Assembly (NCBI GenBank): GCA_964355955.1 | Contig: CAYHFQ010000002.1 | Location: 2,338 to 66,337 of the forward strand | DNA: 64,000 bases | Origin: an uncultured Gammaproteobacteria bacterium | GTDB taxonomy: Bacteria; Patescibacteriota; Patescibacteriia; UBA9934 | Direction: 5' to 3' | In this document: positions 1-64,000 of the stretch, in pieces | How the letters are laid out: every line of letters begins with the position of its first letter | Numbering within the stretch: the first letter of the stretch is position 1 | Notes under the pieces: generated by a model | Seen by the model: only the letters and a program-made list of their open reading frames with translations | What the model was told of the DNA's origin: nothing | Databases searched by the model: none | Program-made: the position numbers and the translations under genes

Positions 1-1
1 A

Positions 2-1198
2 TTCGCTCATGAACGCGCGGCCGGTGAAAGTGGCGCCTTGCCGCATGATGTGGAAGAAGGTCCAGACGTCGTTAATATCATGACCGTGCACGGTGCCAAG
101 GGCCTGGAGTTCCGCTTTGTCTTCGTCGTCAACTTGGTCGAGCAGCGTTTCCCCTCACAGGCTCGCGGCACCTCGCTCTCATTCCCGCCGGGCCTCGTCA
201 ACGAAGACTGGTCAAGTGAAGAACATCACCGCGAAGAACGCCGCCTCTTTTACGTCGCCATGACCCGGGCCAAAGAAGGTCTCTATCTCATGTCAGCTGA
301 CGATTACGGTGGCGTCCGCTACAAAAAACCTTCGCGCTATCTAATCGAGCTCGGCTTCGTCGACCCCGCCACGATTAAAACCGGTCAGAAGGAAAAGGAC
401 GTTCTCGGCGGTTCGGTTGCAGTCACTGACACCGCCCCCTTCGTTTACAAAGTTCCAGAAAAACTCAGCTTCACCCAAATCACTGCCTTCGCCAAATGCC
501 CATTGCAATACAAATTCGCCCACGTCTTGCACGTGCCAATCTTCGGCCGTCACCAAATGAGCTACGGCAAGTCCATGCACAATACACTCCAGCATTTTAT
601 GGAGTCTCTATTGCCGTCAGGAGCTTCGGCCAAGGTACCGCTGCTAGTCGACCTCCTCAAACTCTTCGACGAGCAATGGATTGACGAATGGTACGAGAGC
701 GACGAACAACGAGAAGAATATCGCTCTGGCGGCCGATCATCGTTGGTGACTTTTCATAAACAGGTAATCGAGCAACAACCCAAACCAATCTATCTCGAAG
801 CCGGCTTCACGCTCAAAGTACTCGATGTCACGCTCAAAGGTCGCATTGACCGTATCGACCAGACAGCCGACGGTTGGGAAATTGTCGACTACAAAACTGG
901 CGGCGCTAAAACCATTAAAGATTTAGCTTGGGACGACAAACGCCAGTTGGTGCTGTACGCTATGGCGGTAGCCCAGTGTTTCCCCGACGCCCCCGCCAAC
1001 ATCAAACTCACTTACTATTATCTGGAAGATAACTCAACTGTCAGCTTTGAGGCGACAGAGAAGGACAAGGCCAAGCTCATCGACGACATTACCGAATTCA
1101 TGAGCGCCATCAAGGTCAGCAACTTCGCCCCAGAGCCAAGTCAGCACACCTGCAAGTTCTGCGACTTTAAGGATATCTGTGACTTCAACGCTTCGTAA
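2..1198 (+). CDS. C-terminal part of a UvrD/AddAB-family helicase-nuclease; 5' end lies outside the window
   Basis: Reading frame is open from the window start. It contains a helicase motif-VI-like segment (MTVHGAKGLEFRFVFVV) and a C-terminal RecB/Cas4-like PD-(D/E)XK core (IDRIDQ...EIVDYKTG) with a 4-Cys cluster (C...CKFCDFKDIC) typical of Fe-S nuclease domains. Confidence 0.6.
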   Translation, partial: FAHERAAGESGALPHDVEEGPDVVNIMTVHGAKGLEFRFVFVVNLVEQRFPSQARGTSLSFPPGLVNEDWSSEEHHREERRLFYVAMTRAKEGLYLMSADDYGGVRYKKPSRYLIELGFVDPATIKTGQKEKDVLGGSVAVTDTAPFVYKVPEKLSFTQITAFAKCPLQYKFAHVLHVPIFGRHQMSYGKSMHNTLQHFMESLLPSGASAKVPLLVDLLKLFDEQWIDEWYESDEQREEYRSGGRSSLVTFHKQVIEQQPKPIYLEAGFTLKVLDVTLKGRIDRIDQTADGWEIVDYKTGGAKTIKDLAWDDKRQLVLYAMAVAQCFPDAPANIKLTYYYLEDNSTVSFEATEKDKAKLIDDITEFMSAIKVSNFAPEPSQHTCKFCDFKDICDFNAS

Positions 1199-1200
1199 AT

Positions 1201-1548
1201 ATGGGCATGCAAGACATTAGCAACTTCCTCGCCACGTCATTCTTGAAACGCCACGGCATCGAGCAATCCGTCACCGCCACCATGATCGTGCAACGTGCCA
1301 ACGTCATCCTGGCCGAGCTCATCATCAACTCACCGCTTAAGAACGACGTCTACGTCATCTCCTACAAAAATGACGAGTTGGTGGTGGCTTGTCGTCACGC
1401 TGCCGCTAGTCACGCCGTGCAGGGACTACTGCCACAATTGCGTCAGGCCATTCAACAAGATTTTCCCAATAAATCTTTTCTAGCTCTCCGTACTCGCTTG
1501 AGCGGCCAAGAGTGGTATAATGACGCTAGTCTTGAACCTGGCTCCTGA
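1201..1548 (+). CDS. hypothetical small protein, 115 aa
   Basis: ORF follows the upstream stop directly and has a GC-rich codon pattern like its neighbours. No family recognised. Confidence 0.4.
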   Translation: MGMQDISNFLATSFLKRHGIEQSVTATMIVQRANVILAELIINSPLKNDVYVISYKNDELVVACRHAAASHAVQGLLPQLRQAIQQDFPNKSFLALRTRLSGQEWYNDASLEPGS

Positions 1549-1554
1549 ACCATT

Positions 1555-1938
1555 ATGAATTTACGCGATTATCTCCTCTCATTGTTAGCCGGAACTGTCG
1601 CCGCTCTCACCTCGGCGGTCATTGTGCTACTCATGATCGACCCTGTCAGTGCTGGCTTACTGGCTTTTGCGAGCCTCTACATAACCCTAGGTGCGGCTGC
1701 TGTCGGGCTATTTACCATCATCGGTACCCTGATTCGTGTTAAGCGCCAAGCCGCTGGTGCCGACGTCGGCCAGGCCGTGGCCCGGTCGCTCCGCCAAGCT
1801 ATCTTCTTTGCCGTCCTACTCCTCATCTCACTTTTCCTCTCGGCCCGCGATTTGCTCACGGTGTGGACAGTTTTACTGCTCGTTATTTTGGTAACCTTAG
1901 TCGAATTTTTCTTCCTAGCAGGGAAGCGTGAAGCGTAG
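1555..1938 (+). CDS. hypothetical membrane protein (3-4 TM helices)
   Basis: Hydrophobic helices (LLAGTVAALTSAVIVLLMI, LLLISLFL, LLLVILVTLVEFFFL). Tightly packed between neighbouring ORFs. Confidence 0.4.
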   Translation: MNLRDYLLSLLAGTVAALTSAVIVLLMIDPVSAGLLAFASLYITLGAAAVGLFTIIGTLIRVKRQAAGADVGQAVARSLRQAIFFAVLLLISLFLSARDLLTVWTVLLLVILVTLVEFFFLAGKREA

Positions 1939-1954
1939 TAAAGTGTGAGCTGAT

Positions 1955-3007
1955 ATGTTCAACCGACTCTTCGGTCGCTTTTCGCGCGACATTGCTATTG
2001 ACCTTGGTACTTCGCATACTCGCCTTTTCATTAAGGAGAAGGGTATTGTCATGCACGAGCCATCCATCGTTGCCGTCAACACCCGCACCAATCAAATTCT
2101 GGCCGTCGGTCACGCTGCTAAAGACATGGTGGGTAAAACGCCACCGCATATTATTACCACCAGACCACTCAGCAAGGGTGTTATTTCCGACTTCGAAGTG
2201 ACAGAGAAAATGCTTAAATATTTCGTCGACACCATTCACCAGGAATCATTCACTATCGTGCCCCGTCCACACATTGTGATGAGTGTGCCACTCGAAATTA
2301 CAGAGGTTGAACGCAAAGCTGTGGAAGACGCCGCTATTGGAGCCGGTGCTCGCGAAGTGTCTTTGGTGGAGTCACCAATTCTTGCTGCCTTGGGTGCTGG
2401 TCTGCCGATCGAAGCCTCCATCGGCAACATGATTGTCGACATTGGCGGCGGCACTACGGAGATTGCTGTCATCTCACTGTGCGGCATCGTCACCTGGAAG
2501 TCGCTCACGGTAGCTGGCGACGAAATGACTAAAAATATTATCACCTACGCTCGTGATGTCTTTAACATTTTGACTGGCGACAAAGTGGCGGAACAGGTCA
2601 AGATGCGGATTGGTAGCACGGTCGATACCGGCAACCGGCTCGAAATCGAAATGCGTGGTCGTGACCTTGTTACAGGCTTGCCTAAACAAGTCATTATCAA
2701 TGAAGGCCAAGTGCGTGAAGCCATCTACAAATCCGTCAAAGTCATTATCGAAAATATCAAAGCGACGATTGAAGTTACGCCACCAGAACTTGTGGCCGAC
2801 ATTTACGAGCGCGGTATTGTGCTGACCGGCGGGGGAGCATTACTCCGCGGTATTGAACGCAGCATCAGTAAGGAGGTGGACATCCCTGTACGTATTGCCG
2901 AAGACCCCATGACGGCCACGGTGCGCGGCGCTGGCCTCTTGCTCGACCAGCCGTTACTCCTCAAGGACATAGCCTTGCCTGCCACCGGTCACGACGCCGT
3001 CCGCTAA
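1955..3007 (+). CDS. mreB: rod-shape-determining actin homolog MreB
   Basis: N-terminus DIAIDLGTSHTRLF, the phosphate-2 motif DIGGGTTE, and typical length (350 aa). Followed by mreC and mreD. Confidence 0.92.
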   Translation: MFNRLFGRFSRDIAIDLGTSHTRLFIKEKGIVMHEPSIVAVNTRTNQILAVGHAAKDMVGKTPPHIITTRPLSKGVISDFEVTEKMLKYFVDTIHQESFTIVPRPHIVMSVPLEITEVERKAVEDAAIGAGAREVSLVESPILAALGAGLPIEASIGNMIVDIGGGTTEIAVISLCGIVTWKSLTVAGDEMTKNIITYARDVFNILTGDKVAEQVKMRIGSTVDTGNRLEIEMRGRDLVTGLPKQVIINEGQVREAIYKSVKVIIENIKATIEVTPPELVADIYERGIVLTGGGALLRGIERSISKEVDIPVRIAEDPMTATVRGAGLLLDQPLLLKDIALPATGHDAVR

Positions 3008-3017
3008 CTAAGCGAGT

Positions 3018-3824
3018 ATGCTTCGTCAATCGAGAATCACGAAGACGGGTTACGGCTTGCGCACAGCCGGTATTTTTGTCGCCATCGTCCTCGGCTATTT
3101 GTTGTTGCGCGCTATTCCGCCAGTTGGTCGAGTCTTGGCGCGGGTTGAACACGGCTTCGTAGTTTTAGGTACGGGTATTGGGGGCATCATTTCTCGTGTG
3201 ACAAGTTCCGAATCTTCGACTAATTCTAAGCTAAACGTCTGTACCACTCAGCTCGCGCTGGCCACAACACAGGTAGCTGGTTTAAGTGACGAAGCGAAGA
3301 ACATCAAAGAGCTAGAAGCTATGCTCGGTTATGTAGCCGAGTCCCACGTCACAGGAGTGGCAGCTCGCATCGTCACTCGATCGCTGCCTGAGACATCCGA
3401 ATTAACTATCGACAAGGGCAGCAGCGACGGCGTAGTGAGCGGCAGTGCCGTCACCATTGCGGATGGGCACCTACTCGGCGTAGTCACGAGCGTGGCTAAT
3501 GGTTCAGCTCAAGTCCGCCTAGTCCACAGTCAAGCCAGTAGTATTCCCGCCATGATTATAAATAGCGACCGCACTATCGGTTTGGTGGAAGGGCAGGAGG
3601 GTACGGTGCTCCGCATGCAGTACATTCCGCTCGATGCTAACGTCCATGAAGGCGACGTGGTCGTCACGTCCGGCCTAGCTGGGGGTTTGCCGGCTAACAT
3701 CGTCATCGGTTTGGTGACGAGCGTTATTAGCGTGGAGACGGCGCCTTTTCTAGAAGCCTTAATCGAGCCACTCTATGATGACCGTACCTGGACCAACGTG
3801 CTTGTCTTAAGTCCAACTTTTTAA
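3018..3824 (+). CDS. mreC: rod-shape-determining protein MreC
   Basis: N-terminal TM, coiled-coil, and the C-terminal beta domain with the GDVVVTSGLAGGLPANIVIG motif. Position is downstream of mreB. Confidence 0.85.
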   Translation: MLRQSRITKTGYGLRTAGIFVAIVLGYLLLRAIPPVGRVLARVEHGFVVLGTGIGGIISRVTSSESSTNSKLNVCTTQLALATTQVAGLSDEAKNIKELEAMLGYVAESHVTGVAARIVTRSLPETSELTIDKGSSDGVVSGSAVTIADGHLLGVVTSVANGSAQVRLVHSQASSIPAMIINSDRTIGLVEGQEGTVLRMQYIPLDANVHEGDVVVTSGLAGGLPANIVIGLVTSVISVETAPFLEALIEPLYDDRTWTNVLVLSPTF

Positions 3825-3825
3825 T

Positions 3826-4332
3826 ATGCGCGAGGCCATTTATCTCGCCATAGGTTTTGCGCTGACCATGCTGATGGCTATAGGCATTGTGCCGTCTTTG
3901 CCGTTCCCCCTAACTTACACACCACTCGTGTTAATCACCGGCTTGTTGGTACTCCAGCGTGAGGGAGTTGGGCCTGGTGTGGCCTGGTTATTGCTCGGTA
4001 GTTTACTCATGACTATTGATCACGTTGCACCCTACACACTTTGGCCAACCATCATTGCCACCCTAGTCGCCGTTATTTTCGCTACCCGAGTTTTCGCCAC
4101 CCGTTCCGTTTACGCTCTCATGGGTCTCGGGTTAGTTACTGGCCTCACTTATAGTTTAACTGTCCTGTTTGGTGCGCTCTTGGCGGTAATATTTTCAGCT
4201 ACCCCGCTACCGTCTACTTTGCTACCCAGCCTCTTAGCTTTTTTTGTACTTTTACAACTTTGCCTCTACCTTGGCTTCATGGCTATAGTCTCCCTCCGCA
4301 GCTGGACCTTACGAACCTTCGTTGTCCGCTAG
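3826..4332 (+). CDS. mreD: rod-shape-determining membrane protein MreD (probable)
   Basis: 168-aa polytopic membrane protein immediately downstream of mreC and upstream of PBP2. Confidence 0.6.
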   Translation: MREAIYLAIGFALTMLMAIGIVPSLPFPLTYTPLVLITGLLVLQREGVGPGVAWLLLGSLLMTIDHVAPYTLWPTIIATLVAVIFATRVFATRSVYALMGLGLVTGLTYSLTVLFGALLAVIFSATPLPSTLLPSLLAFFVLLQLCLYLGFMAIVSLRSWTLRTFVVR

Positions 4333-6229
4333 TATGAAATCTCCTTCGCCTTTCGGTACCTTGCTAAACGACGACTTGGGCGTGCTGTCAGACAGCTCGT
4401 CGGACATTGCTATGACGGAAGTAGTTGGTCGTCGTGGCCGCGTCGATAGTGAACCTGTTCGGGCTTTTGTCGGTAATGTCATTCCAGCCAAACGTTACAA
4501 ACTTGGAATTATTTTGACCCTCAGTTTACTCGGATTCTTTTTAGCTCGTGCTGGTTATTTCCAAATCATCCAAGGCGCCAACTATCGTGCCATTGCCGAG
4601 TCGAACCGTGGTCGCACACACATCTTGCCAGCCAAACGTGGCTTGATTACGGATCGGGACGGCGTCATCCTCGCTAAGAATATCCCGTCATTTACACTCA
4701 TCGCCCGACCAGCCGAATTGCCAAAGAAAGAAGTAGCTCGCAATAGTTTGTTTGCGGAGGTAGCTTCTGAGCTTGGTGGCGACGCTTTGGCCTGGACAGC
4801 AGCCTACGAAACTGGTCATGCCGCTTCATCCTTTGAGCTAATGGAGAACGTGCCGTATGAGCAGGCCTTAGCTTTTGCTGTGCATGATAGCGACGTGGTG
4901 GGTATCGACTTGATGCTCGACGCCAAACGGTCTTATGTTACCAACGCCATTCCATCGCTCTCGCATGTCATGGGTTACACTGGCGTCATGAATGCGGAAG
5001 ATTACGCAGCAGAGAAAAAGAATGGCTACCAACCTTACGACAAGATTGGTAAGCAGGGCGTGGAGTCGACGCATGAGGCGGAATTACGTGGTACGAACGG
5101 TTACGAAACGCTCGAGGTCAACGCCCAGGGCAAATACTTGCGCACGGTGGCTAAGCAGGACCCAGTTGATGGCGCCCGTTTGACGTTGTCTATCGACGCC
5201 AACTTGCAGCAGCATATTGAACAGGTCATGGCGGGGAGGCTCAAGGGTACCGTGGCCTCGCGTGGGGCCGTCGTCGTCATGAATCCGAAGAATGGGGAGA
5301 TTCTCGCCTTAGTTTCGTGGCCAGCCTATGACGCCAATCTTTTTACGGATGGCATTAGTCAGACTAATTACGACGCACTTCTCAACGACCCCGATCATCC
5401 GCTCTTCCCACGGGCCACGGCGGGGGAGTACCCCTCGGGCAGTACCATTAAGCCAATGTATGCTGCGGCCGCTTTAACCGAGGGCATCATCACCCCAAGT
5501 ACCACCGTCATCTCAACTGGTGGCTTGCAGATCGGCAACCGCTTCTTTCCCGACTGGCGGCCAGGTGGCCACGGCCTCACTAACGTCTACCACGCCATTG
5601 CGGACAGCGTGAATACTTTTTTCTACATGATCGGCGGTGGCTACGATACGTTTAAAGGCTTGGGTATCGACCGGCTCATGTCCTGGGCGGCCACTTTCGG
5701 CTTCGGAACTGTGAGCGGCCTTGATGTGCCAGGGGAGGGCAACGGTTTTTTGCCAAGCCCCGCTGCAAAACTCGAGGCCACTGGCGAGCCGTGGTACATC
5801 GGCGACACTTACAATGTCTCGATCGGTCAGGGCGACTTCTTAGTGACGCCCGTCCAAATCGCTCGCGCCACTTCCGTCTTTGCTAACGACGGTGTGCTCG
5901 AAACCCCACACCTCGAACTCGGCCTCGACTTGCCAGAGACACGTATTGTCTCAAGCGAAGTCGCCCAAGTCATTAAAGACGCCATGCGCCAAACAGTCAC
6001 CAATGGCTCAGCTAGCTCCATGCAGAGCGTACCTGTCGCTGTGGTCGGTAAAACTGGTACCGCCCAGTGGTCGCACTCTTCACCACCACATTCCTGGTTC
6101 ACCGGTTTCGCGCCGTACGATGATCCAGAGATAACGATTACCACTGTCATTGAAGAAGGCGGCAATGCGGCGCTGGCAATTCCCATCAGCCGGGAGATAT
6201 TAGAATGGTACTTTGCGGACCGCAAATAA
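4322..6229 (+). CDS. mrdA: penicillin-binding protein 2 (elongasome transpeptidase)
   Basis: N-terminal TM anchor, the PBP dimerisation region, and transpeptidase motifs SxxK (SGSTIKP), SxN and KTGTA. Lies within the mreBCD context. Confidence 0.9.
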   Translation: MSASMKSPSPFGTLLNDDLGVLSDSSSDIAMTEVVGRRGRVDSEPVRAFVGNVIPAKRYKLGIILTLSLLGFFLARAGYFQIIQGANYRAIAESNRGRTHILPAKRGLITDRDGVILAKNIPSFTLIARPAELPKKEVARNSLFAEVASELGGDALAWTAAYETGHAASSFELMENVPYEQALAFAVHDSDVVGIDLMLDAKRSYVTNAIPSLSHVMGYTGVMNAEDYAAEKKNGYQPYDKIGKQGVESTHEAELRGTNGYETLEVNAQGKYLRTVAKQDPVDGARLTLSIDANLQQHIEQVMAGRLKGTVASRGAVVVMNPKNGEILALVSWPAYDANLFTDGISQTNYDALLNDPDHPLFPRATAGEYPSGSTIKPMYAAAALTEGIITPSTTVISTGGLQIGNRFFPDWRPGGHGLTNVYHAIADSVNTFFYMIGGGYDTFKGLGIDRLMSWAATFGFGTVSGLDVPGEGNGFLPSPAAKLEATGEPWYIGDTYNVSIGQGDFLVTPVQIARATSVFANDGVLETPHLELGLDLPETRIVSSEVAQVIKDAMRQTVTNGSASSMQSVPVAVVGKTGTAQWSHSSPPHSWFTGFAPYDDPEITITTVIEEGGNAALAIPISREILEWYFADRK

Positions 6230-6252
6230 GCGGGATGATCATTCGCAAATAG

Positions 6253-6272
6253 GCGGGGTTACCATGCCCCGC
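6253..6272 (+). terminator. GC hairpin after mrdA (gcgggg-ttaccat-ccccgc); weak or partial terminator
   Basis: 6-bp GC stem with a 7-nt loop, 24 nt after the mrdA stop. No clear U-tract. Confidence 0.3.
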
Positions 6273-6293
6273 TGAAGTTATCCACGGCTCTCG

Positions 6294-6322
6294 TTGACCA
6301 ACAAAATTACGCATGATAATAC
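6294..6322 (+). promoter_or_regulatory. sigma70-like promoter for the Rhs toxin gene
   Basis: TTGACC, 17-bp spacer, TAATAC. The -10 overlaps the first ATG of the ORF-track ORF (6313), which argues the real start is the ATG at 6346. Confidence 0.45.
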
Positions 6323-6345
6323 TGAAGCAGTTTAAATACTGTCCT

Positions 6346-9300
6346 ATGCGCATTTTGCCATCACGCTGGCTGTTTGGTCTTATCGGTATCATAGGGCTTG
6401 GCTTATTGGCTTTACCATCAGCCACTTTCGCTACAGTCACAGATCAAGACAGCTCGCCGTTTGTGGTCAAAAATCAAATCAAACTCGCACCGGACATGCG
6501 CACCGGTGCGTTTTCGTATACTTACCCCATCACCTTACCTCCTGGCCGTAATGGTCTTCAGCCCAGCCTCGGTCTATCTTACAGTAGCAGTAATAGCGAT
6601 AACGCCAACCTCGCCGGCTACGGCTGGTTGCTGAATCTCCCAACCATCGAACGCATAGCCACCCACGGCACCGATGACCTCTACACTAGTCACGACTTTA
6701 CCTCATCACTTTCCGGCGACCTCGAAGACATTTCTTTAACCGACGCCACGCACGGCACATACGGCGCCAAGGTCGACGATGGTTCCTTCCTCGCTTACGT
6801 CTACAATTCCGACGAGTCGTGGACAGTCACGGACAAGCAGGGCACCATCTACACTTTTGCCGCAGACACCTCAGCTCAAATCGTTAGCAATACCGACACC
6901 ACGCACGTCTTCCGTTGGTACTTAACCGAGATGCGAGACACCAACGATAACTTCATCGCTTACACTTACTCCAAAGACGCTGGCCAAGTTTATCCCTCAT
7001 CTATCACCTACACCGGTCACGGTAGCACCGCTGGCATTTTTGCTGTTAACTTCACTCTGGAGAGCCGCAGCGACGCGGTCACTTCTTTCGCCACTGGTTT
7101 CTCTGTCAAAACCTCTTATCGCATCAGCGCCATCAACGTCACCGAGAATAGCTCCACTATTCGTAATTACGCCTTAGCCTACATCGCTGGTAGCAACGAC
7201 ATTCGTTCACTACTCTCAACTATCACGGAAACCGCCACCGACGAAGCGACCTCATCAATAATTACCAAACCAGCTACTACTTTTGACTATTCTGCCAACA
7301 CGGATTCATGGACGGAAGACACGAGTTTTGGCGGCTTACCAGAACCTATTGCTGGCACTAGTCTTGGCAGCCTCGGCATTTATTTCTTCGACGTCAACGG
7401 CGACGCTTTGCCAGACATGGTGAAGTCGAAAAGTACTACTCGCACTGTTTATATTAACAACGGCGACAATACGTGGACAGAGGACACCAGTATTACCGTA
7501 CCGTTGCAGTTCGCTAATTCTTTAGGAAAGGATACAGGCGTCCGAGTATTTGATTTGAATGGCGATGGCGAACAGGATTTAATCTCTTCACATATTGATT
7601 CTAGCGGCAATGTAGCTTCTGGAATTTATCTAAACAATGGTGACGGTACTGGCTGGACGGAGGATACGACGCTTGCTGTACCAATTGCTTTTACCAACGA
7701 CGGCAGTGGTTTAGATTTTGGTGTGCGCATTATAGATGCAGATGGAGACGGTATGCAGGACTTAGTCTACAGTCGAGATGGCATGACGACGGCAGTTTAT
7801 ATTAATAATGGTGACGGTACCGGCTGGACCGAGGACACTGGTTATGTGGTACCTATACAGTTTGTGACTTCTGGTTTGTACGACATGGGAGTTCGTCAGC
7901 TCGATGTTAATGGGGATGGGTTGCTTGATTTAGTAAAATCTAGATACACCGGCTCTTCATCGGTTATCGACGAAGCGGTCTACATTAATAACGGAAATGG
8001 TACAGGATGGAGCGAAGATACAAATTACTCCGTACCTGTTGCTGTAATTTTAAGTAATTTCGCGGATAACGGTGTTCGCTATCTAGATGTTAATAGAGAC
8101 GGGTTGACCGACATTGTCTACTTCCGTTCGTATTCCGGAACTGATTATAAAGATGTCTACATTAATAACGGAAATGGTACTGGTTGGACAGAAGATGCGT
8201 CCTATCAAGCTCCATTAGCGTATACGATTAACGGTTTTGATGTCGGTGTTCGTGAAGAAGACATCAACGGTGACGGACTGGATGATACTATTCGTTCTCG
8301 TGATATTAGTACTTTACAAGAAAATCTCTACCTCGCCAGTCCCACGTTCAGCGATAAACTTACCACTGTCACCACCAGCACTGGTGCTTCAACTTCCGTC
8401 ACTTACCAACCCTCAATCACAGTGGGTGGCGACCTCTCGTTCCCACTATCCGTTGTTGCGACTGAAACTGTCGACGACGGCCTAGGCCACACTGCCACCA
8501 CTAGCTACGACTTCGCGGATGGCGATTACTACTACGCCAGTGAGTATGACCGCAAGTTCGCTGGCTTCGGTATGGTCACCATCACTGACGCTAGTGGCAA
8601 AGTCACTAAGCGTTATTATCACCAGGGCAACGCCACCAATAGTACCCAGGGCGAAAGTAGCGACGACGTCAGCAAACTCTGGCAAATGTATCGCGAAGAA
8701 AGCTATGACGACGCCAGCCATCTATTCCGCACTGTCATTCATTCGTTCACCAGTGTCGACCTCGGCTATAGTCGAACCTTCGTTTACGAGAACCAAACGC
8801 TTGAACTCCGCTATGACGCGGACAGTGACCACACGGACTTAGCCACAAGCTACACTTATGATACTTCAACTGGTAATCTAACCGAAAAGAAAGAGTGGGG
8901 GAGAGTCACCGGCGTTGACGCTGGCACGTTTACAGATTCTGCCAGTGACACCCGGATCACAGATTACACTTACGCCAGTTTCTCGACCGGTCTGTGTGGC
9001 CTCGTCGACGATGAGCTGGTCAAAAACAACGCTGGCTCTACCGTTCAGGAAACAAAATATTATTACGATAGCTCAAGCCTCGGTACCGCCACGCTCGGCA
9101 ATCTGACGACCGAAGCGCATTGGACAGCTGGCAGTAGCTTCGTTAATACCGCCTATACTTACGACGGCTACGGTTTACTCGCCACTAAAACCGATGCTTT
9201 GAGTAACACCACCACCTTCACACCTGACTCGGCTAATCTCTACACAGCCACCCAGACGAATGCTTTAAGCCAGGCCACGGCTTACACTTACGATTACTCA

Positions 9301-12048
9301 TCGGGCCAAGTCTTAACGACGACGGACTCTAATGGGGGAGTCTTCGCCACTACTTACGACGCGCTTGATCGCCCTCTAACAACTTCTCAACCAGTTATCG
9401 GCAGCAGCGGCTCGGTCACTAGCAAGACTTTCAATTATGACGACTCGACCTTACCGACCATGGTCCACGAGACCGATGCTTATAATAGCTCGACTAATCG
9501 CGAGACCTACGTGTATTCGGACGGCCTAGGTCGCGTCATTCAGCAGCGTGTGGAAGCCGAGGGTACCAGCACGTTCGACATCACCGATACGCTCTATAAC
9601 GAACTCGGCCAGGTCGCTAGTACCACATTGCCTTACGCCTCAACTGGCTCGGCTTACACTACGCCGACCACAGACACGACGCTTTACCAAACTCTCGCTT
9701 ACGACGCCCTCGGCCGCGTCACTGCCTCAACCAACGTGGAAGGCACGTCGAGCAAGTCCTACGAAGATTGGGTCGTCACCGAAACCGATGCTCTCAGTAA
9801 CACCAAGAATTTTGCTTACGACGCTTACGGCAACTTGAGCGTGGTCGTCGAGCACAAGGGGGCTGTCAGCTATACCACAACTTACGTTTGGGACGCACTC
9901 GGTCGCCTGTACAGTTTGACGGATGCCGATGGCGCTGTGCGTGGTTTTAGCTATGACGGCTTGGGTCGACGTCTAACGGCGCAAGACCTACATGTCGCAA
10001 CAGATACCATGTTTGGCGTTTGGACCTACACTTACGACGCTGTAGGCAACCTAGCGATTTCCTATAGCCCGAACGGTATTACTACCACTTACATCTACGA
10101 CGTCCTCAATCGCGTAACCACCGAAGACGCCTCATCAGCCTCCGGCACAGAAATAACTTACACTTACGATAGTTGCACACTTGGCGTTGGTCGCCTCTGC
10201 CAAACCGTAGTCACCGGGGGAGCCACCACCGCTTACACTTACGATGCCCTCGGCCGCACTGCCACTGAAGCAAAAACTATTAGCAGCAACACCTACGCCA
10301 CCAGTTACACTTACGACTTGCAGGGCAATCAAGCCACTATCACCTATCCCGACGGCGCCATCACCACTTTTACTCTCGGCACCGCTGGTCGCGTCAGCCA
10401 AGTCGACTTCACGGACATCGTCAGTTCCGGCAACGCCACTCCAGCTAGCAGCGTGGTCTACGCCCCAAACGGCAAAATCAGCAGCTTCACTAACGGCAAC
10501 GGTGTCACCACCGCCTTCACCTACAACGCCGCTGACCTCTACCGCTTATCCAACCTAGTCAGTACGAGCGGCAGCAATAACATTCAGAATTTTGCTTACA
10601 CCTACGACGCAGCTGGCGACATCAGCCAAATCGCCGACACTTCCAGTCTCTACGCTGCGGACACTATTGCCTACACTTACGACGATCTCTACCGCTTAAC
10701 CGCCGCCACTGCCACCAGCACAGACTCAACACTCGCTTACAGCAAAACCTGGAGCTATGGTGCCACCGGCAACATCTTGGTTGGTGAAGGCCCCTCCCGC
10801 ACCTACGGCGGCACGGACACTGGCAACTACGCCAACCCGCACGCCGTCACGGCCATGGGTACGCGCACTCTCACCTACGACCACAACGGCAATACCACCA
10901 ACGAAGGCATTTGGACTAACACCTGGAACTGGCGGAACCAAATGACGCAGTCGGCAAGGAGTGGTCCCTCAGTCACAGTCACCTACACCTACGACGCCGA
11001 CGGCAACCGTGTCAGCCAAGTCAACGGCTCTCTCACCCTCGTCTACCCGAACGAATATTACTCCTACACCGGCACTACCCACGACCGCCAGATTCCACTC
11101 CCTGGCTACGGCATGGTCGCGACATCAAAGTACAAGGTCTCAACTTCAACATCGACGATCGCTTACCACCATCACGACCACTTGGGCGGTGAACACGTCG
11201 ACACCGACTCCACCGGAGCTACCCTCGAGTACACCATCTACTCGCCCTACGGCAGTATTCAGAAAACCTCTGGCACCTCGGGCTACCTCAACGTCAACAA
11301 ATTCACCGGCAAGCAAGTAGATAAGGACACCGGGTTCTACTACTACGGGGCAAGGTATTGCTCTGCGAATTATGGGCGTTTCCTCAGCGAGGATAATGTG
11401 TTTTTGGCAGTTGGCGACGACAACAGCCACTTACGAGATCCACAAGCACTGAACTCCTATTCGTACGCCAGGAACAACCCACTACGATTCGTCGATCCAG
11501 ATGGCAATTTCTTTAGTGGCTTTGGCGATATCGCCATTCTCGGTATCGACATAGGCTTCTTATTAAGCGATAATAAAGCAGGTGCTGGAATTGGCACAAT
11601 GGCAGCGGATGTGGGGTTCTTGGCTCTCGATACAATTAGCACCATTATTCCTGGTGTGCCTGCGGGTGCTGGAGTAGCAGCACATGGTATAACAGCCACA
11701 ACTAAAGCAGCTGAAGGAGTAATTAGAGCAGGCGAAGCCGCTCGGGTCACCAAAGCGACATTAAACGCAGAGAGGAAATCGGCAGTAAAGAATGCTTGGA
11801 AGGCAGAACGTGAAGCAGTGACTAAAACAGGTACAGGTACTCGACGCTGGAGCGAATCTCAAACTTCTGAATTATTAGGAAAAGGCAAGGTATCCGGCTA
11901 TGAAGGACATCATATTAACAGTGTGAACGGCAGCCCATTATTAGCTGGAATTGCCAATAATATTAAATTTCTGACACGGGATGAGCATTTAGCTGAGCAT
12001 GGTGGTAGTTGGCTTAATAAAACCGTTGGTAAATTACTTAATCGTTAA
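6346..12048 (+). CDS. secreted SpvB / FG-GAP / RHS-repeat polymorphic toxin (TcB-TcC-fusion-like Rhs protein) with a C-terminal GHH-type HNH/EndoVII nuclease tip
   Basis: N-terminal signal peptide (MRILPSRWLFGLIGIIGLGLLALPSATFA). SpvB-type motif FSYTYPITLPPGRNGLQPSLGLSYSS. Six FG-GAP blades (DxNGDGxxD). Many YD/RHS repeats (YTYDALGR...). RHS core (FYYYGARYCSANYGRFLSEDNV ... NNPLRFVDPDGN). Then a Gly/hydrophobic linker and a tip with GYEGHHINSV...FLTRDEHLAEHG. The ORF-track start at 6313 adds 11 aa before the signal peptide. Confidence 0.85.
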   Translation: MRILPSRWLFGLIGIIGLGLLALPSATFATVTDQDSSPFVVKNQIKLAPDMRTGAFSYTYPITLPPGRNGLQPSLGLSYSSSNSDNANLAGYGWLLNLPTIERIATHGTDDLYTSHDFTSSLSGDLEDISLTDATHGTYGAKVDDGSFLAYVYNSDESWTVTDKQGTIYTFAADTSAQIVSNTDTTHVFRWYLTEMRDTNDNFIAYTYSKDAGQVYPSSITYTGHGSTAGIFAVNFTLESRSDAVTSFATGFSVKTSYRISAINVTENSSTIRNYALAYIAGSNDIRSLLSTITETATDEATSSIITKPATTFDYSANTDSWTEDTSFGGLPEPIAGTSLGSLGIYFFDVNGDALPDMVKSKSTTRTVYINNGDNTWTEDTSITVPLQFANSLGKDTGVRVFDLNGDGEQDLISSHIDSSGNVASGIYLNNGDGTGWTEDTTLAVPIAFTNDGSGLDFGVRIIDADGDGMQDLVYSRDGMTTAVYINNGDGTGWTEDTGYVVPIQFVTSGLYDMGVRQLDVNGDGLLDLVKSRYTGSSSVIDEAVYINNGNGTGWSEDTNYSVPVAVILSNFADNGVRYLDVNRDGLTDIVYFRSYSGTDYKDVYINNGNGTGWTEDASYQAPLAYTINGFDVGVREEDINGDGLDDTIRSRDISTLQENLYLASPTFSDKLTTVTTSTGASTSVTYQPSITVGGDLSFPLSVVATETVDDGLGHTATTSYDFADGDYYYASEYDRKFAGFGMVTITDASGKVTKRYYHQGNATNSTQGESSDDVSKLWQMYREESYDDASHLFRTVIHSFTSVDLGYSRTFVYENQTLELRYDADSDHTDLATSYTYDTSTGNLTEKKEWGRVTGVDAGTFTDSASDTRITDYTYASFSTGLCGLVDDELVKNNAGSTVQETKYYYDSSSLGTATLGNLTTEAHWTAGSSFVNTAYTYDGYGLLATKTDALSNTTTFTPDSANLYTATQTNALSQATAYTYDYSSGQVLTTTDSNGGVFATTYDALDRPLTTSQPVIGSSGSVTSKTFNYDDSTLPTMVHETDAYNSSTNRETYVYSDGLGRVIQQRVEAEGTSTFDITDTLYNELGQVASTTLPYASTGSAYTTPTTDTTLYQTLAYDALGRVTASTNVEGTSSKSYEDWVVTETDALSNTKNFAYDAYGNLSVVVEHKGAVSYTTTYVWDALGRLYSLTDADGAVRGFSYDGLGRRLTAQDLHVATDTMFGVWTYTYDAVGNLAISYSPNGITTTYIYDVLNRVTTEDASSASGTEITYTYDSCTLGVGRLCQTVVTGGATTAYTYDALGRTATEAKTISSNTYATSYTYDLQGNQATITYPDGAITTFTLGTAGRVSQVDFTDIVSSGNATPASSVVYAPNGKISSFTNGNGVTTAFTYNAADLYRLSNLVSTSGSNNIQNFAYTYDAAGDISQIADTSSLYAADTIAYTYDDLYRLTAATATSTDSTLAYSKTWSYGATGNILVGEGPSRTYGGTDTGNYANPHAVTAMGTRTLTYDHNGNTTNEGIWTNTWNWRNQMTQSARSGPSVTVTYTYDADGNRVSQVNGSLTLVYPNEYYSYTGTTHDRQIPLPGYGMVATSKYKVSTSTSTIAYHHHDHLGGEHVDTDSTGATLEYTIYSPYGSIQKTSGTSGYLNVNKFTGKQVDKDTGFYYYGARYCSANYGRFLSEDNVFLAVGDDNSHLRDPQALNSYSYARNNPLRFVDPDGNFFSGFGDIAILGIDIGFLLSDNKAGAGIGTMAADVGFLALDTISTIIPGVPAGAGVAAHGITATTKAAEGVIRAGEAARVTKATLNAERKSAVKNAWKAEREAVTKTGTGTRRWSESQTSELLGKGKVSGYEGHHINSVNGSPLLAGIANNIKFLTRDEHLAEHGGSWLNKTVGKLLNR
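7300..8340 (+). repeat. six tandem intragenic FG-GAP (beta-propeller blade) repeats with near-identical nucleotide segments (YINNGDGTGWTEDT)
   Basis: Recurring 'tattaataa(t/c)gg(t/a)ga(c/t)gg...ggctggac(g/c)gag(g/a)aca' DNA. Protein repeats follow the pattern WTEDT...VPxxF...GVRxxDxNGDGxxDLV. Confidence 0.75.
10826..11505 (+). repeat. homology block (RHS core end, NYANPHAV...RFVDPDG) shared with the downstream orphan rhs-CT module
   Basis: About 680 bp aligns colinearly with 12712-13390 at roughly 85-90% nucleotide identity by eye. Protein similarity breaks exactly after DPDGN. Confidence 0.8.
11511..12045 (+). other. C-terminal toxin domain of the Rhs protein: Gly-rich hydrophobic pre-toxin linker plus a GHH-signature HNH/EndoVII-fold nuclease (Tox-GHH-like)
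   Basis: Sequence diverges from the orphan copy right after DPDGN. The GHH motif sits in YEGHHINSVNG, followed by N, H and E (NNIKFLTRDEHLAEHG), consistent with HNH superfamily toxins. The local GC drop is typical of swapped toxin tips. Confidence 0.5.
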
Positions 12049-12052
12049 TAGT

Positions 12053-12652
12053 ATGAATATTCAAGATACGATAATGCCAATTCTAAGAAAAGCTGAAACT
12101 TTAGGTACAGAAAAATTAGATGACGGAACTTTGTTAATTGGCAGAGTTCCGCATATCGCTCCTCTAGCCCGACTCCATATTGTACCGGGTGGTCTTAGAG
12201 AGGAGGGTATTGCTTTGTTGGAGGATCATATTAATAGGAAAATACCTAATAATTATAGAGATTTTTTGCGACAGACAAATGGACTTCACGTATATTCTGA
12301 TGCAATTAGCCTTGATGGATTACGGACTAATTATGCGCGTGACATCGCTGGAGCCTGGCAGCCATTTAGTCTTATTGAGCCTAATACTTATGAACGTCCA
12401 AGAGATGCTAAGGACTCTTATTTATTTATAGGTGGATATGGCTACGACGGATCCTCTCTATTCGTTGATTCCGATTCTGGTAAAGTTTATCGGTGTGCTC
12501 AAAAATATGCATCCGAAATTTTTAACGTCTGGCCTGACTTCTGGACAATGCTAACTTCTGAAGTTGAAAGATTAGATGGGTTGTTCGATGCTGAAGGAAA
12601 GAAGAAATATCCAGATCGGCCAACTACTCCAGAGCCAAATATAAATATATAG
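12053..12652 (+). CDS. SUKH-1 (SMI1/KNR4 family) immunity protein cognate to the Rhs nuclease tip
   Basis: Starts 4 nt after the Rhs stop. SUKH hallmark (IPNNYRDFLRQTNGLHVY, LFVDSDSGKVYRC). It is AT-rich like the toxin tip. The longer ORF-track start (11999) overlaps the Rhs gene and is unlikely. Confidence 0.7.
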   Translation: MNIQDTIMPILRKAETLGTEKLDDGTLLIGRVPHIAPLARLHIVPGGLREEGIALLEDHINRKIPNNYRDFLRQTNGLHVYSDAISLDGLRTNYARDIAGAWQPFSLIEPNTYERPRDAKDSYLFIGGYGYDGSSLFVDSDSGKVYRCAQKYASEIFNVWPDFWTMLTSEVERLDGLFDAEGKKKYPDRPTTPEPNINI

Positions 12653-12711
12653 ATTGTTAATTTTATAAGTTTTTTTATAATTTAATACGGCATTAAATCA
12701 GCTCCTCCCGC

Positions 12712-13390
12712 AACTACGCCAACCCGCACGCCGTCACCACCATGGGTACCCGCACCTTCACCTACGATAATAACGGCAATACCACCAACGAAGGCGTCTG
12801 GACCAACACCTGGAACTGGCGTAACCAAATGACACAATCCACCCGTACCGGCCCCTCCGTCACTGTCACTTACGCCTACGACGCGGACGGCAATCGTGTC
12901 AGCCAAATCAACGGCAGCCTCACCCTCATCTACCCGAACGAATACTACTCCTACACCGGCACCACCCACGATCGTCAGATCCCATTACCTGGTTACGGCA
13001 TGGTCGCGACTTCAAAATACAAAGTTAGCACTTCAACCTCCACCATCGCCTATCACCACCATGATCACTTGGGCGGCGAACACGTCGACACCGACTCCTC
13101 CGGCGCCACCCTCGAGTACACCATCTACTCACCGTACGGCAGTATTCAGAAGACGAGTGGAACAACCGGCTATGTTAACTCGAACAAATTCACTGGCAAG
13201 CAAGTAGACAAGGATACTGGGTTCTATTACTACGGAGCACGTTACTATTCTGCGAATTTTGGTAGGTTCCTAAGCCAAGATAACGTCTTCCTCGCCATCG
13301 GTGTAGATAACGGCATATTAAAAGACTCGCAGGCACTAAATTCCTACTCATACGCCAGGAACAACCCACTACGATTCGTCGATCCAGACG
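12712..13390 (+). repeat. second copy of the RHS-core homology block (partner of 10826-11505)
   Basis: See the partner repeat. It begins 15 nt after an in-frame stop at 12694-12696. Confidence 0.8.
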
Positions 13391-13980
13391 GTAACTCATT
13401 CTGGGATTTCGTAAATCGTGCTGGTAATAGTTTCGGTCGAATTGCTGACTCGATGATCAGAGCCAATAACAGAGTAATTGCTCCAGCAACCAACAGCGCT
13501 TATAATTTCATCACCCTTGGAGCAGGCGACGCCGCTTCTAACATGGGGCGTAACGGGGTAACTGTCGGTGGGTTAGCTCATGTGGGTTATGGGGTTGTGT
13601 ATGGAACTGTCACTACGGCTCTCGCTGCGCTAGATATCGGTGCTGCAGCTGGAGGAGCGGCTGTGAATTTTGGAGTTATGAGCGGTAGAGGCGGTGGTCA
13701 GAATTTGGGAAACGCTTCGGGTAAGTCTGTTAACGGCAGAACAACAATACCTTCTCATTGGACGGTTGAAGAATCTAAGCGTGGGGGAGGGTATATTTAT
13801 ACAAATCCAAACGACACAAGAGAAAATATTAGGCTAATGCCGGGAAACAAAAGCAGTCCCCACACGGTGAGTCAGGCTCCATATATGAGACATCAAGTAA
13901 ACGGAGGCTATCTAGATTCATCTAAAAGAATTAATTCAGATAACGCAGCTACGCACTTTCCAATTAAAACAATCAAATAA
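12742..13980 (+). CDS. orphan rhs-CT module: partial RHS core (no N-terminal shell) fused to a different C-terminal toxin domain of unknown family
   Basis: The first ~215 aa are 85-90% identical to Rhs residues ~1510-1730, including the HHHDHLGGEHVD, FYYYGARY and RFVDPDGN motifs. The in-frame homology (NYANPHAVT) extends upstream of the ATG to 12712 after a stop at 12694. The ~195-aa C-terminus is unique (Gly-rich linker, then HWTVEESKRGGGYIYTNPNDTRENIRLMPGN). Confidence 0.8.
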   Translation: MGTRTFTYDNNGNTTNEGVWTNTWNWRNQMTQSTRTGPSVTVTYAYDADGNRVSQINGSLTLIYPNEYYSYTGTTHDRQIPLPGYGMVATSKYKVSTSTSTIAYHHHDHLGGEHVDTDSSGATLEYTIYSPYGSIQKTSGTTGYVNSNKFTGKQVDKDTGFYYYGARYYSANFGRFLSQDNVFLAIGVDNGILKDSQALNSYSYARNNPLRFVDPDGNSFWDFVNRAGNSFGRIADSMIRANNRVIAPATNSAYNFITLGAGDAASNMGRNGVTVGGLAHVGYGVVYGTVTTALAALDIGAAAGGAAVNFGVMSGRGGGQNLGNASGKSVNGRTTIPSHWTVEESKRGGGYIYTNPNDTRENIRLMPGNKSSPHTVSQAPYMRHQVNGGYLDSSKRINSDNAATHFPIKTIK

Positions 13981-13982
13981 TT

Positions 13983-14348
13983 ATGAACTATATCAGAAAG
14001 CACATTTTCAATTTACTTAATCAGTACCAAGATCTCGCAATGCAACATAAAGAGTGGACCGAAAATTTAACCACTTCATATATAACACCAACGGAATTTA
14101 TCGCCGAATGGTTTGATGATATATTCAACCATGGAGCCGATGAGCTAATTAAGGCGGGTGAGATAAGTATTGAAGAGTGGGAAATTATAGAACCGTTCCA
14201 TGCGTCATTTCGTGCATTCGCAGATGAATACTATAAAAACGAAAATTCAATTCCAGCAGACATGACGACTTATGAGCCTTGGGTAGTAATTGCCAAGACA
14301 GCAGCAGAGACAGTCGAGAAGTTGGAAGATCTGGGTTGGAAGCTATGA
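13983..14348 (+). CDS. candidate immunity protein for the orphan toxin (acidic 121-aa protein)
   Basis: Starts 3 nt after the orphan toxin stop. AT-rich and small, in the position typical of cognate immunity genes. No family recognised. Confidence 0.5.
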   Translation: MNYIRKHIFNLLNQYQDLAMQHKEWTENLTTSYITPTEFIAEWFDDIFNHGADELIKAGEISIEEWEIIEPFHASFRAFADEYYKNENSIPADMTTYEPWVVIAKTAAETVEKLEDLGWKL

Positions 14349-14398
14349 TAAACAATAAAGAACAATTAGAAATTTGTGAGAAATATCAACTACCTTAA

Positions 14399-14686
14399 GT
14401 GGAATCAGCTGAGAATCTAAAAATCGGTATTTCACAAAACGTACGAGAAAGATTGTTATCAATTAATGGTCTTCGTCATAAACAGGAGGGAGATACGACT
14501 GGGTGGTATATCTGGACTGGTGAAGAGTGGACGGAAGATTCCGCATTCCTTGTTCCTGTTCACGTTAAACATATAAATGAATGGAACCCTTTAATCGGCA
14601 AATATCTTGGGCTTCCTCCTGGGACAAGATTCCTTATTACTTCGGAATATGAGGACGTATGGCAAGATCCGTCACTACTAAACTAA
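14399..14686 (+). CDS. hypothetical small protein (possible orphan immunity gene)
   Basis: AT-rich ORF in the immunity array. No motif recognised. Confidence 0.35.
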   Translation: MESAENLKIGISQNVRERLLSINGLRHKQEGDTTGWYIWTGEEWTEDSAFLVPVHVKHINEWNPLIGKYLGLPPGTRFLITSEYEDVWQDPSLLN

Positions 14687-14693
14687 CTTAACT

Positions 14694-15122
14694 ATGAAAA
14701 TTATAAACAAATTAAAACAATGGTGGATGAATCATCAGATAAATATTATGAAGTACACTTGTCCATGTTGTGGGTATATGACTTTCGATGAGGCTCTTGG
14801 TTCAGATGAAATTTGTGATATTTGTTCATGGCACGATGACCTGGTCTCTTATAACCATCCTGACAGGGCTATCGGACCTAACAAAGTCACATTGATACAG
14901 GCACAGGTAAACTATCTTGAATTCGGCATAAGCAATCCTAGCCTAAAAAAATCAAGAGTAAATATCACTAACTACCCAAAGGATAGTTTATGGCGTTTAA
15001 TTGATTTGACTATCGACAAAAATCTTATGAATGGTGGCGGTGAGAGATTTTGGGACCTCTTAATTAAAGAAGTTGGCGAACCCCTACCTAAGTATTACTG
15101 GCTTAGTAATAATGGGAGTTAA
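14694..15122 (+). CDS. Cys-rich CPCC-domain protein (family seen in polymorphic-toxin immunity loci)
   Basis: The YTCPCCGYMTFDE...CDICSWHDD motif matches the CPCC Cys-rich domain. Location is within the immunity array. Confidence 0.55.
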   Translation: MKIINKLKQWWMNHQINIMKYTCPCCGYMTFDEALGSDEICDICSWHDDLVSYNHPDRAIGPNKVTLIQAQVNYLEFGISNPSLKKSRVNITNYPKDSLWRLIDLTIDKNLMNGGGERFWDLLIKEVGEPLPKYYWLSNNGS

Positions 15123-15131
15123 AAAAGTAAT

Positions 15132-15737
15132 ATGGTTAAAAAATCTGTCGAGTCCAGTCTAACCGCTGACAACGAATGCGCAATCTGCCAAACGGGGAGT
15201 ACTGTTGAAAAGTTCGTTGCTCCAGGCATGAAAAGCCAATTAAGTACTAAGCTTTGTTTAGAGTGCAAAGAAAAAGTCAATCAACATTTTTTAGCCGAAA
15301 CACAGGACTCAAATATCGTCAGAGCTATAACCTGGGGAGTTCTTGCGGCTGCAGTTGGTAGTGCTGTTTGGTACTTTGTAGCCATCTGGACGGGTTTAGA
15401 AATAGGCTATCTCGCTATTGGCTTAGGACTTTGGATCGGTTTAGCGGTTCATTTCGGATCGGGTAAAAAGAAGGGCCGTCGATTACAAATAATCAGTTTA
15501 ATTCTGACTTTCTTAGCTATTATAATTGCGAAGAAACTAATCTTTGATTATTATCTCAACGATTATCTTCAGGGTCATTTGGCAGATTTTCAGGATTTTG
15601 TAGTCGGTCAAAAGGTGAGTGTATCATTTTTTGCGGTTGAATTTTGGCAAAGTGTCGCGTCCATCAAGGGTCTACTAATTAGTCTGCTCGGACTTGTTGT
15701 GGCCTTTGTCATTTGCGCACCAAGAAAACTTAAATAA
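15132..15737 (+). CDS. membrane protein with an N-terminal zinc-ribbon-like CxxC...CxxC and 4-5 TM helices
   Basis: ECAICQTG...CLECKEKV, then hydrophobic helices. Last gene of the AT-rich array. Confidence 0.45.
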   Translation: MVKKSVESSLTADNECAICQTGSTVEKFVAPGMKSQLSTKLCLECKEKVNQHFLAETQDSNIVRAITWGVLAAAVGSAVWYFVAIWTGLEIGYLAIGLGLWIGLAVHFGSGKKKGRRLQIISLILTFLAIIIAKKLIFDYYLNDYLQGHLADFQDFVVGQKVSVSFFAVEFWQSVASIKGLLISLLGLVVAFVICAPRKLK

Positions 15738-15744
15738 TAGTAGC

Positions 15745-15772
15745 TTGACTCCCTCACCTCATCTGCTATCAT
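15745..15772 (+). promoter_or_regulatory. candidate promoter for greA
   Basis: TTGACT, 16-bp spacer, TATCAT, about 78 nt upstream of the greA ATG. Confidence 0.35.
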
Positions 15773-15791
15773 AGAACTATCAAACAAATCC

Positions 15792-15822
15792 GTTCCGCTT
15801 TTAGCGGAGCGGCTTTCGTTCT
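15792..15822 (+). terminator. possible terminator of the immunity array (gttccgct-ttt-agcggagc, then a T-rich run)
   Basis: 8-bp stem with a 3-nt loop followed by ggctttcgttct. Confidence 0.3.
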
Positions 15823-15849
15823 ACCAAGAGAAATAGTTAAAACAGCAGT

Positions 15850-16314
15850 ATGTCCAATCCCAACGTTTGTTACATTTCAGCTAGCGGCCTCGTCGACATG
15901 AAGGCTGAGTTGATTGATCGTATTAAAAATATTCGCCCAATTATTGCCGGTAAGATTGGTGATGCTAAGGAACTTGGTGATATCTCGGAAAATTTTGAAT
16001 ATCACGACGCTAAAGAACAGCAAGCCCAAAACGAAATGCGCATTGTCGACTTGACGCACATGATTTCCACGGCCGTGATTGTGGACAATAAGGTGGGCGG
16101 TATGGTCGGCTTGGGCTCTAAGTTCACCGTCAAAGCGGGTGCCGTCGAGAAGACTTACCAATTGGTCGGCGAGAGCGAGGCCAACCCCATGGAAGCCAAA
16201 ATCAGCAATGTTTCGCCACTCGGCGCTGCCTTCATGAACAAGGCACTCGGCGAGAAAGTGAGCGTGACCACCCCGGGCGGCGAAGTCACTTACGAGATAA
16301 TCGCTATCGCTTAG
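15850..16314 (+). CDS. greA: transcription elongation factor GreA
   Basis: GDISENFEYHDAKEQQ (GreA coiled-coil signature) and C-terminal FKBP-like domain. 154 aa. Confidence 0.88.
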   Translation: MSNPNVCYISASGLVDMKAELIDRIKNIRPIIAGKIGDAKELGDISENFEYHDAKEQQAQNEMRIVDLTHMISTAVIVDNKVGGMVGLGSKFTVKAGAVEKTYQLVGESEANPMEAKISNVSPLGAAFMNKALGEKVSVTTPGGEVTYEIIAIA

Positions 16315-16333
16315 CCACAAATCTCGGCTTTAC

Positions 16334-16380
16334 AGAAGCACTTCTTTCCCGTAAAATTGGGCGAGAAGTGCTTTTGTATA
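16334..16380 (+). terminator. intrinsic terminator after greA
   Basis: 10-bp stem (aagcacttct / agaagtgctt) with an 18-nt loop, followed by ttttgtat. Confidence 0.55.
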
Positions 16381-16431
16381 GCTAGCGTTTTGCTTATGTC
16401 TGGAGATGCCAAATTAGGAAATGAAGGATTA

Positions 16432-17916
16432 ATGCGTCGAGACCGTTTGGCTAGCTTGCGTGAGCAGGGGATTGAGCCATATCCCGCCGAACTCGAGCGG
16501 ACTCATGTTATTGCCGACGTGGTCGGTCAGTTTGCGGAGCTTGAAGCCGCTGGCGCCTCAGTCACCATCGTCGGCCGTGTTAAGGCCTTGCGTCAAATGG
16601 GTGGCCTCACGTTTATTCGCCTCGTCGACGGCACGGGGGACATGCAGGTGGTCCTCAAAGAAGATCAAGTTGGTGCCGAACAATATCAACTCTTTATCAA
16701 TCACGCCGACGTGGGCGACTTCTTCGGTTTTACTGGCGGCATGTACGTCACCCAAAAAGGCGAACGCTCCGTGCTCGCCGGCAACTTTACCATTCTCGCT
16801 AAAGCACTCTCACCTTTGCCAGACAAGTGGAGCGGTTTGCAAGACGTTGAATTGCGCTATCGCCACCGCGAGCTCGATCTCATTAGCAATCCGGAAGTGC
16901 GTAAGCGTTTTGAGACTCGGAGTAAAATCGTTTCCACCATGCGTCGTTTCCTTGACGAGCGTGGCTTCATGGAAGTCGAAACACCTATTTTGCAACCAAT
17001 CCCCGGCGGCGCCAGTGCTCGTCCCTTCATTACTCACCACAACGCACTCGACGCTGATCTCTATTTACGCATCGCGCCTGAACTTTACCTCAAGCGTCTC
17101 GTTGTCGGCGGCTTCGAAAAGATTTACGAAATTGGCCGCTGCTTCCGCAACGAAGGCATCGACTACGCCCACAATCCAGAATTCACCATGATGGAGCTCT
17201 ACTGGGCCTACGCTGACAAAAACTCTTTCGTCGCCATGCTCGAAGAGCTCGTGGTCACCATTGTTAACGCCAGTTTTGGCGGCCTAGTCGTTCCATACGG
17301 CGAGGGCAGTATTGACTTCACCGCACCATGGAAGAAAGTCACTTTCCGTCAAGCCATCATCGACGCTTGCGGCATCGATATCGACACTATTCACTCGTCG
17401 GCCGAATTATTCGTCGCCATCAAAGCTGCTAAACTAAAAATCGACTTCAAAGGCTGCGTTGGCATGGGCGAGTTCTACGATCAGCTCTACAAGAAAACGG
17501 CTCGCGCCGCTATTACTCAGCCAACCTGGGTTTTTGACTATCCAATCGAACTCAAGCCATTAGCTAAAGCCAATCCAGCCGATCCAACCAAGAGTTCATC
17601 TGTTCAGTTGGTCGTGCAAGGCGCGGAAATTATCAACGCTTACTATTACGAACTCAACGACCCACTCGACCAGCGTGCCCGCTTTGAAGAACAACAGTCA
17701 CTCCGCGAACAGGGCAGTGAGGAAGCTCAGTGGATGGACGAGGACTTCCTGTCAGCCCTGGAACACGCCATGCCACCTACCTCTGGCGTCGGCATCGGTA
17801 TTGACCGCTTGGTCGCCTTCTTAACCAACTCACCAAGCCTTAAAGAAGTCATTCTTTTTCCAACCTTGAAACCAATCCAGCCAGCAGTCGTAAAAAATGA
17901 CGAGGCGGCCGTATGA
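16432..17916 (+). CDS. lysS: lysyl-tRNA synthetase, class II
   Basis: N-terminal anticodon-binding OB fold (FIRLVDGTG...QVVL) and class II motifs (FRNEGI, GIGIDRL). Start chosen at MRRDRL with the gaaggat RBS; the upstream ORF-track start overlaps the greA terminator. Confidence 0.9.
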   Translation: MRRDRLASLREQGIEPYPAELERTHVIADVVGQFAELEAAGASVTIVGRVKALRQMGGLTFIRLVDGTGDMQVVLKEDQVGAEQYQLFINHADVGDFFGFTGGMYVTQKGERSVLAGNFTILAKALSPLPDKWSGLQDVELRYRHRELDLISNPEVRKRFETRSKIVSTMRRFLDERGFMEVETPILQPIPGGASARPFITHHNALDADLYLRIAPELYLKRLVVGGFEKIYEIGRCFRNEGIDYAHNPEFTMMELYWAYADKNSFVAMLEELVVTIVNASFGGLVVPYGEGSIDFTAPWKKVTFRQAIIDACGIDIDTIHSSAELFVAIKAAKLKIDFKGCVGMGEFYDQLYKKTARAAITQPTWVFDYPIELKPLAKANPADPTKSSSVQLVVQGAEIINAYYYELNDPLDQRARFEEQQSLREQGSEEAQWMDEDFLSALEHAMPPTSGVGIGIDRLVAFLTNSPSLKEVILFPTLKPIQPAVVKNDEAAV

Positions 17917-18341
17917 AAAAAGTAATGGTCTTCGGCTCGTTCGACGTGCTGCACGAGGGTCACCACCACTTCCTAAAAGACGCTAAGGCGCTAGGTGACT
18001 ATCTAGTAGTCGCTCTAGCCTCGGACGCCAGCATCCGTTTCCTCAAAGAACATGAACCCAAGACTAGCTTCGACGTCAGAGCGGCGGCCTTAAGCCTCAG
18101 TGAATACGTCGACGAAGTAGTGGCAGGGGACGAGCTAGACGACGATGGGAATGACGCTTTCGGCACCTGGCAAGTAATAGACAAATTAAAACCAGACATC
18201 ATCGCCTGCGGTTACGACCAGCAGGCTATAAACGAACTTCTCACGCAACGTTTTGCGACACTAGATTCTCCGCAGATTGTTAGTCTGCCACCGTTTGAAC
18301 CAACAATTTACAAATCCTCACTGCTCAATTCCCTTATATGA
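17913..18341 (+). CDS. cytidylyltransferase-family protein (TagD / glycerol-3-phosphate cytidylyltransferase-like)
   Basis: MKKVMVFGSFDVLHEGHHHFLKDAKALGDYLVVALASD closely resembles the TagD N-terminus with its HxGH motif. Confidence 0.6.
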   Translation: MKKVMVFGSFDVLHEGHHHFLKDAKALGDYLVVALASDASIRFLKEHEPKTSFDVRAAALSLSEYVDEVVAGDELDDDGNDAFGTWQVIDKLKPDIIACGYDQQAINELLTQRFATLDSPQIVSLPPFEPTIYKSSLLNSLI

Positions 18342-19603
18342 TCGACTTAAAAATTCTGCGCGAAACGCCAAACGTAATCAGAGAAGCCGCTAAGGCTAAG
18401 AATGTCGAGATCGATATTGACCGCATTCTCGACCTGGACCGTAAAGTCCGCGGCTTGAAGGGCGAAATGGAAAGTATCGCGGCGCAAAAAAATGACTCCG
18501 GCAAGCGTATTGCTAAGGCTACGCCCGAGGAGCGCAAGGCCATGATTGAGGAAATGCGTCCACTAGACGCCCGCGCCGAAAATTTGCAAGCCGAATTCGC
18601 GCCGCTCGCCGAAGAACTCGAAGAGTTGCTGCACAAAATCCCTAATCCATCTTTGCCAGACGTGCGGATTGGCCACAGCGATACCGAGAACGTCGCTATC
18701 CGCTTGGTTGGCGAACCACGTAAATTTGCTTTCCCTGTTAAGGATCACTTGGAACTCGGCGAAGCGCTCGGCATTATCGACACCGTGCGGGCTGCTAAAG
18801 TCAGCGGCGCTCGCTTCACCTACTTGGTAGGGGACGGAGCCCTCCTTGAAATGGCTCTCGTCGACTACGCTGTTCGCACCGCCATCAAACACGGCTTCAC
18901 GCCAGTTACTGTGCCACATCTCGTCAGCGCCAAAGCTATGCGCGCTATGGGTTATTTGGAGCACGGTGGTCACGACGAAATCTATTATCTAGCCAAAGAC
19001 AACCTTTACCTCATCGGTACGTCGGAACAAGCCATCGGCCCCATGCACACGGATGAGATTCTCGACATCGACGCTGCTCCTAAGCGTTACGTCGGCATTT
19101 CACCGTGCTATCGCCGCGAGTCGGGCACCTACGGCAAGGACACCAAGGGTATCATTCGTTTGCACCAATTCACTAAAGTAGAAATGTTTAGTTTCTGTAA
19201 GCCGGAAGATTCCGCAGCGCAACACGAAATGATGCTGGTGATCGAAGAAGAGCTCATGCAGGGCCTTGGTTTGCCATACCACGTTCTCGACATCGTCTCG
19301 GGCGACCTTGGATTACCTGCCGCCAAAAAGTGGGACATCGAAGCCTGGTTCCCATCCCAAGAGCGTTACCGCGAAACTCATTCCACCAGTAACTGCACAG
19401 ACTTCCAAGCTCGCCGCCTCAATACTCGTTATCGTACAGAGGAGGGGATTAACTTCGTTCACACCGTCAACGGCACTGCCTTCTCCGGCCGACCAATCGC
19501 CGCTATCCTCGAAAACTTCCAGGAAGCCGACGGCAGCGTGCGCATTCCGGAAGTTTTGCAAGCCTACATGGGCAAGAGTGTCATCACCCCAAGAACAGTC
19601 TAG
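18338..19603 (+). CDS. serS: seryl-tRNA synthetase
   Basis: N-terminal coiled-coil arm (MIDLKILRE...) and class II core (FRxE, TAFSGRPIAAILE). Confidence 0.9.
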   Translation: MIDLKILRETPNVIREAAKAKNVEIDIDRILDLDRKVRGLKGEMESIAAQKNDSGKRIAKATPEERKAMIEEMRPLDARAENLQAEFAPLAEELEELLHKIPNPSLPDVRIGHSDTENVAIRLVGEPRKFAFPVKDHLELGEALGIIDTVRAAKVSGARFTYLVGDGALLEMALVDYAVRTAIKHGFTPVTVPHLVSAKAMRAMGYLEHGGHDEIYYLAKDNLYLIGTSEQAIGPMHTDEILDIDAAPKRYVGISPCYRRESGTYGKDTKGIIRLHQFTKVEMFSFCKPEDSAAQHEMMLVIEEELMQGLGLPYHVLDIVSGDLGLPAAKKWDIEAWFPSQERYRETHSTSNCTDFQARRLNTRYRTEEGINFVHTVNGTAFSGRPIAAILENFQEADGSVRIPEVLQAYMGKSVITPRTV

Positions 19604-19606
19604 TTT

Positions 19607-20737
19607 GTGCGTACTTGGGTCGAGATTTCGCGTACCGCCATGGCTAGCAACGTCGCTGCACTGCAGGCTTTATTAGAGCCGACTGTCTCTCTTTGTGCTT
19701 TCGTGAAGAGTTTCGCCTACGGCCATGACATTTCGCTCACCACCAAGTTACTCGGTGAATCCGGCGTGACGCATTTTGGCGTCGACAGCATTGACGAGGC
19801 CTTGGACGTGAGAGCAGTAGCACCAGAGGCCGCTATCTTTATTATGGGCATGGTGCCGGTCGAGCGTTTTGATGAAGTTGTGGCGCACGATTGCGTGCAA
19901 AATATTTACGACGAAGAAGGCTTGCGCGCCATTGTTGATGCGGCCGTCAAGCAGCAGAAAGTTGCGCTCATTAATATTGAGATAGAGACCGGCTTAAATC
20001 GATTGGGCGTCATCGAACGCGTTTTGGTCGACCTTTTACGAACCATAAAAAACAATCCTCGTAGTGTTAAACTTGTCGGTTTGTCGACCCATCTCTCGTC
20101 AGCGGAAGATGTCGCCGAGCAACATTACGTCTACGCTCAGGAAGATGGCTTGCAGCGCGCTCTGGAGCTTTGTGCGAGTTATGAACTCAGCGTGCCGTTC
20201 GTGCATTGCGCTAATAGTGCAGCGACAATTTTTGCGCCCCGCGTGCACGACACTATGGTTCGCGTCGGCATAGCCCTTTACGGTTTGTGGCCGAGCGCCG
20301 AACTCAAGCTAGCTGTACAACGTGGTCGGGCTTTTGAGTTACAGCCAGTTCTCAGTTGGAAAACTAAAGTTGTGCAAATAAAAGACGTACCAGCCGGCGG
20401 GGCAGTCGGTTATGATCGAACCTTTATTACCAATCGAGCCATCCGCGTCGCAGTTTTGCCAGTTGGCTATTGGGACGGTTACGATCGCGGGTTATCGAAC
20501 AAAGGCAAAGTGCTTATTCATGGCCGTCCCTGTGCTGTACTCGGTCGGATTTGCATGAACATGATGATGGTCGACGTCTCAGAAATTGCGCAAATCAAAG
20601 CGGGCGACGTGGCGACTCTGCTTGGCCGTGAAGGCATGGGTATGGTGACCGCGGAGACAATCGCCCAGGAACTTGGTACAATTAACTATGAAGTCGTCAC
20701 TCGCATCAATCCGCTCATCCCACGTTTAGTCGTATGA
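19607..20737 (+). CDS. alr: alanine racemase
   Basis: PLP-lysine motif AFVKSFAYGHD and C-terminal beta domain. 376 aa. Confidence 0.85.
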   Translation: MRTWVEISRTAMASNVAALQALLEPTVSLCAFVKSFAYGHDISLTTKLLGESGVTHFGVDSIDEALDVRAVAPEAAIFIMGMVPVERFDEVVAHDCVQNIYDEEGLRAIVDAAVKQQKVALINIEIETGLNRLGVIERVLVDLLRTIKNNPRSVKLVGLSTHLSSAEDVAEQHYVYAQEDGLQRALELCASYELSVPFVHCANSAATIFAPRVHDTMVRVGIALYGLWPSAELKLAVQRGRAFELQPVLSWKTKVVQIKDVPAGGAVGYDRTFITNRAIRVAVLPVGYWDGYDRGLSNKGKVLIHGRPCAVLGRICMNMMMVDVSEIAQIKAGDVATLLGREGMGMVTAETIAQELGTINYEVVTRINPLIPRLVV

Positions 20738-21621
20738 TGCAGCACCGCAACTTTACGCGCGTTGCCCACGCCAAATCTTATGCTGGCGGTCGTTTGCGCA
20801 ACCCATTTTTTGATCACGAGCCACGGCATATTAACCCGTGGTTTTTGTTAGTCGGTATTTCAGTCATCAGTTTAGGATTATTTGCCGCCTTTCTTTACGC
20901 ACCATTTCTCCAATACAATCAGCTAGAAGTTGACGGTCTGACCACCTTATCTTCCGGTGAAGTTGAGGCTACAGTCAACGAAGTACTGAATCATAACCGT
21001 TGGTTGTTAGTGCCTGGTCGTCAGTTATTTTTAATGAATAGTGCACGAGTTATTAAAGAGCTAGACATTAAATTTAACTTTGCTAGTATCTCTTTGCATC
21101 GCAGCGGGCGTCATTTAGTGATTAACGCTGTTGAACGGATTACGCAAGTGACATGGCTCGTTGGTGATAAAGGCTATTTACTTGATTTGTCCGGCTTGGC
21201 GGTAGCCGAGGCCTCGCCTGAAGTGCTGGCTAATGTGACCGCACGTAAAAGTGGTGCGGTGGAGATTCCCGCAGCTCCAGGCGTGCAACCTACCATGCCA
21301 ATTATTATAAATAACCAGGCGGAGGAAGTAGTGCTAGGCCAAGGCGTACTCGATGTAACACGACTAACCAACGTGCTCATGCTAGACAGTGCCCTGCGAG
21401 AGAGGGGACTCATACCTCGTTCTTACGTATTTGAGGACAGTTCGCAGCCTTGGTTAACAGTGCAAACAGATTCAATCGCACTGCTGGTCGACGTCACTCA
21501 AAGTATTATCGAGGCTGTCAGCATGTTCGATACTTACCGCACGCAAGGGAACACTTCTTTTACGACACTAAAGTACATTGATTTACGTTTTGGCAATCAC
21601 CTTTATATTCAAACTAAATAA
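20734..21621 (+). CDS. ftsQ: cell-division protein FtsQ/DivIB-like (POTRA domain)
   Basis: Cytoplasmic tail, single TM, then POTRA-like LEVDGLTTLSSGEV...LVINAVERITQVTWLVGDKGYLLDLSG. Confidence 0.55.
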   Translation: MMQHRNFTRVAHAKSYAGGRLRNPFFDHEPRHINPWFLLVGISVISLGLFAAFLYAPFLQYNQLEVDGLTTLSSGEVEATVNEVLNHNRWLLVPGRQLFLMNSARVIKELDIKFNFASISLHRSGRHLVINAVERITQVTWLVGDKGYLLDLSGLAVAEASPEVLANVTARKSGAVEIPAAPGVQPTMPIIINNQAEEVVLGQGVLDVTRLTNVLMLDSALRERGLIPRSYVFEDSSQPWLTVQTDSIALLVDVTQSIIEAVSMFDTYRTQGNTSFTTLKYIDLRFGNHLYIQTK

Positions 21622-21629
21622 ATTATAAT

Positions 21630-22103
21630 ATGACTACAATCGAACTCCTGAACACTAAGGCGCCAGCATTTTCGTTAGCCGACCAAGAAGGTAAGATTCA
21701 CAACTTGAAAGACTACGCTGGCAAGCTGCTTGTCCTATATTTCTACCCAAAGGATTTGACACCTGGCTGCACAATCGAGGCCTGCAACTTTCGTGACAAC
21801 CTAGCTCGGGTCAGGAGCGCTGGTGCAGCTGTGCTCGGCGTCTCAGCGGACTCTGTGAAGCGCCACGCTAAGTTCGCGGAGGTAGAGAAGCTTAACTTCC
21901 CGGTGCTGAGCGATGAGTCTCACGAGATGCTAAACGCTTACGGCGTGTGGCAGGAAAAGAAAATGATGGGGAAGAAGTACATGGGTATCGTCAGAACGAC
22001 ACTTATTATCGACGAGCAGGGGATGGTTCGTAAGATTTGGACTGATGTTAAAGTGAACGGCCATGTCGACGAAGTGATTGCGACGCTTAAGGAACTAAAA
22101 TAA
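21630..22103 (+). CDS. bcp: thiol peroxidase Bcp (peroxiredoxin, AhpC/TSA family)
   Basis: LVLYFYPKDLTPGCTIEACNFRD catalytic motif. 157 aa. Confidence 0.85.
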   Translation: MTTIELLNTKAPAFSLADQEGKIHNLKDYAGKLLVLYFYPKDLTPGCTIEACNFRDNLARVRSAGAAVLGVSADSVKRHAKFAEVEKLNFPVLSDESHEMLNAYGVWQEKKMMGKKYMGIVRTTLIIDEQGMVRKIWTDVKVNGHVDEVIATLKELK

Positions 22104-22192
22104 TTAGCCATAGCCATTATTATAACCCGTTATTGGGCTTTGTAATGGATCTGTCTGACTGGACACTTGTAGATAATAATTGAGGTGGGGTA

Positions 22193-22222
22193 GGCGAGAA
22201 CCATACATTCTCGCCTTTATTC
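22193..22222 (+). terminator. intrinsic terminator after bcp
   Basis: ggcgagaa-ccataca-ttctcgcc followed by tttattcc. Confidence 0.55.
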
Positions 22223-22594
22223 CTGCATAATTAGGTGTCGCGCATTATACCTTTTGCGAACCATAGGTTGACAATAAAAGAAAACCCAGTAAACGTTAGA
22301 ATCGTTAGTTGTCTTTATCTAATAATACATTTCTCCTACTGCCATGTAATACCAACAATACAGTAGTTCATTATACTGGCCGAGACCGACTAGTCACCAT
22401 CAGTAAGCCCTGAGGCTGGATGTCGTTGATCGCCTATGTGTCGCAATATGTTAATTACCTACCAATAGCCTAACTAGCTCCAATGAGAGCTATAGGGCTT
22501 AAATGACCGACGCATTTAAATGCGCTGTGTTAAACTAGGGGTCCTGTAGTACCTCTAATTTCAATATCGAAAAGCAGGCGTCAACCTGTGGCGC

Positions 22595-23803
22595 TTAGTT
22601 TGATAAATAGCTCATCGGATTAACCGGAATACCACTCTTACGTACCTCAAAATGTAAATGCGGCCCAGTCGAAAGACCGGCTCCTTGCATGCCAGGCTTA
22701 CCACCGGATAAGCCAATCTGCTCGCCGCGAGCTACGTACTGATCAGGCTTAACATCCATGCGCATCATGTGAGCATAAAGCGTCGCCATGCCGTTGGTAT
22801 GGATGATCATGACATAGTTGCCATATTGACTGCCGGTCTTTGCCCAAGCCACGTAGCCAGGTGCGGCAGCTTCAATTGAAGTACCAACAGGTACAGCAAT
22901 ATCTAAACCAGAGTGTTCAAACATTCTGCGGAAGGGGTACGTAGGGTCGTGAAATAATGTAGTGATAATTCCCCGTAATGGCCAAGTCATTTCAGAAGAC
23001 CCTTCCCCCACCTGGTCATTTTGCGCCAACTTAGCTTCAATCGAGTTCTGTAGAGCAGAAATTTCAGCAGCTACACTTTGCTGTTCCTGACGTAGCTCGC
23101 TCATGAGCGTGGTGTACCCTGCTTGGCTCTCCTCTGCTTGCGCCATGAGCACTTCCTTCGCCTGCTGCTGTCCTTCAAGCTTAGCGACTTTAGCCGTTAG
23201 TTCACTAGCTAAATCGTTCAGTGACGCTAGCTTAAGTTCGTGGTCGGCCTTATCTGCTTCGAGCCCCGCCTGGGTGGCCTGAGTAGCGTCGACGGTCTGT
23301 TTCAAGCCGCGGTTAACATCCTCCAACTGCGATACACTATTAAACGCTTCGTGGAAATTACCAGCGCCAAAAAACGTAGCTACTAAGCCGTGATCCTCAT
23401 GCTGATTCAAAGTGAAGAGCATGTTAGACAACATCGCCCGTTGACGTTCCAAGTCAGCCGCCTGCGCCCCGATGTCATTCTCAAGTACGCGCATCTCGAG
23501 GTTTTGTTGCTCGATTTCCGTTTGTGTGGCGGTAATATCAAGCTCAGCAATAGCTGTTTGATTCTCTATTAAGGCTACATCGTTAGCCAAGGATGCACTC
23601 ATGGCAGCAGCTCCATTTATTCTTTTCTTAAGCGTAGTTAGCTTATTGTTAACTTCACTTATAGCTGCCTTTTTTTGAGCTATCTGATCCTGCAGTTCTT
23701 GCGTCGTCGCTTCCGCCGAAACTCTATCTACGCGACCGGCAAACAAGACCATTGTTATCAATGGGATCAAGGCCAATAGTGCGATTGATTGGCGTCGAGA
23801 CAT
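22595..23803 (-). CDS. M23/LytM-family peptidase with an N-terminal coiled-coil (EnvC-like murein hydrolase or activator)
   Basis: Signal/TM, long coiled-coil, C-terminal LytM domain (GLDIAVPVGTSIEAAAPG...YGNYVMIIH...GPHLHFEVR). Confidence 0.8.
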   Translation of the reverse strand: MSRRQSIALLALIPLITMVLFAGRVDRVSAEATTQELQDQIAQKKAAISEVNNKLTTLKKRINGAAAMSASLANDVALIENQTAIAELDITATQTEIEQQNLEMRVLENDIGAQAADLERQRAMLSNMLFTLNQHEDHGLVATFFGAGNFHEAFNSVSQLEDVNRGLKQTVDATQATQAGLEADKADHELKLASLNDLASELTAKVAKLEGQQQAKEVLMAQAEESQAGYTTLMSELRQEQQSVAAEISALQNSIEAKLAQNDQVGEGSSEMTWPLRGIITTLFHDPTYPFRRMFEHSGLDIAVPVGTSIEAAAPGYVAWAKTGSQYGNYVMIIHTNGMATLYAHMMRMDVKPDQYVARGEQIGLSGGKPGMQGAGLSTGPHLHFEVRKSGIPVNPMSYLSN

Positions 23804-23813
23804 GGCAGAATGA

Positions 23814-25286
23814 TTAACCGACTAATTCAAGGGCTCGTTGCAAACGAGCTAACGATTCCTCTTTACCTAAAGCCCACAACAATTCATACGGGCTAGCAGA
23901 CTTCTCAAGACCGGACAGCGCTACACGCATTGGCCACAACACATTACCATTCTGCAGTCCGTTAATTGTAATATACTCCTTTATAGCCGCTTCGAGAAGT
24001 ACAACTTCTGCAAACGCTGCTTCATCTAGCTGTCCGATGACTGCCGTCACATTTTTTAATTGAAGTGCCGAGTCTTCCGTCGTCGATTTCTTCCACGTTA
24101 AAATAGCCGGGTCATAAGCAGCGACGCCAACGTAAGCGCCCAACTTATCAGCGAACTCGGTTAATCTGCTGACGCGCTCGCGTTCGATTATCAGCGCTTT
24201 CTGCAAGGTAGGTGACGCCAAATCTAGTGTCGTAAAAGGTTGTACCGCCGCGACAAGTTCATTCTGCGTCAGCTTCATTAAATACTGATGGTTCATCCAA
24301 TCCAATTTTTCGATATTCATCACCGCCCCTGCCCTACTGACTTTTGACAGGTCAAAAAGCTCAACCAACTCGGCCCGGTCGTAAATCTCCTGGTCTGCCT
24401 TCGGGTTATAGCCAAGCGTGCTGATGAAGTTAATTAGAGTTTCTGGCAAATAGCCCTTGCTCAAATAACTCTCCACCGACACGTCCCCTTTCCGCTTACT
24501 GAGCTTAGTTTTGTCTGGATTCAGAATTAGCGGAACGTGAGCGTAAACTGGCATCGCGATCCCAAGCATGGCGCACAAAATAATCTGCTTCGGCGTCGAT
24601 GAAATCCACTCTTCGCCACGCAGCACATGACTAATCTTCATCAAGTAATCATCAACGACGACAGCCAAATGATATGAAGCAAAGCCGTCGGACTTAATTA
24701 TTACCTGATCGTCGACGTCGGCGTTATTGAAGCTGATCTCGCCGCGAATTGCGTCGACAAATTTGGATTCGCCTTCCGGGATCCGCAGGCGAATAACAAA
24801 CTTCTCGCCAGCTTCTTGGCGTGCCTTCACTTCGTCGAGACTCAAGCCAGCACAGCGGCGGTCGTACTTAGGATTCTGTTTAGCGTCGACTTGAGCAGCT
24901 CGCATCTCGACGAGTCTCTCGCTAGTACAGAAACAGACGTAAGCATTACCGTCGGCCAACAAACGGTCAGCATGCGGGCGATATAAATCGAGTCTCTTCG
25001 ATTGTGTATATGGCCCAACGTCACCTTTCTCGCTGAGCGTGCCATCTGGCAACAAAATTGGCCCTTCGTCGTAATCAATATTCAGCTTCTTAAAAGTATT
25101 AAGCAAACTTTCCACTGCTCCTTCGACTAAACGAGCTTGGTCGGTGTCTTCGATGCGTACAATAAACTGACCGCCCGTTTGGCGCGCCAAATAATAATCA
25201 AACATGACGGTTCGTAGCGTACCGATGTGCATGTAACCGGTTGGTGATGGCGCGATGCGAGTTCGAGTAATCATATTAGCGACCAA
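23814..25286 (-). CDS. gltX: glutamyl-tRNA synthetase
   Basis: HIGH motif (YMHIGTLRT) and KMSKS-like KLSKRKGD. 490 aa. Confidence 0.9.
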   Translation of the reverse strand: MVANMITRTRIAPSPTGYMHIGTLRTVMFDYYLARQTGGQFIVRIEDTDQARLVEGAVESLLNTFKKLNIDYDEGPILLPDGTLSEKGDVGPYTQSKRLDLYRPHADRLLADGNAYVCFCTSERLVEMRAAQVDAKQNPKYDRRCAGLSLDEVKARQEAGEKFVIRLRIPEGESKFVDAIRGEISFNNADVDDQVIIKSDGFASYHLAVVVDDYLMKISHVLRGEEWISSTPKQIILCAMLGIAMPVYAHVPLILNPDKTKLSKRKGDVSVESYLSKGYLPETLINFISTLGYNPKADQEIYDRAELVELFDLSKVSRAGAVMNIEKLDWMNHQYLMKLTQNELVAAVQPFTTLDLASPTLQKALIIERERVSRLTEFADKLGAYVGVAAYDPAILTWKKSTTEDSALQLKNVTAVIGQLDEAAFAEVVLLEAAIKEYITINGLQNGNVLWPMRVALSGLEKSASPYELLWALGKEESLARLQRALELVG

Positions 25287-26133
25287 TTAATTGTAGAAAA
25301 ATTTCAGGTAAAGTTCGACGTACAGCTCGCCAGAAGCGATGTTCTCGTAGTGTAAGCAAGATGACCATCAGTGGAAAGACGACCGTCGCTCGCCAGATTC
25401 GGCGCCAACGTCGCGGTTCAATCGCCAGCCGCCACACCCATTCCAAGCCAATCCTCTGCAGCAGCCTCGGCGCTCTTGGCAAAGTTTTGCCAATCATCGC
25501 GGCTGCTCCACCCACGCCAATCATTACTCTCACTGTGGATAAGTGGTCTACATTCAATGTATACATTGAATGTAGACCAAATATGCACCTCTCCTGCTTC
25601 CCCTGCCCCAGTCCTACTGCAATCACTTGCGCCTGCAATCCTCGCATCTCGTCGATGACGTTCGGCGGTAAATCCCCTGCCTCAGCGATTACTCCAGGAT
25701 CAAGCACGACTACGTCCAGGCCGGGCCACTGCAAACGAAGCTCAGCCGCGGCTCGTTCGTTCGCGCCCTGTTCGCCGAGCAAGAGAAGACGTTGCTGAGA
25801 CTCGACGCATAGTTCAGCCAGCAGTAATAGCGCTTGCACGCCCGGCACGCGGTTTCGCAGAGTCTGTTCGGTCAAGGCGGCCGAGGCAAACCGCAAACCA
25901 ACACCGTCTGGCAAATTCAAGTCAAGGCCGTTCAATAGTTCTTTAAACGATGCATCATGTTGCGCCGCCAATAAAAACTCCGGATTCGGCGTACACACCA
26001 AGTGCGTCATCGCAGCCGCTTTATCGCCGAGCCAATCACGAAACAGCGCCCTCGTCTGTGCTACGTCGACGTTATCGATTCGAACTCCAAGCAAGCTCAC
26101 CGAATTCATACCCGGCGCCATAAAATCACGCAC
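25276..26133 (-). CDS. WecG/TagA-family glycosyltransferase (N-acetylmannosaminyltransferase-like)
   Basis: LLGVRIDNV...LPDGVGL...GLGQGKQERC...IGVGGAAAMIGKTLPRAPRLLQRIGLEWVWRLAIEPRRWRR, the characteristic C-terminal motifs. Confidence 0.65.
   Translation of the reverse strand: MRDFMAPGMNSVSLLGVRIDNVDVAQTRALFRDWLGDKAAAMTHLVCTPNPEFLLAAQHDASFKELLNGLDLNLPDGVGLRFASAALTEQTLRNRVPGVQALLLLAELCVESQQRLLLLGEQGANERAAAELRLQWPGLDVVVLDPGVIAEAGDLPPNVIDEMRGLQAQVIAVGLGQGKQERCIFGLHSMYTLNVDHLSTVRVMIGVGGAAAMIGKTLPRAPRLLQRIGLEWVWRLAIEPRRWRRIWRATVVFPLMVILLTLREHRFWRAVRRTLPEIFLQLIGR
25544..25579. repeat. perfect 36-bp palindrome (18-bp arms, no spacer) inside the tagA/wecG-like CDS
   Basis: tggtctacattcaatgta|tacattgaatgtagacca. 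Both strands encode LHSMYTLNVD. Confidence 0.9.
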
Positions 26134-26546
26134 AACGCACCAAGCAGATCAAAAAATAAGTCTGCTAAACTGTCGCCCAAACCCATCTGTACTAAACCCG
26201 ACCAACTATTTACCCGCGTCAATTCCGCCAAAATAAACTCCATCCATTCCCAACCAATACCAATCAACCCCACAAAACCTAGAACTACTCCGGCAAAAAA
26301 AACTTTACTCAACCATTCTTGCTTCAATTTAAAACGAACATCCAGCACTACATGGTCCCACAAGGCCAGCGCCAAGACAGCCATCGCTACCCCACCGCCG
26401 AAGTGCATAGGCACGTCGTAATATGGGTACCAAGAATACAGCGCGATCATGCCCAAGATGTGAAAGAATATAACCCAGGCTACGGCTTTTGCTGCTTGTT
26501 TATAAGTTGTCATATTGCCCAATTCTAGCAGCAAAAAAGCGAGCAA
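26106..26546 (-). CDS. hypothetical membrane protein (4 TM helices)
   Basis: Hydrophobic helices. Overlaps the tagA-like start by 28 nt, so the start is uncertain. Confidence 0.4.
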   Translation of the reverse strand: MLAFLLLELGNMTTYKQAAKAVAWVIFFHILGMIALYSWYPYYDVPMHFGGGVAMAVLALALWDHVVLDVRFKLKQEWLSKVFFAGVVLGFVGLIGIGWEWMEFILAELTRVNSWSGLVQMGLGDSLADLFFDLLGALCVILWRRV

Positions 26547-26625
26547 GCAAGGCTTGACGAGGCTTTGTTAGCACTCTATACTTAGGACTGCTAAGGTTGT
26601 TACCGTTTATTTTAGCCATTTTCCT

Positions 26626-29280
26626 ATGATGCCTAGTAATTTTACATCAAAGTCGAACCAAGCCATGCAGGCTGCCCAGATGATCGCCGCGGACAATGGT
26701 CAGCACGGGATTGAACCAATTCACCTTCTCGCCGCTCTTTTGGCCGATGATGAAGGCATGGTCATGACTCTTCTCCAAAAGCTGAATTCGCCAATCTCCG
26801 CCATTCAAAACGACGTCGTGCGGATGCTCGAAACCATCCCCCGCCACGCCAGCGTGGAGCAGCCAATTCCTGGCCAGATTTTCTTGACGCCACCTTTGGC
26901 CCACGTTCTCGAAAGCGCCATCACGCTCGCCAAACAATTCGGCGACGAATACATCTCCACCGAACATCTCCTCCTCGCTTTACTGACGGAAAAGATGACG
27001 GGCGGCTTACTCCACAATCACGGCTTAACGGCCGAGGGTATTTTGACGACGCTCAAAGAAATTCGCGGTGACGCTAAAATCAACACGCCAGACCCAGAAA
27101 AGAAGACGCAATCAATCGAACGTTTTAGCGTCAACATGACGGAACTCGCCCGTCGCGGCAAACTCGACCCGGTCATTGGCCGCGACGAAGAAATTCGCCG
27201 CGTCATGCAAGTTTTGTCCCGCCGCACCAAAAATAATCCTGTTCTAATCGGTGAAGCTGGCGTGGGAAAGACCGCCATTATCGAAGGTCTCGCTCAGCGC
27301 ATCATTGCCGGCGACGTGCCAGAGTCGCTCAAAGAAAAAGAAATCGTCAGCCTCGACTTGGGTGCCATGGTTGCCGGTACCAAATTCCGTGGCGAGTTCG
27401 AAGAGCGCCTCAAGTCCGTCGTCAATGAAATCAACGCCAGCAACGGCAAGATTATTTTATTCATCGACGAACTGCACATGTTAGTCGGCGCTGGTCATGG
27501 CGACGATGCTCCGATGGACGCTAGCAACTTACTGAAACCTGCTTTGGCGCGCGGTGAAATTCGCGTGGTTGGTGCCACTACCACCAAGGAATACCAAAAG
27601 CATATCGAGAAAGACCAGGCCCTAGAAAGACGTTTCCAACCTATCATGGTTAATGAGCCAAGCGTGGACGACACCATCGCCATTCTTCGCGGCATTAAGG
27701 AACGCTACGAAATTCACCACGGCGTGCGTATTTCCGACAACGCTATTATTGCCGCCACTGAACTTTCCACCCGCTATATTACCGACCGTCAGTTGCCCGA
27801 CAAAGCTGTCGATTTAATCGACGAAGCTGCCTCAGCGTTGCGTCTACAGATTGACTCCATGCCAGAAGAATTGGATCGCTTGAAGCGTGACGAAATGCGT
27901 TTGCAAATTGAACGCCAAGCCCTACTGAAAGAAGAAGACAAGGCGTCCAAGTCTCGCTTAAAAGAAATTGAGCGCCAAATCGCTGACTTGAAGGAGCAGT
28001 CCGGCGCCCTCGAAATCGCCTGGAATTCGGAAAAGCAATTGATTGAAGGTATTCGCGCTGCCAAAAATGACATGGACAAGCTTATCAACGAGGCTGAATT
28101 TGAAGAACGTCGTGGCAATCTACAACGCGTCGCCGAAATTCGTTACGGTCAAATTCCTGCCAAACGTGAAGCCCTCAAAAAAACCGAGGGCGAGCTAAAA
28201 GTTTTGCAGCAACAACGCGGCCTCCTAAAAGAAGTCGTTGGCGAAGAAGACATCGCTGCCGTGGTTGGCCGCTGGACGCATATTCCGGTATCAAAGATGT
28301 TGGAAGGCGAACTCACTAAACTTGCCCGCATGGAAGACGCCCTCAAAAAGCGTGTCATCGGCCAAGAAGAAGCTATTCACGCCGTCAGCAACGCCCTCCG
28401 CCGTTCCCGCGCTGGCATTAGCGAAGAAAACCGTCCGATTGGTAGCTTCATTTTCATGGGCCCAACCGGCGTCGGTAAAACCGAACTCGCCAAAGCCCTC
28501 GCTGAGTTCATGTTCAATGACGAGAAGGCTCTTGTTCGCTTAGACATGAGCGAATACATGGAGCGCCACAGTATGAGCAAGATGGTCGGTTCCCCACCAG
28601 GCTATGTGGGCTACGACGAAGCCGGTCAGCTAACCGAGAAGATTCGCAAGCATCCTTACTCCGTCGTCCTGTTCGACGAAATTGAAAAGGCCCATCCCGA
28701 CGTCTTCAATCTTCTCCTGCAAATTCTTGACGACGGCCACATTACGGACGCCAAGGGTCGCAAAGTCAATTTCAAAAATACCGTTATCATCATGACGAGC
28801 AACATTGGTTCCGACGCCATTCTAAGCAACGTTCAACGCTCGAGCCTCGGCTTCCATGACGGCACCGTCACCGCCGACGATTCAACCAAGGGCAAAGTCC
28901 TCGAACTTCTTAAGGAACATTTCCGACCCGAGTTCTTAAACCGCATCGACGAAACTATTGTCTTCCACGCCTTAACCCAAGAACAGATCGCCGAGGTCGT
29001 TGAGCTACAGTTGGCCATCGTCGGTAAACGATTAATAACCGAGCGCGGCATCGGCCTCAAAGTAACGGAGAAAGCCAAGAAACTCCTGGCCCTTCGCGGT
29101 TACGATCCACAATACGGCGCTCGTCCTCTCAAACGCGTCATTCAGTCCATGATTCTCGATCCACTAGCCATGAAGATTATCACTGGCGACATTCGTGACA
29201 GCGCCGCCCTCACCATTGATGCTAACAAAAAAGAAGAGATTGAGATTCGGAGTAAAGAATTGGTGGGTAGTAGAAAGTAG
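26626..29280 (+). CDS. clpB: chaperone disaggregase ClpB
   Basis: Clp N-domain, two AAA+ modules ([10 protein letters not shown]; [14 protein letters not shown]), long coiled-coil middle domain. 884 aa. Confidence 0.9.
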
Positions 29281-29306
29281 ATTGTAGAGGGTAGACTAAG
29301 AATTAT

Positions 29307-29339
29307 AAAAGAGCCCGGCTCAGGCCAGGCTTTTTTATA
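29307..29339. terminator. bidirectional terminator between the convergent clpB and ppa genes
   Basis: aaaagagcc-cggctcaggcca-ggcttttttat, an A-tract/T-tract-flanked GC hairpin. It sits within longer flanking inverted repeats (29269-29295 / 29350-29375: gtagaaagtagattgtagagggtaga ... tctaccctctacaat). Confidence 0.55.
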
Positions 29340-29386
29340 ATAGACTTTGTTAATCTACTCTCTACTTTCTACCCTCTACAATCCGC

Positions 29387-29893
29387 TTACTTCTTATAAT
29401 TCTCCATCGCTGCCACGATAATTGCTTTAGCTGCAGCTGCGTCCTGCCAGTCCTCAATCTTCGTCATCTTCTTTTCTAAGATTTTGTAGCTCTCGAAGAA
29501 GAACGAAATTTCATCCTTCAAGTGCTGAGTCACGTCGGCCAAGTCGTTGATGTGCTTAAAACGCACGTCGTCCTTCGCAACCGCCAAAATCTTTTCGTCC
29601 TGGCCCTTGTCGTCGCTCATCACGAGCACGCCAATTGGACGCACATCAACCGCCACGCCTGGGAAAAGTGGGTTGCTAACCATGACCAAAACGTCCAATG
29701 GATCGCCATCGCCGCCCAAAGTCTCCGGGAAGAAACCGTAGTCACAGGGGTAAAACATTGGTGAGAACAGCACGCGGTCGAGCTTGATGATGCCCTGTTC
29801 GTGGTCAAATTCGTACTTGTTCTGGCTGCCGCGTGGCACTTCAATCACGGCTTGGCAAACGTCTGGGGCCTTGCTTCCAATGCTCAAATTCAT
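29387..29893 (-). CDS. ppa: inorganic pyrophosphatase (family I)
   Basis: EIPRGSQNKYEFD, DGDPLDVLV, VLVMSDDKGQDEKIL motifs. Start set at MNLSIG; the longer ORF (to 30028) would overlap the next gene's start. Confidence 0.85.
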   Translation of the reverse strand: MNLSIGSKAPDVCQAVIEVPRGSQNKYEFDHEQGIIKLDRVLFSPMFYPCDYGFFPETLGGDGDPLDVLVMVSNPLFPGVAVDVRPIGVLVMSDDKGQDEKILAVAKDDVRFKHINDLADVTQHLKDEISFFFESYKILEKKMTKIEDWQDAAAAKAIIVAAMENYKK

Positions 29894-29981
29894 AGGTCTG
29901 TAGTTAAAGTCGATGCCCGCATAATAGTGCCCATTTTGCCCTCTGTCAAAGGCTTTTCCGCCTGTGGTATAATAAAGCCCT

Positions 29982-31349
29982 ATGAAACGACTTCTTGCTA
30001 CCCTGGCCCTGGCCACGCTCGTGCTCACACCACTCAGCTCGGTGTTAGCTTTTGATCCTAACTATATTATCTCCGACGACGAACTAACCAACCCTTTCGC
30101 TCTTGATCGCAATCAAATTCAAGCCTACCTCGACCGCGGCTACCTCGGCACCTATCGCACCGAAGATAATACTGGCGTCGTCCGTTACGCCGCGGACATT
30201 ATTTTACGCGCCGCGCAAAGTGCTGGCGTCAGTCCAAAATTCCTCCTCGTCCTCCTCCAAAAAGAACAGAGCCTTGTGGAGGACGACGCCCCGACCGATA
30301 ATCAGCTCGACTGGGCCACTGGTTACGCCGTTTGCGACGACTGCTCTAAAGATGACGGCACCATTCAGCGTTGGCGCGGTTTCGGCAAGCAAGTAAATTC
30401 CGCCGCCTTGCAATTCAGCGAAGGCTACATGGCCGACATTGCTGCCGCTGGTAGCACGCAGGGCAAATACGGTCCGGACCTGAAAGTGACCATTGACAGT
30501 ACCACCGTCACTCCGGTCAATGCTGCCACCGCTGCCCTCTACGCTTACACACCGCACATTCACGGCAACGCCAACTTCGCCTCTATTTGGGACCGCTGGT
30601 TCGGCGCCAACTATCCTAGCGGGTCACTTTTGCAGGTCGCAGGTCAAGCTGGCGTCTACTTAATTCAGGACGGCTACAAGCGTCACATCACTAGCTACAG
30701 CGCCCTCACTTCCCGCTTCAATTCAGACCTGATAGTCCAAGTCAGCCAAACAATCTTGAATAATTATCCAGACGGATCGCCTATCAGTTTCCCTAACTAT
30801 TCGTTATTAGCAGATGAAGAAAGCAACGTTTACTTATTGGTCGACGATAGTCTCCGCAAAATAGACAGCGACGCTACTTTCAAGTCAATCGGTTTTTCGA
30901 GCGACGAAATAGTGGAAATCACCAACGCCGAGCGTGACGCCTACACCATGGGTAGCGACATCACCAGCGCTACCATCAGCCCAGCCGGCATGCTTTACCA
31001 GTTAAAGTCGAACAAGGCTGTTTACTATGTTCGCGACGGCATCCGTCAGGTCATAGTCGACCCAGCTATCCTCGCCGCTCGCTTCCCTAACGAGCAGCCA
31101 ACACCGGCCGACTCGGTCGTCATCGAGCAATACAAAGAAGGTAAGGCTTTACTCTTGCCCGACGGCAACTTAGTTAAAGGCGTGCTCGATCCAACAGTTT
31201 ACGTCATCACGGGTGGCATGCGTCGCGCCATTGACTCCGAAGAAACTTTCTACAGTTTTGGCTGGTCTTGGAATCACGTCCTCACAATCAACGACGAAGC
31301 CCTCGCCTTGCACCCACTTGGCGCAGCGCTAACTTCAGCTTCAGAATAA
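29982..31349 (+). CDS. hypothetical secreted protein (signal peptide)
   Basis: N-terminal MKRLLATLALATLVLTPLSSVLA. 455 aa. No family recognised. Confidence 0.5.
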   Translation: MKRLLATLALATLVLTPLSSVLAFDPNYIISDDELTNPFALDRNQIQAYLDRGYLGTYRTEDNTGVVRYAADIILRAAQSAGVSPKFLLVLLQKEQSLVEDDAPTDNQLDWATGYAVCDDCSKDDGTIQRWRGFGKQVNSAALQFSEGYMADIAAAGSTQGKYGPDLKVTIDSTTVTPVNAATAALYAYTPHIHGNANFASIWDRWFGANYPSGSLLQVAGQAGVYLIQDGYKRHITSYSALTSRFNSDLIVQVSQTILNNYPDGSPISFPNYSLLADEESNVYLLVDDSLRKIDSDATFKSIGFSSDEIVEITNAERDAYTMGSDITSATISPAGMLYQLKSNKAVYYVRDGIRQVIVDPAILAARFPNEQPTPADSVVIEQYKEGKALLLPDGNLVKGVLDPTVYVITGGMRRAIDSEETFYSFGWSWNHVLTINDEALALHPLGAALTSASE

Positions 31350-31350
31350 T

Positions 31351-32142
31351 ATGATCGTCTTCGCCGCGCACGTTCCCAACTCGCCCCTCCTATTGCCCTC
31401 AATTAGCGGCGACCGGATTGGAGCAGTTAAAAAAACCTGCGCTGCCATGGATCAGCTAGCCGACGAGCTCTACGCCGCCAAACCAGACACCATCGTCATC
31501 ATCAGCGACCACCCGACGCGTTATAGCGAAGCCTTTTCTATCTCTGTTAGCGACCCTTACACCGCGGACTTAGCTAACGTGGGCGATTTGAGTTACAAGC
31601 AAACCTATCACCCAGACTTCAGTTTAATCGACGCCTTGCAAAGGGCTCTCCGCAAGTTCGACGAAGCCGTAACTTTAACCACAGATCCTCATCTTAATTT
31701 CGCCGCCGCCATTCCGCTGGATTTACTCACCGAACATTTGCCGAATATTCACATCGTGCCAATCAGTCCTTGCGACCTGGACCCCAAGGCCCACTTTACC
31801 TTCGGCCAATCACTTAAGCACACCCTGACCGAAAGCAAGAAACGTATTGCTGTTATCTCAGCTGGCGACTTGGCCCACACCCTCACGGATTTCGCTCCAG
31901 GCGGTTTACATACCAGCGGCTCTGATTACGACGACACCATGCTGACGCTACTCGAACAACACAACGTCGTTGGCATCTTGCAAATCGAAGAGAAATTGCG
32001 TCATGAAGCCCAGGAAGCAGCCTATTTCAAACTTATGATATTACTCGGCATTCTCGACGGAATGCCAGTTACCACTAATTTAATGAACTACGAGTACCCT
32101 TACGGCGTCGGCCTAGCTGTGGTAAATTTTATATTGGAGTAA
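31351..32142 (+). CDS. LigB-family (class III extradiol dioxygenase / DODA/YgiD-like) protein
   Basis: IVIISDHP... and ...RIAVISAGDLAHTL segments parallel the YgiD/LigB subunit B architecture. Confidence 0.5.
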   Translation: MIVFAAHVPNSPLLLPSISGDRIGAVKKTCAAMDQLADELYAAKPDTIVIISDHPTRYSEAFSISVSDPYTADLANVGDLSYKQTYHPDFSLIDALQRALRKFDEAVTLTTDPHLNFAAAIPLDLLTEHLPNIHIVPISPCDLDPKAHFTFGQSLKHTLTESKKRIAVISAGDLAHTLTDFAPGGLHTSGSDYDDTMLTLLEQHNVVGILQIEEKLRHEAQEAAYFKLMILLGILDGMPVTTNLMNYEYPYGVGLAVVNFILE

Positions 32143-32154
32143 TAACCTTCCACC

Positions 32155-33963
32155 ATGTACCTCCGAGTTTACCCAATCTTAAGACTGCCGCGGAGGTTCG
32201 GCGTCTTTGACTATCAGCTACCGGAGGGACTCAACGTCTCGTCCGGCGATTTAGTGCATGTCCCGTTTCATAATCGCGTCATCCTAGCTGTCGCCGTAGC
32301 CCTAACCGAAGTGACCGAGGTCAGGAGCAAACTCGCCGAGGTGATCGACGTCGCCTTTCCGCAAGCCCTAGCCGAACGCGATACTCACCGCTTAGTGAAT
32401 CTGGCCCAAACAATTGCCCAGTCACCTTCCACTATTTTTTTATCTACCTTCGGCCAGTTAAAATCAGAACATTCCGCCCCACGTCTAGTGTCGCAAAATA
32501 ACACTCAACTCTCACTACCAAAAGACCTAGTGGAGCAGTTACAGAACATCGTAAAGCTAATTTCGTTAAAACAAATCAATCAAGGTAGCGATGGTATAAC
32601 TTGCCAACTAGGCACCGAGGCTTCTTTTGCCCTCGCCCGCCTCCTCCGCCAACGGACTAATGGACAAATGCTCATCATCATGCCCCGCGAACGCGACGTC
32701 GAACTCCTTGGCAAGCTCATCGACCTCGGCAAAAGCACCGCCATGCTCCACGGTCACACCAAACCCTACGAGCGCGAAAAAATCATTCACGCCTGGCGTT
32801 CTGGCCGCCTACAAACCTTGATCGGTACCCTCCAAGCTACTCTCATTCCAGCCCACAAAATCGACACCGTCCTCCTCATGAGCACCGGCACGGACGACCA
32901 TTTTTCCGATCGCCGTAATCCACGGCTCGATAACCGCCTTTGTGCCCAAGCTCAGGCCGTCCAGCATAACGCCCTCTTTGTCACTACTGACTTTTTGCCA
33001 CGACCTGAAGAATTGGCCACCTTCGAACTCTCCTCATTCTCACCAGCCGCCGAGCCGATCATGGTCGATTTGCGTAAACCAGACGAACAAACCGACACTC
33101 AGCTACTCTCCGAAACCCTCCTCGCTGAGGTAAATAAGGCTTTACAAAGCCAAAAAAAGGTGCTACTTTTCTACAACCGCAAAGGCGTCGCCAAACGCGT
33201 CGTCTGCTCCAGTTGTTGCGCCATGGTCATTTGCCCCACTTGCGGCAACGTCCCGTCCATCCGGCCGCCAACTGCCCATTGCTTACGCTGCGGTCACGTC
33301 TGGCCAATTCCGGAGAAATGCGGCGCTTGTACCACCGGTCACCTCGGCCTCAAAGGTATCGGCAACGCCCACCTGGAAAAAGCATTAGTCGCCCTCTTCC
33401 CTACCTACTCTGTCGGTCGCGTCGAGAAGAATCACACCGAGGGCCGCAACGCCCAAATCCAGCTAGTCACCGAATATTTCTTTTCGAGTTTAGTCGAACC
33501 ATTCGGCCGCAAAGAATACGGTTTGGTCGCCGACTTGGCTGCGGACCTATCACTCAACCCCGAGAACTTCCGAGCCGAAGAAGAAACGGCTCGCAAGCTG
33601 CACCGCCTAGCCAGCTTCGGCAAGCAGCAAAATGCCACGGTCCTCATCCAAACTTGGTTGCCGGACTTAATCGAAGAAATGCGTAACGCCGAAACCTGGC
33701 TGAACAACGAGACAACTACTAGGCAAAGCTACGGTCTGCCACCATTTGCCGCGGAGCTTACCGTGCGTCACGTCGACTCAGCTGCGCTCATCGCTATCAC
33801 CAATCAAACCTTTATCGACGTTCCGGAAAAGCTTGAAGCGATCGGCCGAATTCCGTACAATAAACTCGACGAAGTTATCAATACTCTAGCAACTTTGCCA
33901 GACACCGCCGTCATTTCTATTGATCAAACCTATGCCAGCTCTAACCGTCCTCTGCAATCCTAA
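32155..33963 (+). CDS. priA: primosomal protein N' (PriA)-like, with a degenerate Walker A
   Basis: Characteristic PriA Zn-binding Cys cluster (CSSCCAMVICPTCG...CLRCGH...CGAC) and LHG...ERE...W..G...IGT helicase-core conservation. Expected GxGKT reads QLGTEASF and DEEHD reads STGTDDHF. Confidence 0.6.
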   Translation: MYLRVYPILRLPRRFGVFDYQLPEGLNVSSGDLVHVPFHNRVILAVAVALTEVTEVRSKLAEVIDVAFPQALAERDTHRLVNLAQTIAQSPSTIFLSTFGQLKSEHSAPRLVSQNNTQLSLPKDLVEQLQNIVKLISLKQINQGSDGITCQLGTEASFALARLLRQRTNGQMLIIMPRERDVELLGKLIDLGKSTAMLHGHTKPYEREKIIHAWRSGRLQTLIGTLQATLIPAHKIDTVLLMSTGTDDHFSDRRNPRLDNRLCAQAQAVQHNALFVTTDFLPRPEELATFELSSFSPAAEPIMVDLRKPDEQTDTQLLSETLLAEVNKALQSQKKVLLFYNRKGVAKRVVCSSCCAMVICPTCGNVPSIRPPTAHCLRCGHVWPIPEKCGACTTGHLGLKGIGNAHLEKALVALFPTYSVGRVEKNHTEGRNAQIQLVTEYFFSSLVEPFGRKEYGLVADLAADLSLNPENFRAEEETARKLHRLASFGKQQNATVLIQTWLPDLIEEMRNAETWLNNETTTRQSYGLPPFAAELTVRHVDSAALIAITNQTFIDVPEKLEAIGRIPYNKLDEVINTLATLPDTAVISIDQTYASSNRPLQS

Positions 33964-34411
33964 TCCTGAACTCCGCGTTCTCTCTGTCGCCTTAAGCACC
34001 GAAGAGATCTTGTTGCCACACACGCAAAAACTTATTGACGACATGATTGTCACCATGCAAGTGGAAGACGGCGTTGGTCTGGCTGCCCCGCAAGTTGGTG
34101 CTCATCTCCGCCTGATAGTCGCCGAGACTCCACGCGGTAACATGGCTTTCATTAATCCCGTCATCACTTCCCGCTCGGTTCGCCTCATCAACTCCACCGA
34201 AGGTTGTCTCTCCGTGCCTGGTATGTCTGGCGTTGTTAAGCGTCACTCCAGCGTCAAAGTAACCGCTCAAGACCGTACCGGTAAAACCATCGAGCTCAAA
34301 GCCAACGGCCTCCTCTCCATCATCTTCCAACACGAAATCGATCACTTGGACGGCGTTCTCTTCATTGACCGCGCCGAAAAAGTTGTTACCGACGCCAAAT
34401 CCCGCCTGTAA
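33920..34411 (+). CDS. def: peptide deformylase
   Basis: GVGLAAPQVG, EGCLSVPG, QHEIDHLDG motifs. Start may be a few codons in (overlaps the priA end). Confidence 0.9.
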   Translation: MIKPMPALTVLCNPNPELRVLSVALSTEEILLPHTQKLIDDMIVTMQVEDGVGLAAPQVGAHLRLIVAETPRGNMAFINPVITSRSVRLINSTEGCLSVPGMSGVVKRHSSVKVTAQDRTGKTIELKANGLLSIIFQHEIDHLDGVLFIDRAEKVVTDAKSRL

Positions 34412-34425
34412 TTTTGAAAACTTAT

Positions 34426-34497
34426 CAGGCTTTCCCCTAACAGGTTTTCCCCCTAATAGATATTCATCGGATGTAGACTCAGTCTACATCGGATGTA
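34426..34497 (+). promoter_or_regulatory. structured def-fmt spacer: tandem caggCTTTCCCCTAA / caggTTTTCCCCCTAA repeats, then a 9-bp-arm palindrome gatgtagac-tca-gtctacatc flanked by catcggatgta direct repeats
   Basis: Read directly from the sequence. Shares the ATGTAGAC/GTCTACAT core with the palindrome inside tagA. Confidence 0.5.
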
Positions 34498-34508
34498 TAT
34501 CGTATCCT

Positions 34509-35435
34509 ATGAAAATCGTTTTCTTCGGCACCCCCCAATTTTCCGCTGATTTTTTACTCGGCCTCATCAACGAGCCTTCTTTCGAAGTCATCGCCGTCGT
34601 CTGCCAACCCGACGAACCGCAAGGCCGCAAGAAAATCATGACTGCGCCACCAACCAAATCATTAGCCGAGTCTCGTAACATCCCCGTCTTCCAACCAACC
34701 AAACTCAAGGACGACACGTTCGTCGAGTCTCTTCGATCACTTAACGCCGACGCTTTCGTAGTGGTTGCTTACGGCCGCATAATCCCCCAAATCGTCCTCG
34801 ACTTACCCAAGCTCGGTACTATCAACGTTCACCCATCGCTCTTGCCCAAGTACCGCGGCCCTTCGCCCATGCAATCCGCCATCGCTGCTGGTGAAACAGA
34901 AACTGGCATCTCCATCATGCTCCTCGACGCACTCATGGACCACGGACCAATCTTGGCGCAAACGAAGTTATCGATAACCTCGGATACCACTAGCGAATCG
35001 TTGATGGCCGAAGTTGTTGCTACTGGCGTGCCATTGCTTATCGAAACTCTAAAAAAGTTTGAACTCGGTGAAATCACGCCAATCGAGCAAGATCATTCAG
35101 CCGCTACCATCTGTTCATTACTCTCACGAGCCGACGGTATCATTGACTGGACGCAACCAGCGGCCCTCATCGACGCCAAAATCCGCGGCCTCAATCCTTG
35201 GCCAGGTACATCGAGCGCTAATCTCAAAATCTTTTCAGCCTGTATACGCTCAACGTATACGCTCAACTTAGACCTATCACCAGGTCAAATCCTCATCGAC
35301 GGCGACCACCTCCTCATCGGCACCGGCACCACCGCCCTCGCCATCCTGGAACTCCAGCCCGCCGCCGGCAAGCGTATGTCTGCCGCCGCTTTCATTGCTG
35401 GGCATCACGAACTTAACGGAACGAGTTTATTATAA
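34509..35435 (+). CDS. fmt: methionyl-tRNA formyltransferase
   Basis: MKIVFFGTPQFS N-terminus, HPSLLPKYRG motif, C-terminal domain. The ORF-track start at 34365 would cover the structured spacer. Confidence 0.9.
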   Translation: MKIVFFGTPQFSADFLLGLINEPSFEVIAVVCQPDEPQGRKKIMTAPPTKSLAESRNIPVFQPTKLKDDTFVESLRSLNADAFVVVAYGRIIPQIVLDLPKLGTINVHPSLLPKYRGPSPMQSAIAAGETETGISIMLLDALMDHGPILAQTKLSITSDTTSESLMAEVVATGVPLLIETLKKFELGEITPIEQDHSAATICSLLSRADGIIDWTQPAALIDAKIRGLNPWPGTSSANLKIFSACIRSTYTLNLDLSPGQILIDGDHLLIGTGTTALAILELQPAAGKRMSAAAFIAGHHELNGTSLL

Positions 35436-35467
35436 ACTTTTTAGACGAACTATAGTCCCCGAGCCTT

Positions 35468-35522
35468 GGCCTGCACGAGCGACAATAAAAAATCACCTCA
35501 CCGGACGCTTTCTCGCGTCACG
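35468..35522. terminator. bidirectional intrinsic terminator (fmt on plus, ABC exporter on minus)
   Basis: aaaaaatcacctc...gaggtgattttttttc: 9-bp outer stem, inner gacgc/gcgtc stem, A-tract 5' and T-tract 3'. Confidence 0.6.
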
Positions 35523-35540
35523 GGAGGTGATTTTTTTTCA

Positions 35541-37298
35541 TTACGGTAAGAACCCACCAGCTTGAATACTCCACAACTTCTTGTACGTCCCCTCATGCTG
35601 GATCAACTCTTCGTGCGTGCCAGCGTCGACTACAGCCCCCTTTTCGATGACCACAATGCGGTCCATCTGCATAATCGTACTCAAGCGATGCGCGATGACA
35701 ATCACCGTCTTACTCTTCATCAACTCATGCAAAGCGTCCTGAATAAGTGATTCGCTCTCGGAGTCAAGACTACTCGTCGCCTCGTCGAGTACCAGGATTG
35801 GCGCGTTCTTGAGAATTGCTCGAGCAATCGCCACGCGTTGCCTCTCACCACCAGACAGTTTAACGCCACGCTCACCAACCTTCGTGTCATAACCATGCGC
35901 CAGCTCCGAGATAAACTCATGACAATGGGCCTTCTTGCTGGCCGCAATCACTTCTTTGTCACTCGCATCACGCCGACCATAACGAATATTCTCCATCACC
36001 GTTCGATGAAAGAGCAACGAATCTTGCGGCACGAGCGATACCAGCGACCGCAAACTCTCCTGCGTCACTTTGCTAATATCCTGTCCGTCGATAGTAATCG
36101 CCCCCTTCGTCACGTCAAAGAACCGCATGAGCAGTTTGATCACCGTACTCTTCCCCGCCCCGCTCGGCCCAATGAACGCCACCTTCTCGCGTGGTTTAAT
36201 ATCAATCGTCAGATCGCGCAAAATTGGTTTACTCTCACTGTAACCAAACGTCACATTCTTAAAAGCAATTTCCCCCTTCTTAACCATGAGCTTCTTGGCC
36301 CCCTTTTTGTCGACTAATTCAAAAGGCAATTCCAATACGTCGACCATCTCTTTAGCGTCCGCAAAGCCTTCATAAACATCACGAATAACGCGACCAAAGT
36401 CCCACAAACGATTAAAAAGGCCAATCAAAGCAGCCTGAATAAGCGCGAAGTCACCCAAGGTAATTCGACCAAGAACATACAGGTGGATAGCAATATACAT
36501 CGCCACCGCGTTCAAAACCAACATGAAACCACCCTGCACGGCGTCGTTCACCGCCCCCAGGTTCCAGGTAAACGTCATCATCTTGCGCCACCTGGCGTTC
36601 ACCTCCACAAATCGTGTCTCCTCAAACTTTTTACCTACAAACTGCTGAATCGTCACAGCATTGCCAACAGCATCCGCCAACACGCCGCTCGCCTCAGTAT
36701 CCAACTGTGCCCGAATTAAGTCATACTTAAGCTTCCATTTGGCCACGAAGATATTGGCGATGATAAATAAGACCGCCCAAATACAAAGTATGCCCGCAAA
36801 CAACGGACTACGGAGATAAAAGATTATGATCGTACCAACAATCGCAACAACAATAGAAATCAGCTTCCAAGTGAACTGATCCATCAAGCGTTCGAAAGCG
36901 CGGCCAAAACGATGAATCTTCTTTACCAACGAACCAGCAAAGTTATCGGTAAAAAAACGATAGGAGTGACTGAGTAGATGACTAAAGGCCGTCTGCTCCA
37001 AATCAGCAATAATTTTTGGCTGAATATAATTATTGGTAACGCCGGCTAAGCGATGCAACAACCAAGAAGATGCGTTCACACCAACCATCAAACCCAAAAT
37101 ACCAAGCAAAGTCGCCGCTAACACCTCACCTGTTTGCCCGGTCGCGAATGCATCAAAAAACCTCTTACTCAGCAATGATGGTATTAGTTCTAAAACGTTC
37201 ACCCCCACCAGCACGAGCAACAAAAAACTCATGGACCACGGATACCGCTTAACGTGCTGCCAGTAAACTTTGATTGTTGAGTTGATAGATAATGACAT
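35541..37298 (-). CDS. ABC exporter, fused TMD-NBD (MsbA/type-I-exporter family)
   Basis: Six N-terminal TM helices, Walker A GPSGAGKST, signature LSGGERQRVAIARAIL, Walker B ILVLDEATS. Confidence 0.85.
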   Translation of the reverse strand: MSLSINSTIKVYWQHVKRYPWSMSFLLLVLVGVNVLELIPSLLSKRFFDAFATGQTGEVLAATLLGILGLMVGVNASSWLLHRLAGVTNNYIQPKIIADLEQTAFSHLLSHSYRFFTDNFAGSLVKKIHRFGRAFERLMDQFTWKLISIVVAIVGTIIIFYLRSPLFAGILCIWAVLFIIANIFVAKWKLKYDLIRAQLDTEASGVLADAVGNAVTIQQFVGKKFEETRFVEVNARWRKMMTFTWNLGAVNDAVQGGFMLVLNAVAMYIAIHLYVLGRITLGDFALIQAALIGLFNRLWDFGRVIRDVYEGFADAKEMVDVLELPFELVDKKGAKKLMVKKGEIAFKNVTFGYSESKPILRDLTIDIKPREKVAFIGPSGAGKSTVIKLLMRFFDVTKGAITIDGQDISKVTQESLRSLVSLVPQDSLLFHRTVMENIRYGRRDASDKEVIAASKKAHCHEFISELAHGYDTKVGERGVKLSGGERQRVAIARAILKNAPILVLDEATSSLDSESESLIQDALHELMKSKTVIVIAHRLSTIMQMDRIVVIEKGAVVDAGTHEELIQHEGTYKKLWSIQAGGFLP

Positions 37299-37321
37299 GG
37301 CGGGATTATAACACGAGCTAA

Positions 37322-40300
37322 CTATTTCACTCCAGCCGGAGTTACGCCAGACAAGAACCCAAAGTTATTGTTAGTACCGTCTCGATCCTGTACCTGGCCT
37401 AAGACAGACCTCATTCCTGCGGCATCATAAACAACAGCATGATCGTAATAGCCGGTATCAAGGTTAACCAGACCCTTCACATTCATGGACTTAGCGATTA
37501 CGGCCTCTTCATAAAGCGTCATCGGCTGTGAGAAGTCAATAATACCGAATGTGCCGTCTTTGAAAGTAGCTATTGCTCGACGCTTATCCCTAACATTACT
37601 CGAGTTTCCAGCCACTGCCAATTCCCCATCGTCGACCAATAGATGCCCAGACATCATATCGATTTTATTCTTTTTAGCTAAACTGAGTAGCGTTGAAAAA
37701 TCCTCCAAATTCTTACGGAAAGCCAATGGTTCTGCGGTCTCATTGCTATCCAAGTCATGTTTAGTTAGCTTATCACGGTTCACAATTATCATGTGTCCTT
37801 CAGCATCTACAATTACCGCGCCATCACGATTAGAAATTAGATAGTTCACCACACTTCCGTTGTCGATAGCTAATTCTGCCGGCTTCATAGCGCCTGTCGT
37901 GTAAGCACCGACGCTTTCCGCTACCAAGGCACCATCCGGGTAATTATCGCGCATAACCTGCTCAGTCAACCCACCGCCAACTTTGACTGTATAATCAACA
38001 GTCGCTCCCTTGCTTGGGTCGCCAATTACAACCGTAGCCAATTCTTTGCCATCAGTGCGCCAAGTTACCATTCTGAAACCAGCTTTGAGTTTCTTGGAAC
38101 TACGTCTTACCTCCGGCGTTATCGACGCCCATTCATCACGCATGACCCCTGCAGATAGTAATCGATCAAAACCTTTATTTAATACATATCCAAAATTACC
38201 ATCTTTTAAACTGCGGGTAGTCTTGCTAAGACTTCCCTCGGTAATTGGAATATTTGCCCCAGCATCTTGCAACTGAGCAATAATATCGGCCGCCCGCCTA
38301 TCACCAGTATCCGTCTCCAGGCCTTCGGTATTAAAAAATTCTAAGATTTTCTGCACCTGGAAAGACCCTAACATTGTGTACATACCAAGTACATCACTAG
38401 GTATGCCTCTACCATCAGCCTTTAAATAATTTTTGGCAAAAGTGGTTTTCTGGTTAATATTGTCCCAAGTCACCGGTTCACCGTCAATTGCCCTTGTCCC
38501 AACATCAATCAATATTTTGTCTCCCGCCGCCGCGTCAATAGCCGCATTTATTTTTTTACGAATATCTTCAACTTTAGAAATATCATTAACATCTATCCCT
38601 TGCGCTACTCCATGCCAATCAACTTGCTTCATGAATTCTGCCTCCAGAGTATTTGCAGCGTCTTTATTGATATCACGAATCAACGAGATCTTAGCCAGAC
38701 CCTGCGTAAACTCGGTAAAGTTGGCTGCTTTAGGCACGCTCACCTTAACAGTTGAATTAAATTGGCCCCTTCCCTCCTGCTGTCCAATGCCAAAGTTGAT
38801 AAATAATAGCTTGGCGTGTTCCGACTCTAGATTCTCGTCTGTAATGACATCAGCAAAACCGTAGACTTCGGTTGAATGTAAGGTATTGGCATAAGCCTGA
38901 GCCAAGCGAAAACCATTAATATTGGTCATTAACTTCAAGACGGCAGCTACGTCCGCCTCAGTCGAAGCGTTCATTTCTGTAGGAAATCCCTTAAAGTTTA
39001 GCTTACTAAAATAAAGTTCACCAGCATTTGTACCAAACTCCTGAGTTATATAGTTAGCCTGGGCCACTACCTCGTCCATGGTCTCCGGTGAGAGAGTAAA
39101 CTGCACGTTAGAATAATCAGCTCTTTCTGCTAATTTACTCATAAAACTCCGGTATTGGAAATACCCATACAATGGCTTGGTTTCCGCATCATACCGCGCC
39201 GAAAAAACCGGGAAACCGGAAAAATCTAGATGCTTAAGAATTTCACTCCTCGTCCTATCTGACTTAAACTGTCGCAATAACTCATCGATGTTTCTTAAAT
39301 CTTCTAATGACTTCGGCTGTTGCCAATTTCCCTCTAAGTGAACGTCCTCGTAGCCAGTAATTTTCAATCTATGCAAATTGCTCTCGAGAGAGGCAGTCTC
39401 TATAATTAAATTAATGTTATCTGCTTCCTTAAGATTATCTATCGTCCAATTAGTCGGATAACCAACTATCTTAACATTGATTCCGTCATCATACCTATTA
39501 ACTAAACTGGCCAGCAAAACCGTCGCAACGGGACTACTATTGATTTCCGCTAATGAAATTTGACCCTCAGATCTATGTTGCTTATCAACAGCGATAGCAA
39601 TATCACCTTTCACTAAACTAGGGTCATTCACTAAATACGCCATCCGTGCAGAATCATAGCCGGAAGATTGTTCAAGATCTTTGATCTTTTTAATTAGCTG
39701 AAAAAAATTATCATCAGTTACTACGCCGCCATAGAATTGCTCCCGAGCTTGCTTTAATAAAATAGCCTCAAGACCAACCTTCGGCTGAAAGTCTTCACTA
39801 TTTTTAATAGCCTTCAGAAAGTTCTCGTATTCTGGTAATCCTAAAGCGTCAAATTTAGGAAACGACGATGGATCAGCATTCTCAATATAGCGCGGGATTA
39901 AGGTTGCATAATAATCCTTAGAACCAACATCTTTTATTAAGGATTCTAACTGATTACCAATTTCTATAAACTGCTGCGGATTTTTAAAATCTAAGCCAGG
40001 AAATCCTTCAAAAGAGGCCGAGTTTAGCAAATGGGTGCCAATTTCAAAACTAAATTTACGGTCATCATAATGATCCCCTTGGAAATCATAATTCTGCGCT
40101 TTCGTAAGACCAAACTCCCAATACCCAATGTCATTAAGCTGCTTGGCAGCCGCCACAATATCTTTAGTGTATTTTTGATTAATTACGGTTGGGAACTCAT
40201 GCGGATCAAAAGTTAATGAATCAATATATTCATCGACTAAAAAAGAACTGTATCTAGCCCCATAATCATCTCTATCAGATTCTTGAACTGCTTTAAATAA

Positions 40301-41044
40301 AAAAGCTCTTAAGCGTGGTAAGTCTTTCTTGTGCAATTCATGAGGTAAATCCTTGAATTCAAAATGTTCAACTAAATTCGCCATCCCCCTACCCAACAAA
40401 TGCTGCATTTTTAAAAAATCAGTCTGACCGTCAATTTCAACGCTAGGTACACGCTGATTAGAATATTCCCTAGCCTGTCTGTACAGCAGCCCTTGAGCAC
40501 ATGTAGCTACATCGTTATACTCGACAATTTCTTCATGTTTTGGGTCTTTGATAACAATGTTATCAATAAACTTCCCCCAGGCTTCGCGTTCATCTAAATA
40601 TTGACGCAAGTCTTGCTCGTCTTTTAGTTCAACCGGTAGTCCATCTAATTTAAAGTGTTCTTCAAAAACGTAAGATAGTTCATTATTATCAAGCTTTGGA
40701 TAATAAGCATGAAGTTTTTTAATCAACTCAGGAATTCTCTCCCTCGTCACTGGTGTCGCCATCTCGCCGGCAAATTCTTTAACAAATTTAGCCTCTGCCT
40801 CGGCCCGCTCGTCAGTTACTTTGCTCGCTACTAATTCCAACTTTTTAAACGGTACATTCCTCTCCGCGAACTCTTCCGCTGTAGTTGCGTGCGGAGGAAC
40901 TGGATGTTCAATCTGGTTCCCTTCAGCCAAAGTCGTCAAACCGAGCAGAACGCCTTGCATCAGGCGACTCTTCCAGGTAAACCTAACTGGCTCTTTTCTC
41001 ACCTCAGGTGAATATCCACCTCTCTCACCATGGCCAAAACTCAT
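37322..41044 (-). CDS. giant hypothetical protein (1240 aa), paralog 1. Internal 'xxGFPxxxxxxxEAD' repeat modules. C-terminal ~330 aa resembles a phosphodiester-glycosidase (NAGPA-like) domain with a degenerate LDGGGS site
   Basis: No recognisable catalytic family in the N-terminal 800 aa. The C-terminus RRAIATFKDGTFGIIDFSQPMTLYEEAVIAKSMNVKGLVNLDTGYYD parallels the NAGPA-family pattern (R.A.G..dG.l.l..vdg...g.tl.ela.....ga.nAlNLDGGGS). An N-terminal hydrophobic segment (LMQGVLLGLTTLAEG) may be a signal anchor. Confidence 0.55.
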   Translation of the reverse strand: MSFGHGERGGYSPEVRKEPVRFTWKSRLMQGVLLGLTTLAEGNQIEHPVPPHATTAEEFAERNVPFKKLELVASKVTDERAEAEAKFVKEFAGEMATPVTRERIPELIKKLHAYYPKLDNNELSYVFEEHFKLDGLPVELKDEQDLRQYLDEREAWGKFIDNIVIKDPKHEEIVEYNDVATCAQGLLYRQAREYSNQRVPSVEIDGQTDFLKMQHLLGRGMANLVEHFEFKDLPHELHKKDLPRLRAFLFKAVQESDRDDYGARYSSFLVDEYIDSLTFDPHEFPTVINQKYTKDIVAAAKQLNDIGYWEFGLTKAQNYDFQGDHYDDRKFSFEIGTHLLNSASFEGFPGLDFKNPQQFIEIGNQLESLIKDVGSKDYYATLIPRYIENADPSSFPKFDALGLPEYENFLKAIKNSEDFQPKVGLEAILLKQAREQFYGGVVTDDNFFQLIKKIKDLEQSSGYDSARMAYLVNDPSLVKGDIAIAVDKQHRSEGQISLAEINSSPVATVLLASLVNRYDDGINVKIVGYPTNWTIDNLKEADNINLIIETASLESNLHRLKITGYEDVHLEGNWQQPKSLEDLRNIDELLRQFKSDRTRSEILKHLDFSGFPVFSARYDAETKPLYGYFQYRSFMSKLAERADYSNVQFTLSPETMDEVVAQANYITQEFGTNAGELYFSKLNFKGFPTEMNASTEADVAAVLKLMTNINGFRLAQAYANTLHSTEVYGFADVITDENLESEHAKLLFINFGIGQQEGRGQFNSTVKVSVPKAANFTEFTQGLAKISLIRDINKDAANTLEAEFMKQVDWHGVAQGIDVNDISKVEDIRKKINAAIDAAAGDKILIDVGTRAIDGEPVTWDNINQKTTFAKNYLKADGRGIPSDVLGMYTMLGSFQVQKILEFFNTEGLETDTGDRRAADIIAQLQDAGANIPITEGSLSKTTRSLKDGNFGYVLNKGFDRLLSAGVMRDEWASITPEVRRSSKKLKAGFRMVTWRTDGKELATVVIGDPSKGATVDYTVKVGGGLTEQVMRDNYPDGALVAESVGAYTTGAMKPAELAIDNGSVVNYLISNRDGAVIVDAEGHMIIVNRDKLTKHDLDSNETAEPLAFRKNLEDFSTLLSLAKKNKIDMMSGHLLVDDGELAVAGNSSNVRDKRRAIATFKDGTFGIIDFSQPMTLYEEAVIAKSMNVKGLVNLDTGYYDHAVVYDAAGMRSVLGQVQDRDGTNNNFGFLSGVTPAGVK

Positions 41045-41073
41045 ATGCGTTTATTATAACACGAATATTTTAT

Positions 41074-44000
41074 CTATTCCTGTGCGGTCTGATAGACCAT
41101 CGGCATACCTGTCAAAAAAGCAAACTTGTTATTCGTTCCATCCTGATCCTGTTGACCTAAGGCAAATAACATACCAGAAGCATCGTACACATTTGCATGA
41201 TCGTAATAACCAGTATCGAGGTTGACGAGACCTTTTACGTTCATCGACTTAGCAATAACCGCTTCCTCATACAGGGTCATTGGCTGCGAGAAATCTATCA
41301 AGCCAAAAGTGCCGTCCTTAAACGTCGCAATCGCCCGCCGCTTATCTCTGACGTTACTCGAGTTACTGGCTATAGCGAGTTCACCATTATCCACCAATAA
41401 ATGACCAGACATGACATCAATCTCGTTCTTGCGAGCTAACGTAAGTAGAGTCGAAAAATCCTCTAGCTTGTCGCGAAAAGCTAAATGATCAGCAGCCTCT
41501 TTACTATCCAGGTCATGCCTAGTTAGTTTATCGCGGTTAACGATATTCAAGGCCCCGTTGACATCAACAATCGCTAACCCATCGCGATCGGAAATTAAAT
41601 AGTTAACCACATAACCGTGGTTAATAGTTAACTCAGCTGGCTTCATCGCACCAGTCGTGTAAGCGCCCACGCTTTCGGCTACCAAGGCGCCTTCTGGGTA
41701 TTTGTCATGCATAACCTGTTCGGTTAACCCACCACCAACCTTCACGGTATAATCTACCGTCGCTCCTTTAGCTGGATCGCCTATCACCGCCTTCGCCAAC
41801 TCCTCACCATTATTTTTCCAATTAACAAAAGTATACCCAGCCTTAAGTCGCTCGGTTCGAGTTTCAAAAATAGGCGTAATACCCTGCCATTCTGGCCGCA
41901 TAACGTCGGCTGCTGCCAACTTGTTTTCAATTTTGCTCCAAATATAAGCTGGGTCACCCATGCTCCGCCAAGCCTTTTGCCAACTGCCCTCAGTCACAGG
42001 GATATTAGCTCCTGCCGCTTGCAAACGCTCAATAGTTTCCGCTACTCGGGCGTCACCTGTATCTGCGGCCAAGCCTTCAGCGTCAAAGAACTCTAAAATC
42101 TTCCGCACTTCAAAAGATCCCAACATCTTATAGACGCCTACTACATCTGGGTCTATACCGTATTGTTCAGCCTGTAAATAATGCTCAGCAAAAGTAATTT
42201 TTTTCTCCATTGTCAGCCAACTGACAGGTACGTTAGCGATATCTCTAATACCGACCTCCACAACCAGTCCGTCCCCTGCTGCAGCATCGATTGCCAAGTT
42301 AATATTCTGGCGTACCGACTCCACGGCCTCGATATTATCGATATCAACACCCTTGGCAACTCCTACCCAGTCTACTTGAGATAAAAATTTTTGCTTCAGC
42401 TCTTCCGCTACCTTATTATCCAAATCTTGCACTAACCCAATTTTCGCCAGGCCAGCAGTAAACTCGGCAAACGTTGTGGCTAGTGGAATAGAAACTTCAA
42501 ATTTTGGCTTTATTCCAGAATATCGAGTCTCTGGCGTAGAACCTATGCCGTAATACACTAATAATCTCTTAGTATTTTCATGCTCTAAATTCTCATCAGT
42601 AATAATTGGGGCGAAAGTATAAAGATGATCAGAATGTAGAGTTTTAGCATAACTACTGGCCAAATCTTCCTGAAAACTATTAATAAATAGTTTTAGAGTA
42701 GCGGCCACATCAGCTTCGGTTTTTTCATTAACTTCTTGTGGAAAGGCAGCAAAAGTTAGTTTGTTCAAATAGCCCCTAGCCTCACCAGTTCCAACAACAT
42801 CTACTAAATAGTCAAACTGCCGTTTTATTTCTGGTAGATTATCGGGAGTTACCGCAAAAATACAGTCAGAGAAGTCGGCTCGTTCCACTAAGCCCGGGCC
42901 GAACCAGCGACTGACCAGAGAGCCACGTTTTAATATGTTGGCCTTGTAACTTGCCGAAAAGACTGGAAATTTTGAATAATCAAGATGTCTAACAATTATT
43001 CGTCCAGTTCTTTCGTGCTCTTTTAAAATTGCCGCCAGATTCTCTAGATCATGCCAAGTTCTGGGCTGACTCAGTTCACCCTCAAACTTCACGTCACGAT
43101 AATTACTGGACCCGATGTCAATTTGGCTACCTAATAAATCAACAGCCTCGATTGCTTTCTCGATTTCCGTAATGTTTTCTAAAGTCCAAACCATCGGGAA
43201 GCCATTTAAGGAGATTTTATCCGGAATTCTGTAATTAAAAAATTGGTGAAAAAAGGCTTTACCTGTTGGGCTCTTTTCTACTTCTTGTAGTGCTAGTTCA
43301 CCAGGCAGCTTATGTTCAGCAGCAAGCGATAAGGTTAAGTCACCTCGCCAATGAGCAACTGGAGCCATCAAGGAAACGAGAAGTTCCGGTTCAACATCTG
43401 ACTCGGCATCAAGTCTAGCTAACTCAGCCAAGACAGTCTCTAAATTTTCAGGCGTTATATCCCCCAATTGCGCTTGGCGTCGAATAATCCTTATTAATTC
43501 GTTTCTTGTATTATCTCGATCCCAGGCAAAATCAATATTATTATCAAATTCAATAAAGAAAGTTTGATACGTTTCCAAGCCTGCAGTATTAAGTTCAGGG
43601 AAATTTCTTGTTTCAGCTAAATCTACAAAATGTGACGCCAGACTTGACCGATAAATCGTTGAACCAGCAGACTTACCGAGATCAGTCAAAATTCTAACAG
43701 TGTCCGCAAATTGCTCAGGGTGGTGAAAATCTAATGGATTAAAACCCTCAAATGTTGAACTCCTAAGTAGTTGATGGCCTAATCCAAAACTGACAGGAGC
43801 ATCTTTATTCACCCAATCACCATCTTGAATATCTAATGATTTGCTAATCCCATTCTTATAAAAGCTTATTTGGTTCAACTGTTTAGCGGCCGCTAAACTA
43901 TCTGCTGAATCATCCTTGTGGATGACTGTCGGAAATTCAGCTGAATCGAAGGTTAATGTGGCAATATATCTATCTAACAAAGCAGTCGTACAAGCATCGT

Positions 44001-44691
44001 CAACATGGTTCAATGCGCCACCACGACGAACCGCCTCCAATAAAAACGAACGTAAGCGTGGTAAATCACGCTTGTGAATTATATGCGGTAAACCTGCAAA
44101 TTCTATTTCTTCCACGCGTCGTAACTGATCGTCAACGGTTTCTACCTGCAACTGATAAAAATCTTCTTTGTCTCTAACTACTAGCTTAGGAATAGGACTC
44201 TTTTGGTAAGTATGTTCATGTTCATACAAGACGCTGAGCAACCATGAATCCTCCGACTTTTCAAAAATTTTCTTCCACGACTCGTGAGTTGCGAGATATT
44301 GACGAAAATCTTGCTCATTTTTTATTTTCTCGGGAAAACCGGCTAATTTGAATTGTAGTATGAAATCAGTGGGTATAGTGTCGTGAGGAGTGGCGAAAGA
44401 TTGAAGCTTTTTATCCAAAGCTGGCAACTGGTCAGCCGTAATCGGAGATTGTAATTCAACGGCAAAAACACGCTTGAATTCTTCACCTCGTTCAGCTAAA
44501 TCTTGAGCCGCTGGATTCGCGCCCACTTCACTTATTTTCACTAATGGCTCAGAACGCGCTGCAAATTCAGCTGTGGAAGTTTCACTATAGCCATCTGGTA
44601 CGTCCAACCGCTCTCCGGCAGCCATCGTCGCCAGACCAAGCAAAGCGCCCCGCATCAACCGGCTACCTCCCTCCCCTTGGCCAAACTTCAT
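41074..44691 (-). CDS. giant hypothetical protein (1205 aa), paralog 2 (tandem duplicate of 37322-41044)
   Basis: Same architecture. N-terminus MKFGQGEGG vs MSFGHGERGG. The C-terminal 350 aa are about 75% identical to paralog 1. The 29-nt gap to paralog 1 contains TATAAT. Confidence 0.55.
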   Translation of the reverse strand: MKFGQGEGGSRLMRGALLGLATMAAGERLDVPDGYSETSTAEFAARSEPLVKISEVGANPAAQDLAERGEEFKRVFAVELQSPITADQLPALDKKLQSFATPHDTIPTDFILQFKLAGFPEKIKNEQDFRQYLATHESWKKIFEKSEDSWLLSVLYEHEHTYQKSPIPKLVVRDKEDFYQLQVETVDDQLRRVEEIEFAGLPHIIHKRDLPRLRSFLLEAVRRGGALNHVDDACTTALLDRYIATLTFDSAEFPTVIHKDDSADSLAAAKQLNQISFYKNGISKSLDIQDGDWVNKDAPVSFGLGHQLLRSSTFEGFNPLDFHHPEQFADTVRILTDLGKSAGSTIYRSSLASHFVDLAETRNFPELNTAGLETYQTFFIEFDNNIDFAWDRDNTRNELIRIIRRQAQLGDITPENLETVLAELARLDAESDVEPELLVSLMAPVAHWRGDLTLSLAAEHKLPGELALQEVEKSPTGKAFFHQFFNYRIPDKISLNGFPMVWTLENITEIEKAIEAVDLLGSQIDIGSSNYRDVKFEGELSQPRTWHDLENLAAILKEHERTGRIIVRHLDYSKFPVFSASYKANILKRGSLVSRWFGPGLVERADFSDCIFAVTPDNLPEIKRQFDYLVDVVGTGEARGYLNKLTFAAFPQEVNEKTEADVAATLKLFINSFQEDLASSYAKTLHSDHLYTFAPIITDENLEHENTKRLLVYYGIGSTPETRYSGIKPKFEVSIPLATTFAEFTAGLAKIGLVQDLDNKVAEELKQKFLSQVDWVGVAKGVDIDNIEAVESVRQNINLAIDAAAGDGLVVEVGIRDIANVPVSWLTMEKKITFAEHYLQAEQYGIDPDVVGVYKMLGSFEVRKILEFFDAEGLAADTGDARVAETIERLQAAGANIPVTEGSWQKAWRSMGDPAYIWSKIENKLAAADVMRPEWQGITPIFETRTERLKAGYTFVNWKNNGEELAKAVIGDPAKGATVDYTVKVGGGLTEQVMHDKYPEGALVAESVGAYTTGAMKPAELTINHGYVVNYLISDRDGLAIVDVNGALNIVNRDKLTRHDLDSKEAADHLAFRDKLEDFSTLLTLARKNEIDVMSGHLLVDNGELAIASNSSNVRDKRRAIATFKDGTFGLIDFSQPMTLYEEAVIAKSMNVKGLVNLDTGYYDHANVYDASGMLFALGQQDQDGTNNKFAFLTGMPMVYQTAQE

Positions 44692-44700
44692 ATAGCCCCA

Positions 44701-46185
44701 TTATACCATGCTCTTCAACACCCGATAAATCTCCACCATCGCCCAGGTATCGAGGGCACAGTAGTCGAGCAAGTCGCGTTTAATCTTCTCCTTGTCACTG
44801 GCTGACGTCGACGGAGATATAAGCTTCTCCCAGCGCTCACTCGCTTGGTCACCCTTACTGATATTCATCACCGAATAATTCAACGATGGTACTAAGACTG
44901 GCAAAACCTTTTTAATACTGGCACTCCCCTTAAAAGCCGGGTCGACGTAATAGCCATCAGAAAAAATCGTCATCAAGTCGAACATCTTGTCATTGATTTC
45001 TTTCAAGAACGCTGCATGCTCAGGGTGCAGTTCGGCGAGTTTGTCATTCCGTTGCTTCTCATAACTGCTATACCAACTAATCACCGTCCCATTCGGATCG
45101 AGGTCCTTCTTCATCCGTTCAATCAGCGGCAACGTCAAATCTCCCTCCGGCTCAGTTATAAGAAACTCGCGATGTTCTATCTCCCCATCTGCTCCCATAA
45201 TGTGCAAACTGTACTGGAAAGGAATCTGCTCATACGCCCCAAAGCCGTCAAACATCGGAATAGCGCTACTGTATCCCTCGTAATCAAAGAACTGGAGTGG
45301 AAACTGCAAGCCGTCTAACGCTTCTTTAATCGCGCCATGATCGATTATCGCCTTGCCGAGCACATAAGACTCATACTGCAACTTCTGCGCCACGTTCAAG
45401 TCCTCGGGATTATGAATGTCGGTCAGCGCTAACTCCCCGCGGTCCACCCAATCAATCAACTTCTTCTTGCTCATGCCAATCCGGTTAAAGTTATGCACGG
45501 AATATGCCGGCACCTCTGGATTAGAATAACCAAAGGTGGAGCACTGATTACTCCGTCCCTCGTACACGCAAGCGCAACCTTTGCTCTCCGGCATTTCCAA
45601 ACACTCTTTCATCTGCATCATCTCCCCCTTTACCTGTTCTTCCGCCGCTATCACCTCCCCCGTCAAATCAGCTTCGATGAATAACTCACAATTCACCACC
45701 TTGCCGTTTTTACGATATTCACGATTCAAATGAATAACGCCGGTCTTAACTACTTTCACCCCACACGCTTCAATGACAATCTTCTGAAAGGCCAAGTCGT
45801 TGACGTGGTGATGCGGCACTTTACGCTTCACCTCATTCGTCGCCTTCACCTCCCACAATTCCCAAGAATCGAGCTCGGTATTGAACTTCAAAATATCCGC
45901 CCGCAAATAAAACACATCGCTCTGAAACGTCGCCTGAAAAATCGTCTGCTTCTCCTCAATGGCCTTCTTGGTATCTATCACCGCCTGGCCATGATGACTC
46001 TCAATCAGCACTCCCTCAGGATACAGCAGCCGACACGCCGCCTCCGCCAAGTTACCATCCTCAATAATCTTCTTCTCAAAGTCGCTAAACTCCACGTCCG
46101 CAAACAACTCTGGCTTATGCTTCCGCAGCCACAGGTTCTTCTTACAAAAAGTGTATTCGAGGTAATCGGTTTTGGTGATGAGCAT
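44701..46185 (-). CDS. Cas4/RecB-like PD-(D/E)XK nuclease with Cys cluster fused to a C-terminal DEDD-like exonuclease-type domain (DUF2779-like architecture)
   Basis: N-terminal C...ADIL...ELWEVKAT (D/ExK), Cys cluster GCACVYEGRSNQC, C-terminal FFDYEGY...DTWAMVEIY. Ends 9 nt before giant paralog 2. Confidence 0.5.
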   Translation of the reverse strand: MLITKTDYLEYTFCKKNLWLRKHKPELFADVEFSDFEKKIIEDGNLAEAACRLLYPEGVLIESHHGQAVIDTKKAIEEKQTIFQATFQSDVFYLRADILKFNTELDSWELWEVKATNEVKRKVPHHHVNDLAFQKIVIEACGVKVVKTGVIHLNREYRKNGKVVNCELFIEADLTGEVIAAEEQVKGEMMQMKECLEMPESKGCACVYEGRSNQCSTFGYSNPEVPAYSVHNFNRIGMSKKKLIDWVDRGELALTDIHNPEDLNVAQKLQYESYVLGKAIIDHGAIKEALDGLQFPLQFFDYEGYSSAIPMFDGFGAYEQIPFQYSLHIMGADGEIEHREFLITEPEGDLTLPLIERMKKDLDPNGTVISWYSSYEKQRNDKLAELHPEHAAFLKEINDKMFDLMTIFSDGYYVDPAFKGSASIKKVLPVLVPSLNYSVMNISKGDQASERWEKLISPSTSASDKEKIKRDLLDYCALDTWAMVEIYRVLKSMV

Positions 46186-46192
46186 AATGAAA

Positions 46193-47191
46193 TTAATCGA
46201 TCAACTTTTTAATCTGCTTTTCAAAGTCCGACTCAATTGGCTGTGTTTTATTGAACATCTCATATTCAGATAATGCCTTTTTCTCAGCCGTAGCCATACT
46301 TACCACACCTTTATTCTTCAACACCTTAAACTTGTTAAAAGCTAAGAAATTACCAATACTCTCGGCAAACTCCTTCATGGTTAAAGTCTGTTCCTGTTCA
46401 ATCAAGTTTTCGACATAGTCAAAGTAGTTAGTTATCGTTCGCTCTAACCTCTTGATATCCTTCTCGGCTAAATAATTCTTAGCCACCACGACATCCGACG
46501 GCAACACCCGACCATCTGGACTATTCTTCCAACTCGTTAACCCCATATGCTTCTTGTTCCTATCGACCTTACTATGGATAATCTCCGCCGCCGTCTGACC
46601 AGTAATCGCAAAATGGAATAGGTTTTGTACGGTCGCAAAAAATGCTCGAGTCGTAGGTGACTTGGGATCATAGTCAACACTACACTCCGAAAATATATCC
46701 GTGATCTGCAAATACACCCTACGTTCACTCGCCCGAATCGACCGAACTCTCTCCAGCAACTCTCTAAAATAATCCTTACCAAATACTTCCTTACCCTGTT
46801 TCAACCTCTCATCATCCATGGCGAAACCTTTAACCACATACTCCTGCAGCACCCTTGTCGCCCATATCCTAAACTGTGTCGCCTGCACAGAATTCACCCG
46901 GTATCCAACGGAAATAATGGCGTCGAGGTTATAGAACTGAGTTTCATATTCCTTGCCATCAGCGGCAGTTATTCGAATTTTTCGAATAACTGCTTTTTCG
47001 CTTAACTCAGCAGTTTTAAACACCTCTTTAAGGTGATAATTGATAGTATTTGCCTCCACGCCAAATAACTCCGCCATCATCTTCTGCGTCAACCACAAAG
47101 TTTCCCCCTCTACCCGCACCTCAAACCTAACCGCTCCACTTGGGGTGGTGTAGAGGATAAAAGGGGTCAAGTTTGATTTTTCTTTAGCCAT
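46193..47191 (-). CDS. RhuM-family protein (virulence-protein RhuM family)
   Basis: N-terminus FILYTTPSGAVRFEVRVEGETLWLTQKMMAELFGV...YNLDAIISVGYRVNSVQATQFRIWATRVL matches the conserved RhuM N-domain. 332 aa. Confidence 0.75.
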   Translation of the reverse strand: MAKEKSNLTPFILYTTPSGAVRFEVRVEGETLWLTQKMMAELFGVEANTINYHLKEVFKTAELSEKAVIRKIRITAADGKEYETQFYNLDAIISVGYRVNSVQATQFRIWATRVLQEYVVKGFAMDDERLKQGKEVFGKDYFRELLERVRSIRASERRVYLQITDIFSECSVDYDPKSPTTRAFFATVQNLFHFAITGQTAAEIIHSKVDRNKKHMGLTSWKNSPDGRVLPSDVVVAKNYLAEKDIKRLERTITNYFDYVENLIEQEQTLTMKEFAESIGNFLAFNKFKVLKNKGVVSMATAEKKALSEYEMFNKTQPIESDFEKQIKKLID

Positions 47192-47258
47192 ATCTCAATC
47201 CTCAATATTAACCAGAAAATTAGCCCTTATTTACCGCTCAGTTAAATATATTGTACTA

Positions 47259-47287
47259 AAAATGGACCCCTAATTCAAGCTAAATAA
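47259..47287 (-). promoter_or_regulatory. near-consensus sigma70 promoter reading into RhuM, DUF2779, the two giant proteins and the ABC exporter
   Basis: On the minus strand: TTGAAT, 17-bp spacer, TACAAT. A GAGGA RBS lies 6 nt before the RhuM ATG. Confidence 0.6.
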
Positions 47288-47311
47288 AGCAAGAAGTAAA
47301 CCACGCACTCG

Positions 47312-47800
47312 CTATAACTCCACATACTCCTCAACCGCCGTATCCTCCTGACTATACGCCATATCATCATCCTCGCTCTCACTCTCCCCACTACCCTGCC
47401 ACCCAGCGGCCAGCTGAGCTGGTCCCGCTACGCCCCTACCCAGCCCCTGAACACACTGTTCCTTAACTGCCCGCTCTGCCCACACTCTAAACCTATTCGC
47501 TAACCCCGGATTACTCCTATACCCAACGGCCAGTATCGCCTCCAAACTATAACTCTTAACCTCATAGTTCTTCCCATCCCTCGCAGTTATCCGGTTTTTC
47601 CGGACAACTGTATTCTCGCTAATCTCACCACCTTTAAACGCATTCTGTAAATGCTCGCTGACTGTTTTGATACTAATGCCGAACACCTCTCCTATTTCCT
47701 TTTGGGTGAGCCAGACGGTGCAATCCTCAACTCGTACATTAAAACGAATTGAACTGTTAGGTATTGCGTAGACAGCAGACTTAGGCTCAGAGGCAATCAC
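47312..47800 (-). CDS. stand-alone RhuM N-domain paralog with an acidic tail (truncated RhuM-like protein)
   Basis: AVYAIPNSSIRFNVRVEDCTVWLTQKEIGEVFGI...YSLEAILAVGYRSNPGLANRFRVWAERAV is about 50% identical to the N-domain of 46193-47191. The C-terminus is Glu/Asp-rich. Confidence 0.65.
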   Translation of the reverse strand: MIASEPKSAVYAIPNSSIRFNVRVEDCTVWLTQKEIGEVFGISIKTVSEHLQNAFKGGEISENTVVRKNRITARDGKNYEVKSYSLEAILAVGYRSNPGLANRFRVWAERAVKEQCVQGLGRGVAGPAQLAAGWQGSGESESEDDDMAYSQEDTAVEEYVEL

Positions 47801-47803
47801 ACT

Positions 47804-49654
47804 CTACAAAGCTAATCGACTCTTAAAAAACTCTCTTACATTCTCATCCACAAAATAAACATAACACCCCTTCATCCCACGAGTCATTAAGATCTTGTAT
47901 ATATTACGAACGTATTTATTAAGTTGATCTGGATTATTCTTCAGCGACTTCTTGCCGCTAGCATCTTTGTAAGAAGTCCAATTAGTTTTATATTCAAGTG
48001 TCTCTGAATCAAACTTCAAGTCACCGCCAACTATCACGCCCACATAATCAAACTCTAAGCCCTGTGACGTATGAATGCAGCCAACCTGGTCGAGGCCTCG
48101 AGGATCTATCGCCCAGGTAGTACCAACCTTACGAGAGTTCCAAGGCATTCTAAAATCGTGGCTCATTATCTCGACGTCAGCAACACCTCCATCAGCGTTG
48201 CCATCACGAATGGGCGTCCACTTCCAAGCATAACCAGCCACTATACGAGCGCTGTTACCTTCTGCCGATTTATCTTTAATAGCATCCCTAAGAGCATGCG
48301 GATCATCAAAGATTTGAAAATCAAAAGCCATCTTGTCCCAGCCATTAAAATTAGCTGTGGACTTGAGGTGTAAAACATCATTCAACCAATTGATATAACC
48401 TTCAGCTCCAGAACATCTGAATTGAGCAACTAAATCAACCGTATGAACTTTGGCACTAAATAGTTCTGCAACTCTGATTATTTCCTTTACTGTACCAATA
48501 TCTTCCGGTCTAATCGCCTGATCATCATCAACAAAGAATATACTTGTCTTAGCTGCCTTCACGATATCTTCTACTTGGTTTTGTCCGTAATATTGGTACG
48601 CTGTTTTATTCTTAAGACGATGAGCTTCGTCGACAATAACCACATCAAACGTGTCAGGCAATGCATCGACAAAACCAGCCGAACCCTTAAACAAATTCTT
48701 TAGACGGTTCTTCTTGTGCTCCTTGGCCAGTTTGTGAACGATTGTATCGCGAAATGAGGCGTTAGGAGCTACAAAGATGGTATTGAGCTCGTTCTTAAGC
48801 AATCCGCCAAGCAGATTGACTGAGATTACAGACTTGCCAGTGCCTGGGCCACCCTTAATAATTACTACTGATTTCTCCTTATTAGTTAGTGCTACCGAAC
48901 GAGCAGTCTCATAAGCCACCTTTTGCTCATCCAATAAAATAAACTCCTGGTTACCGCTAAACATACCAGCGACATGGTCAATCAACTTCTTGCTTGGCTT
49001 AATCTTACCGTATTCTATTTCGTAGAGAATCTCCTCGCCGTTACCTTTTCCAACATACTTCTTAAGAAACTGCTCGAGCTTAACCTGATCATTTTTGAAA
49101 TAAATAGGCGTCTCTTGAACTAACTCCTCATAAATACCGGTCGACAACGGCTCAGGCGAACGCTTTTCAAAATTATGTAGATAAGCGCAAGAAAATGGCG
49201 TCAGGTCCTTGGAATCAATATTCTCATTATAATCCTGTAAAAAATGCTTATAAGATTGGGCCTGATAGGATGGATGCGGCGTATCCCTAACTCCACCACC
49301 AAGATAGGTGCTCACAACTCCATCCTTCTCAGTTGCCTCAGCTGACTCCCACTGTTTGAGCTCGACTAAAATAAAGTTCTTGTTACCCTCTTCGTCATGT
49401 CCAGAAACGAAAAAGTCGATTCGGTTCGAGGTAGCAGGAATTACATACTCAATCAGAACTCCACAGCTCAGGTCCAGCTCGGCTTTTCGCACAACCCTCT
49501 CCATATACTGGAGCGAGTTCTCCCATGCTCGGCGTTCACTCGGAGCAACACGTCTCCCTAACATCCGCTGAAATTGCCCCTCAATAATCGGTGCAATCAT
49601 GTTCGAGTCGACGTCCTCTCTAAATCCGCCAATGGTGCTCTTATATAGAAACAT
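47804..49654 (-). CDS. DUF2075-type protein: N-terminal PD-(D/E)XK-like nuclease domain, P-loop ATPase, UvrD-C-like domain (defence-island ATPase-nuclease)
   Basis: RIDFFVSG...ILVELKQW (nuclease-like), Walker A GGPGTGKS, Walker B VVIVDEAHRL, C-terminal TSQGLEFDYVGVIVG (UvrD_C-type). Confidence 0.7.
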   Translation of the reverse strand: MFLYKSTIGGFREDVDSNMIAPIIEGQFQRMLGRRVAPSERRAWENSLQYMERVVRKAELDLSCGVLIEYVIPATSNRIDFFVSGHDEEGNKNFILVELKQWESAEATEKDGVVSTYLGGGVRDTPHPSYQAQSYKHFLQDYNENIDSKDLTPFSCAYLHNFEKRSPEPLSTGIYEELVQETPIYFKNDQVKLEQFLKKYVGKGNGEEILYEIEYGKIKPSKKLIDHVAGMFSGNQEFILLDEQKVAYETARSVALTNKEKSVVIIKGGPGTGKSVISVNLLGGLLKNELNTIFVAPNASFRDTIVHKLAKEHKKNRLKNLFKGSAGFVDALPDTFDVVIVDEAHRLKNKTAYQYYGQNQVEDIVKAAKTSIFFVDDDQAIRPEDIGTVKEIIRVAELFSAKVHTVDLVAQFRCSGAEGYINWLNDVLHLKSTANFNGWDKMAFDFQIFDDPHALRDAIKDKSAEGNSARIVAGYAWKWTPIRDGNADGGVADVEIMSHDFRMPWNSRKVGTTWAIDPRGLDQVGCIHTSQGLEFDYVGVIVGGDLKFDSETLEYKTNWTSYKDASGKKSLKNNPDQLNKYVRNIYKILMTRGMKGCYVYFVDENVREFFKSRLAL

Positions 49655-49669
49655 ACACGATAAATTCTT

Positions 49670-50719
49670 TTAAATACGTGATAATCTTTTTAATACATTT
49701 TGATACTTACTGATAAATTCACCAGTCTCATAAGGTTCACCCGAATAGAACATATCCTTATCCACGTTATAATCTTCTGAAAGCTGCAATGCGTTGCGTA
49801 AACTCTTCATGACACCCTTATCTACCTCTTCACCCTGTTTAATTTTGTTTGCAGATAGATGATACGATAAGGTTTGATGCCTTTTAAAAAATTTATTTCC
49901 GTTCGTTATTGTTCTTTCAAAACACTCAGTTTGGTTATTATATATACAATTAAAATTACGTAGAATACGAGTAAGTTTCATTAAAGTTACTGGTCGTTGA
50001 CCTTTTTTCATTATTTTAGCATTTTTTACAATCCAAAGCGCGAGATTATATATCACACCATCCTCACTCAAACCGTTATCGTGTTGAGCGATCTTCATTG
50101 AAATTTGGAATAATTCGTCATCATTACATATTAAAGAAACATGATGTCGGTCAAGAAAAACTAGAAGAGAGACGAGGGCGGATCTCTTATTACCATTATG
50201 GAATGAATGGTTATTTGAGATAGCATACATTAATGCAGCCCCAGATGTTTCTACAGTTGGATATTTGTAATTATATCCAAATGATGTTTGAGGGTGAAAA
50301 ACAGCAGACTCTAACAAGTTAATATTCTTAATACCGTCAGGAGAAATAGGATCCTCTGATAGCGCGGCATCCTTCGCTAATTCAGAGTGAATGGCGATAA
50401 TCTCAGAAGTAGTCAGATAAACAGGCTCGTCTAATCTCTTGCCTATAGTAGAATAATCGAAATACTCTACTTTAGCATTTTTCTTGGCTTCTTTTCGCGT
50501 CAAAGAAATATCTGCAGGATTTACATTAGATATAGTTTTTAGGATAAAAGCTAAATGCTTCTGCCTGATTACACTATTTCGATTAATTAAATAATCAAAC
50601 TTATCACTGCTAGCGCCAAGATCCCAAAGCAATATTAATAGATTATCAGGGTCGATGTTATAATTTCTTGCAATTCGGCCAATTGTTCTTTTTGTCGATT
50701 TCATATTTTGCATTCTCAA
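49670..50719 (-). CDS. Fic/Doc-family protein with a Doc-type active-site motif (HSFHNGNKRSALV), flanked by extra N- and C-terminal regions
   Basis: HxFx(D/N)GNKR is the Doc-class signature of the Fic fold. 349 aa. Very AT-rich codon usage. Confidence 0.7.
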   Translation of the reverse strand: MRMQNMKSTKRTIGRIARNYNIDPDNLLILLWDLGASSDKFDYLINRNSVIRQKHLAFILKTISNVNPADISLTRKEAKKNAKVEYFDYSTIGKRLDEPVYLTTSEIIAIHSELAKDAALSEDPISPDGIKNINLLESAVFHPQTSFGYNYKYPTVETSGAALMYAISNNHSFHNGNKRSALVSLLVFLDRHHVSLICNDDELFQISMKIAQHDNGLSEDGVIYNLALWIVKNAKIMKKGQRPVTLMKLTRILRNFNCIYNNQTECFERTITNGNKFFKRHQTLSYHLSANKIKQGEEVDKGVMKSLRNALQLSEDYNVDKDMFYSGEPYETGEFISKYQNVLKRLSRI

Positions 50720-50720
50720 C

Positions 50721-51071
50721 CTATAACTCCGTATACTTCACCGCACTCCCCTTACTCTTCTCCACCGGATACTTCTCCCCATTCTTCGCCAGTTTGCGTT
50801 CGAAGGCGTCACTCAGGTCAATCCCTAAGTCATGCGTCATGAGGAGTACCCAGTAGAATACGTCCGCCAGTTCGTCCGCCACGTCGGCCTTGTGCTCCGC
50901 GAGGTACTTGGTCAAAGCATCGCCATTCCGCCACTGGAAGTGTTCAAGTACCTCTGTGGCCTCTAGTTGGAGCGAAATAGCGCAGTCCTTGGGATTATGA
51001 AACTGCCGCCAATTCCTAGCGTCGCGAAAGGAGGTGACGAGGGCGGTCAGTTCGGCGATGGATTTAGGCAT
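50721..51071 (-). CDS. MazG-like nucleotide pyrophosphohydrolase (YpjD-type, all-alpha NTP-PPase)
   Basis: WRQFHNPKD...SLQLEATEVLEHFQW...ELADVFYWVL...GIDL...KYP, the EExxE/D motifs of small MazG proteins. Starts 1 nt after the Doc gene stop. Confidence 0.8.
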   Translation of the reverse strand: MPKSIAELTALVTSFRDARNWRQFHNPKDCAISLQLEATEVLEHFQWRNGDALTKYLAEHKADVADELADVFYWVLLMTHDLGIDLSDAFERKLAKNGEKYPVEKSKGSAVKYTEL

Positions 51072-51181
51072 ATGTTGTGGATAAGTTGACTTTTACTCAA
51101 ATATACACTATTCTAACACATGTAAGCCCTCGGGTTTGCCCGATTTTGATCAAGATCCGTCCCTCGGGGCGGATCTTTGAG

Positions 51182-51781
51182 TTAATGGCCAACTTTTAAA
51201 CGATAGTCCAAATCTTGGGCAAAGATTATTTCATCTAAATATCCCTGCTTTTTAGCGTCAAAAACTTCTCGACCTATATGGTCACGCGCCCCAATTACAA
51301 TACACGATTTTTGATATTCGTCTTTCAAATAGCGTACCGCGTGCATTAAATCCCCATCCCCTGAGAAAAGTACCAATGAATCATAGGAATCACGATACTT
51401 CACTAGGTCGATTGCCATTTCAACATCCAAATCACACTTCTTTTCAAACCCAATCTTATTATCAGAAGAATGGATATATTTAACTCGCTTAGTGACAATT
51501 TCAAATTTATTCCATTTGGCTTTTTCCAAAATCAATCGCGACCATTCAGAAAGTGCTGACGACCTTTCATCTTTGCCAAAATCTGAACCATAGTAAAAAC
51601 GTCTATTCTGTCTATTACCGAGCGAAAAGTGCTTGACCAACTGAGCCAATTTACCAATATCAATATTCCAACCTAGACTATTCTTCCATTTCTCTACATT
51701 ACCAAAATCAACAATAACCATCGTTCGGTCAAGCTTAACTGCATATGTATCGAGATATTTCTTAATCTGTTCCTTATTCAT
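51182..51781 (-). CDS. NYN-domain (LabA-like, PIN-related) predicted RNase
   Basis: VIVDFGNVEKW ... LVLFSGDGDLMHAV, the NYN acidic motifs. 199 aa. Confidence 0.65.
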   Translation of the reverse strand: MNKEQIKKYLDTYAVKLDRTMVIVDFGNVEKWKNSLGWNIDIGKLAQLVKHFSLGNRQNRRFYYGSDFGKDERSSALSEWSRLILEKAKWNKFEIVTKRVKYIHSSDNKIGFEKKCDLDVEMAIDLVKYRDSYDSLVLFSGDGDLMHAVRYLKDEYQKSCIVIGARDHIGREVFDAKKQGYLDEIIFAQDLDYRLKVGH

Positions 51782-51797
51782 AATCCAGATCCATCTT

Positions 51798-51858
51798 ACA
51801 CCATTTTCGTGATATCACGAAAATGGTGTGTCGGTATGTTCCAATCTGGAACATACCG
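51798..51858. promoter_or_regulatory. two strong palindromes just upstream of NYN: a 32-bp perfect palindrome acaccattttcgtgat|atcacgaaaatggtgt and cggtatgttcca-atc-tggaacataccg
   Basis: Read directly. The first starts 17 nt upstream of the NYN start codon. Confidence 0.6.
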
Positions 51859-51940
51859 GGTTTCCCTTTATTTAATGATTTGTTGACGTCAACAAAATGA
51901 TAATTCATTGGTGAATTGATAAAAATGTGCAATAAATAAT

Positions 51941-52030
51941 AAACGTGAAAAACATCAAAATTTAGTCATAATTCACGTTTATCTTGACTATAAACGTGAA
52001 AAATGGTAAAATATCGTCATAATTCACGTT
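51941..52030 (+). promoter_or_regulatory. Fic promoter/operator: two tandem ~40-bp units (aaacgtgaaaaa-N-gtcataattcacgtt, each an inverted repeat) around a TTGACT-17-TAAAAT promoter (51984-52012)
   Basis: Unit 1 is 51941-51980 and unit 2 is 51992-52030. Further palindromes: ttgacgtcaa (51882-51891), aattcattggtgaatt (51902-51917). Confidence 0.55.
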
Positions 52031-52041
52031 AATTATTTGCT

Positions 52042-52914
52042 ATGGCTAGGCTCAAGTCGTATCTAAAAGAGATTGATAATTTGCGTAAACGCTATTTTTT
52101 GGCTTTACCAGGCAAAGAATCGCTCGTGAAACTAATTAGTGAAGCTGAGGTTTCGGAGCAAGTTTATAACTCAAATGCTATTGAGAATAGTACGTTAACC
52201 TTGGAAGAGACCGAGAAGATTTTGCTTAAATTGGACCTCGATCGCTACATCAGCGAACGAGAACTATTTGAAGCTAAGAATCTAGCTCAGGTGACTAACT
52301 ACATGGAGATACGGGCTCATGAGCAGCCACTCAATGAGGACGTGGTGCTCCTGCTCCACAAAATGCTGTTAACGAATATTCGTACCGATATCGCCGGACG
52401 GTTCCGAGCGGCAGACGAATGGGTTCGTGTTGGTAGCTATATTGCTGCCAACCCAGCTGAAATTTACGAGCTTCTGGCTAACATGTTTACAGAATATGCC
52501 GCCAATCCGCAGCTGCACATTGTTAAACGTCTAGCTAGGTTCCATTTAACCTTTGAGCATATTCACCCGTTTGTTGACGGCAATGGTCGCATGGGCCGCA
52601 CCATGAATAACTACCTCTTGCTACGTGACGGTTATGTGCCGCTCACTATTCTTTTCGCTACCCGCGAGTTGTATTACCAGGCTTTCAAGGAGTTTGATGC
52701 GACAGGTTCAACGTCGACTATGGAAGATATCATCGGTTTAGCCCTACGAGAAAGTTACCACAAGCGCTTGGCATATCTTGAAGGTAAAAAGATTATTACC
52801 CTCAATGAATATGGGAAGATAAACAATATCACGCTTTCTGCCCTACTCAATAAAGCCGCACGCCAAACTATTGAAGCTTTTCGCGAGAAAGGGACGTGGA
52901 AGATTGGAGTTTAA
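52042..52914 (+). CDS. Fic-family protein (class II, with N-terminal inhibitory-helix motif SNAIEN and canonical HPFVDGNGRMGR)
   Basis: The HPFx(D/E)GNGR active-site loop is exact. (S/T)xxxE(G/N) is present near residue 44. 290 aa. Confidence 0.85.
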   Translation: MARLKSYLKEIDNLRKRYFLALPGKESLVKLISEAEVSEQVYNSNAIENSTLTLEETEKILLKLDLDRYISERELFEAKNLAQVTNYMEIRAHEQPLNEDVVLLLHKMLLTNIRTDIAGRFRAADEWVRVGSYIAANPAEIYELLANMFTEYAANPQLHIVKRLARFHLTFEHIHPFVDGNGRMGRTMNNYLLLRDGYVPLTILFATRELYYQAFKEFDATGSTSTMEDIIGLALRESYHKRLAYLEGKKIITLNEYGKINNITLSALLNKAARQTIEAFREKGTWKIGV

Positions 52915-54469
52915 AAGGCAACCTAACCATCTCCTTCTCCCCCTCTTGTTTACGGAGCGCCAACGTCAATCCCTCCCAGTCAAAGAACGGCAAGACAAAC
53001 AACATATACCCCAAGCCGATCGGGTGATTTAGGTACGGCGAGAAGACGTGGGTGATGAAGAGAGCCACTACGCCAGCGTACAGGCCGATGGTGAGCCAAC
53101 GGTGGCCGTGATTGTGATAGGTGAAGTAAAACGCGCGGCTGACGACGACGAAATACCACACGAAGGCGATGAGGCCGAGCAAGCCCATCTTGAGCCAAAT
53201 ATCTTGATAACCCCATTCAAAACGGTAGGTGGTGTATTCGCCCGTTGGGTTGGTAGCGCGGATGCGGGGGTCGTCGGTAATGAAGGTGACGTCGTGACCA
53301 AAGCCACGGCCGAGCATCGGGCTCGCTACAATTTCCTGGTACATCGGGTAAAGCAAGTTCCAACGACTGCTAATGGCAAGCCCTCTGTCATCCGCTTGCG
53401 ACGCTTTATAGAAGGCCGCCTCTTTCAAATTCGGATGTTTCGGAATCGGTGAAACGATAACCGCCCAGAACAACACGGCACCCAAAGCCATCACCAAACC
53501 AACTCGGCCAGCATTCAAAACATATTTACCGACACTCTTCGGTGCATCAAGCAGCGCAAACAAGGCAACGATGCCAGCCCCAGCCATAGCACCTAGCACA
53601 AAGCTGCGGGAAAGACTTGCTATAAACGTGGCCGTACAAAGAATTAACGTCGCCTTAGCAATTAGTGGCATCCTTTCGCTCTTCCAGACGGTGAACCTCG
53701 CAGCGACCAGAGCAAAGATCATGACCATCGGGAAGAAATGGGCTGGCTCGAACACGCGGAAGTACCATGGGCTAGCAGAAGGCAAAAGATTACCAACGAA
53801 CCACTTAGGCCCTGTGAGCAACGTCACCTCGGCAATCCGGGCATCACGCACAAACTCATACACTCCCCGTAGTAATCCTCCTGGCAAATGCGTAAACAGG
53901 AAAACGATCAAGAGCGTATTAACGCAAATAAAAATCGTACTAGCAAACAGCACCTGCAGCAGCTCTCGCTTCTTATTGCTGTCCCAAGCGATCGACAACA
54001 GCGGCAACAAATAAGCAATCGTCACATAACTATTAGCGTCATCAAAGGCTTCGCCGACATTGTTCTGCGCTAAACCGATAATCGCGCCTATACCAACCGC
54101 CAACAACAGCAGCAACCACGGCGTATCGCGGAGTACCATAAACTTCGGCCACGTCTTTGTCCTTATCGACGACGCCAACCAGGCCAACATGACAGCCGCA
54201 AAAATTACCATCCTAATACTCAAACTAAATCCGCCAACGCTGGCATCGATCAAATGCCCATGCCCGCCGACCATAATTTCGGCAAAGGCAATCAGCAATC
54301 CGTTAATCGGATTCTTATATGCCATTACCGCTGTCGCCACAAAAATGACACCCAGCGCTATCAACGACGGAATTTGCTGATGTTGAATAGGAATCGCCAC
54401 CAGTGTCAGCAAAGTCAACGCCGCCAACACTATCCCTGCTGTTTTTCCTACAAATTGCTTGTTAAACAT
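52868..54469 (-). CDS. polytopic membrane protein, O-antigen ligase/polymerase (Wzy_C)-like
   Basis: About 12 TM helices with a central large loop, next to the GT and Wzx genes. The start likely lies internal to the ORF, which overlaps the Fic gene's 3' end. Confidence 0.5.
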   Translation of the reverse strand: MFNKQFVGKTAGIVLAALTLLTLVAIPIQHQQIPSLIALGVIFVATAVMAYKNPINGLLIAFAEIMVGGHGHLIDASVGGFSLSIRMVIFAAVMLAWLASSIRTKTWPKFMVLRDTPWLLLLLAVGIGAIIGLAQNNVGEAFDDANSYVTIAYLLPLLSIAWDSNKKRELLQVLFASTIFICVNTLLIVFLFTHLPGGLLRGVYEFVRDARIAEVTLLTGPKWFVGNLLPSASPWYFRVFEPAHFFPMVMIFALVAARFTVWKSERMPLIAKATLILCTATFIASLSRSFVLGAMAGAGIVALFALLDAPKSVGKYVLNAGRVGLVMALGAVLFWAVIVSPIPKHPNLKEAAFYKASQADDRGLAISSRWNLLYPMYQEIVASPMLGRGFGHDVTFITDDPRIRATNPTGEYTTYRFEWGYQDIWLKMGLLGLIAFVWYFVVVSRAFYFTYHNHGHRWLTIGLYAGVVALFITHVFSPYLNHPIGLGYMLFVLPFFDWEGLTLALRKQEGEKEMVRLPFKLQSSTSLSREKLQ

Positions 54470-54477
54470 ATTTTCGA

Positions 54478-55332
54478 CTAACCTCGTTTAATAATCGCCG
54501 CGCCATATGCCAAAACAATGAACACTGGCGCTAGTACCCACAACATAAGTGCCGAGCCAACACCGTGATGCTTGGCGAAATACTTGCGCATACTCTCCCG
54601 CACCCATTTTTGCTTCCTAATCGTCGCCAACTGGTCGAACGTATGGCCCTTATGATGCACAATCTCCACGTCGGCATAATGTCGTATTTTGAAGCCAGCG
54701 TCGTGCGCCATCTTGCAATAATCCACCTCCTCAAACCAAATGAAATAACGCTCGTCAAACAAACCAATTTTATCGATAACTTCCTTACGAATCATCATGA
54801 ACGCCCCCATGATCGAGTCGACATCTTGCGTCTTCAAGGCGTCGACGTCACGCATCATGTAATCATCAATGCTCCGTACTCGACGAATGAAGTGCGGCAC
54901 TTTAAGCATTATCAGCAACTGGTCGATCATCTTCGGGAAGCGACGAATACTGTCTTGCAACTCACCGTTCGGATAGCGAATAATACAACTCCCAATCCCC
55001 ACCTCCGCATCCCTATCCATATGCTGCACCATTTTTTCGATGGCATCTGCGGGAATGACAGTATCAGGATTGAGGAGAAGCACATATCTCCCCTTGGCCA
55101 ACTTCATTCCCTGATTCACTGCTGCCGCGAACCCTCGGTTCTCCTCGTTGGACTTATAGGTCACATCGGTCAAGTATTCTTTAACGAGTTTTTCTGTAGC
55201 TGCATTAGCTGCATTATCAATTACAATCACTTCGCGGTCTACGCCAGTCGAGGCTTGTACAGCCGCCAAGCACGCCGTCAAAACAGCTGGAGCTTCCTTA
55301 TACGTCAGGATTACGATGGAGACGTCGGTCAT
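54478..55332 (-). CDS. family-2 glycosyltransferase
   Basis: VSIVILTYKEAP...VIVIDNA...DxD region. Confidence 0.75.
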   Translation of the reverse strand: MTDVSIVILTYKEAPAVLTACLAAVQASTGVDREVIVIDNAANAATEKLVKEYLTDVTYKSNEENRGFAAAVNQGMKLAKGRYVLLLNPDTVIPADAIEKMVQHMDRDAEVGIGSCIIRYPNGELQDSIRRFPKMIDQLLIMLKVPHFIRRVRSIDDYMMRDVDALKTQDVDSIMGAFMMIRKEVIDKIGLFDERYFIWFEEVDYCKMAHDAGFKIRHYADVEIVHHKGHTFDQLATIRKQKWVRESMRKYFAKHHGVGSALMLWVLAPVFIVLAYGAAIIKRG

Positions 55333-56042
55333 ACAAGATGATGTTTTTTAACCATGATTTCACGAGCCGCTTCGTACTTACTCACCCTCGCTGGCTTCCA
55401 CGGCAACCAACGCCACGGCAATTGATACACGAACGACGGCAACCAACTGCTCCCAATGCGTGACGGCCCGTCGATAGTAACGTCAAACCACACACCCGGC
55501 ACCAACACACCTTCAAAGCCCCGTTCGAGCATAGTCAACCACACATCCCAATCCTGAAAGCGTTTAATGGTTTCATCGAACCCCGGAAAGACGCTGTGCT
55601 TCACTAAACAAGTGGTATGCACAAAATTCACCCGCTTTAAACGATTGGCGCTGAACGGCAGACCACGGAAGATCTTCCAACCAAAACGGAAACCGGTGTA
55701 GGCGTAACCAACATTTTTCGGCGCCGACTCAAGTGTCGCGAAACATTTGGTTAGCATGCCTTTTTTGAGGACGACGTCCGCATCCGCAAACATAAGATAC
55801 TTACCAGTCGCCGCATAGAGTCCCCTATTCCTGGCTGGATTAGAGCCTTTATTCTCCTGGTGGATCACTGTCACTTTATTCGCATATTTTTTGAGCACCT
55901 CGGCCGTATTGTCCGTGCTCCCATCGTCGACCACGATCACCTCAATACCGACTCCCGCCTGCGCCAAAATCGAATCCAAGCAAGCCGGCAAAGTTGCGGC
56001 ATGCTGGTAAGTTGGCACGATGACGGAAATAAGTGGCTTCAT
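55329..56042 (-). CDS. family-2 glycosyltransferase
   Basis: ISVIVPTYQHAATL...VIVVDDGSTDNT. Confidence 0.75.
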   Translation of the reverse strand: MKPLISVIVPTYQHAATLPACLDSILAQAGVGIEVIVVDDGSTDNTAEVLKKYANKVTVIHQENKGSNPARNRGLYAATGKYLMFADADVVLKKGMLTKCFATLESAPKNVGYAYTGFRFGWKIFRGLPFSANRLKRVNFVHTTCLVKHSVFPGFDETIKRFQDWDVWLTMLERGFEGVLVPGVWFDVTIDGPSRIGSSWLPSFVYQLPWRWLPWKPARVSKYEAAREIMVKKHHLV

Positions 56043-56043
56043 A

Positions 56044-57207
56044 CTAGCTCAGTAATTCATCTAACTTCGACATCTGCGCCAACCTTGTAAACTCGGCGAG
56101 CACGCGTTCCCTCCCCTTCTGTCCTTGCTCTCGTCCGAGCCTATCATCGTTCATGTAGCCCTCGATGGCCTTCGTTAAGTCTGCCACCGAGCCGTCGATG
56201 AGTTTCCCCGTCACACCGTCGACCACCGCCTCATCAACTCCTGGCGTGTTATTCGCCACCACCGGCAAGCCGAACAACCCAGCCTCCAGATAAACTATGC
56301 CGAAGCCTTCGCGATCCGTAGCCGACTTCTTAGCCGGCATGACGAACAGGTCGGCGTCACGGTAGAACTGAGCCAGCGCCGCATTCTCGATGATACTGTG
56401 CACAGTTACACGATTACGCAAACCAAGTTCCGCAATCTTCTCCTCGATGATTTTACGGTATGGCCCGTCGCCGATGATATCGTACGTAACCCCAGGCAAG
56501 TTCTTGATAGCTTCGAGGACTAGCAAATGGCCCTTACGCTCTACCAGCCTAGCCACCGTCAACAGCCGCAATCCAGTTCTTGCCTCACCTACTACCGAGT
56601 CCGAGCCTGGCTTCTCATTAGTTTTCTCTTCCCTCACCTCATCGATTGCAATTCCCTCCGTCTTTGCGAGCTCGGTGAAGCAATCTTCTGCACTCTTAAC
56701 CATCTCATCCGCCACGCACGGATACACCACCAACGGCGTAACACCCGGCACAAAAGTCGATACTTCGTCGGCCAACGCTTGCGAGTTCGTCACCACCTTT
56801 TTAGCGAGCCTTAGAATTCTCTTCGTTAATTCCCTTCTGATGAAGCCCTGTCGCGCTAAGTCAAAATCAAGTCCGTGCAAAAATATCACGTACGGTTTAC
56901 CACCCAACAACTTCGCCGCCAACGCCGCTGTCCCAAACGGCAAAACATGATGAATCCATAATTGATCGTAATCTTCACGTCTCTGCCAATATAACGAAAA
57001 TAGCTCATTATAACTCGGCATGACATCAAACGCCGCTATCTCAACATTCCCCGGAAACGTCTTGACGATACCCTCAATATAACGGGCCACGCCACCCTTG
57101 AACCCCGGCGCCTCAATTGTCGGCAAGAGAATGCGAGCCATATTAGCGTCGACGAAGAATCTGGCGGAAGGAATGAAGGTGGTCAACGGTGAAGGCACGG
57201 CTGGCAA
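56044..57207 (-). CDS. family-1 (GT4) glycosyltransferase
   Basis: C-terminal EGFGIVYLEAGLFGLPVVANNTPGVDEAV (EX7E-type motif). Confidence 0.8.
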   Translation of the reverse strand: MPAVPSPLTTFIPSARFFVDANMARILLPTIEAPGFKGGVARYIEGIVKTFPGNVEIAAFDVMPSYNELFSLYWQRREDYDQLWIHHVLPFGTAALAAKLLGGKPYVIFLHGLDFDLARQGFIRRELTKRILRLAKKVVTNSQALADEVSTFVPGVTPLVVYPCVADEMVKSAEDCFTELAKTEGIAIDEVREEKTNEKPGSDSVVGEARTGLRLLTVARLVERKGHLLVLEAIKNLPGVTYDIIGDGPYRKIIEEKIAELGLRNRVTVHSIIENAALAQFYRDADLFVMPAKKSATDREGFGIVYLEAGLFGLPVVANNTPGVDEAVVDGVTGKLIDGSVADLTKAIEGYMNDDRLGREQGQKGRERVLAEFTRLAQMSKLDELLS

Positions 57208-58573
57208 AGATACAGACGACGTAAACGAGGCCCCCGATTATCATGGAAGCGACGAATGGGACGTGTGATTTGACCGCGAACACGACAAGCGCCATGACCA
57301 GGCCGGACAAATAGAAACCCCCCACGCTCTTAATAAGCTCGACAAACTTGAGTGAAGCAATTGGGGCGGCGAAATACCAGCCCGCCGCAAACATGAAGAT
57401 GAAAGAAATGAGGGCGGCTACACAAGCGCCAGCAATGCCAAGGATTGGAATCAGTATGAGATTAGCCATTACGTTGATAACCATGACGCTACCCATAATG
57501 GCAGTTTTGATATGTTGGCGACGCGTGGCGTTGAGCAGTGAACCAATCGGGAAGTCGAGGAAAATTGGTAAAAGTACAAAGATTAGAATCGACAACGGCA
57601 CGGCGGCACTAGCGTAGTCATGGTTAAAATAACTAATAATTTCTGGGGCTAGCGACCAAATACCAAAAACAATCGGCGCTGCCAATAACGAGACGTACCA
57701 CTCGGCGTCAAGAAAAATCTTTTTGAGGTCCGCAGGTTTATCCGCTGCCGCACTCATAGTTGGATACAACGCACCAATAAAGGCTAAAGGCAGGAACTGA
57801 AAGGCATACGTCAGCTTGTAGGCCACGCCGTAAACACCAACGGCTGCCTGACCAAGAATGGCGTTAAGTACAAAACTATCAAAGTAAGAATAGATCTTGA
57901 CGAAGACGGCGGCCAGGAAGAACGGAAAAGCCATGCGGAGGAGGACCGTGTCGAAAGAAACTTTCGGCAAGAGCGACTTGAGGCCAAGGCGACGAGTAAC
58001 TTGGTAGGCCGAGAAGCAGAGGTTAAAAGTGCTACCAAGCGTCAATGCTAAAACGAGTGTTGGCAAGGTGGCGGTGTGAGTGACAATGAGAATAAGGCCG
58101 AGCACCGTCGACAACAACTGGCCAGAAAAGATGCCAAGCGACTCATAAGCCAAGTTCTGCATGCCACGCAAAACGCTGTAGAAAGTTAGCGACAAAGTGT
58201 CGGCGATCATGATACCCAGTGCTAGCAAGACGAGCATCTGTACTTGCTCCGTATAGCCAACTACAGCCGGTAAAATGAAAGCGATGATGATGGAGAATGG
58301 GATGGTGAAAAGCTTGAAGCCGAGGATGCTGCGTAACCAACGAGTAGCGTCTCCCGGTGTTCGCGCCACTTCGCGGGTCAGTACAGAGGTCAAACCAATA
58401 TCGTCGAGCACACCAATCGTCGTCACCATGCCAAGCGCCAAAAAGTACGCGCCGTTCCCGGAACTGCCCAAATAATTGGCCAGAATAGCAAAATAGGCAA
58501 AAGCTATACACTTCTGCCCAATGCTCGCCGCCGTCAAAAACAGGGTATTTTTAGCTAATTTGCTGGTGGTCAT
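57143..58573 (-). CDS. polysaccharide flippase (Wzx / MOP superfamily)
   Basis: MTTSKLAKNTLFLTAASIGQKCIAFAYFAILANYLG... with 12-14 TM helices. Overlaps the GT4 gene by 65 nt. Confidence 0.75.
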   Translation of the reverse strand: MTTSKLAKNTLFLTAASIGQKCIAFAYFAILANYLGSSGNGAYFLALGMVTTIGVLDDIGLTSVLTREVARTPGDATRWLRSILGFKLFTIPFSIIIAFILPAVVGYTEQVQMLVLLALGIMIADTLSLTFYSVLRGMQNLAYESLGIFSGQLLSTVLGLILIVTHTATLPTLVLALTLGSTFNLCFSAYQVTRRLGLKSLLPKVSFDTVLLRMAFPFFLAAVFVKIYSYFDSFVLNAILGQAAVGVYGVAYKLTYAFQFLPLAFIGALYPTMSAAADKPADLKKIFLDAEWYVSLLAAPIVFGIWSLAPEIISYFNHDYASAAVPLSILIFVLLPIFLDFPIGSLLNATRRQHIKTAIMGSVMVINVMANLILIPILGIAGACVAALISFIFMFAAGWYFAAPIASLKFVELIKSVGGFYLSGLVMALVVFAVKSHVPFVASMIIGGLVYVVCIFASRAFTVDHLHSFRQILRRR

Positions 58574-58605
58574 GTGGCCTCATGGTACTCCAAATTGGTG
58601 ATGTT

Positions 58606-58636
58606 TACAAACAAAAATCCCCCACTTGCGTGAGAG
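58606..58636 (-). terminator. intrinsic terminator after rpsI
   Basis: On the minus strand: ctcac-GCAA-gtggg (GNRA loop) followed by ggatttttgtttg. Confidence 0.5.
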
Positions 58637-58656
58637 ATTCCTGCTGGATAAGCGAA

Positions 58657-59052
58657 TTAACGCTTGCGCCACTGTGGTGAACGGCGAGCACCGTGCTTAC
58701 CGAACTTCTTGCGCTCCTTCTTGCGAGGATCGCGGGTCAAGAGGCTCTGGGCCTTCAAGGTTGCTTTGAGCGCTTCATCCATCATGACGAGGGCGCGAGC
58801 AATACCGAGCTTTACAGCGTCGGACTGACCGGTTGGGCCACCACCGACGGTCTTGACGGTGACGTCCATGCTGGTCAAGTTACCCGTTTCCTTGAGTGGG
58901 CGTTCAACTGAAGCCTGCAAGGTTGGGGTGGTGAAGAACTCCTGATATGGTTTACCGTTGACGGTGATCTTACCACTACCAGCTGGGTACAAACGCACCT
59001 GAGCTACTGCAGTCTTACGACGACCGACGGATTGGAAATACTTTTCAGCCAT
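58657..59052 (-). CDS. rpsI: 30S ribosomal protein S9
   Basis: MAEKYFQSVGRRKTAVAQVRL...KKFGKHGARRSPQWRKR. Confidence 0.95.
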   Translation of the reverse strand: MAEKYFQSVGRRKTAVAQVRLYPAGSGKITVNGKPYQEFFTTPTLQASVERPLKETGNLTSMDVTVKTVGGGPTGQSDAVKLGIARALVMMDEALKATLKAQSLLTRDPRKKERKKFGKHGARRSPQWRKR

Positions 59053-59053
59053 A

Positions 59054-59422
59054 TTAGGAAATTGACAACCGCTTCATGCGGTTCGTGCGGTGCTTGTTCT
59101 TAGGAAGCATACGTGACACGGCAGCGCGGAGGACGGATGCTGGATCCTTTTCCCACATCACACGCATGGTGGTCTCGTGAATACCGCCTGGGTGACCACT
59201 GTGATGGAAGTACTTCTTGTCTTCGTACTTTTTGCCCGTCACCTTGATTCCGGCGCAGTTGGTCACGACGACCAGGTTGCCAGCGTCGACGTTTGGCTGA
59301 TAGACAGCACTGGTTTTGCCCACCAGGTTCATGGCAATTTGTGTTGCCAAGCGACCGAGGATTTTGCCAGTAGCGTCGAAGGCCACCGTCTTACGGACTG
59401 GATTGATTATTGTGTTTGCCAT
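59054..59422 (-). CDS. rplM: 50S ribosomal protein L13
   Basis: MANTIINPVRKTVAFDATGKILGRLATQIA... Confidence 0.95.
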   Translation of the reverse strand: MANTIINPVRKTVAFDATGKILGRLATQIAMNLVGKTSAVYQPNVDAGNLVVVTNCAGIKVTGKKYEDKKYFHHSGHPGGIHETTMRVMWEKDPASVLRAAVSRMLPKNKHRTNRMKRLSIS

Positions 59423-59424
59423 AT

Positions 59425-59775
59425 TTAGACGAATTCGATGAGCGCCAAGTCAGCTGCATCACCCTTACGAGCACCGAGTTTGGTGATTCGTGTGTAGCCG
59501 CCAGTGCGAGTGAGGAAACGAGGACCGAGAACTTCGAGCAACTTCTTCACTGGCTGTTCAGTCGTGAAGTAGCCGAGCAAAGCGCGGCGGGTTGCCAAGT
59601 CGTTCTTGCGGGCCATGGTGACCAACTTCTCCACTGCTGGACGAGCATACTTAGCACGAGCGATGGTGGTTTCAATCTTTTCGTAGGTGATAAGACTGGT
59701 CACCAAGTCGCGTAACATTGCTTTGCGGCCAGAAGTGTGGCGACTAAAGGTTTTCTTATTTTTACGATGTCGCAT
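59425..59775 (-). CDS. rplQ: 50S ribosomal protein L17
   Basis: MRHRKNKKTFSRHTSGRKAMLRDLVTSLI... Confidence 0.95.
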   Translation of the reverse strand: MRHRKNKKTFSRHTSGRKAMLRDLVTSLITYEKIETTIARAKYARPAVEKLVTMARKNDLATRRALLGYFTTEQPVKKLLEVLGPRFLTRTGGYTRITKLGARKGDAADLALIEFV

Positions 59776-59780
59776 ACGTG

Positions 59781-60524
59781 TTAGCCTTCGGCCGAAGCAT
59801 CAGATGCTTTCGCGATCTGTTCGGTGAGTGAGGCGTGGCTAAGCTGGCTTTGAATCCAGGTGAAGTGATTGAGAAGAATTTTGGTGGCGTGTTCAACAGC
59901 TTCTTGGGCCGTCACCGTGCCGTCCGTGATGATGTTCATGATGACCTTGTCGTAGTTGGTGATTTCACCGACACGGGTGTTTTCAATGCGGATACCGCAC
60001 TGACGCACCGGGCTGAACAAAGCGTCAACGCCGATCATACCAATCTCTGTGTTTGGTACTTCGCGTTCCTCGGTTGGCATATAACCGCGGCCACGGGAGA
60101 CCACGATGTCCATTTCGAAGTTGATGCTGTCAGTCAAGGTACAAAGGACCAAGTCTGGGTTCATGATTTCCACGTCAGCGTTGGCTGAGATGTCGGCGGC
60201 AGTGATGACGCCTGGCTTGCTAGCAGTAACTTTGAGGGACACCGGTTCTTCCGAGTGGACCTTCAAGCGCAACTGTTTCAAGTTCAACATGATTTCCAAA
60301 CCGTCTTCTTTGACACCAGTGATGGCGGCAAACTCATGCTGCACACCCTTGATCTTCATGGCCGTAACTGCGGCACCAGGCAAAGACGAGAGCAAGACGC
60401 GGCGAAGTGCATTGCCCACTGTCGTACCGTAACCGTGATGGAGAGGCTCGATAGTGAGAATAGCTTCGTGCTCGTGTTCGCCGGCAGTGAAGTACATCTT
60501 TGACGGAAGAAGAATGTTCTCCAT
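59781..60524 (-). CDS. rpoA: DNA-directed RNA polymerase alpha subunit, N-terminal domain only (no alpha-CTD)
   Basis: Alpha-NTD motifs (LHHGYGTTVGNALRRVLLSSLPGAAV). Only 247 aa; ends ~5 nt before rplQ with no helix-hairpin-helix CTD. Confidence 0.9.
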   Translation of the reverse strand: MENILLPSKMYFTAGEHEHEAILTIEPLHHGYGTTVGNALRRVLLSSLPGAAVTAMKIKGVQHEFAAITGVKEDGLEIMLNLKQLRLKVHSEEPVSLKVTASKPGVITAADISANADVEIMNPDLVLCTLTDSINFEMDIVVSRGRGYMPTEEREVPNTEIGMIGVDALFSPVRQCGIRIENTRVGEITNYDKVIMNIITDGTVTAQEAVEHATKILLNHFTWIQSQLSHASLTEQIAKASDASAEG

Positions 60525-60536
60525 AGGATGATGGGA

Positions 60537-61160
60537 TTAGCGCATCGAGTAAAACTCGACGATTAGCTTAGGATCAAACACTTCCTTAAGGTCCTCGCCT
60601 GCCGGAATGCTGACCACTTTGCCCACATTGTTTTCCATATGGAGCCAACCAGGAACGGTTGTGGTCTTCAAACGATCACTGAGGTCGCTGAATACTTTCT
60701 TTTCCTTCTTGTTTTCGCGGAGGCCGACGACGTCACCGACACGGACCTGGTATGAAGGGATGTTAACCTTGATACCGTTGACCGTGAACATGCCGTGGCT
60801 GACCATCTGACGAGCCTGTGGACGAGTCTTGGCGAAACCGAGACGGAAGGCTGTGTTGTCCAAGCGGAGCTCGAGCAAACGACACAACTGTTCACCGGTG
60901 TTACCTTCCATCTTCTCCGCCTTGGCGAAGTAGTTGCGGAACTGACGCTCCATCATGCCGTACAAACGCTTGGCCTTTTGCTTCTCACGCAACTGCTGGC
61001 CGTAGACCGAGAGACGTGATGGGCGACCCATGTTCTTCTTGCCGTGCACACCCGGTGGGTATGGACGCTTCTGCATGAGCTTGAGGATGCTGGAACTCGT
61101 GGAAAGTGGGACGCCTTCACGACGACTCATTTTGCCGAGCTTATTTAATGTTTTTCCCAT
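60537..61160 (-). CDS. rpsD: 30S ribosomal protein S4
   Basis: S4 N-terminus and S4 RNA-binding domain (GMFTVNGIKVNIPSYQVRVGDVV). Confidence 0.95.
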   Translation of the reverse strand: MGKTLNKLGKMSRREGVPLSTSSSILKLMQKRPYPPGVHGKKNMGRPSRLSVYGQQLREKQKAKRLYGMMERQFRNYFAKAEKMEGNTGEQLCRLLELRLDNTAFRLGFAKTRPQARQMVSHGMFTVNGIKVNIPSYQVRVGDVVGLRENKKEKKVFSDLSDRLKTTTVPGWLHMENNVGKVVSIPAGEDLKEVFDPKLIVEFYSMR

Positions 61161-61163
61161 AGA

Positions 61164-61631
61164 TTACATGCGACGTGCTCGACGTGGACGGCAGCCGTTG
61201 TGGGCTACTGGCGTCAAGTCGTTGATCGAGAGAACGTTGAAACCGTTGCCGTTCAAAGCGCGCAAGGCTCCGTCGCGGCCGTTGCCGATACCACTGACGA
61301 AAACGTGCAAATCCTTGAGTCCGTACACGGCGCTGGCCTCGGCAATCTTTTTGACGATGACGCTAGCGGCGTATGGAGTGGCCTTCTTCGGACCTTTGAA
61401 ACCACAGTTACCGGCGCTTGACCAGGTGACAGTGTTACCATTTGGATCCGTCAAAGTTACGATTGTGTTGTTAAAGCTGGCTTGGATGTAAGCGCGGCCT
61501 TGGGGAATGGTGCGCATCACGCGCTTCTTACCCTTAGCTGTGCGGAGCGTCTTGTCGGCCTTGCCCTTGGCTACTGGAGCCTTGGCGTCGGCAACTTCCG
61601 CTACTTTGTCTTTGATAATTTCTTCAGTCAT
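61164..61631 (-). CDS. rpsK: 30S ribosomal protein S11 (with ~25-aa N-terminal extension)
   Basis: AYIQASFNNTIVTLTDPNGNTVTWSSAG...RRARRM. Confidence 0.92.
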   Translation of the reverse strand: MTEEIIKDKVAEVADAKAPVAKGKADKTLRTAKGKKRVMRTIPQGRAYIQASFNNTIVTLTDPNGNTVTWSSAGNCGFKGPKKATPYAASVIVKKIAEASAVYGLKDLHVFVSGIGNGRDGALRALNGNGFNVLSINDLTPVAHNGCRPRRARRM

Positions 61632-61639
61632 AGCAGGGC

Positions 61640-62026
61640 TTAGGTCTTGGTTAACATGCGGCGACCACTTCCGGCCGTCTTACGAACGTTGCCACGTACT
61701 GTACGTGAGTTCGACTTGGTGCGTTGACCACGAACCGGCAAACCCTTGGAATGACGGGAACCGCGGTAAGAACCAATGTCCTTAAGACGCTTGATGTGGC
61801 CCATGACTTCGCGGCGCAATTCACCTTCGACGCGGAATTCCTTTTCCACAATCGTGCGGATGGCGTTTTCCTCGTCTGGGGTCAAATCCTTAACGCGAGT
61901 TTCTGGACTTACCTTCGAGCGGGTAAGAATGTCAGCTGCACGGGTCTCACCGACTCCAAAAATGTATTGGAGGGCAATGACGATGCGCTTGTTGTTTGGG
62001 AGTGTTACTCCAGCAATACGTGCCAT
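61640..62026 (-). CDS. rpsM: 30S ribosomal protein S13
   Basis: [26 protein letters not shown]... Confidence 0.95.
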
Positions 62027-62029
62027 AGA

Positions 62030-62146
62030 CTAACCTTGACGTTGTTTATGCTTCGGACTCTTGGGACAAATGACGTGGACTCGACCCTGGCGGCGCACCA
62101 CCTGGCAGTCGCGACACATCGGCTTCACTGATGCACGAACTTTCAT
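62030..62146 (-). CDS. rpmJ: 50S ribosomal protein L36 (not in the ORF track; found by hand)
   Basis: Minus-strand translation [38 protein letters not shown] with the CxxC...C..H Zn ribbon. 4 nt after rpsM. Confidence 0.85.
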
Positions 62147-62244
62147 ACGCAAATTAATTGACTACTAGTTCTTAACTGTGTCTTACGACAAAATCATCCG
62201 GCAAACGGGGGATGATTTTGACGAAGGATGTCATGCCTTCCCGC

Positions 62245-62460
62245 CTAGAAACGGAAAGTGATGCGTCCTTTTGTGAGATCATACGGACTGATCTCAACTT
62301 TGACATCGTCACCCGGCAGGATACGAATGCGATTTTGGCGCATTTTACCCGACAAGTGAGCGAGAATCTCTTGGTCGTTCTCGAGGGTTACTCGGAACGA
62401 GCCTGCAGGTAAGGCCTCCATGACCTCTCCCCGCATCTCAATAAACTGCTTTTCTACCAT
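62245..62460 (-). CDS. infA: translation initiation factor IF-1
   Basis: 71 aa; S1-like OK: [60 protein letters not shown]. Confidence 0.95.
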
Positions 62461-62557
62461 AGTGTAGCGGGACTATAGCAAATCTTCGCTATCTTTGCAA
62501 GAAAAGCTTGGTTTCCTGAGCTGGCGCAATGGTACTTCATGTAGATATTAGTGTCAA

Positions 62558-63412
62558 TTATTTAGCCTTATTTCTAATAAATAAGTTTTTTATATCTTTT
62601 CCCAGATTTCTGACATTCTCCAAGAATGACTTTGCGGGACGTAATTCGGCTGGCTCCGCAATTTTTGCAGTTCTAAGCTCTAATGGTAAAACTGGTGGTC
62701 GAGCCCCTTCTTCATTCACAACCAAACGCTTAAAATCTGCTAAATTATTAATTTTGATTATATTTGGAAAGCCTTCCATGCCTGCTCTACCTTGCATTTT
62801 AGTGTTCAGAGCCCAGTAATCCTTAAAAGCCTGGTAACGATCTTCTGGCGTCATTTGCTCATTTTTAACCTCTGCCATCAACCGACGTTTTTCCAAATTC
62901 TGCGCATCCCTCTCCTGCCTATCAGGACTAAGACTTGGCCTTGTCATAGCCATTAATTCGTCGTCCTGAACTGGCTCGGGTTCTGGCTCTGGCTCAGGCT
63001 CGCCTCGCAACTGACGCAATTTCTGGCTTGCTCTCGCCCTATCTCTTGCCACTAGTGCCTTGTCTGCTTTTGAAGTTTTCCTCAGGCTCTCATTGTGAAG
63101 TTTATCAGCGTCTGCCCACAAGTTGAATTCCATTAAACTCAATTCCTTATCAACAGATGGCAAATGAGCCGATACTTCCACGCCACCACCTCCAGCTAAA
63201 GACGCCTGTCTGTATGCGACGTAGGCATCATAGCGCTCCTCCAGTGGCGATGCTTCATTCAAAATCTTACTCTCTGCCTCCATTTTCACCGCTTTCCACT
63301 TTCGCTCATTTTCTCGCCGACTTGCCCTCGCCTCTTTCTCCGCTGGTGATAATTCATGATACGTCTTTGGAAGCTCACCTCGCTGAGTCTTACTCATTAC
63401 ATCATTTGCCAT
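62558..63412 (-). CDS. hypothetical charged protein with EPEPEPEPEP low-complexity linker
   Basis: 284-aa ORF in the position where secY-adk-map usually precede infA. No family recognised. Confidence 0.4.
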   Translation of the reverse strand: MANDVMSKTQRGELPKTYHELSPAEKEARASRRENERKWKAVKMEAESKILNEASPLEERYDAYVAYRQASLAGGGGVEVSAHLPSVDKELSLMEFNLWADADKLHNESLRKTSKADKALVARDRARASQKLRQLRGEPEPEPEPEPVQDDELMAMTRPSLSPDRQERDAQNLEKRRLMAEVKNEQMTPEDRYQAFKDYWALNTKMQGRAGMEGFPNIIKINNLADFKRLVVNEEGARPPVLPLELRTAKIAEPAELRPAKSFLENVRNLGKDIKNLFIRNKAK

Positions 63413-63429
63413 AATACATGATTAACTCA

Positions 63430-63768
63430 TTATTCTCCCCAACCAAACATCTTCGCCCACCATCCCCCAATGCCCTTACTTACTCTCTTTTCTTCAACAG
63501 CTGGCGAGAACGTCGGCAGATCTCCGGTGTCAAATGTATCCTCAGCCCTGTGCGCTTCACCTGGTGGAGCCTGATCGATACTCTGCCGTATAGCTCTCGC
63601 CTTAGCTGCTTCTAATCTCGCCATAGCGATCTCCGCATATGGTTGCTTAACAGGTTTTTGCTCACGAATCGTTTTAAACTCTCCCTCATAACCAGGCAGC
63701 TCTGCTCTCCCGCCAAACCTAAGCTCAACCACTTCTCCCTGTCGCGGTGACAAAATATCATCTTCCAT
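63430..63768 (-). CDS. hypothetical small protein (C-terminal GIGGWWAKMFGWGE)
   Basis: 112-aa ORF. Its C-terminal motif resembles the C-terminus of the next partial ORF upstream. Confidence 0.35.
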   Translation of the reverse strand: MEDDILSPRQGEVVELRFGGRAELPGYEGEFKTIREQKPVKQPYAEIAMARLEAAKARAIRQSIDQAPPGEAHRAEDTFDTGDLPTFSPAVEEKRVSKGIGGWWAKMFGWGE

Positions 63769-63778
63769 ATATTATCAA

Positions 63779-64000
63779 TTACTTCTTCTCGCTACTCCCA
63801 AACATCATCTTAAGCCAACTCTTGATACCTTCAATCATCCCCTTGCCAGGCTTCCGTTCTCCATTCCCACCATAACTCTTCTCCCAACCTGAGTCACCCA
63901 TTCCTGTACTGATCTTTTGTACCTTACTTTTTCCTGCATCTAAATTCTTGGTCTGTTCCTTCTTAACCGATTTTCTAACATCACTCTTCCCTACATCTGG
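63779..64000 (-). CDS. 3' part of a hypothetical ORF running off the window (ends ...SWLKMMFGSSEKK*)
   Basis: Open minus-strand frame from the window edge to the stop at 63779-63781. Its C-terminal W..KMMFG motif is paralogous to the downstream small ORF. Confidence 0.3.
   Translation of the reverse strand, partial: PDVGKSDVRKSVKKEQTKNLDAGKSKVQKISTGMGDSGWEKSYGGNGERKPGKGMIEGIKSWLKMMFGSSEKK

Follow-up and report, generated by a model that had tools for sequence, protein, structure and literature searches.

Two rare giant paralogues with an altered NAGPA-like C-terminal domain in a probably mosaic five-gene locus

Five close-set genes on the minus strand of the window (the whole 64,000-nt stretch of DNA analysed here), encoding RhuM, a DUF2779 protein, two giant proteins and an ABC half-transporter, appear to be a mosaic and not one system, a reading to which we assign a probability of about 0.6. 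The only unusual parts of the locus are the altered NAGPA-like fold of the giants and their unplaced front half, and these two proteins are most likely exported to the cell surface, where they would bind a glycopolymer or cleave it. The five genes were found at the coordinates given in an earlier description made from the letters only (the sequence-only reading), and they and their surroundings are as follows:

35541-37298, minus strand: ABC gene (ORF list)
37322-41044, minus strand: giant A, 1240 aa
41074-44691, minus strand: giant B, 1205 aa (from Met13, 1193 aa, in some assemblies)
44701-46185, minus strand: DUF2779 gene (Pfam)
46193-47191, minus strand: RhuM gene (Pfam)
37297..44691, minus strand: inserted block of ~7.4 kb (both giants plus a second copy of the -10/ATG junction)
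47312..52914, no strand assigned: remainder of the variable defence island that separates Wzy from DUF2779
52868..58573, minus strand: Wzy-GT2-GT2-GT4-Wzx polysaccharide cluster, the ancestral neighbour upstream of (DUF2779-)ABC

The sequence-only reading had proposed a single ~11.7-kb transcript, with intergenic gaps of 1-29 nt (measured: 23, 29, 9 and 7 nt), a near-perfect promoter at 47259-47287 and a strong bidirectional terminator at 35468-35522. The following signals were located:

47250..47278, minus strand: sigma-70-like TTGAAT-17-TACAAT, ~58 nt 5' of RhuM
44700..44708, minus strand: extended -10 box TGGTATAAT, overlapping the DUF2779 stop and ending 8 nt 5' of the giant B ATG
41053..41061, minus strand: extended -10 box TGTTATAAT, 8 nt 5' of the giant A ATG
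37305..37313, minus strand: extended -10 box TGTTATAAT, 6 nt 5' of the ABC ATG, without a Shine-Dalgarno sequence
35487..35536, no strand assigned: hairpin of a bidirectional intrinsic terminator where ABC and fmt converge, with an A run on one side and a T run on the other

The terminator hairpin is real (RNA folding gave a dG of -34.6 kcal/mol and a z of -7.45, with none of 200 shuffles equally stable), but its true position is 35487-35536. Likewise, the promoter site exists, but it lies at 47250-47278 and is not near-perfect, because 9 of its 12 consensus positions match; sigma-70-like sites are not enriched (38 found versus 33.6 +/- 5.8 in shuffled sequence). RhuM is also preceded by a GAGGA Shine-Dalgarno sequence. 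Between the five genes no convincing terminator was found: the 14 terminator-like sites (13.1 expected) are all weak and within coding sequence.

The signals inside the putative transcript are of another kind. At ABC and at both giants, TGnTATAAT stands 6-8 nt ahead of the ATG, with no ribosome-binding site, and a TATAAT-type -10 box at the same distance, without a Shine-Dalgarno sequence, was also found at ORF 29982. The full extended -10 consensus precedes only 4 of the ~44 genes of the window. TGNTATAAT occurs 6 times in the 64 kb (1.8 expected), and in 4 of these copies the hexamer lies 12-14 nt 5' of the ATG of a long ORF (P ~ 1.7e-11, a rough positional estimate). The box ahead of ABC is kept in relatives, as TGGTATAAT-N6-ATG in L014, L022 and L021 and as TGCTATACT-N6-ATG in L016/17. 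Given a -10 box so close to the ATG and the lack of a ribosome-binding site, giant B, giant A and ABC may each have their own leaderless-type promoter and would be transcribed separately as leaderless or near-leaderless mRNAs, for which read-through would not be required; as no terminator separates the genes, read-through co-transcription from upstream is possible.

Comparison with related genomes points to an insertion. The block 37297..44691 is missing in L014, L021 and L022, in which DUF2779 adjoins ABC. BLASTn searches aligned positions 189-1684 of L021 with 46187-44692 of the window, and positions 1668-4397 with 37313-34508; because these ranges of L021 overlap, a 17-nt promoter segment has a copy at either end of the insert, and the TGGTATAAT element of giant B is the same as that ahead of ABC in L021. 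In the genome of the window, the block with both giants lies exactly at the start of ABC and seems to have been inserted there. L021, the closest relative, has neither the giants nor a full RhuM. Loss from the three relatives instead of gain in the window is formally possible. The GC3 of the giants is lower than that of their neighbours by ~0.2 in the window and by 0.07-0.12 in every relative, and recent transfer is not proved by composition alone, because low GC3 is partly a family trait.

The ABC gene belongs to an older setting. Its product is a half-transporter (TMD and NBD), in which Pfam found ABC_membrane and ABC_tran only, so that the absence of a C39 peptidase domain, noted earlier by eye, was confirmed. 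Its best NCBIfam matches are MsbA-related models, below their cut-offs (392.6 vs 780.4 and 389.6 vs 602). Of 8000 scored candidates, 7987 had E<=1e-50, and the best 120 listed share 51-90% identity with it, many being labelled Ca. Uhrbacteria or Patescibacteria; ABC is a widely conserved core gene of the Uhrbacteria/CPR lineage. In relatives it is the last gene of a Wzx/Wzy polysaccharide cluster, with fmt-def-priA beyond: the order is Wzx-GT4-GT2-GT2-Wzy-ABC-...-fmt-def-priA in L016 and L017, ...Wzy-DUF2779-ABC-ABC2-fmt in L022, DUF2779, 7 nt, ABC (90% identical) and fmt-def-priA in L021, and another defence island, DUF2779 and ABC in L014 and L015. The ancestral order in this Uhrbacteria-like CPR lineage is Wzx-GT4-GT2-GT2-Wzy-(DUF2779)-ABC, convergent with fmt-def-priA. 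ABC probably serves the polysaccharide or lipid-linked-glycan pathway of its conserved neighbours, not the giants, and the proposal that it exports the giants or their product is not supported, given its conservation in many genomes without giants and the signal-like N-terminus that the giants themselves bear.

The two genes upstream of the giants have relatives of their own. The DUF2779 match is strong (Pfam E 3.7e-38), the N-terminus of the protein is weakly Cas4/RecB-like (weak matches to NCBIfam TIGR03491 and to Cas4 in PADLOC), and the gene, 86% identical at the nucleotide level to those of L014 and L021, lies directly upstream of ABC in four related genomes. RhuM is full-length (Pfam E 9.5e-103) and is assigned by PADLOC to the candidate single-gene defence family PDC-S05. 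The island 47312..52914 comprises an N-terminal fragment of RhuM, an SLFN-g3/AbiO-Nhi-like helicase, Doc/Fic, a MazG-like gene (the name comes from a precomputed Pfam match to its identical counterpart in L001), NYN and a Fic gene on the plus strand (SoFic/PDC-S04); it is missing in L016/17 (Wzy then ABC) and L022 (Wzy then DUF2779). In line with the defence flavour noted earlier, RhuM and DUF2779 lie in a region with several PADLOC-listed genes. In the genome of the window, this island is an addition between Wzy and DUF2779, along with a full RhuM that has a sigma-70-like promoter and a Shine-Dalgarno sequence of its own.

The giants are a very rare family of ultra-small episymbiont lineages, as far as these are labelled. 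Indexed searches gave almost no matches; among 1.84 billion representatives there were 13 at E<=1e-3, and 5 giant loci were identified among 185,579 species genomes and 3 in JGI metagenomes. Full-length giants occur in CPR and the C-terminal module alone in two MAGs labelled Micrarchaeota (MAG labels were taken as given: 'uncultured Gammaproteobacteria' for L009 and L010, Micrarchaeota for L012 and L013). The homologues are adjacent to UvrD and type IV pilus genes (L004 and L018), tpiA and gyrA (L005), gyrA (L023), pyrimidine-synthesis genes (L007), or rplU and recR (L008), and RhuM, DUF2779 or ABC was found beside none of these six.

The idea of one ~11.7-kb operon forming a new system, in which RhuM and DUF2779 provide a defence or mobile function and ABC is the exporter of the giants or their product, can appeal to the common strand, to gaps of 7-29 nt and to a strong terminator placed only after ABC, with no convincing internal one. 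It is nevertheless hardly credible in view of the three internal -10 boxes at conserved positions, the many genomes that have ABC and no giants, giant homologues that never adjoin ABC, RhuM or DUF2779, the lack of both C39 in ABC and a membrane-fusion partner gene in the region, and the closest relative, in which giants and full RhuM are both missing. The five-gene synteny is kept in no relative: giant homologues were found without the other four genes nearby, and ABC orthologues next to DUF2779 or Wzy without giants. The claims of one transcript and of an undescribed system are not supported, given the putative internal promoters and this unconserved synteny, which the sequence-only reading had itself named as evidence against them. 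That the giants are instead cargo of the defence island, acting as anti-phage or anti-mobile-element effectors with RhuM, DUF2779 and the helicase, is very unlikely. They do border on a variable island rich in PADLOC-listed genes, among them an AbiO/Nhi-like helicase, Fic (SoFic/PDC-S04) and RhuM (PDC-S05), vary in presence among close relatives and are atypical in composition; however, they have no PADLOC match, their homologues occupy stable housekeeping loci (gyrA in two genomes) and not defence islands, no phage or viral relatives of them were found, and both the N-terminus, which is signal-like, and the NAGPA fold, which is of an extracytoplasmic type, speak against an intracellular, nucleic-acid-directed role.

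The mosaic reading leaves the giants to be considered by themselves. As had been proposed, they are tandem paralogues (N-termini MSFGHGERGG and MKFGQGEGG), 46% identical overall and 71% in the C-terminal 350 aa (~75% in the earlier estimate). Giant A consists of a basic N-terminus, a short hydrophobic segment, an alpha/beta-helical body with degenerate LDFSxFP modules, a helical 'domain X' (~aa 770-960) and a NAGPA-fold C-terminus, and giant B shares this architecture. Of the repeated ~100-aa modules described earlier, the recurring motif stands (F-x-G-[FL]-P, about 6-7 copies per giant), but it marks a module of ~45-48 aa, present in tandem arrays in relatives (15 matches in P0009, 8 in the L009 protein) and degenerate in the giants of the window (sequence E 3e-7 and 2e-6; 1-2 marginal domain matches each), in which self-BLAST found no significant internal repeats. 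The first ~800 aa could indeed not be placed: no family assignment was obtained for the N-terminal body, which matches generic helical bundles only and may be a stalk or spacer. The features discussed below are:

40919..40969, minus strand: hydrophobic segment of giant A, residues 26-42 (SRLMQGVLLGLTTLAEG), following a basic stretch; signal-peptide-like or anchor-like
37340..38122, minus strand: NAGPA/DUF2233-fold domain of giant A, about aa 975-1235
37445..37459, minus strand: D1196-T-G-Y-Y1200 of giant A, DGGGS-equivalent loop
41203..41217, minus strand: D1159-T-G-Y-Y1163 of giant B, DGGGS-equivalent loop

The hydrophobic segment of the giants is short and moderately hydrophobic (13-15 residues, mean Kyte-Doolittle 1.1-1.8), no further transmembrane segment was found in them, and residues 24-40 of giant A were modelled as a lone helix inside the low-confidence N-terminal 77 residues. 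The order of basic stretch, hydrophobic stretch and G-D/E is kept in the family members aligned, P0010 and P0013, two distant proteins bearing the C-terminal module of the giants, have classic signal peptides at their start, and the solved structural neighbours include 6ozd, named 'putative exported protein'. To our knowledge, all characterised and solved proteins of the NAGPA fold are extracytoplasmic. The giants would be exported or membrane-anchored through this conserved basic-plus-hydrophobic N-terminal segment.

The NAGPA-like C-terminus, with LDGGGS replaced by LDTGYY, was also confirmed: both giants contain the block RRAIATFKDGTFG...NLDTGYYD and match Pfam NAGPA marginally above the cut-off (28.0 and 26.8 bits vs 25). 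The model of the domain has a pLDDT of 73.9, and D1196 of giant A falls on the Asp of DGGGS in local alignments to 6pki and 5h3k, the alignments of the domain to solved members being non-significant (E 0.49-0.94). Across the wider giant family the loop is DTG(Y/M/S)YD, with every position of DTGxYD except x unchanged in 11 family sequences. The domain is 79-86% identical between paralogues with saturated third-codon positions (about 0.45), suggesting strong purifying selection. In NAGPA, DGGGS is strictly invariant from human to bacteria and activity is abolished by G289A and by S290A (PMC13474241). The head of the giants keeps the catalytic-position Asp and swaps the phosphate-cradling GGGS for TGYY, and is unlikely to be a canonical GlcNAc-1-phosphodiester glycosidase. 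Most likely, it would bind a sugar-phosphate-type cell-envelope glycopolymer, the host's or the bacterium's own, or cleave one with altered specificity; the Tyr substitutions could signify a new activity, a role in binding only or one unrelated to glycans.

Two other views of the giants were weighed. They may be active hydrolases of glycan phosphodiesters, remodelling the Wzx/Wzy/ABC surface polysaccharide of the bacterium itself, with a functional reason for their location and no link to RhuM or DUF2779; this is in line with the insertion within a polysaccharide-synthesis locus, with a fold which is that of sugar-1-phosphodiester glycosidases (PMC13474241), and with the retained Asp and the purifying selection. 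We regard it as unlikely, as the giants of relatives are never beside a polysaccharide cluster, close relatives with the same cluster have no giants, and GGGS is replaced exactly where single substitutions abolish NAGPA activity. Cytoplasmic scaffolds, in which the hydrophobic stretch forms a helix, amphipathic or protein-interacting, and the NAGPA-like domain binds a ligand without enzymatic activity, would suit a weak, short segment that is the sole transmembrane candidate, a body resembling only generic helical bundles and an altered catalytic loop. This is quite unlikely given the conserved basic-hydrophobic-G-D/E order, the classic signal peptides of the distant carriers and the extracytoplasmic location known for proteins of this fold, with which the name of 6ozd agrees. 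Exported, surface-located giants within a mosaic locus remain our preferred reading.

Parts of the locus resemble several known systems. The ABC protein shares the TMD-NBD architecture, the MsbA-related NCBIfam matches and the glycan-cluster setting of MsbA/PglK-type (type IV) half-transporters, but is far under the equivalog cut-offs and has no apparent link to the giants; as far as we know, CPR bacteria have no lipid A. Genome-wide mapping in Mycobacterium tuberculosis reportedly showed leaderless mRNAs with the -10 box directly 5' of the start codon. The four window genes are similar in having a -10 box close to the ATG and no Shine-Dalgarno sequence, but their promoters are predicted from sequence position and conservation, whereas in M. 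tuberculosis leaderless mRNAs were mapped genome-wide (PMC3898074). In the literature consulted, no mention of leaderless expression in CPR was found.

With NAGPA/DUF2233 proteins (PF09992; human uncovering enzyme, BACOVA_00430 (3ohg), Slr0280 (5h3k) and BPSS2145 (6ozd)) the giants have in common a marginal Pfam score, the Asp aligned with the catalytic D286 and, ahead of it, the 'R...G...(N/A)LD' strand-loop pattern; they differ in the loop (D-T-G-Y-Y instead of DGGGS) and in that the domain ends an N-terminal region of ~950 aa without known relatives. In Bacillota, large multidomain 'conflict' proteins that act outside the cell join NAGPA to TelC/lipocone and cell-wall-binding domains (Lipocone preprint, 10.1101/2025.01.14.632903). 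The giants are like them in being large, modular and probably extracytoplasmic, with a NAGPA-type domain and variable N-terminal regions, but they lack domains of the TelC, NlpC/P60, Ig and cell-wall-binding kinds, are distinguished by unplaced N-terminal modules and an altered active-site loop, and come from CPR and, by label, DPANN.

ORF calls bore out the places that the sequence-only reading had given to five minus-strand genes, which are separated by gaps of 23, 29, 9 and 7 nt:

35541-37298, (-), ABC transporter gene (ABC)
37322-41044, (-), giant A, 1240 aa
41074-44691, (-), giant B, 1205 aa
44701-46185, (-), DUF2779 gene (Pfam E 3.7e-38)
46193-47191, (-), RhuM gene (Pfam E 9.5e-103)

The domain identities were confirmed as well, Pfam giving RhuM, DUF2779, ABC_membrane plus ABC_tran and a marginal NAGPA match in each giant. 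The gene string and its domains had therefore been described largely correctly; there is no support for their grouping into a new five-gene system, which if real would have represented a novel type. The string dissolves into conserved ABC and DUF2779 genes, a RhuM gene of a defence island and an inserted gene pair.

An exact copy of a giant protein is also present on a 1.09-Mb contig, and three metagenome contigs from separate samples, which carry the exact giant protein, match the window at 99.99% identity or better. The strain is present in samples ERR3856787, SRR4754859 and ERZ27287891. The ABC orthologs (52-90% identity among the matches listed) are labelled Candidatus Uhrbacteria or Patescibacteria. 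These labels, together with the 1.09-Mb contig, place the host among the CPR bacteria and set its genome at ~1.09 Mb or more. Neither an Rfam nor a tRNA scan of the window gave a match, and hence there is no tRNA integration site.

The ABC protein missed the NCBIfam equivalog cut-offs for MsbA (TIGR02203, 389.6 vs 602; TIGR02204, 392.6 vs 780.4). The gene orders around its relatives are as follows:

Gene order at loci of ABC relatives (identity of the ABC protein in brackets)
L021 (90%, closest among the matches listed): end of a gene resembling a RhuM fragment, 24 nt, DUF2779, 7 nt, ABC, fmt-def-priA
P0016 context (84%): glycosyltransferase immediately upstream of ABC
L014/L015 (79%): different island (type III restriction-modification, DUF3800, RhuM fragment, HTH-SocA), DUF2779, ABC
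L022 (79%): ...Wzy-DUF2779-ABC-ABC2-fmt
L016/L017 (69%): Wzx-GT4-GT2-GT2-Wzy-ABC-...-fmt-def-priA-LigB...ClpB

The polysaccharide cluster at 52868-58573 of the window is the same as in L016/L017 and, with the relatives' gene orders, points to an ancestral order Wzy-(DUF2779)-ABC, convergent with fmt. Judged by this order, the ABC gene is a member of the polysaccharide locus, unlinked to the giants, and its product would work with the polysaccharide pathway. The idea that it is a dedicated exporter of the giants fails on distribution: the ABC gene occurs in many giant-free genomes, and giants elsewhere have no adjacent ABC gene. Type I-like secretion found no support either, as neither a substrate-specifying C39 domain (by Pfam, in the ABC protein) nor a membrane-fusion-type partner gene is present in the region, and the giants carry no RTX or other C-terminal secretion repeats, their Pfam match being NAGPA only and their C-terminus a globular NAGPA fold.

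The gene order of the window is thus a mosaic, in which the ancestral order has received a defence island (~46.2-52.9 kb) and a 7.4-kb block of giants B and A. According to blastn, L021 189-1684 corresponds to window 46187-44692 and L021 1668-4397 to window 37313-34508; from these breakpoints, a 17-nt segment, TGGTATAATGCGGCT-AT, aligns to both borders of the block. In L021, TGGTATAAT contains the stop codon of the DUF2779 gene and stands 6 nt ahead of the ATG of ABC. In the window, 8 nt separate the TGGTATAAT element from the ATG of giant B, while the junctions upstream of giant A and ABC read TGTTATAAT-N8-ATG and TGTTATAAT-N6-ATG, respectively. Such borders indicate that the block is a precise insertion built of promoter-ORF cassettes. 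The GC3 of the giants (0.38-0.39 vs 0.57-0.62 in the flanking genes) is weakened as proof of horizontal transfer, since low GC3 is family-wide (0.07-0.12 below the neighbours in every genome examined), and the question of gain versus loss of the block therefore turns mainly on its presence/absence pattern and the duplicated junction.

Upstream of the full RhuM gene lie the following features:

47312-47800, (-), RhuM N-terminal fragment, 162 aa, with 49% identity to residues 1-112 of the full RhuM (46193-47191)
47804-52914, between Wzy and DUF2779, variable defence island: SLFN-g3/DUF2075 helicase (AbiO/Nhi-like), Doc/Fic, MazG-like, NYN, Fic

The same-strand gene run continues beyond RhuM through this fragment and the SLFN-like helicase, Doc, MazG-like and NYN genes. 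Within the island, GC3 is 0.28 in Doc/Fic and 0.34 in NYN, and the plus-strand Fic matches SoFic/PDC-S04. At this spot L014 has another island, which includes a type III restriction-modification system, so the site looks like an integration hotspot. In the window, the fragment stands just upstream of the full RhuM; in L021, the end of the fragment gene is directly followed by DUF2779, which marks the full RhuM with its promoter region, an extra ~1.1 kb relative to L021, as a separate addition. Against PADLOC-DB v2, RhuM alone matched the single-gene candidate PDC-S05, DUF2779 gave a weak Cas4 match only (E 1.1e-5), the ABC matches reflected generic ATPase similarity and the giants had no match. 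The DUF2779 gene (44698-46186) shares 86% nucleotide identity with the L014 and L021 copies, compared with 71-76% in the ABC-fmt segment and 80-81% in priA-ClpB; it is either unusually conserved or was exchanged recently among these strains.

Elsewhere in the window, a polymorphic toxin of 1911 aa is encoded at 6313-12048 (+), which contains SpvB, FG-GAP, DUF6443 and RHS repeats and ends in a Tox-GHH (HNH/EndoVII) nuclease domain. Just downstream, the ORF 11999-12652 overlaps its 3' end and could be its immunity gene. GC falls to 0.39-0.45 just after the toxin gene (a low-GC stretch at ~12-16 kb).

Some of the features expected of a single operon are present. The genes lie on the same strand with gaps of 7-29 nt, and the strong terminator claimed after ABC is there, as a hairpin at 35487-35536 between ABC and the convergent fmt (dG -34.6 kcal/mol, z -7.45). 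Terminator-like sites inside the string are at chance level and none stands out, hence transcription from an upstream promoter may read through into the giants and ABC. The supposedly near-perfect promoter upstream of RhuM matches 9 of 12 consensus positions (47250-47278), a quality found at shuffled frequency (38 sites vs 33.6 expected in shuffled sequence). Against a single operon stand the unconserved gene order and internal promoters, with which the sequence-only reading held one unit to be incompatible: giant B, giant A and ABC each have an extended -10 box (TGnTATAAT) 6-8 nt ahead of the ATG, a placement far beyond chance. No Shine-Dalgarno sequence precedes any of these three genes; RhuM has a Shine-Dalgarno GAGGA and a distant -35/-10 pair. 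TGNTATAAT occurs six times in the 64 kb (1.8 expected), and in four of these cases a long ORF has its ATG 12-14 nt downstream of the hexamer (P ~ 1.7e-11 by a rough positional estimate). The -10/ATG arrangement before ABC is kept in L014, L016/17, L021 and L022.

A further copy of the box was found on the other strand:

29965-29973, (+), fourth copy of the TGGTATAAT box, 8 nt before the ATG of the ORF 29982-31349

This ORF (455 aa, no Pfam match on record) has a leaderless-type start like those of the giants and ABC. The recurrence suggests that this genome uses the -10/ATG arrangement more generally as an expression signal. We infer that each of giant B, giant A and ABC is transcribed from an extended -10 promoter of its own and probably translated from a leaderless or near-leaderless mRNA. 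Leaderless mRNAs have precedent in bacteria, e.g. in mycobacteria; a literature search on leaderless expression in CPR bacteria returned nothing useful. Such "extended -10 box + ATG" cassettes, duplicated at insertion borders, offer an example for the study of leaderless-gene expression and shuffling in a CPR genome. Different assemblies call the identical ABC sequence as 585 aa or 563 aa; the 585-aa version, which begins at the upstream ATG, is favoured by the conserved -10 box 6 nt in front of that codon.

The giants belong to a rare family. Word-indexed searches, run with all of giant A and with its last 280 aa, recovered only the query itself and one 159-aa fragment, missing even the paralog, and an exhaustive profile search (N-terminal 960 aa, 1.84 billion representatives) was relied on instead. 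It returned 13 proteins at E <= 1e-3: the two giants of the window, five full-length-like relatives (P0004-P0008), the repeat-rich P0009 without the C-terminal module, and five proteins (P0010-P0014) sharing only the region from ~residue 770. A genome scan with the giants' N-terminal patterns gave no loci, and one with the C-terminal alignment gave five.

Neighbours of giant relatives
L004, L018: UvrD and type IV pilus genes
L005: tpiA, gyrA
L007: pyrB, pyrC, pyrD
L008: rplU, recR
L023: gyrA, the same locus as in L005

Neither RhuM, DUF2779 or ABC nor a tandem pair was found at any of these loci; the five-gene order, conserved in no relative examined, is thus unique to this strain. The second ~1200-aa ORF near P0006 in L005, considered as a paralog, proved unrelated. 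P0009, which lacks the NAGPA-like end, occupies the gyrA-adjacent locus that holds P0006 in L005. Two further family carriers, L009 and L010 (CAYPRR01, CAYMXY01), bear the title "uncultured Gammaproteobacteria bacterium", which may be a mis-assignment in view of their small, housekeeping-dense contigs and of the other hosts of the family. A phage or viral origin of the giants was rejected, as tblastn against 50,697 phage records and an IMG/VR scan found no relatives. The C-terminal module was also detected in two MAGs labelled Micrarchaeota (29-30% identity, identical NLDTGYYD motif), which, going by the MAG labels, hints at cross-domain sharing among ultra-small episymbionts. The Micrarchaeota-labelled proteins (L012:7751-11095 and L013:2752-3795) combine this module with a different helical N-terminal region, and a neighbouring gene encodes an archaeal-type LonB lid.

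That the giants are tandem paralogs was confirmed: they are 46% identical overall, with 34% identity in residues 1-600, 71% in the final 350 and 79-86% in the NAGPA-like domain (the head). Third-codon positions at identical residues of the heads are saturated (~0.45), which rules out gene conversion even in this 80%-identical domain and indicates an old duplication with strong purifying selection on both copies, a pattern that fits a functional rather than a decaying domain. All family members begin with a basic stretch and a short, only moderately hydrophobic segment of 13-15 residues (SRLMxxxLxGL...G-D/E), which may represent a signal peptide or anchor, and have no further hydrophobic segment; the distant P0010 and P0013, which share the C-terminal module, have classic signal peptides. 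In an AF2 model (pLDDT 73.5, pTM 0.65), residues 1-600 form a mixed alpha/beta body whose first 77 residues are of low confidence. This body had no relative in profile searches of Pfam, NCBIfam and PDB and no match in a viral structure library, and PDB-sequence profile searches with both giant halves returned nothing significant; the first ~800 aa, said to be unplaceable, are indeed unplaced, and up to ~950 residues lack a sequence or fold match. The repeated modules with an F-x-G-F-P motif were real with a qualification. A ~45-48-aa module (Y..xLDFSxFPxxVSxxxxxEI...G...A..Y) that matches no Pfam family has this motif as its core and forms clear tandem arrays only in relatives (15 HMM hits in P0009, L023:6357-10772; 8 in the L009:11-4177 protein). 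In the window's giants it is degenerate, self-BLAST finding no significant internal repeats and only an HMM built from the relatives' arrays making it visible.

The predicted NAGPA-like C-terminus with an altered loop was upheld. Both giants pass the PF09992 cut-off of 25 bits marginally (28.0 and 26.8), as do P0004 (27.6) and P0007 (39.4), with P0006 (17.7) and P0008 (23.1) below it. The AF2 model of residues 590-1240 (pLDDT 73.9) shows a helical part followed by a beta-rich domain with the NAGPA/DUF2233 fold. At the DGGGS position both giants have D-T-G-Y-Y, and 11 family sequences share without exception the D, T, G, second Y and following D of DTGxYD. Local HMM alignments to 6pki and 5h3k, which are not significant alone, put the Asp of DTGYY on that of DGGGS, so that the catalytic Asp (human D286) appears retained. 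According to PMC13474241, human and bacterial NAGPA proteins share a strictly invariant DGGGS loop, which cradles GlcNAc-1-phosphate; D286 is catalytic, and D286A, G288A, G289A and S290A each abolish activity of the human enzyme.

From this architecture, the giants may be stalk-and-head surface proteins, exported or anchored by the N-terminal segment, whose head would bind a phosphodiester-linked envelope glycopolymer or cleave one with altered specificity. A role in inter-bacterial conflicts has been suggested for the NAGPA domains of large extracellular proteins (10.1101/2025.01.14.632903); purely as an analogy, this would fit an episymbiont protein that acts at the host surface. A bolder reading, to which we give a probability of only about one in four, is that the giants represent an undescribed surface family specific to ultra-small episymbionts, with an LDFSxFP stalk, a DTGxYD head acting on host-wall glycopolymers and cassette-borne horizontal transfer. 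Its full-length members would be CPR bacterial, with the module of helical domain X (~aa 770-960) and NAGPA-like domain also in Micrarchaeota-labelled DPANN MAGs; the head would recognise or cut phosphodiester-linked wall glycopolymers of the host cell, as a host-attachment or host-wall-processing factor; and the genes would spread horizontally as self-contained "promoter + leaderless ORF" cassettes.

The interest of the locus now lies in a rare CPR family whose N-terminal body is unplaced and whose NAGPA-fold head is non-canonical. To our knowledge, very few CPR surface proteins have an assigned role, and host recognition by these episymbionts is largely unknown. A constrained head, altered exactly at the family-defining loop and joined to up to ~950 matchless residues, is thus a candidate for envelope or host-glycan interaction. 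With the NAGPA/DUF2233 glycosidases the giants share the fold and the catalytic Asp, but not the invariant DGGGS loop.

Follow-up and report, generated by a model that had tools for sequence, protein, structure and literature searches.

Two adjacent minus-strand genes in a 64,000-nucleotide stretch of bacterial DNA, the whole of which we call the window, share a RhuM-type N-terminal domain (N-domain). The sequence comparisons described here indicate that the shorter of them, which joins this domain to an acidic tail, is a working gene and not a broken copy of RhuM. With slightly better than even confidence, we read the two as independent cargo genes lying side by side in a mosaic defence/toxin–antitoxin island, the short one encoding a free-standing protein that would bind nucleic acid and, through its acidic tail, a partner. 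Among the candidate phage-defence proteins that are encoded by a single gene, RhuM (PDC-S05) is one of the commonest. One PDC-S05 representative in E. coli lowered the plating of T7 and T5 approximately 1000-fold, and protection of E. coli by a PDC-S05 representative has been reported against T7, T5 and T4 (PMC12881386).

Full-length RhuM and its N-domain-only neighbour

A preliminary description of this DNA had placed here a full-length RhuM and a relative reduced to the N-domain, and this layout was borne out, with both open reading frames (ORFs) on the minus strand. The genes and their parts are as follows:

46193-47191, minus strand: full-length RhuM of the PDC-S05 type (Pfam, PADLOC), 332 aa plus stop
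46817-47191, minus strand: RhuM N-domain, residues ~1-125
46196-46816, minus strand: RhuM-specific C-terminal region, residues 126-332
47192-47311, minus strand: spacer between the short gene and RhuM, 120 nt
47278-47273 and 47255-47250, minus strand: candidate sigma-70-like promoter, -35 TTGAAT and -10 TACAAT, 17-nt gap
47312-47800, minus strand: short gene, 162 aa plus stop, GTG start
47438-47782, minus strand: RhuM-type N-domain of the short gene, residues 7-121
47372-47437, minus strand: Gly/Ala-rich linker of the short gene, unconstrained, residues 122-143
47315-47374, minus strand: conserved acidic C-terminal motif EDDDMAYSQEDTAVEEYVEL, residues ~143-162

By its profile matches, the gene at 46193-47191 is a canonical single-gene RhuM belonging to the candidate system PDC-S05. 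Its product matches the Pfam profile PF13310 (Virulence_RhuM) at residues 67-317 with E=9.5e-103 and 343.3 bits (cutoff 33.7), covering profile positions 1-248 of 252, the RhuM-specific C-terminal region included, and the PADLOC PDC-S05 model matches over 9-331 with E=6.5e-147. Our own HMMs for the N- and C-terminal parts both match this ORF. More than 8000 homologues were found, the best 120 of which are 65-75% identical and come from several phyla, and the homologue alignment columns revealed an invariant block, FH.AI.G.TAAE, at RhuM residues 192-203. RhuM would combine an N-terminal domain of the nucleic-acid-binding type with a C-terminal region that is predicted to be largely helical and is presumably the effector part. 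The Fic/Doc active-site motif HxFx(D/E)GN(G/K)R is absent from this region, in which the conserved block is FHFAITGQTAAE and retains just the H...G spacing of that motif. Comparison with a seven-sequence Doc alignment by hhalign gave a probability of 0.07% (the profiles being thin), a PDB sequence search returned no match for the C-terminal region, and the AF2 model of the full-length protein (pLDDT 53.5) was too poor for a fold search. Three homologues (P0057, P0145 and P0152) carry 'Fic' names, which are labels of their sources only.

BLASTP aligned the short protein with full-length RhuM without gaps (short residues 10-121 against full-length residues 13-124), with 55 of 112 positions identical (49%, E=1e-39), well beyond chance and in agreement with the roughly 50% claimed at the outset. 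PF13310 reached the short protein with 43.3 bits (cutoff 33.7) at profile positions 2-59 only, the N-domain end, and the N-only PDC-S05 models PDLC04876 and PDLC04858 matched it with E=1e-34 to 3e-32. The short protein lacks the part of RhuM at profile positions 60-252, with its FH.AI.G.TAAE block, and a C-region HMM applied to all frames of the short ORF and of the DNA that follows it found no remnant of the RhuM C-domain. The product ends in the acidic tail that had been quoted, SGESESEDDDMAYSQEDTAVEEYVEL, with the tail peptide DDDMAYSQEDTAVEEYVEL. In the AF2 model of the short protein the N-domain has a pLDDT of 85-96 and the tail one below 50, because of which we read the tail as probably disordered. 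A derivation of the tail from the extreme C-terminus of RhuM (the ESDFDK block) was considered and rejected, hhalign giving a probability of 0.5% with only 7 columns aligned.

The N-domain is confidently modelled as a β-hairpin plus winged helix, a predicted fold of the Bro-N/APSES-like kind, similar to that of phage DNA-binding domains of the Bro-N/Ant class. Its best Foldseek matches were Bro-N/Ant proteins (8e-6 to 1e-3), all of them predicted models; because no solved Bro-N structure was among the PDB fold matches, this is a likeness between predicted models only. Homology to Bro-N at the sequence level was dropped: the Pfam profiles for Bro-N (PF02498), KilA-N and ORF6N gave zero matches to either N-domain at E<=10, and hhalign gave a probability of 0.14% between alignments of RhuM-N (311 sequences) and DinD-type Bro-N (121 sequences). 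The Bro-N/KilA-N-like character first proposed for this domain therefore fails for the sequence profiles, and the predicted fold bears a resemblance to it. PHROGs returned only a marginal match to 'HTH DNA binding protein' (E=0.0075). DNA binding would follow from the fold class only. Among the papers that could be searched, none has both 'RhuM' and 'Bro-N'. The N-domain does behave as an independent module, as had been suggested, and this modularity is already known rather than new: we found the domain in 13,870 representative clusters with N-only, N-N, N+RhuM-C and N+Doc architectures, the PADLOC model sets for PDC-S05/S23 include N-only and N+Doc models, and fusions of RhuM-like domains to Doc were noted by Anantharaman et al. 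2013 (PMC3710099).

A small family of short genes

Five variants of the short gene were found, with 48-79% mutual identity and lengths of 147-162 aa, two of which were placed in Candidatus Uhrbacteria assemblies. The relatives P0002, P0003, P0004 and L011 retain both length and tail, and all five variants have the tail motif DDxxAY(S/N)QE(D/E)..(V/T)EEYVE. A representative search of 1.84 billion proteins returned one close tail-bearing cluster only (P0002); a scan of genome contigs yielded two family members (L010 and L011), and that of metagenome contigs zero further tail-bearing ones. The family is small and conserved, and appears restricted to one lineage.

Among the short-gene relatives, Nei–Gojobori estimates of dN/dS were 0.12-0.29 for the N-domain (dS ~0.5-1.1), ~1 for the linker and 0.07-0.34 for the tail in four of six pairs, the tail values covering 19-21 codons and, as only five variants are known, ~10 synonymous sites. 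The N-domain and the tail are under purifying selection. That the N-domain persists alone under selection argues that it has a self-contained activity, which its modelled fold suggests is most likely nucleic-acid binding. The family would have arisen from a RhuM N-domain through loss of the C-terminal region and acquisition of a flexible linker plus an acidic/aromatic C-terminal peptide of ~18 residues. The short protein would act as a free-standing adaptor or regulator that binds DNA or another nucleic acid. Its tail may be a short linear motif that either docks on another protein or folds back over the basic face with which the domain would bind DNA. The acidic C-terminal tails of SSB and HMGB1 are generally thought to act likewise.

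Gene junctions, neighbourhoods and alternative readings

The following genes flank the pair:

44701-46185, minus strand: DUF2779 (RecB/Cas4-like), Pfam PF11074, E=3.7e-38
47804-49654, minus strand: DUF2075/Schlafen-group-3-type helicase, 616 aa, Pfam PF09848 SLFN-g3_helicase, E=2.1e-94
49670-50719, minus strand: Doc-family gene (Pfam/NCBIfam)
50721-51071, minus strand: MazG-like gene (Pfam/NCBIfam)
51182-51781, minus strand: NYN gene (Pfam/NCBIfam)
52042-52914, plus strand: Fic gene (Pfam/NCBIfam)

DUF2075 is now named SLFN-g3_helicase in Pfam (PF09848). The helicase core has weak PADLOC matches to AbiO, Nhi and PDC-S41, and the N-terminal part of the protein contains a putative PD-(D/E)xK-like motif (IDFFVSG...LVELKQW) recognized by reading the sequence, PDDEXK_13 reaching E=0.22 only. 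The DUF2779 gene begins 7 nt past the RhuM stop and forms the conserved right flank of a variable island. Its protein is 94-95% identical among the window, L001/L010 and L011; the island genes inside the flanks are 44-79% identical or unrelated, with, in these three, 48-69% identity for the short genes and 44-52% for the RhuM genes. The Fic and MazG-like genes are 96-97% identical to their L010 copies and the genes between them differ. GC content per gene steps from 0.33 to 0.51 across the island. The island lies in a genome of ~1.09 Mb that probably belongs to a Candidatus Uhrbacteria (Patescibacteria).

The five variants occupy four different neighbourhoods. The order in the window is DUF2075, short gene, RhuM; a PanA and RelE-like pair precedes the short gene in L009 and L010; L011 has a DUF3800-like gene, the short gene and XRE-PanA; and in L007 and L010 the short gene is followed by a small ORF and a 136-175-aa ORF. 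Neighbours on both sides thus differ among relatives, and the tandem arrangement is not conserved. The short N-domain shares 50% identity with that of its RhuM neighbour, no more than with unrelated RhuM N-domains; the short variant of L011 and the full RhuM of the window are 64% identical. We also considered concerted evolution of the short and full N-domains within a genome, of which the comparison showed none. By these identities, the pair is not a recent tandem duplication. Under the explanation that we favour, two independent cargo genes, their adjacency would be the outcome of cassettes exchanged at a hotspot in the island and would not mark a dedicated two-gene system. If the two genes came together by local chance in a patchwork defence island, the finding is a modest one; as the family is rare (five variants) and the pairing is not conserved, it is useful for annotation and as a minor lead, and does not amount to a new system. 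Nevertheless, each of the three genomes whose context extends far enough (the window, L010 and L011) has a full-length RhuM in the island of the short gene. This co-occurrence, a coincidence under the explanation just given, may reflect a functional link.

An unlikely alternative is that the short gene is the last gene of its upstream operon (with the DUF2075 nuclease-helicase here and PanA/RelE-like genes in relatives) and encodes the DNA-binding regulator or accessory factor of that operon. The DUF2075 stop, TAG (47804-47806), and the GTG of the short gene (47798-47800) are separated by 3 nt, as had been described; the coupling to DUF2075 inferred from this is confined to the window genome. 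A similarly tight junction, with the GTG 1 nt past the upstream stop, is seen in L002/L010 and L009, so that closeness is kept across separately assembled contigs from different samples, as this alternative would have it. However, the upstream genes are mutually unrelated, the gap is ~100-210 nt in L007 and L011, and the window shares no DNA homology with L002/L009 upstream of the start codon. The tight junction may instead be a cassette joining point.

Under the explanation that we favour, the short protein would be made in this genome by reinitiation after the helicase gene, and RhuM would be transcribed by read-through and/or from a modest spacer promoter. A GAGGA Shine–Dalgarno-like sequence lies ~9 nt ahead of the RhuM ATG. 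The spacer has an 11-nt AT palindrome, and otherwise no operator-like repeats were found near the short gene, which gives no positive backing to the idea of a classical autoregulator. The candidate promoter, initially called strong, matches the consensus at 9 of 12 positions, and sites of this quality occur at background frequency (18 per 7.7 kb versus 14.9 +/- 3.1 in shuffles); judged from sequence, it is plausible and not demonstrably strong. No terminator-like site was found in a scan of the spacer, which is unstructured by its RNA fold (z=+1.9, weaker than shuffles).

It is about as unlikely that the short protein acts in trans as a partner of RhuM, antitoxin-like or a decoy, with its N-domain competing for ligand or forming mixed oligomers, or its tail inhibiting the RhuM C-terminal effector. 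Phd provides a precedent, its tail folding onto and inhibiting Doc. A DNA-binding-type domain with a conserved C-terminal peptide modelled at low confidence resembles type II antitoxins, the two genes in the window lie 120 nt apart on the same strand, and the presence of RhuM in all three islands fits a partnership. Against this, RhuM lies at varying distances from the short gene in these islands (120 bp, 4.9 kb and 9.2 kb). The RhuM genes of the three genomes are only 44-52% identical to one another, and the short genes show no co-variation with them. RhuM is solitary in most of 80 surveyed genome loci, and L009 has a short gene and no RhuM within its 1.5 kb context. Moreover, a single PDC-S05 representative with one Virulence_RhuM domain protected E. 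coli without a short protein (PMC12881386).

In a more specific form, which we consider quite improbable, the short protein would be a dedicated trans-regulator of RhuM-type defence, its N-domain a decoy and its peptide docked on the effector region, keeping RhuM off until infection. If true, it would offer a first mechanistic handle on the control of RhuM/PDC-S05 and, for defence systems made of a single gene, a 'truncated-paralogue antitoxin' principle.

Finally, it is very improbable that the short ORF is a decaying pseudogene remnant of full-length RhuM: although truncated or frameshifted RhuM genes are common (L017, L018, L026, L052, L054, L063, L076 and L085) and the majority of the other N-only ORFs run into a nonsense tail shortly past the N-domain, the five diverged variants retain frame, length and a specific tail motif, their dN/dS is well below 1 (mostly <0.35 even in the tail) with dS near saturation and reaching ~1, so that they are not assembly copies of one sequence, and the C-domain remnants that follow genuine split pseudogenes (L017, L018, L052, L063 and L076) are missing here.

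Comparison with known systems

Against RhuM (PF13310/PDC-S05), the full-length gene is a textbook member, and the short gene shares its N-domain and has the acidic tail in place of the C-terminal region. With the Bro-N/AntA-N/KilA-N–APSES class, DinD-type Bro-N included, there is no link in sequence, and the fold match comes from predicted models only. Type II antitoxins such as Phd have the same general architecture, and the short gene likewise lies among toxin–antitoxin and defence genes; unlike them, it has no autoregulatory operator that we could find and no conserved adjacency to one cognate toxin gene across the five variants and four neighbourhoods. PDC-S23 (RhuM N-domain plus Doc/Fic) carries the same portable N-domain on another C-terminal part. 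The PDC-S23 models match both N-domains of the window (E=1e-28 to 1e-48), their C-terminal half matches the window's separate Doc gene, and the N+Doc examples L025, L033 and P0177 have H.F.DGNKR. In contrast to PDC-S23, the C-terminal part of the short protein is not an enzyme domain but a probably disordered 40-residue stretch of linker and peptide (pLDDT <50).

A tailed, N-domain-only relative of RhuM

Two RhuM-related ORFs had been described in tandem in this part of the window, and both were recovered:

47312-47800, minus strand: short gene, 162 aa, GTG start
46193-47191, minus strand: full-length RhuM gene, 332 aa, a canonical member of the family

Pairwise alignment matched residues 10-121 of the short protein to RhuM residues 13-124 without gaps at 49% identity (E = 1e-39), which bore out the proposed similarity of their N-domains. 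The short gene passes the Pfam RhuM cutoff solely through the last third of this domain (profile positions 2-59). Its acidic tail is also present as described, and the stop codon of the upstream DUF2075 gene (47804-49654; now Pfam SLFN-g3_helicase, E = 2.1e-94) precedes its GTG by 3 nt. A search of 5.8 billion proteins returned three relatives of similar length, P0002 (153 aa, 74% identical), P0003 (154 aa, 68%) and P0004 (147 aa, 51%), and a fifth variant (152 aa) came from a genome scan, at L011, a Candidatus Uhrbacteria UBA11707 locus. All five variants share a C-terminal motif (DDDMAYSQEDTAVEEYVEL, NDDLAYSQEDIAVEEYVELS, EDEMAYSQEDTAVEEYVEFAE, DDDLTYSQEETVVEEYVEL and SDDLAYNQEDTSTEEYVEL). 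Nei-Gojobori estimates for four of the five gave dN/dS values of 0.12-0.29 in the N-domain (dS 0.5-1.1) and approximately 1 in a Gly/Ala-rich linker of variable length; for the tail, which has few synonymous sites, the values were 0.07-0.34 in four of six pairs. A C-region HMM found no RhuM C-region remnant in any frame after the short ORF, but did detect remnants behind truly split RhuM genes (loci L017, L018, L052, L063, L076, L054 and L085). With its length and tail kept, low dN/dS and no remnant, the short ORF is not a frameshift fragment.

At its 3' end, the short gene has ~21 nt (GTTGAGGAGTATGTGGAGTT) that are almost invariant as DNA in four loci (the window, L001, L007 and L009). Window positions 47315-47352 (38 nt) are identical to L001, whereas dS is ~1 over the remaining short gene. 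This could reflect constraint at the nucleotide level, codon bias or a recombination junction.

Fold and distribution of the N-domain

The AF2 model of the short protein, built from a 42-sequence alignment, reached a pLDDT of 85-96 at residues 10-110. It comprises strands 7-12, 19-25 and 28-31, helices 33-40, 44-56 and 62-65, strands 66-72 and 78-84, and helices 86-96 and 98-121. Residues 122-162 fell below a pLDDT of 50 and are read as disordered in this model. Weak sequence matches (sigma-70 region 4, HTH_24 and Crp-like) place a helix-turn-helix at residues 31-56. The preliminary description had likened the domain to Bro-N/KilA-N. Among viral models, the top Foldseek matches (E = 8e-6 to 1e-3) were for the most part Bro-N, Ant N-terminal and 'repressor domain' proteins, with baculovirus Bro proteins among them; a search of the PDB gave nothing below E = 0.05. 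Pfam Bro-N, KilA-N and ORF6N were absent at E ≤ 10, and hhalign against a DinD-type Bro-N alignment gave a probability of 0.14%. The comparison thus supports a resemblance of predicted fold, not family membership. DNA binding by RhuM was proposed earlier from sequence analysis (PMC4293111). Together, these data show that the short gene is under selection and encodes a domain confidently modelled as winged-helix/Bro-N-like, followed by a free linker and then by an acidic/aromatic C-terminal peptide under constraint.

The suggestion that the N-domain is an independent module held up: an exhaustive representative search found it in 13,870 clusters (E ≤ 1e-3), in architectures that include N+RhuM-C, N+Doc (P0177, L025 and L033; PADLOC candidate defence system PDC-S23), N-N repeats (such as P0161) and N-only. 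In an 80-genome survey, most other N-only ORFs resembled truncations with nonsense ends, and the conserved acidic tail is what sets the short gene apart from them. The tail-bearing family is rare, with one cluster in the representative library, two loci in the genome_contigs scan and none in the metagenome_contigs scan. As a mirror image of the window's N-only gene, C-region-only genes of 230-240 aa with their own basic N-terminus directly follow full RhuM genes in Humidesulfovibrio/Desulfovibrio (L069 9460-10179; L073 10993-11682).

The adjoining RhuM gene and its island

Full-length RhuM matches PF13310 (E = 9.5e-103, residues 67-317) and the PADLOC candidate system PDC-S05 (E = 6.5e-147, residues 9-331). 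Its homologues number more than 8000, and the best 120 share 65-75% identity with it; Patescibacteria, a Prevotellaceae bacterium and Altiarchaeales archaea are among those named. Its AF2 model was poor (pLDDT 53.5), and no PDB sequence relatives of the C-region were found. An invariant block (FHFAITGQTAAE) shares only H-x4-G spacing with the Fic motif, and hhalign of the C-region against a 7-sequence Doc alignment was negative. Comparison with shuffled sequence did not support the strength of the promoter proposed for this gene: the candidate in the 120-nt spacer (TTGAAT-17-TACAAT) matches at 9 of 12 positions, and such matches are equally frequent in shuffles (18 observed, 14.9 ± 3.1 expected). 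The spacer held no terminator-like site, stable RNA fold (z = +1.9) or operator-like repeat.

The window lies on a 1.09-Mb contig (L004). Compared with L010, a related Uhrbacteria genome, and L011, window positions 44701-54469 include a multi-slot variable island between Wzy_C/Fic genes and DUF2779, in a stretch of defence and toxin-antitoxin genes (Fic, NYN, MazG-like, Doc, DUF2075 helicase, RhuM and DUF2779).

Conserved and swapped island genes
Conserved (94-97% protein identity to the related Uhrbacteria genome): Fic 52042-52914; MazG-like 50721-51071; DUF2779
Swapped, window: NYN, Doc, DUF2075, short gene, RhuM
Swapped, L010: 250-aa ORF, DinD-type Bro-N gene, RhuM, glycosyltransferase, IS1595 transposase, PanA, RelE-like ORF, short gene, two small ORFs

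The cargo between the conserved genes is exchanged. Window DUF2779 is 94-95% identical to the L001/L010 and L011 copies, and for Fic and MazG-like the identity to the L010 counterparts is 96-97%, whereas the short genes of the three islands are 48-69% identical (48-79% across the five variants) and their full-length RhuM genes 44-52%. GC content steps gene by gene from 0.33 to 0.51. Between the window and L002/L009, homology at the DNA level stops at the short-gene start codon, and the stop codon ends homology between loci.

Neighbours of the short gene (upstream; downstream)
Window: DUF2075, 3-nt gap; RhuM, 120-nt gap
L010/L001-L003: SocA/Panacea and 84-aa RelE-like ORF, 1-nt gap; ~100-aa ORF, 136-aa ORF, DUF2779
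L009: Panacea and 91-aa RelE-like ORF, 1-nt gap; histidine phosphatase
L007: unrelated 176-aa ORF, 210-nt gap; 81-aa ORF, 175-aa ORF, DUF2779
L011: DUF3800-like gene; XRE-Panacea protein, 126-aa ORF, DUF2779

The short N-domain has no particular closeness to the RhuM of its own genome: identity is 50% within the window pair and 41% within the L010 pair, whereas the L011 short protein and window RhuM share 64%. Taken with the flank, cargo and neighbour comparisons, the pair is therefore neither a recent tandem duplication nor a conserved two-gene unit, and the tandem arrangement is only weakly meaningful.

Several other features were observed. In L007 and L001, RhuM's place is taken by an ORF pair conserved between these two diverged genomes (L007 1210-1455 and 1459-1986; L001 536-844 and 966-1376). 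Its small first member contains ...ADYEELSGA..LKRMG...LARLAE..., its second (136-175 aa) an R-x6-H / KRN.VH motif reminiscent of HEPN, and neither matches Pfam or PHROGs. At three loci (L002 151-936; L009 3-556; L011 10453-11659), genes for Panacea (SocA)-domain antitoxins, paired with genes for small putative toxins (84-126 aa, without a Pfam match), adjoin the short gene on one side or the other. Between NYN and Fic, a 41-residue stretch (INSPMNYHFVDVNKSLNKGKPG..., ~51808-51921, minus strand, inside a 52-aa ORF at 51774-51932) is 37% identical to residues 57-97 of the L010 DinD-type Bro-N protein (E = 6e-5, computed against a 1.1-kb target only) and could be what is left of a Bro-N gene. Directly downstream of DUF2779 lie tandem paralogues of 1205-1240 aa (37322-41044 and 41074-44691, minus strand) with very similar C-terminal ~300 residues and weak NAGPA matches in the precomputed Pfam list. 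The DUF2075 helicase, with a PD-(D/E)xK-like motif in its N-terminal 250 residues (RIDFFVSG...NFILVELKQWE; PDDEXK_13 at only E = 0.22) and a core that shows weak similarity to AbiO, Nhi and PDC-S41, may be a nuclease-helicase defence protein.

Proposed role and known systems

We propose that the short protein would bind nucleic acid through its N-domain, that its tail may act as a short linear motif contacting a partner or masking the protein's own basic face, that in the window genome it would be translated by reinitiation after DUF2075, and that the adjoining RhuM is probably an independent PDC-S05-type gene; we lean slightly towards this combination. It is unlikely that the short protein is an accessory factor of the upstream operon, whose genes differ between loci. 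About as unlikely is a trans-regulator or antitoxin of RhuM, although this would fit the three genomes whose context is long enough: each has a full-length RhuM in the island that carries the short gene, at distances of 120 bp, 4.9 kb and 9.2 kb. A pseudogene is highly improbable given the selection on the short gene. The preliminary description thus stands as an observation, its interpretation only in part.

RhuM-like domains fused to Doc were described by Anantharaman et al. in 2013, with a proposed toxin role (PMC3710099), and one PDC-S05 representative lowered plating of T7 and T5 on E. coli ~1000-fold (PMC12881386). The full-length gene belongs to an already known kind, RhuM, and the architecture of the short gene is a new and rare variant on it.

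Follow-up and report, generated by a model that had tools for sequence, protein, structure and literature searches.

The cluster of defense- and toxin-type genes identified in the analyzed window (64,000 nucleotides of DNA from an uncultured gammaproteobacterium) is probably a variable hotspot composed of independent modules, whose only conserved unit, a MazG-like gene paired with a gene encoding a DUF2075 protein, has been split by an inserted doc gene. In the analysis, the genome carrying this hotspot was taken to be a small one, probably of the Patescibacteria/CPR. The variable character of this site is indicated by (i) the GC3 values of the individual genes, which range from 0.28 to 0.70 (MazG, 0.70; DUF2075, 0.43; NYN, 0.34; Doc, 0.28) and, in adjacent genes, point to separate acquisitions, and (ii) the presence of different cargo at the same site in related genomes. 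In one related contig, the corresponding interval, likewise bounded by Fic and DUF2779, holds other genes, while at two further loci (L127 and L086) MazG and DUF2075 are followed by other genes and then by DUF2779, with neither Doc nor RhuM present.

Gene content of the region

A preliminary description of this DNA had placed six ORFs here, encoding NYN, MazG-like, Doc-type Fic, DUF2075, RhuM-N and class II Fic proteins. Both their positions and all of these domain assignments proved correct, as did the view of the region as a cluster of toxin/defense-type genes: PADLOC models were matched by five of the six proteins (all except MazG) and by a full-length RhuM protein encoded downstream. The models in question were PDC-S05, PDC-S04/SoFic and PDC-S23 (Doc part) and, with weak scores, Nhi/AbiO/PDC-S41 and NYN/HEC-09.

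The tight packing reported for the minus-strand genes applies to only part of the cluster. The spacers of 15 nt (Doc/DUF2075) and 3 nt (DUF2075/RhuM-N) were found as described, but the 1-nt gap between MazG and Doc exists only when a TTG start codon is assumed (position 50719; 349 aa); gene callers select the ATG at position 50704, which leaves 16 nt. The NYN gene lies apart from the run, since a hairpin-bearing spacer of 110 nt intervenes between it and MazG. Similarly, the label “very AT-rich” suits Doc (GC content 0.34) and NYN (0.36), but not MazG (0.54) or RhuM-N (0.50). The contrast in GC3 between MazG and DUF2075 is odd for a co-inherited pair.

The MazG-DUF2075 gene pair

The first gene of the pair (positions 50721–51071, minus strand) encodes a 116-aa all-alpha NTP pyrophosphohydrolase of the MazG-like (DCTPP1/RS21-C6) type (PF12643, E=4.5e-19). 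The second (47804–49654, minus strand) encodes a 616-aa DUF2075/Schlafen-group-3-type SF1B helicase (PF09848, E=2.1e-94), with the Walker motifs GGPGTGKS and VVIVDEAHRL. These genes form the only conserved multi-gene unit of the cluster, and elsewhere they are translationally coupled. Among 80 metagenomic loci containing DUF2075 homologs, a MazG-like gene is located directly upstream in 71, with a 4-nt overlap in 48. Four of the nine remaining loci are truncated contigs; in the five with enough upstream sequence no MazG was detectable, and in one of these a NUDIX gene occupies its place. The pair, annotated as “nucleotide pyrophosphohydrolase” and “DUF2075”, is also carried by a Priestia plasmid and by an archaeal plasmid of Halalkalicoccus. 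The preliminary description had not singled out this pair, which is the sole conserved linkage.

In the nearest relatives (77–78% identity), MazG and DUF2075 are 5 nt apart, with no doc gene between them. In the window the two genes are co-oriented, but a doc gene of 1,035 bp lies between them. The upstream linkage at 71 loci and the close spacing in the nearest relatives therefore indicate that a conserved pair has been split here by the inserted doc. Moreover, the identities of MazG and DUF2075 to their counterparts in the window co-vary across 74 loci (r=0.50, p=4.5e-6), which suggests that the pair encoded here is cognate.

The MazG-like protein contains the sequences EATEVLE and ELADV, which correspond to the ExxE...ExxD metal-binding pattern, and the conservation of residues E37, E40, E43, E67 and D70 reaches 98% or more across 60 distinct partners. 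Its matches in the PDB include an archaeal MazG-like pyrophosphatase (4qgp, 7e-19) and mammalian DCTPP1/RS21-C6 (6sqw and 2a3q, 3.7e-15), with which it shares the all-alpha MazG fold family, the metal site and a C-terminal KYP...G..KY tail. What sets it apart from these proteins is that it is prokaryotic and that its gene is coupled to that of a predicted nuclease-helicase.

The N-terminus of the DUF2075 protein carries a predicted PD-(D/E)XK-type nuclease signature, giving it a putative “Nhi-like” architecture. Residues E69, D80 and E98-L-K100 are invariant among 43 homologs, as are the helicase motifs. The predicted model of the N-terminal region has a beta-rich alpha/beta core; its only Pfam match was PDDEXK_13 (E=0.19), and no domain-specific structural match was found for it. 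Nhi (S. epidermidis SERP2475) and Nhi-like (B. cereus SG141) are validated defense proteins (10.1101/776245; 10.1101/2022.05.11.491447), the biochemistry of the former being described by Bari et al. (10.1101/776245) and the architecture of the latter by Millman et al. (2022; 10.1101/2022.05.11.491447). Their SF1B helicase/DUF2075 domain is present in the window's protein. However, this protein lacks a full-length match to the PADLOC Nhi model, which it resembles in the first helicase lobe only (residues 238–386, model positions 181–306 of 470, E=6.2e-13). Furthermore, Nhi and Nhi-like are single genes, whereas the window's DUF2075 family is nearly always paired with MazG.

The linkage of MazG and DUF2075 is already listed in the literature as a candidate that tested negative, and the family has no established function or name. 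Millman et al. (2022) chose the pair as a candidate defense system, “Pyrophosphatase” (Table S2, 10.1101/2022.05.11.491447), in which a MazG-like pyrophosphatase of 98–108 aa adjoins a DUF2075 protein of 619–643 aa. Defense was not observed with SG192 (Bacillus firmus LK28) and the cloning of SG193 (B. thuringiensis Lr3/2) failed (10.1101/2022.05.11.491447); the antiviral role of the cassette is therefore still that of a candidate. The DUF2075 proteins of the window and of SG192 (whose sequence is partial in the supplement) share 43% identity over 394 aa (E=1e-112) and have in common the N-terminal E/D/ExK region and the helicase motifs. Unlike the published constructs, the window has a 1-kb doc gene lying between the two members of the pair.

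Genes adjoining the cassette at other loci encode PLD-helicase-DUF3427 proteins (8/80 loci, phmmer), GmrSD, MrcB_N, NUDIX/MutT, type I RM systems and Cas1/Cas2, and TA genes are also found there. DUF3427 enzymes adjoining DUF2075 have been noted previously (PMC6765204). At one locus (L087), the TA-type genes hicB and fic, plus others, are inserted at the same MazG/DUF2075 junction that is occupied by doc in the window.

The long Doc protein

The gene located between the two cassette genes (49670–50704, minus strand) encodes a long stand-alone Doc protein of 344 aa, counted from the ATG. It matches PF02661 (4.3e-11) and TIGR01550 (49.9 bits; cutoff 38.65) and has both the Doc fold and the catalytic motif (HSFHNGNKRSA). 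According to the predicted structure, a small helical HTH-like domain at the N-terminus precedes a Doc kinase-type Fic domain, which is followed by a HicA-like alpha-beta-beta-beta-alpha domain and then by a C-terminal helix that is conserved. No description of an HTH + Doc + HicA-like arrangement was found. The protein is three times longer than P1 Doc, to which it adds the two flanking domains and the terminal helix.

A further difference from P1 Doc/Phd concerns the genetic context. No small Phd-type antitoxin gene was found beside doc, and the spacers of 16 and 15 nt that separate it from the flanking genes leave no room for one. Among 80 loci with Doc homologs, MazG, DUF2075 or NYN was found near none, and no neighbor is conserved; one homolog lies within a type I RM operon (L064) and another adjoins a serine recombinase (L004).

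The PDC-S23 profiles, which represent RhuM-N fused to Doc, are matched in one half by the Doc domain and in the other by the RhuM-N protein. The window does not contain such a fusion: Doc matches positions 225–308 and RhuM-N positions 7–122, the two are encoded by separate, non-adjacent genes located across DUF2075, and the window's Doc has another N-terminus.

Possible function of the cassette

By analogy with Nhi, the DUF2075 protein would act as an ATP-driven nuclease-helicase on foreign or aberrant DNA, while its MazG partner may hydrolyze non-canonical dNTPs, most plausibly 5-modified dCTP. The removal of these dNTPs could deprive phages with modified DNA of their building blocks; alternatively, it could keep the host DNA free of modified bases, and so spare it from the nuclease and from neighboring modification-dependent restriction enzymes. 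The modified-nucleotide idea is backed by the match of MazG to DCTPP1 and by the DUF3427, GmrSD, MrcB_N, NUDIX/MutT, RM and Cas1/Cas2 neighbors. The insertion of the Doc-type toxin gene falls precisely within the short spacer of the cassette. Judging from P1 Doc, its product may block translation by phosphorylating EF-Tu, while its own N- and C-terminal domains might provide the regulation or sensing in place of a distinct Phd antitoxin.

We tentatively suggest that MazG-DUF2075 might be a genuine and very widespread defense system, linking a nuclease-helicase to the breakdown of modified dNTPs, whose phenotype may need phages with modified DNA. The spacer of the cassette could then be a recurrent docking site for solitary toxins riding on its expression (Doc in the window; HicB and Fic, plus others, in L087), and the long Doc could represent a new single-chain, self-regulated toxin/sensor. 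If this is true, the pair is a defense system that spans bacteria, archaea and plasmids.

The lack of defense with SG192 would also be consistent with a cassette that is not antiviral, i.e. a DNA-damage/nucleotide-pool module, in which dNTP sanitation is coupled to a repair or fork-processing nuclease-helicase, and which merely lies within a variable region. DCTPP1 is a house-cleaning enzyme, and the LexA/UmuD-type S24 peptidase domain found at the C-terminus of some DUF2075 family members (residues 644–762) suggests RecA/DNA-damage control. MutT and NUDIX genes do occur near the cassette, but so do RM, GmrSD, DUF3427, CRISPR and TA genes. In turn, the family is very rare among phage genomes and is found in tiny genomes and archaea, but its spread is patchy and horizontal (60–79% identity across unrelated lineages) and it also occurs on plasmids. 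We consider such a maintenance role unlikely, since the predicted architecture fits that of the validated Nhi and Nhi-like proteins, the pair was picked as a candidate defense system by Millman et al., and the negative result with SG192 is weak evidence, coming from one test in which a heterologous host was challenged with a limited set of phages.

Solitary modules and borders of the hotspot

The NYN, short RhuM-N, full-length RhuM and class II Fic genes are further solitary modules. The RhuM-N gene (47312–47800, minus strand) encodes a 162-aa protein with a RhuM N-terminal wHTH-like domain and a conserved acidic tail, whose best match to the short PDC-S05 models of PADLOC has a value of 9.8e-34. 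Previously regarded as a fragment, it is a member of a conserved family of 147–162-aa proteins: its homologs (147–154 aa, 51–74% identity) cover 91–96% and have the common tail AYSQE(D/E)T(A/V)VEEYVE.

The full-length RhuM family protein (332 aa; 46193–47191, minus strand) is encoded in the same hotspot, just outside the coordinates of the preliminary description. It contains the complete Virulence_RhuM domain (PF13310, 1–248/252, E=9.5e-103) and matches PDC-S05 from end to end (E=6.5e-147), whereas the product of 47312–47800 matches the N-terminal ~120 aa only; the two proteins are 49% identical over 112 aa. Both RhuM genes are situated downstream of DUF2075, and do not flank it as had been thought. 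Nor does the proposal that RhuM-N serves as an adaptor for DUF2075 find support: the nearest DUF2075 relatives have no adjacent RhuM-N, and a RhuM-N family member on a related contig (P0202) follows unrelated genes (SocA_Panacea and an 83-aa ORF).

The downstream border of the hotspot is formed by a conserved anchor gene (44701–46185, minus strand) encoding a 494-aa DUF2779 protein with a Cas4/RecB-like N-terminus (PF11074, E=3.7e-38; PADLOC Cas4, 1.1e-5). In three other cases (L086, L127 and the P0202 contig), a homolog likewise lies on the downstream side of the variable region.

The class II Fic gene (52042–52914, plus strand; 290 aa) is an independent, divergently transcribed module, and a Fic gene is present at the same hotspot border in one related contig. 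The translated protein contains the Fic motif HPFVDGNGRMGR, which conforms to HxFx(D/E)GNGRxxR, and an N-terminal inhibitory SNAIEN of the (S/T)xxxE(G/N) type. Besides the Pfam Fic domain (E=8.2e-20), it matches the stand-alone Fic models PDC-S04 (E=7.7e-33) and SoFic (1.9e-28) of PADLOC. It is not a SoFic equivalog, given the 42.5 bits obtained with NCBIfam NF046030 (cutoff 550).

The divergent intergenic region between NYN and Fic (51782–52041) is palindrome-rich, as had been reported. Its operator-like elements comprise a perfect 32-bp palindrome (51798–51829), a hairpin with a 12-bp stem (51832–51858) and two copies of the repeat ATAAACGTGAA-N22-TTCACGTT(T/A)AT (51939–51982 and 51990–52033, the second imperfect), which overlap promoter-like hexamers of the Fic gene.

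The solitary NYN gene (51182–51781, minus strand), which probably has its own transcription unit, encodes a 199-aa NYN/LabA-like predicted RNase (PF01936, 1–137/145, E=7.8e-16) with weak PADLOC matches to HEC-09 (1.5e-5) and NYN (4.7e-5). This subfamily is rare, with 13 of 1.84 billion cluster representatives matching at E≤1e-30, and no NYN gene was found near the DUF2075 or Doc homologs (0/80 loci each).

Relations between the modules

The preliminary description had suggested a new system made up of all five (or six) genes; this combination was found only in near-identical contigs. A single co-transcribed defense system extending from MazG (or NYN) to RhuM-N, in which Doc, MazG, DUF2075 and RhuM-N cooperate, would agree with the common strand, the 3–16-nt gaps between MazG, Doc, DUF2075 and RhuM-N, the lack of a terminator-like site within this run and the defense or toxin links of all the families. 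The arrangement is indeed identical in the contigs examined that encode the same DUF2075 protein (L001 and L002), but these are near-identical copies of one genome. The search for MazG-Doc-DUF2075 synteny showed that MazG and DUF2075 alone are conserved; none of the 80 Doc loci has MazG, DUF2075 or NYN nearby. Conversely, neither Doc nor NYN was found at the 80 DUF2075 loci, apart from a weak Doc match inside a distant RhuM-type ORF (L091), and RhuM occurs at three, always at a distance. Together with the absence of Doc from the nearest DUF2075 relatives and the GC3 differences between adjacent genes, which point to separate acquisitions, these data make a single system very unlikely.

Least credible of all is a TA-like pair in which MazG neutralizes a toxic nuclease-helicase (e.g. 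by destroying a nucleotide activator) and Doc is an extra toxin under that control: a small upstream gene translationally coupled to a large effector, a failed cloning of SG193 that could reflect toxicity, and TA-type genes at the same junction in L087 and the window would suit it, but the strictly conserved catalytic site of MazG points to an enzymatic role and not to an antitoxin that acts simply by binding, and the five loci with sufficient upstream sequence have no detectable MazG, with NUDIX instead in one.

Gene content and organization of the island

The ORF list reproduces the five minus-strand genes of the preliminary description, which encode an NYN protein (51182–51781; 199 aa), a MazG-like protein (50721–51071; 116 aa), a Doc-type Fic protein (49670–50719; 349 aa from a TTG codon, or 344 aa from the ATG at 50704 used in public gene calls), a DUF2075 protein (47804–49654; 616 aa) and a short RhuM N-domain protein, RhuM-N (47312–47800; 162 aa). 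A class II Fic gene (52042–52914) lies on the plus strand. Each domain assignment is backed by Pfam, PADLOC and NCBIfam, all the quoted motifs were found in the translations, and the divergent intergenic region (51782–52041) is indeed palindrome-rich. The initial observation was therefore largely correct, with three amendments. The genes are less tightly packed than described, since the ATG start of Doc leaves a gap of 16 nt to MazG, and NYN is separated from MazG by 110 nt containing hairpins. The AT-richness ascribed to all five genes applies only to Doc and NYN. Finally, the RhuM modules do not flank DUF2075: both RhuM genes (49% identical) are located on one side of it.

The minus-strand run extends past the island through a full-length RhuM gene (46193–47191), a DUF2779 gene with a Cas4/RecB-like N-terminus (44701–46185), two tandem genes (37322–44691) encoding proteins of ~1,200 aa with only a weak C-terminal match to NAGPA (phosphodiester glycosidase), and an ABC transporter gene, the NAGPA pair being placed between the last of these and DUF2779.

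A promoter and terminator scan gave counts no different from those of shuffled sequence, so they do not delimit transcription units in the island. An Rfam scan of the whole window returned no match, and no tRNA genes were found in the window. Upstream of the class II Fic gene (51939–52033), an inverted repeat, ATAAACGTGAA-N22-TTCACGTT(T/A)AT, is present in two tandem copies, the second imperfect. The pair overlaps promoter-like hexamers and looks like operators for a regulator.

Conservation of the MazG-DUF2075 cassette

Proteins of ~615 aa that resemble DUF2075 over their whole length form a very large family, with at least 7,898 matches among the 8,000 candidates scored; the best 120 are 58–79% identical to the window protein. 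A metagenome scan confirmed at least 575 DUF2075 loci, 80 of which were kept. In 71 of these 80 a MazG-like ORF lies immediately upstream of DUF2075 on the same strand (in one locus it is downstream), and 48 of the set show a 4-nt overlap between the pair. Four of the nine remaining loci run off the contig end. The pair is also found in RefSeq annotation, on a plasmid of Priestia aryabhattai and on an archaeal plasmid of Halalkalicoccus.

Across 74 loci, the identities of the MazG and DUF2075 proteins to their window counterparts are correlated (r = 0.50, p = 4.5e-6), and the best MazG match was found in the same locus as the best DUF2075 match. In the contigs of the nearest DUF2075 relatives (P0082 and P0083; 77–78% identity), MazG is located 5 nt upstream and there is no Doc gene. 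These paired identities and Doc-less relatives suggest that the window MazG and DUF2075 genes are a cognate pair, apparently split by insertion of Doc. Inspection of the insertion junctions by eye revealed no evident target-site duplication. The GC3 of MazG (0.70) differs from that of the apparently cognate DUF2075 (0.43), which would not be expected of a co-inherited pair.

A second case of cargo between MazG and DUF2075 was observed in one homologous locus (L087, 1872–10349), where a 5.8-kb insertion encodes a member of the HicB family, a class II-type Fic of 412 aa and a membrane protein, besides other ORFs without Pfam assignment. The DUF2075 protein of this locus has an S24-type C-terminal extension.

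The combination of a MazG-like pyrophosphatase and DUF2075 is already known, as the candidate system “Pyrophosphatase” in Table S2 of Millman et al. 2022 (10.1101/2022.05.11.491447). In that table construct SG192 (B. firmus) is marked “x” under “observed defense” and SG193 (B. thuringiensis) “cloning failed”, while “Nhi-like” (nuclease and DUF2075) and SoFic were validated in the same study. The window DUF2075 is 43% identical to that of SG192 (E = 1e-112; 394 aa of a partial supplement sequence). Among the papers searched, none had DUF2075 and MazG together in its main text, and no later characterization of the cassette was found. The locus thus represents an unvalidated two-gene candidate, here interrupted by an inserted toxin gene, and provides a clean natural example of a toxin gene within the operon of another candidate system. 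The testable unit is the MazG-DUF2075 pair and not the five-gene set.

The Doc gene and its neighborhoods

The proposal that the five genes form one novel multi-gene system is unsupported, because Doc-anchored synteny identified no partner and the gene order recurs only in the same organism. Five recorded contigs carry the exact window DUF2075 protein, and the identical gene order of two loci (L001 and L002) indicates that one organism was sampled repeatedly. A Doc alignment of 27 sequences yielded 224 loci in species-representative genomes; the 80 kept span Patescibacteria, Actinomycetota, Chloroflexota, Planctomycetota, Acidobacteriota and others. All their ORFs were searched with the window proteins using phmmer, and neighbors within 4 kb were clustered all-against-all. 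MazG, DUF2075 or NYN adjoined a Doc homolog in none of the 80 loci, and a single locus contained a RhuM-type gene, 6.5 kb away. The clustering likewise revealed no conserved partner within 4 kb, the commonest neighboring families being type I methylase-like (6 of 80 loci) and transposase-like (5 loci). Doc was therefore rejected as a component of a system; lacking a conserved neighbor, it is a solitary, mobile gene. The locus defines a long Doc architecture that is partner-less (without Phd).

In one locus (L004) a serine recombinase gene adjoins the Doc homolog. In another (L064, 8725–15290), a long Doc homolog, frameshifted and thus split into two ORFs, lies within what by eye resembles a type I RM operon, between its hsdS-like and hsdR-like ORFs.

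A hotspot of gene exchange

The GC3 of adjacent genes in the island varies widely (0.34, 0.70, 0.28, 0.43, 0.52 and 0.50), compared with about 0.57–0.62 in the core genes on either side. On the contig of a related organism, a Fic gene and the DUF2779-ABC transporter-fmt-def-priA block enclose a different gene set: Bro-N, RhuM, an orphan MazG, a glycosyltransferase, an IS1595 transposase, SocA_Panacea and a member of the RhuM-N family. Two further loci (L127 and L086) contain MazG, DUF2075 and one or two other genes followed by DUF2779, without Doc or RhuM. Such differences in cargo between conserved bounding genes are the pattern of a cargo-swapping hotspot, and the locus is a mosaic of this kind. 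If the host is a CPR bacterium, the locus illustrates how large a share of a ~1-Mb genome is given over to conflict genes.

In several related genomes (L086, 8571–10031; L127, 5402–5869) the variable region is likewise followed by a conserved DUF2779 gene, which may be either a mere anchor or a functional associate of the cassette. The NAGPA pair has a low GC content, as in the island, and is absent from that position in the related contig.

Predicted properties of the encoded proteins

The best solved relatives of MazG are an archaeal pyrophosphatase (4qgp) and mouse/human DCTPP1 (RS21-C6); the acidic residues of its metal site show conservation of at least 98% across 60 distinct partner sequences. 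Among 43 homologs of DUF2075 there is no variation at E69, D80 or E98-L-K100, in the Walker A motif or in DEAH. A PDB sequence search with the DUF2075 protein gave no match, and its AF2 model (pLDDT 85) resembles the SF1B helicases Dda, Upf1, Pif1, RecD2 and Dna2, as well as SLFN11. Nhi is described by Bari et al. as combining a PD-(D/E)XK nuclease with an SF1B helicase, and has Dda, Upf1 and Dna2 as its closest predicted structural homologs in their account. Since a Pfam search at E≤10 gave only the sub-threshold PDDEXK_13 (E = 0.19) for the DUF2075 N-terminus, we infer, rather than assign, a predicted nuclease in this region.

Under the same threshold, the N- and C-terminal regions of Doc gave sub-threshold matches only. 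Its extreme C-terminal helix is highly conserved and could be a putative in-cis Phd-like inhibitor. RhuM-N is a member of a conserved family of short proteins with an acidic tail that is under selection; given this conservation and an identity of only 49%, we rejected the idea that it is a decayed remnant or a recent copy of the neighboring RhuM, a protein for which the papers found contain no mechanistic study. NYN represents a rare, solitary subfamily.

Cassette neighbors and possible function

DCTPP1 prefers 5-modified dCTP. Genes matching the PLD-SF2 helicase-DUF3427 module by phmmer are present near the cassette in 8 of the 80 loci, and other recurrent neighbors include GmrSD, MrcB_N, MutT, type I RM and Cas1/Cas2. 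The occurrence of DUF2075 beside DUF3427 modification-dependent enzymes was noted by Lutz et al. (PMC6765204). Together with the DCTPP1 relationship, these neighbors suggest a working model that links the cassette to modified nucleotides: the MazG pyrophosphohydrolase would remove modified dNTPs and the DUF2075 nuclease-helicase would attack DNA. Such a link would account for the lack of observed defense against a standard phage panel.

The main rival explanation is a role in DNA damage or pool sanitation, supported both by the negative defense assay of SG192 and by the S24 fusions in the DUF2075 family. The latter occur in a subfamily of ~760–800 aa (P0107, P0160 and P0196; similarly L106, 8001–10373) with a C-terminal LexA/UmuD-like Peptidase_S24 domain (residues ~644–762), which hints at RecA or DNA-damage control.

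The published negative may nevertheless not be final, given the proximity of the cassette to DUF3427, GmrSD and MrcB_N modification-dependent restriction modules and to NUDIX/MutT genes. These neighbors and the DCTPP1-type MazG suggest that a test calls for modified-base phages or a self-protection assay.

Several loci (L125, 4266–9857; L157, 1244–6784; L124; L131) share an array with the order NUDIX, PLD + SF2 helicase + DUF3427, MazG and DUF2075, in which one “NTP pyrophosphohydrolase + helicase-nuclease” pair adjoins another. The idea that NUDIX substitutes for MazG (L131) was weakened by L125 and L157, both of which retain MazG and have NUDIX as part of the PLD-helicase-DUF3427 module upstream. 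On the P. aryabhattai plasmid (NZ_CP083270.1; L166, 4548–7866), a gene for MrcB_N, an McrB-like modified-cytosine reader, shares 4 nt with the start of the MazG gene that precedes DUF2075; on the flanks are MutT, a restriction endonuclease, type I RM genes and a protein of an ABC-three-component system.

An RHS toxin locus

Elsewhere in the window (6313–12652), a 1,911-aa polymorphic toxin is encoded, which combines SpvB, FG-GAP and RHS repeats with a Tox-GHH (HNH/EndoVII) nuclease domain at its C-terminus. The next gene is of the SUKH-1 (SMI1/KNR4) immunity type. The low-GC stretch beyond it (to ~15737; GC 0.38–0.47), with its unassigned ORFs and a Cys_rich_CPCC protein, may represent orphan toxin/immunity cassettes.
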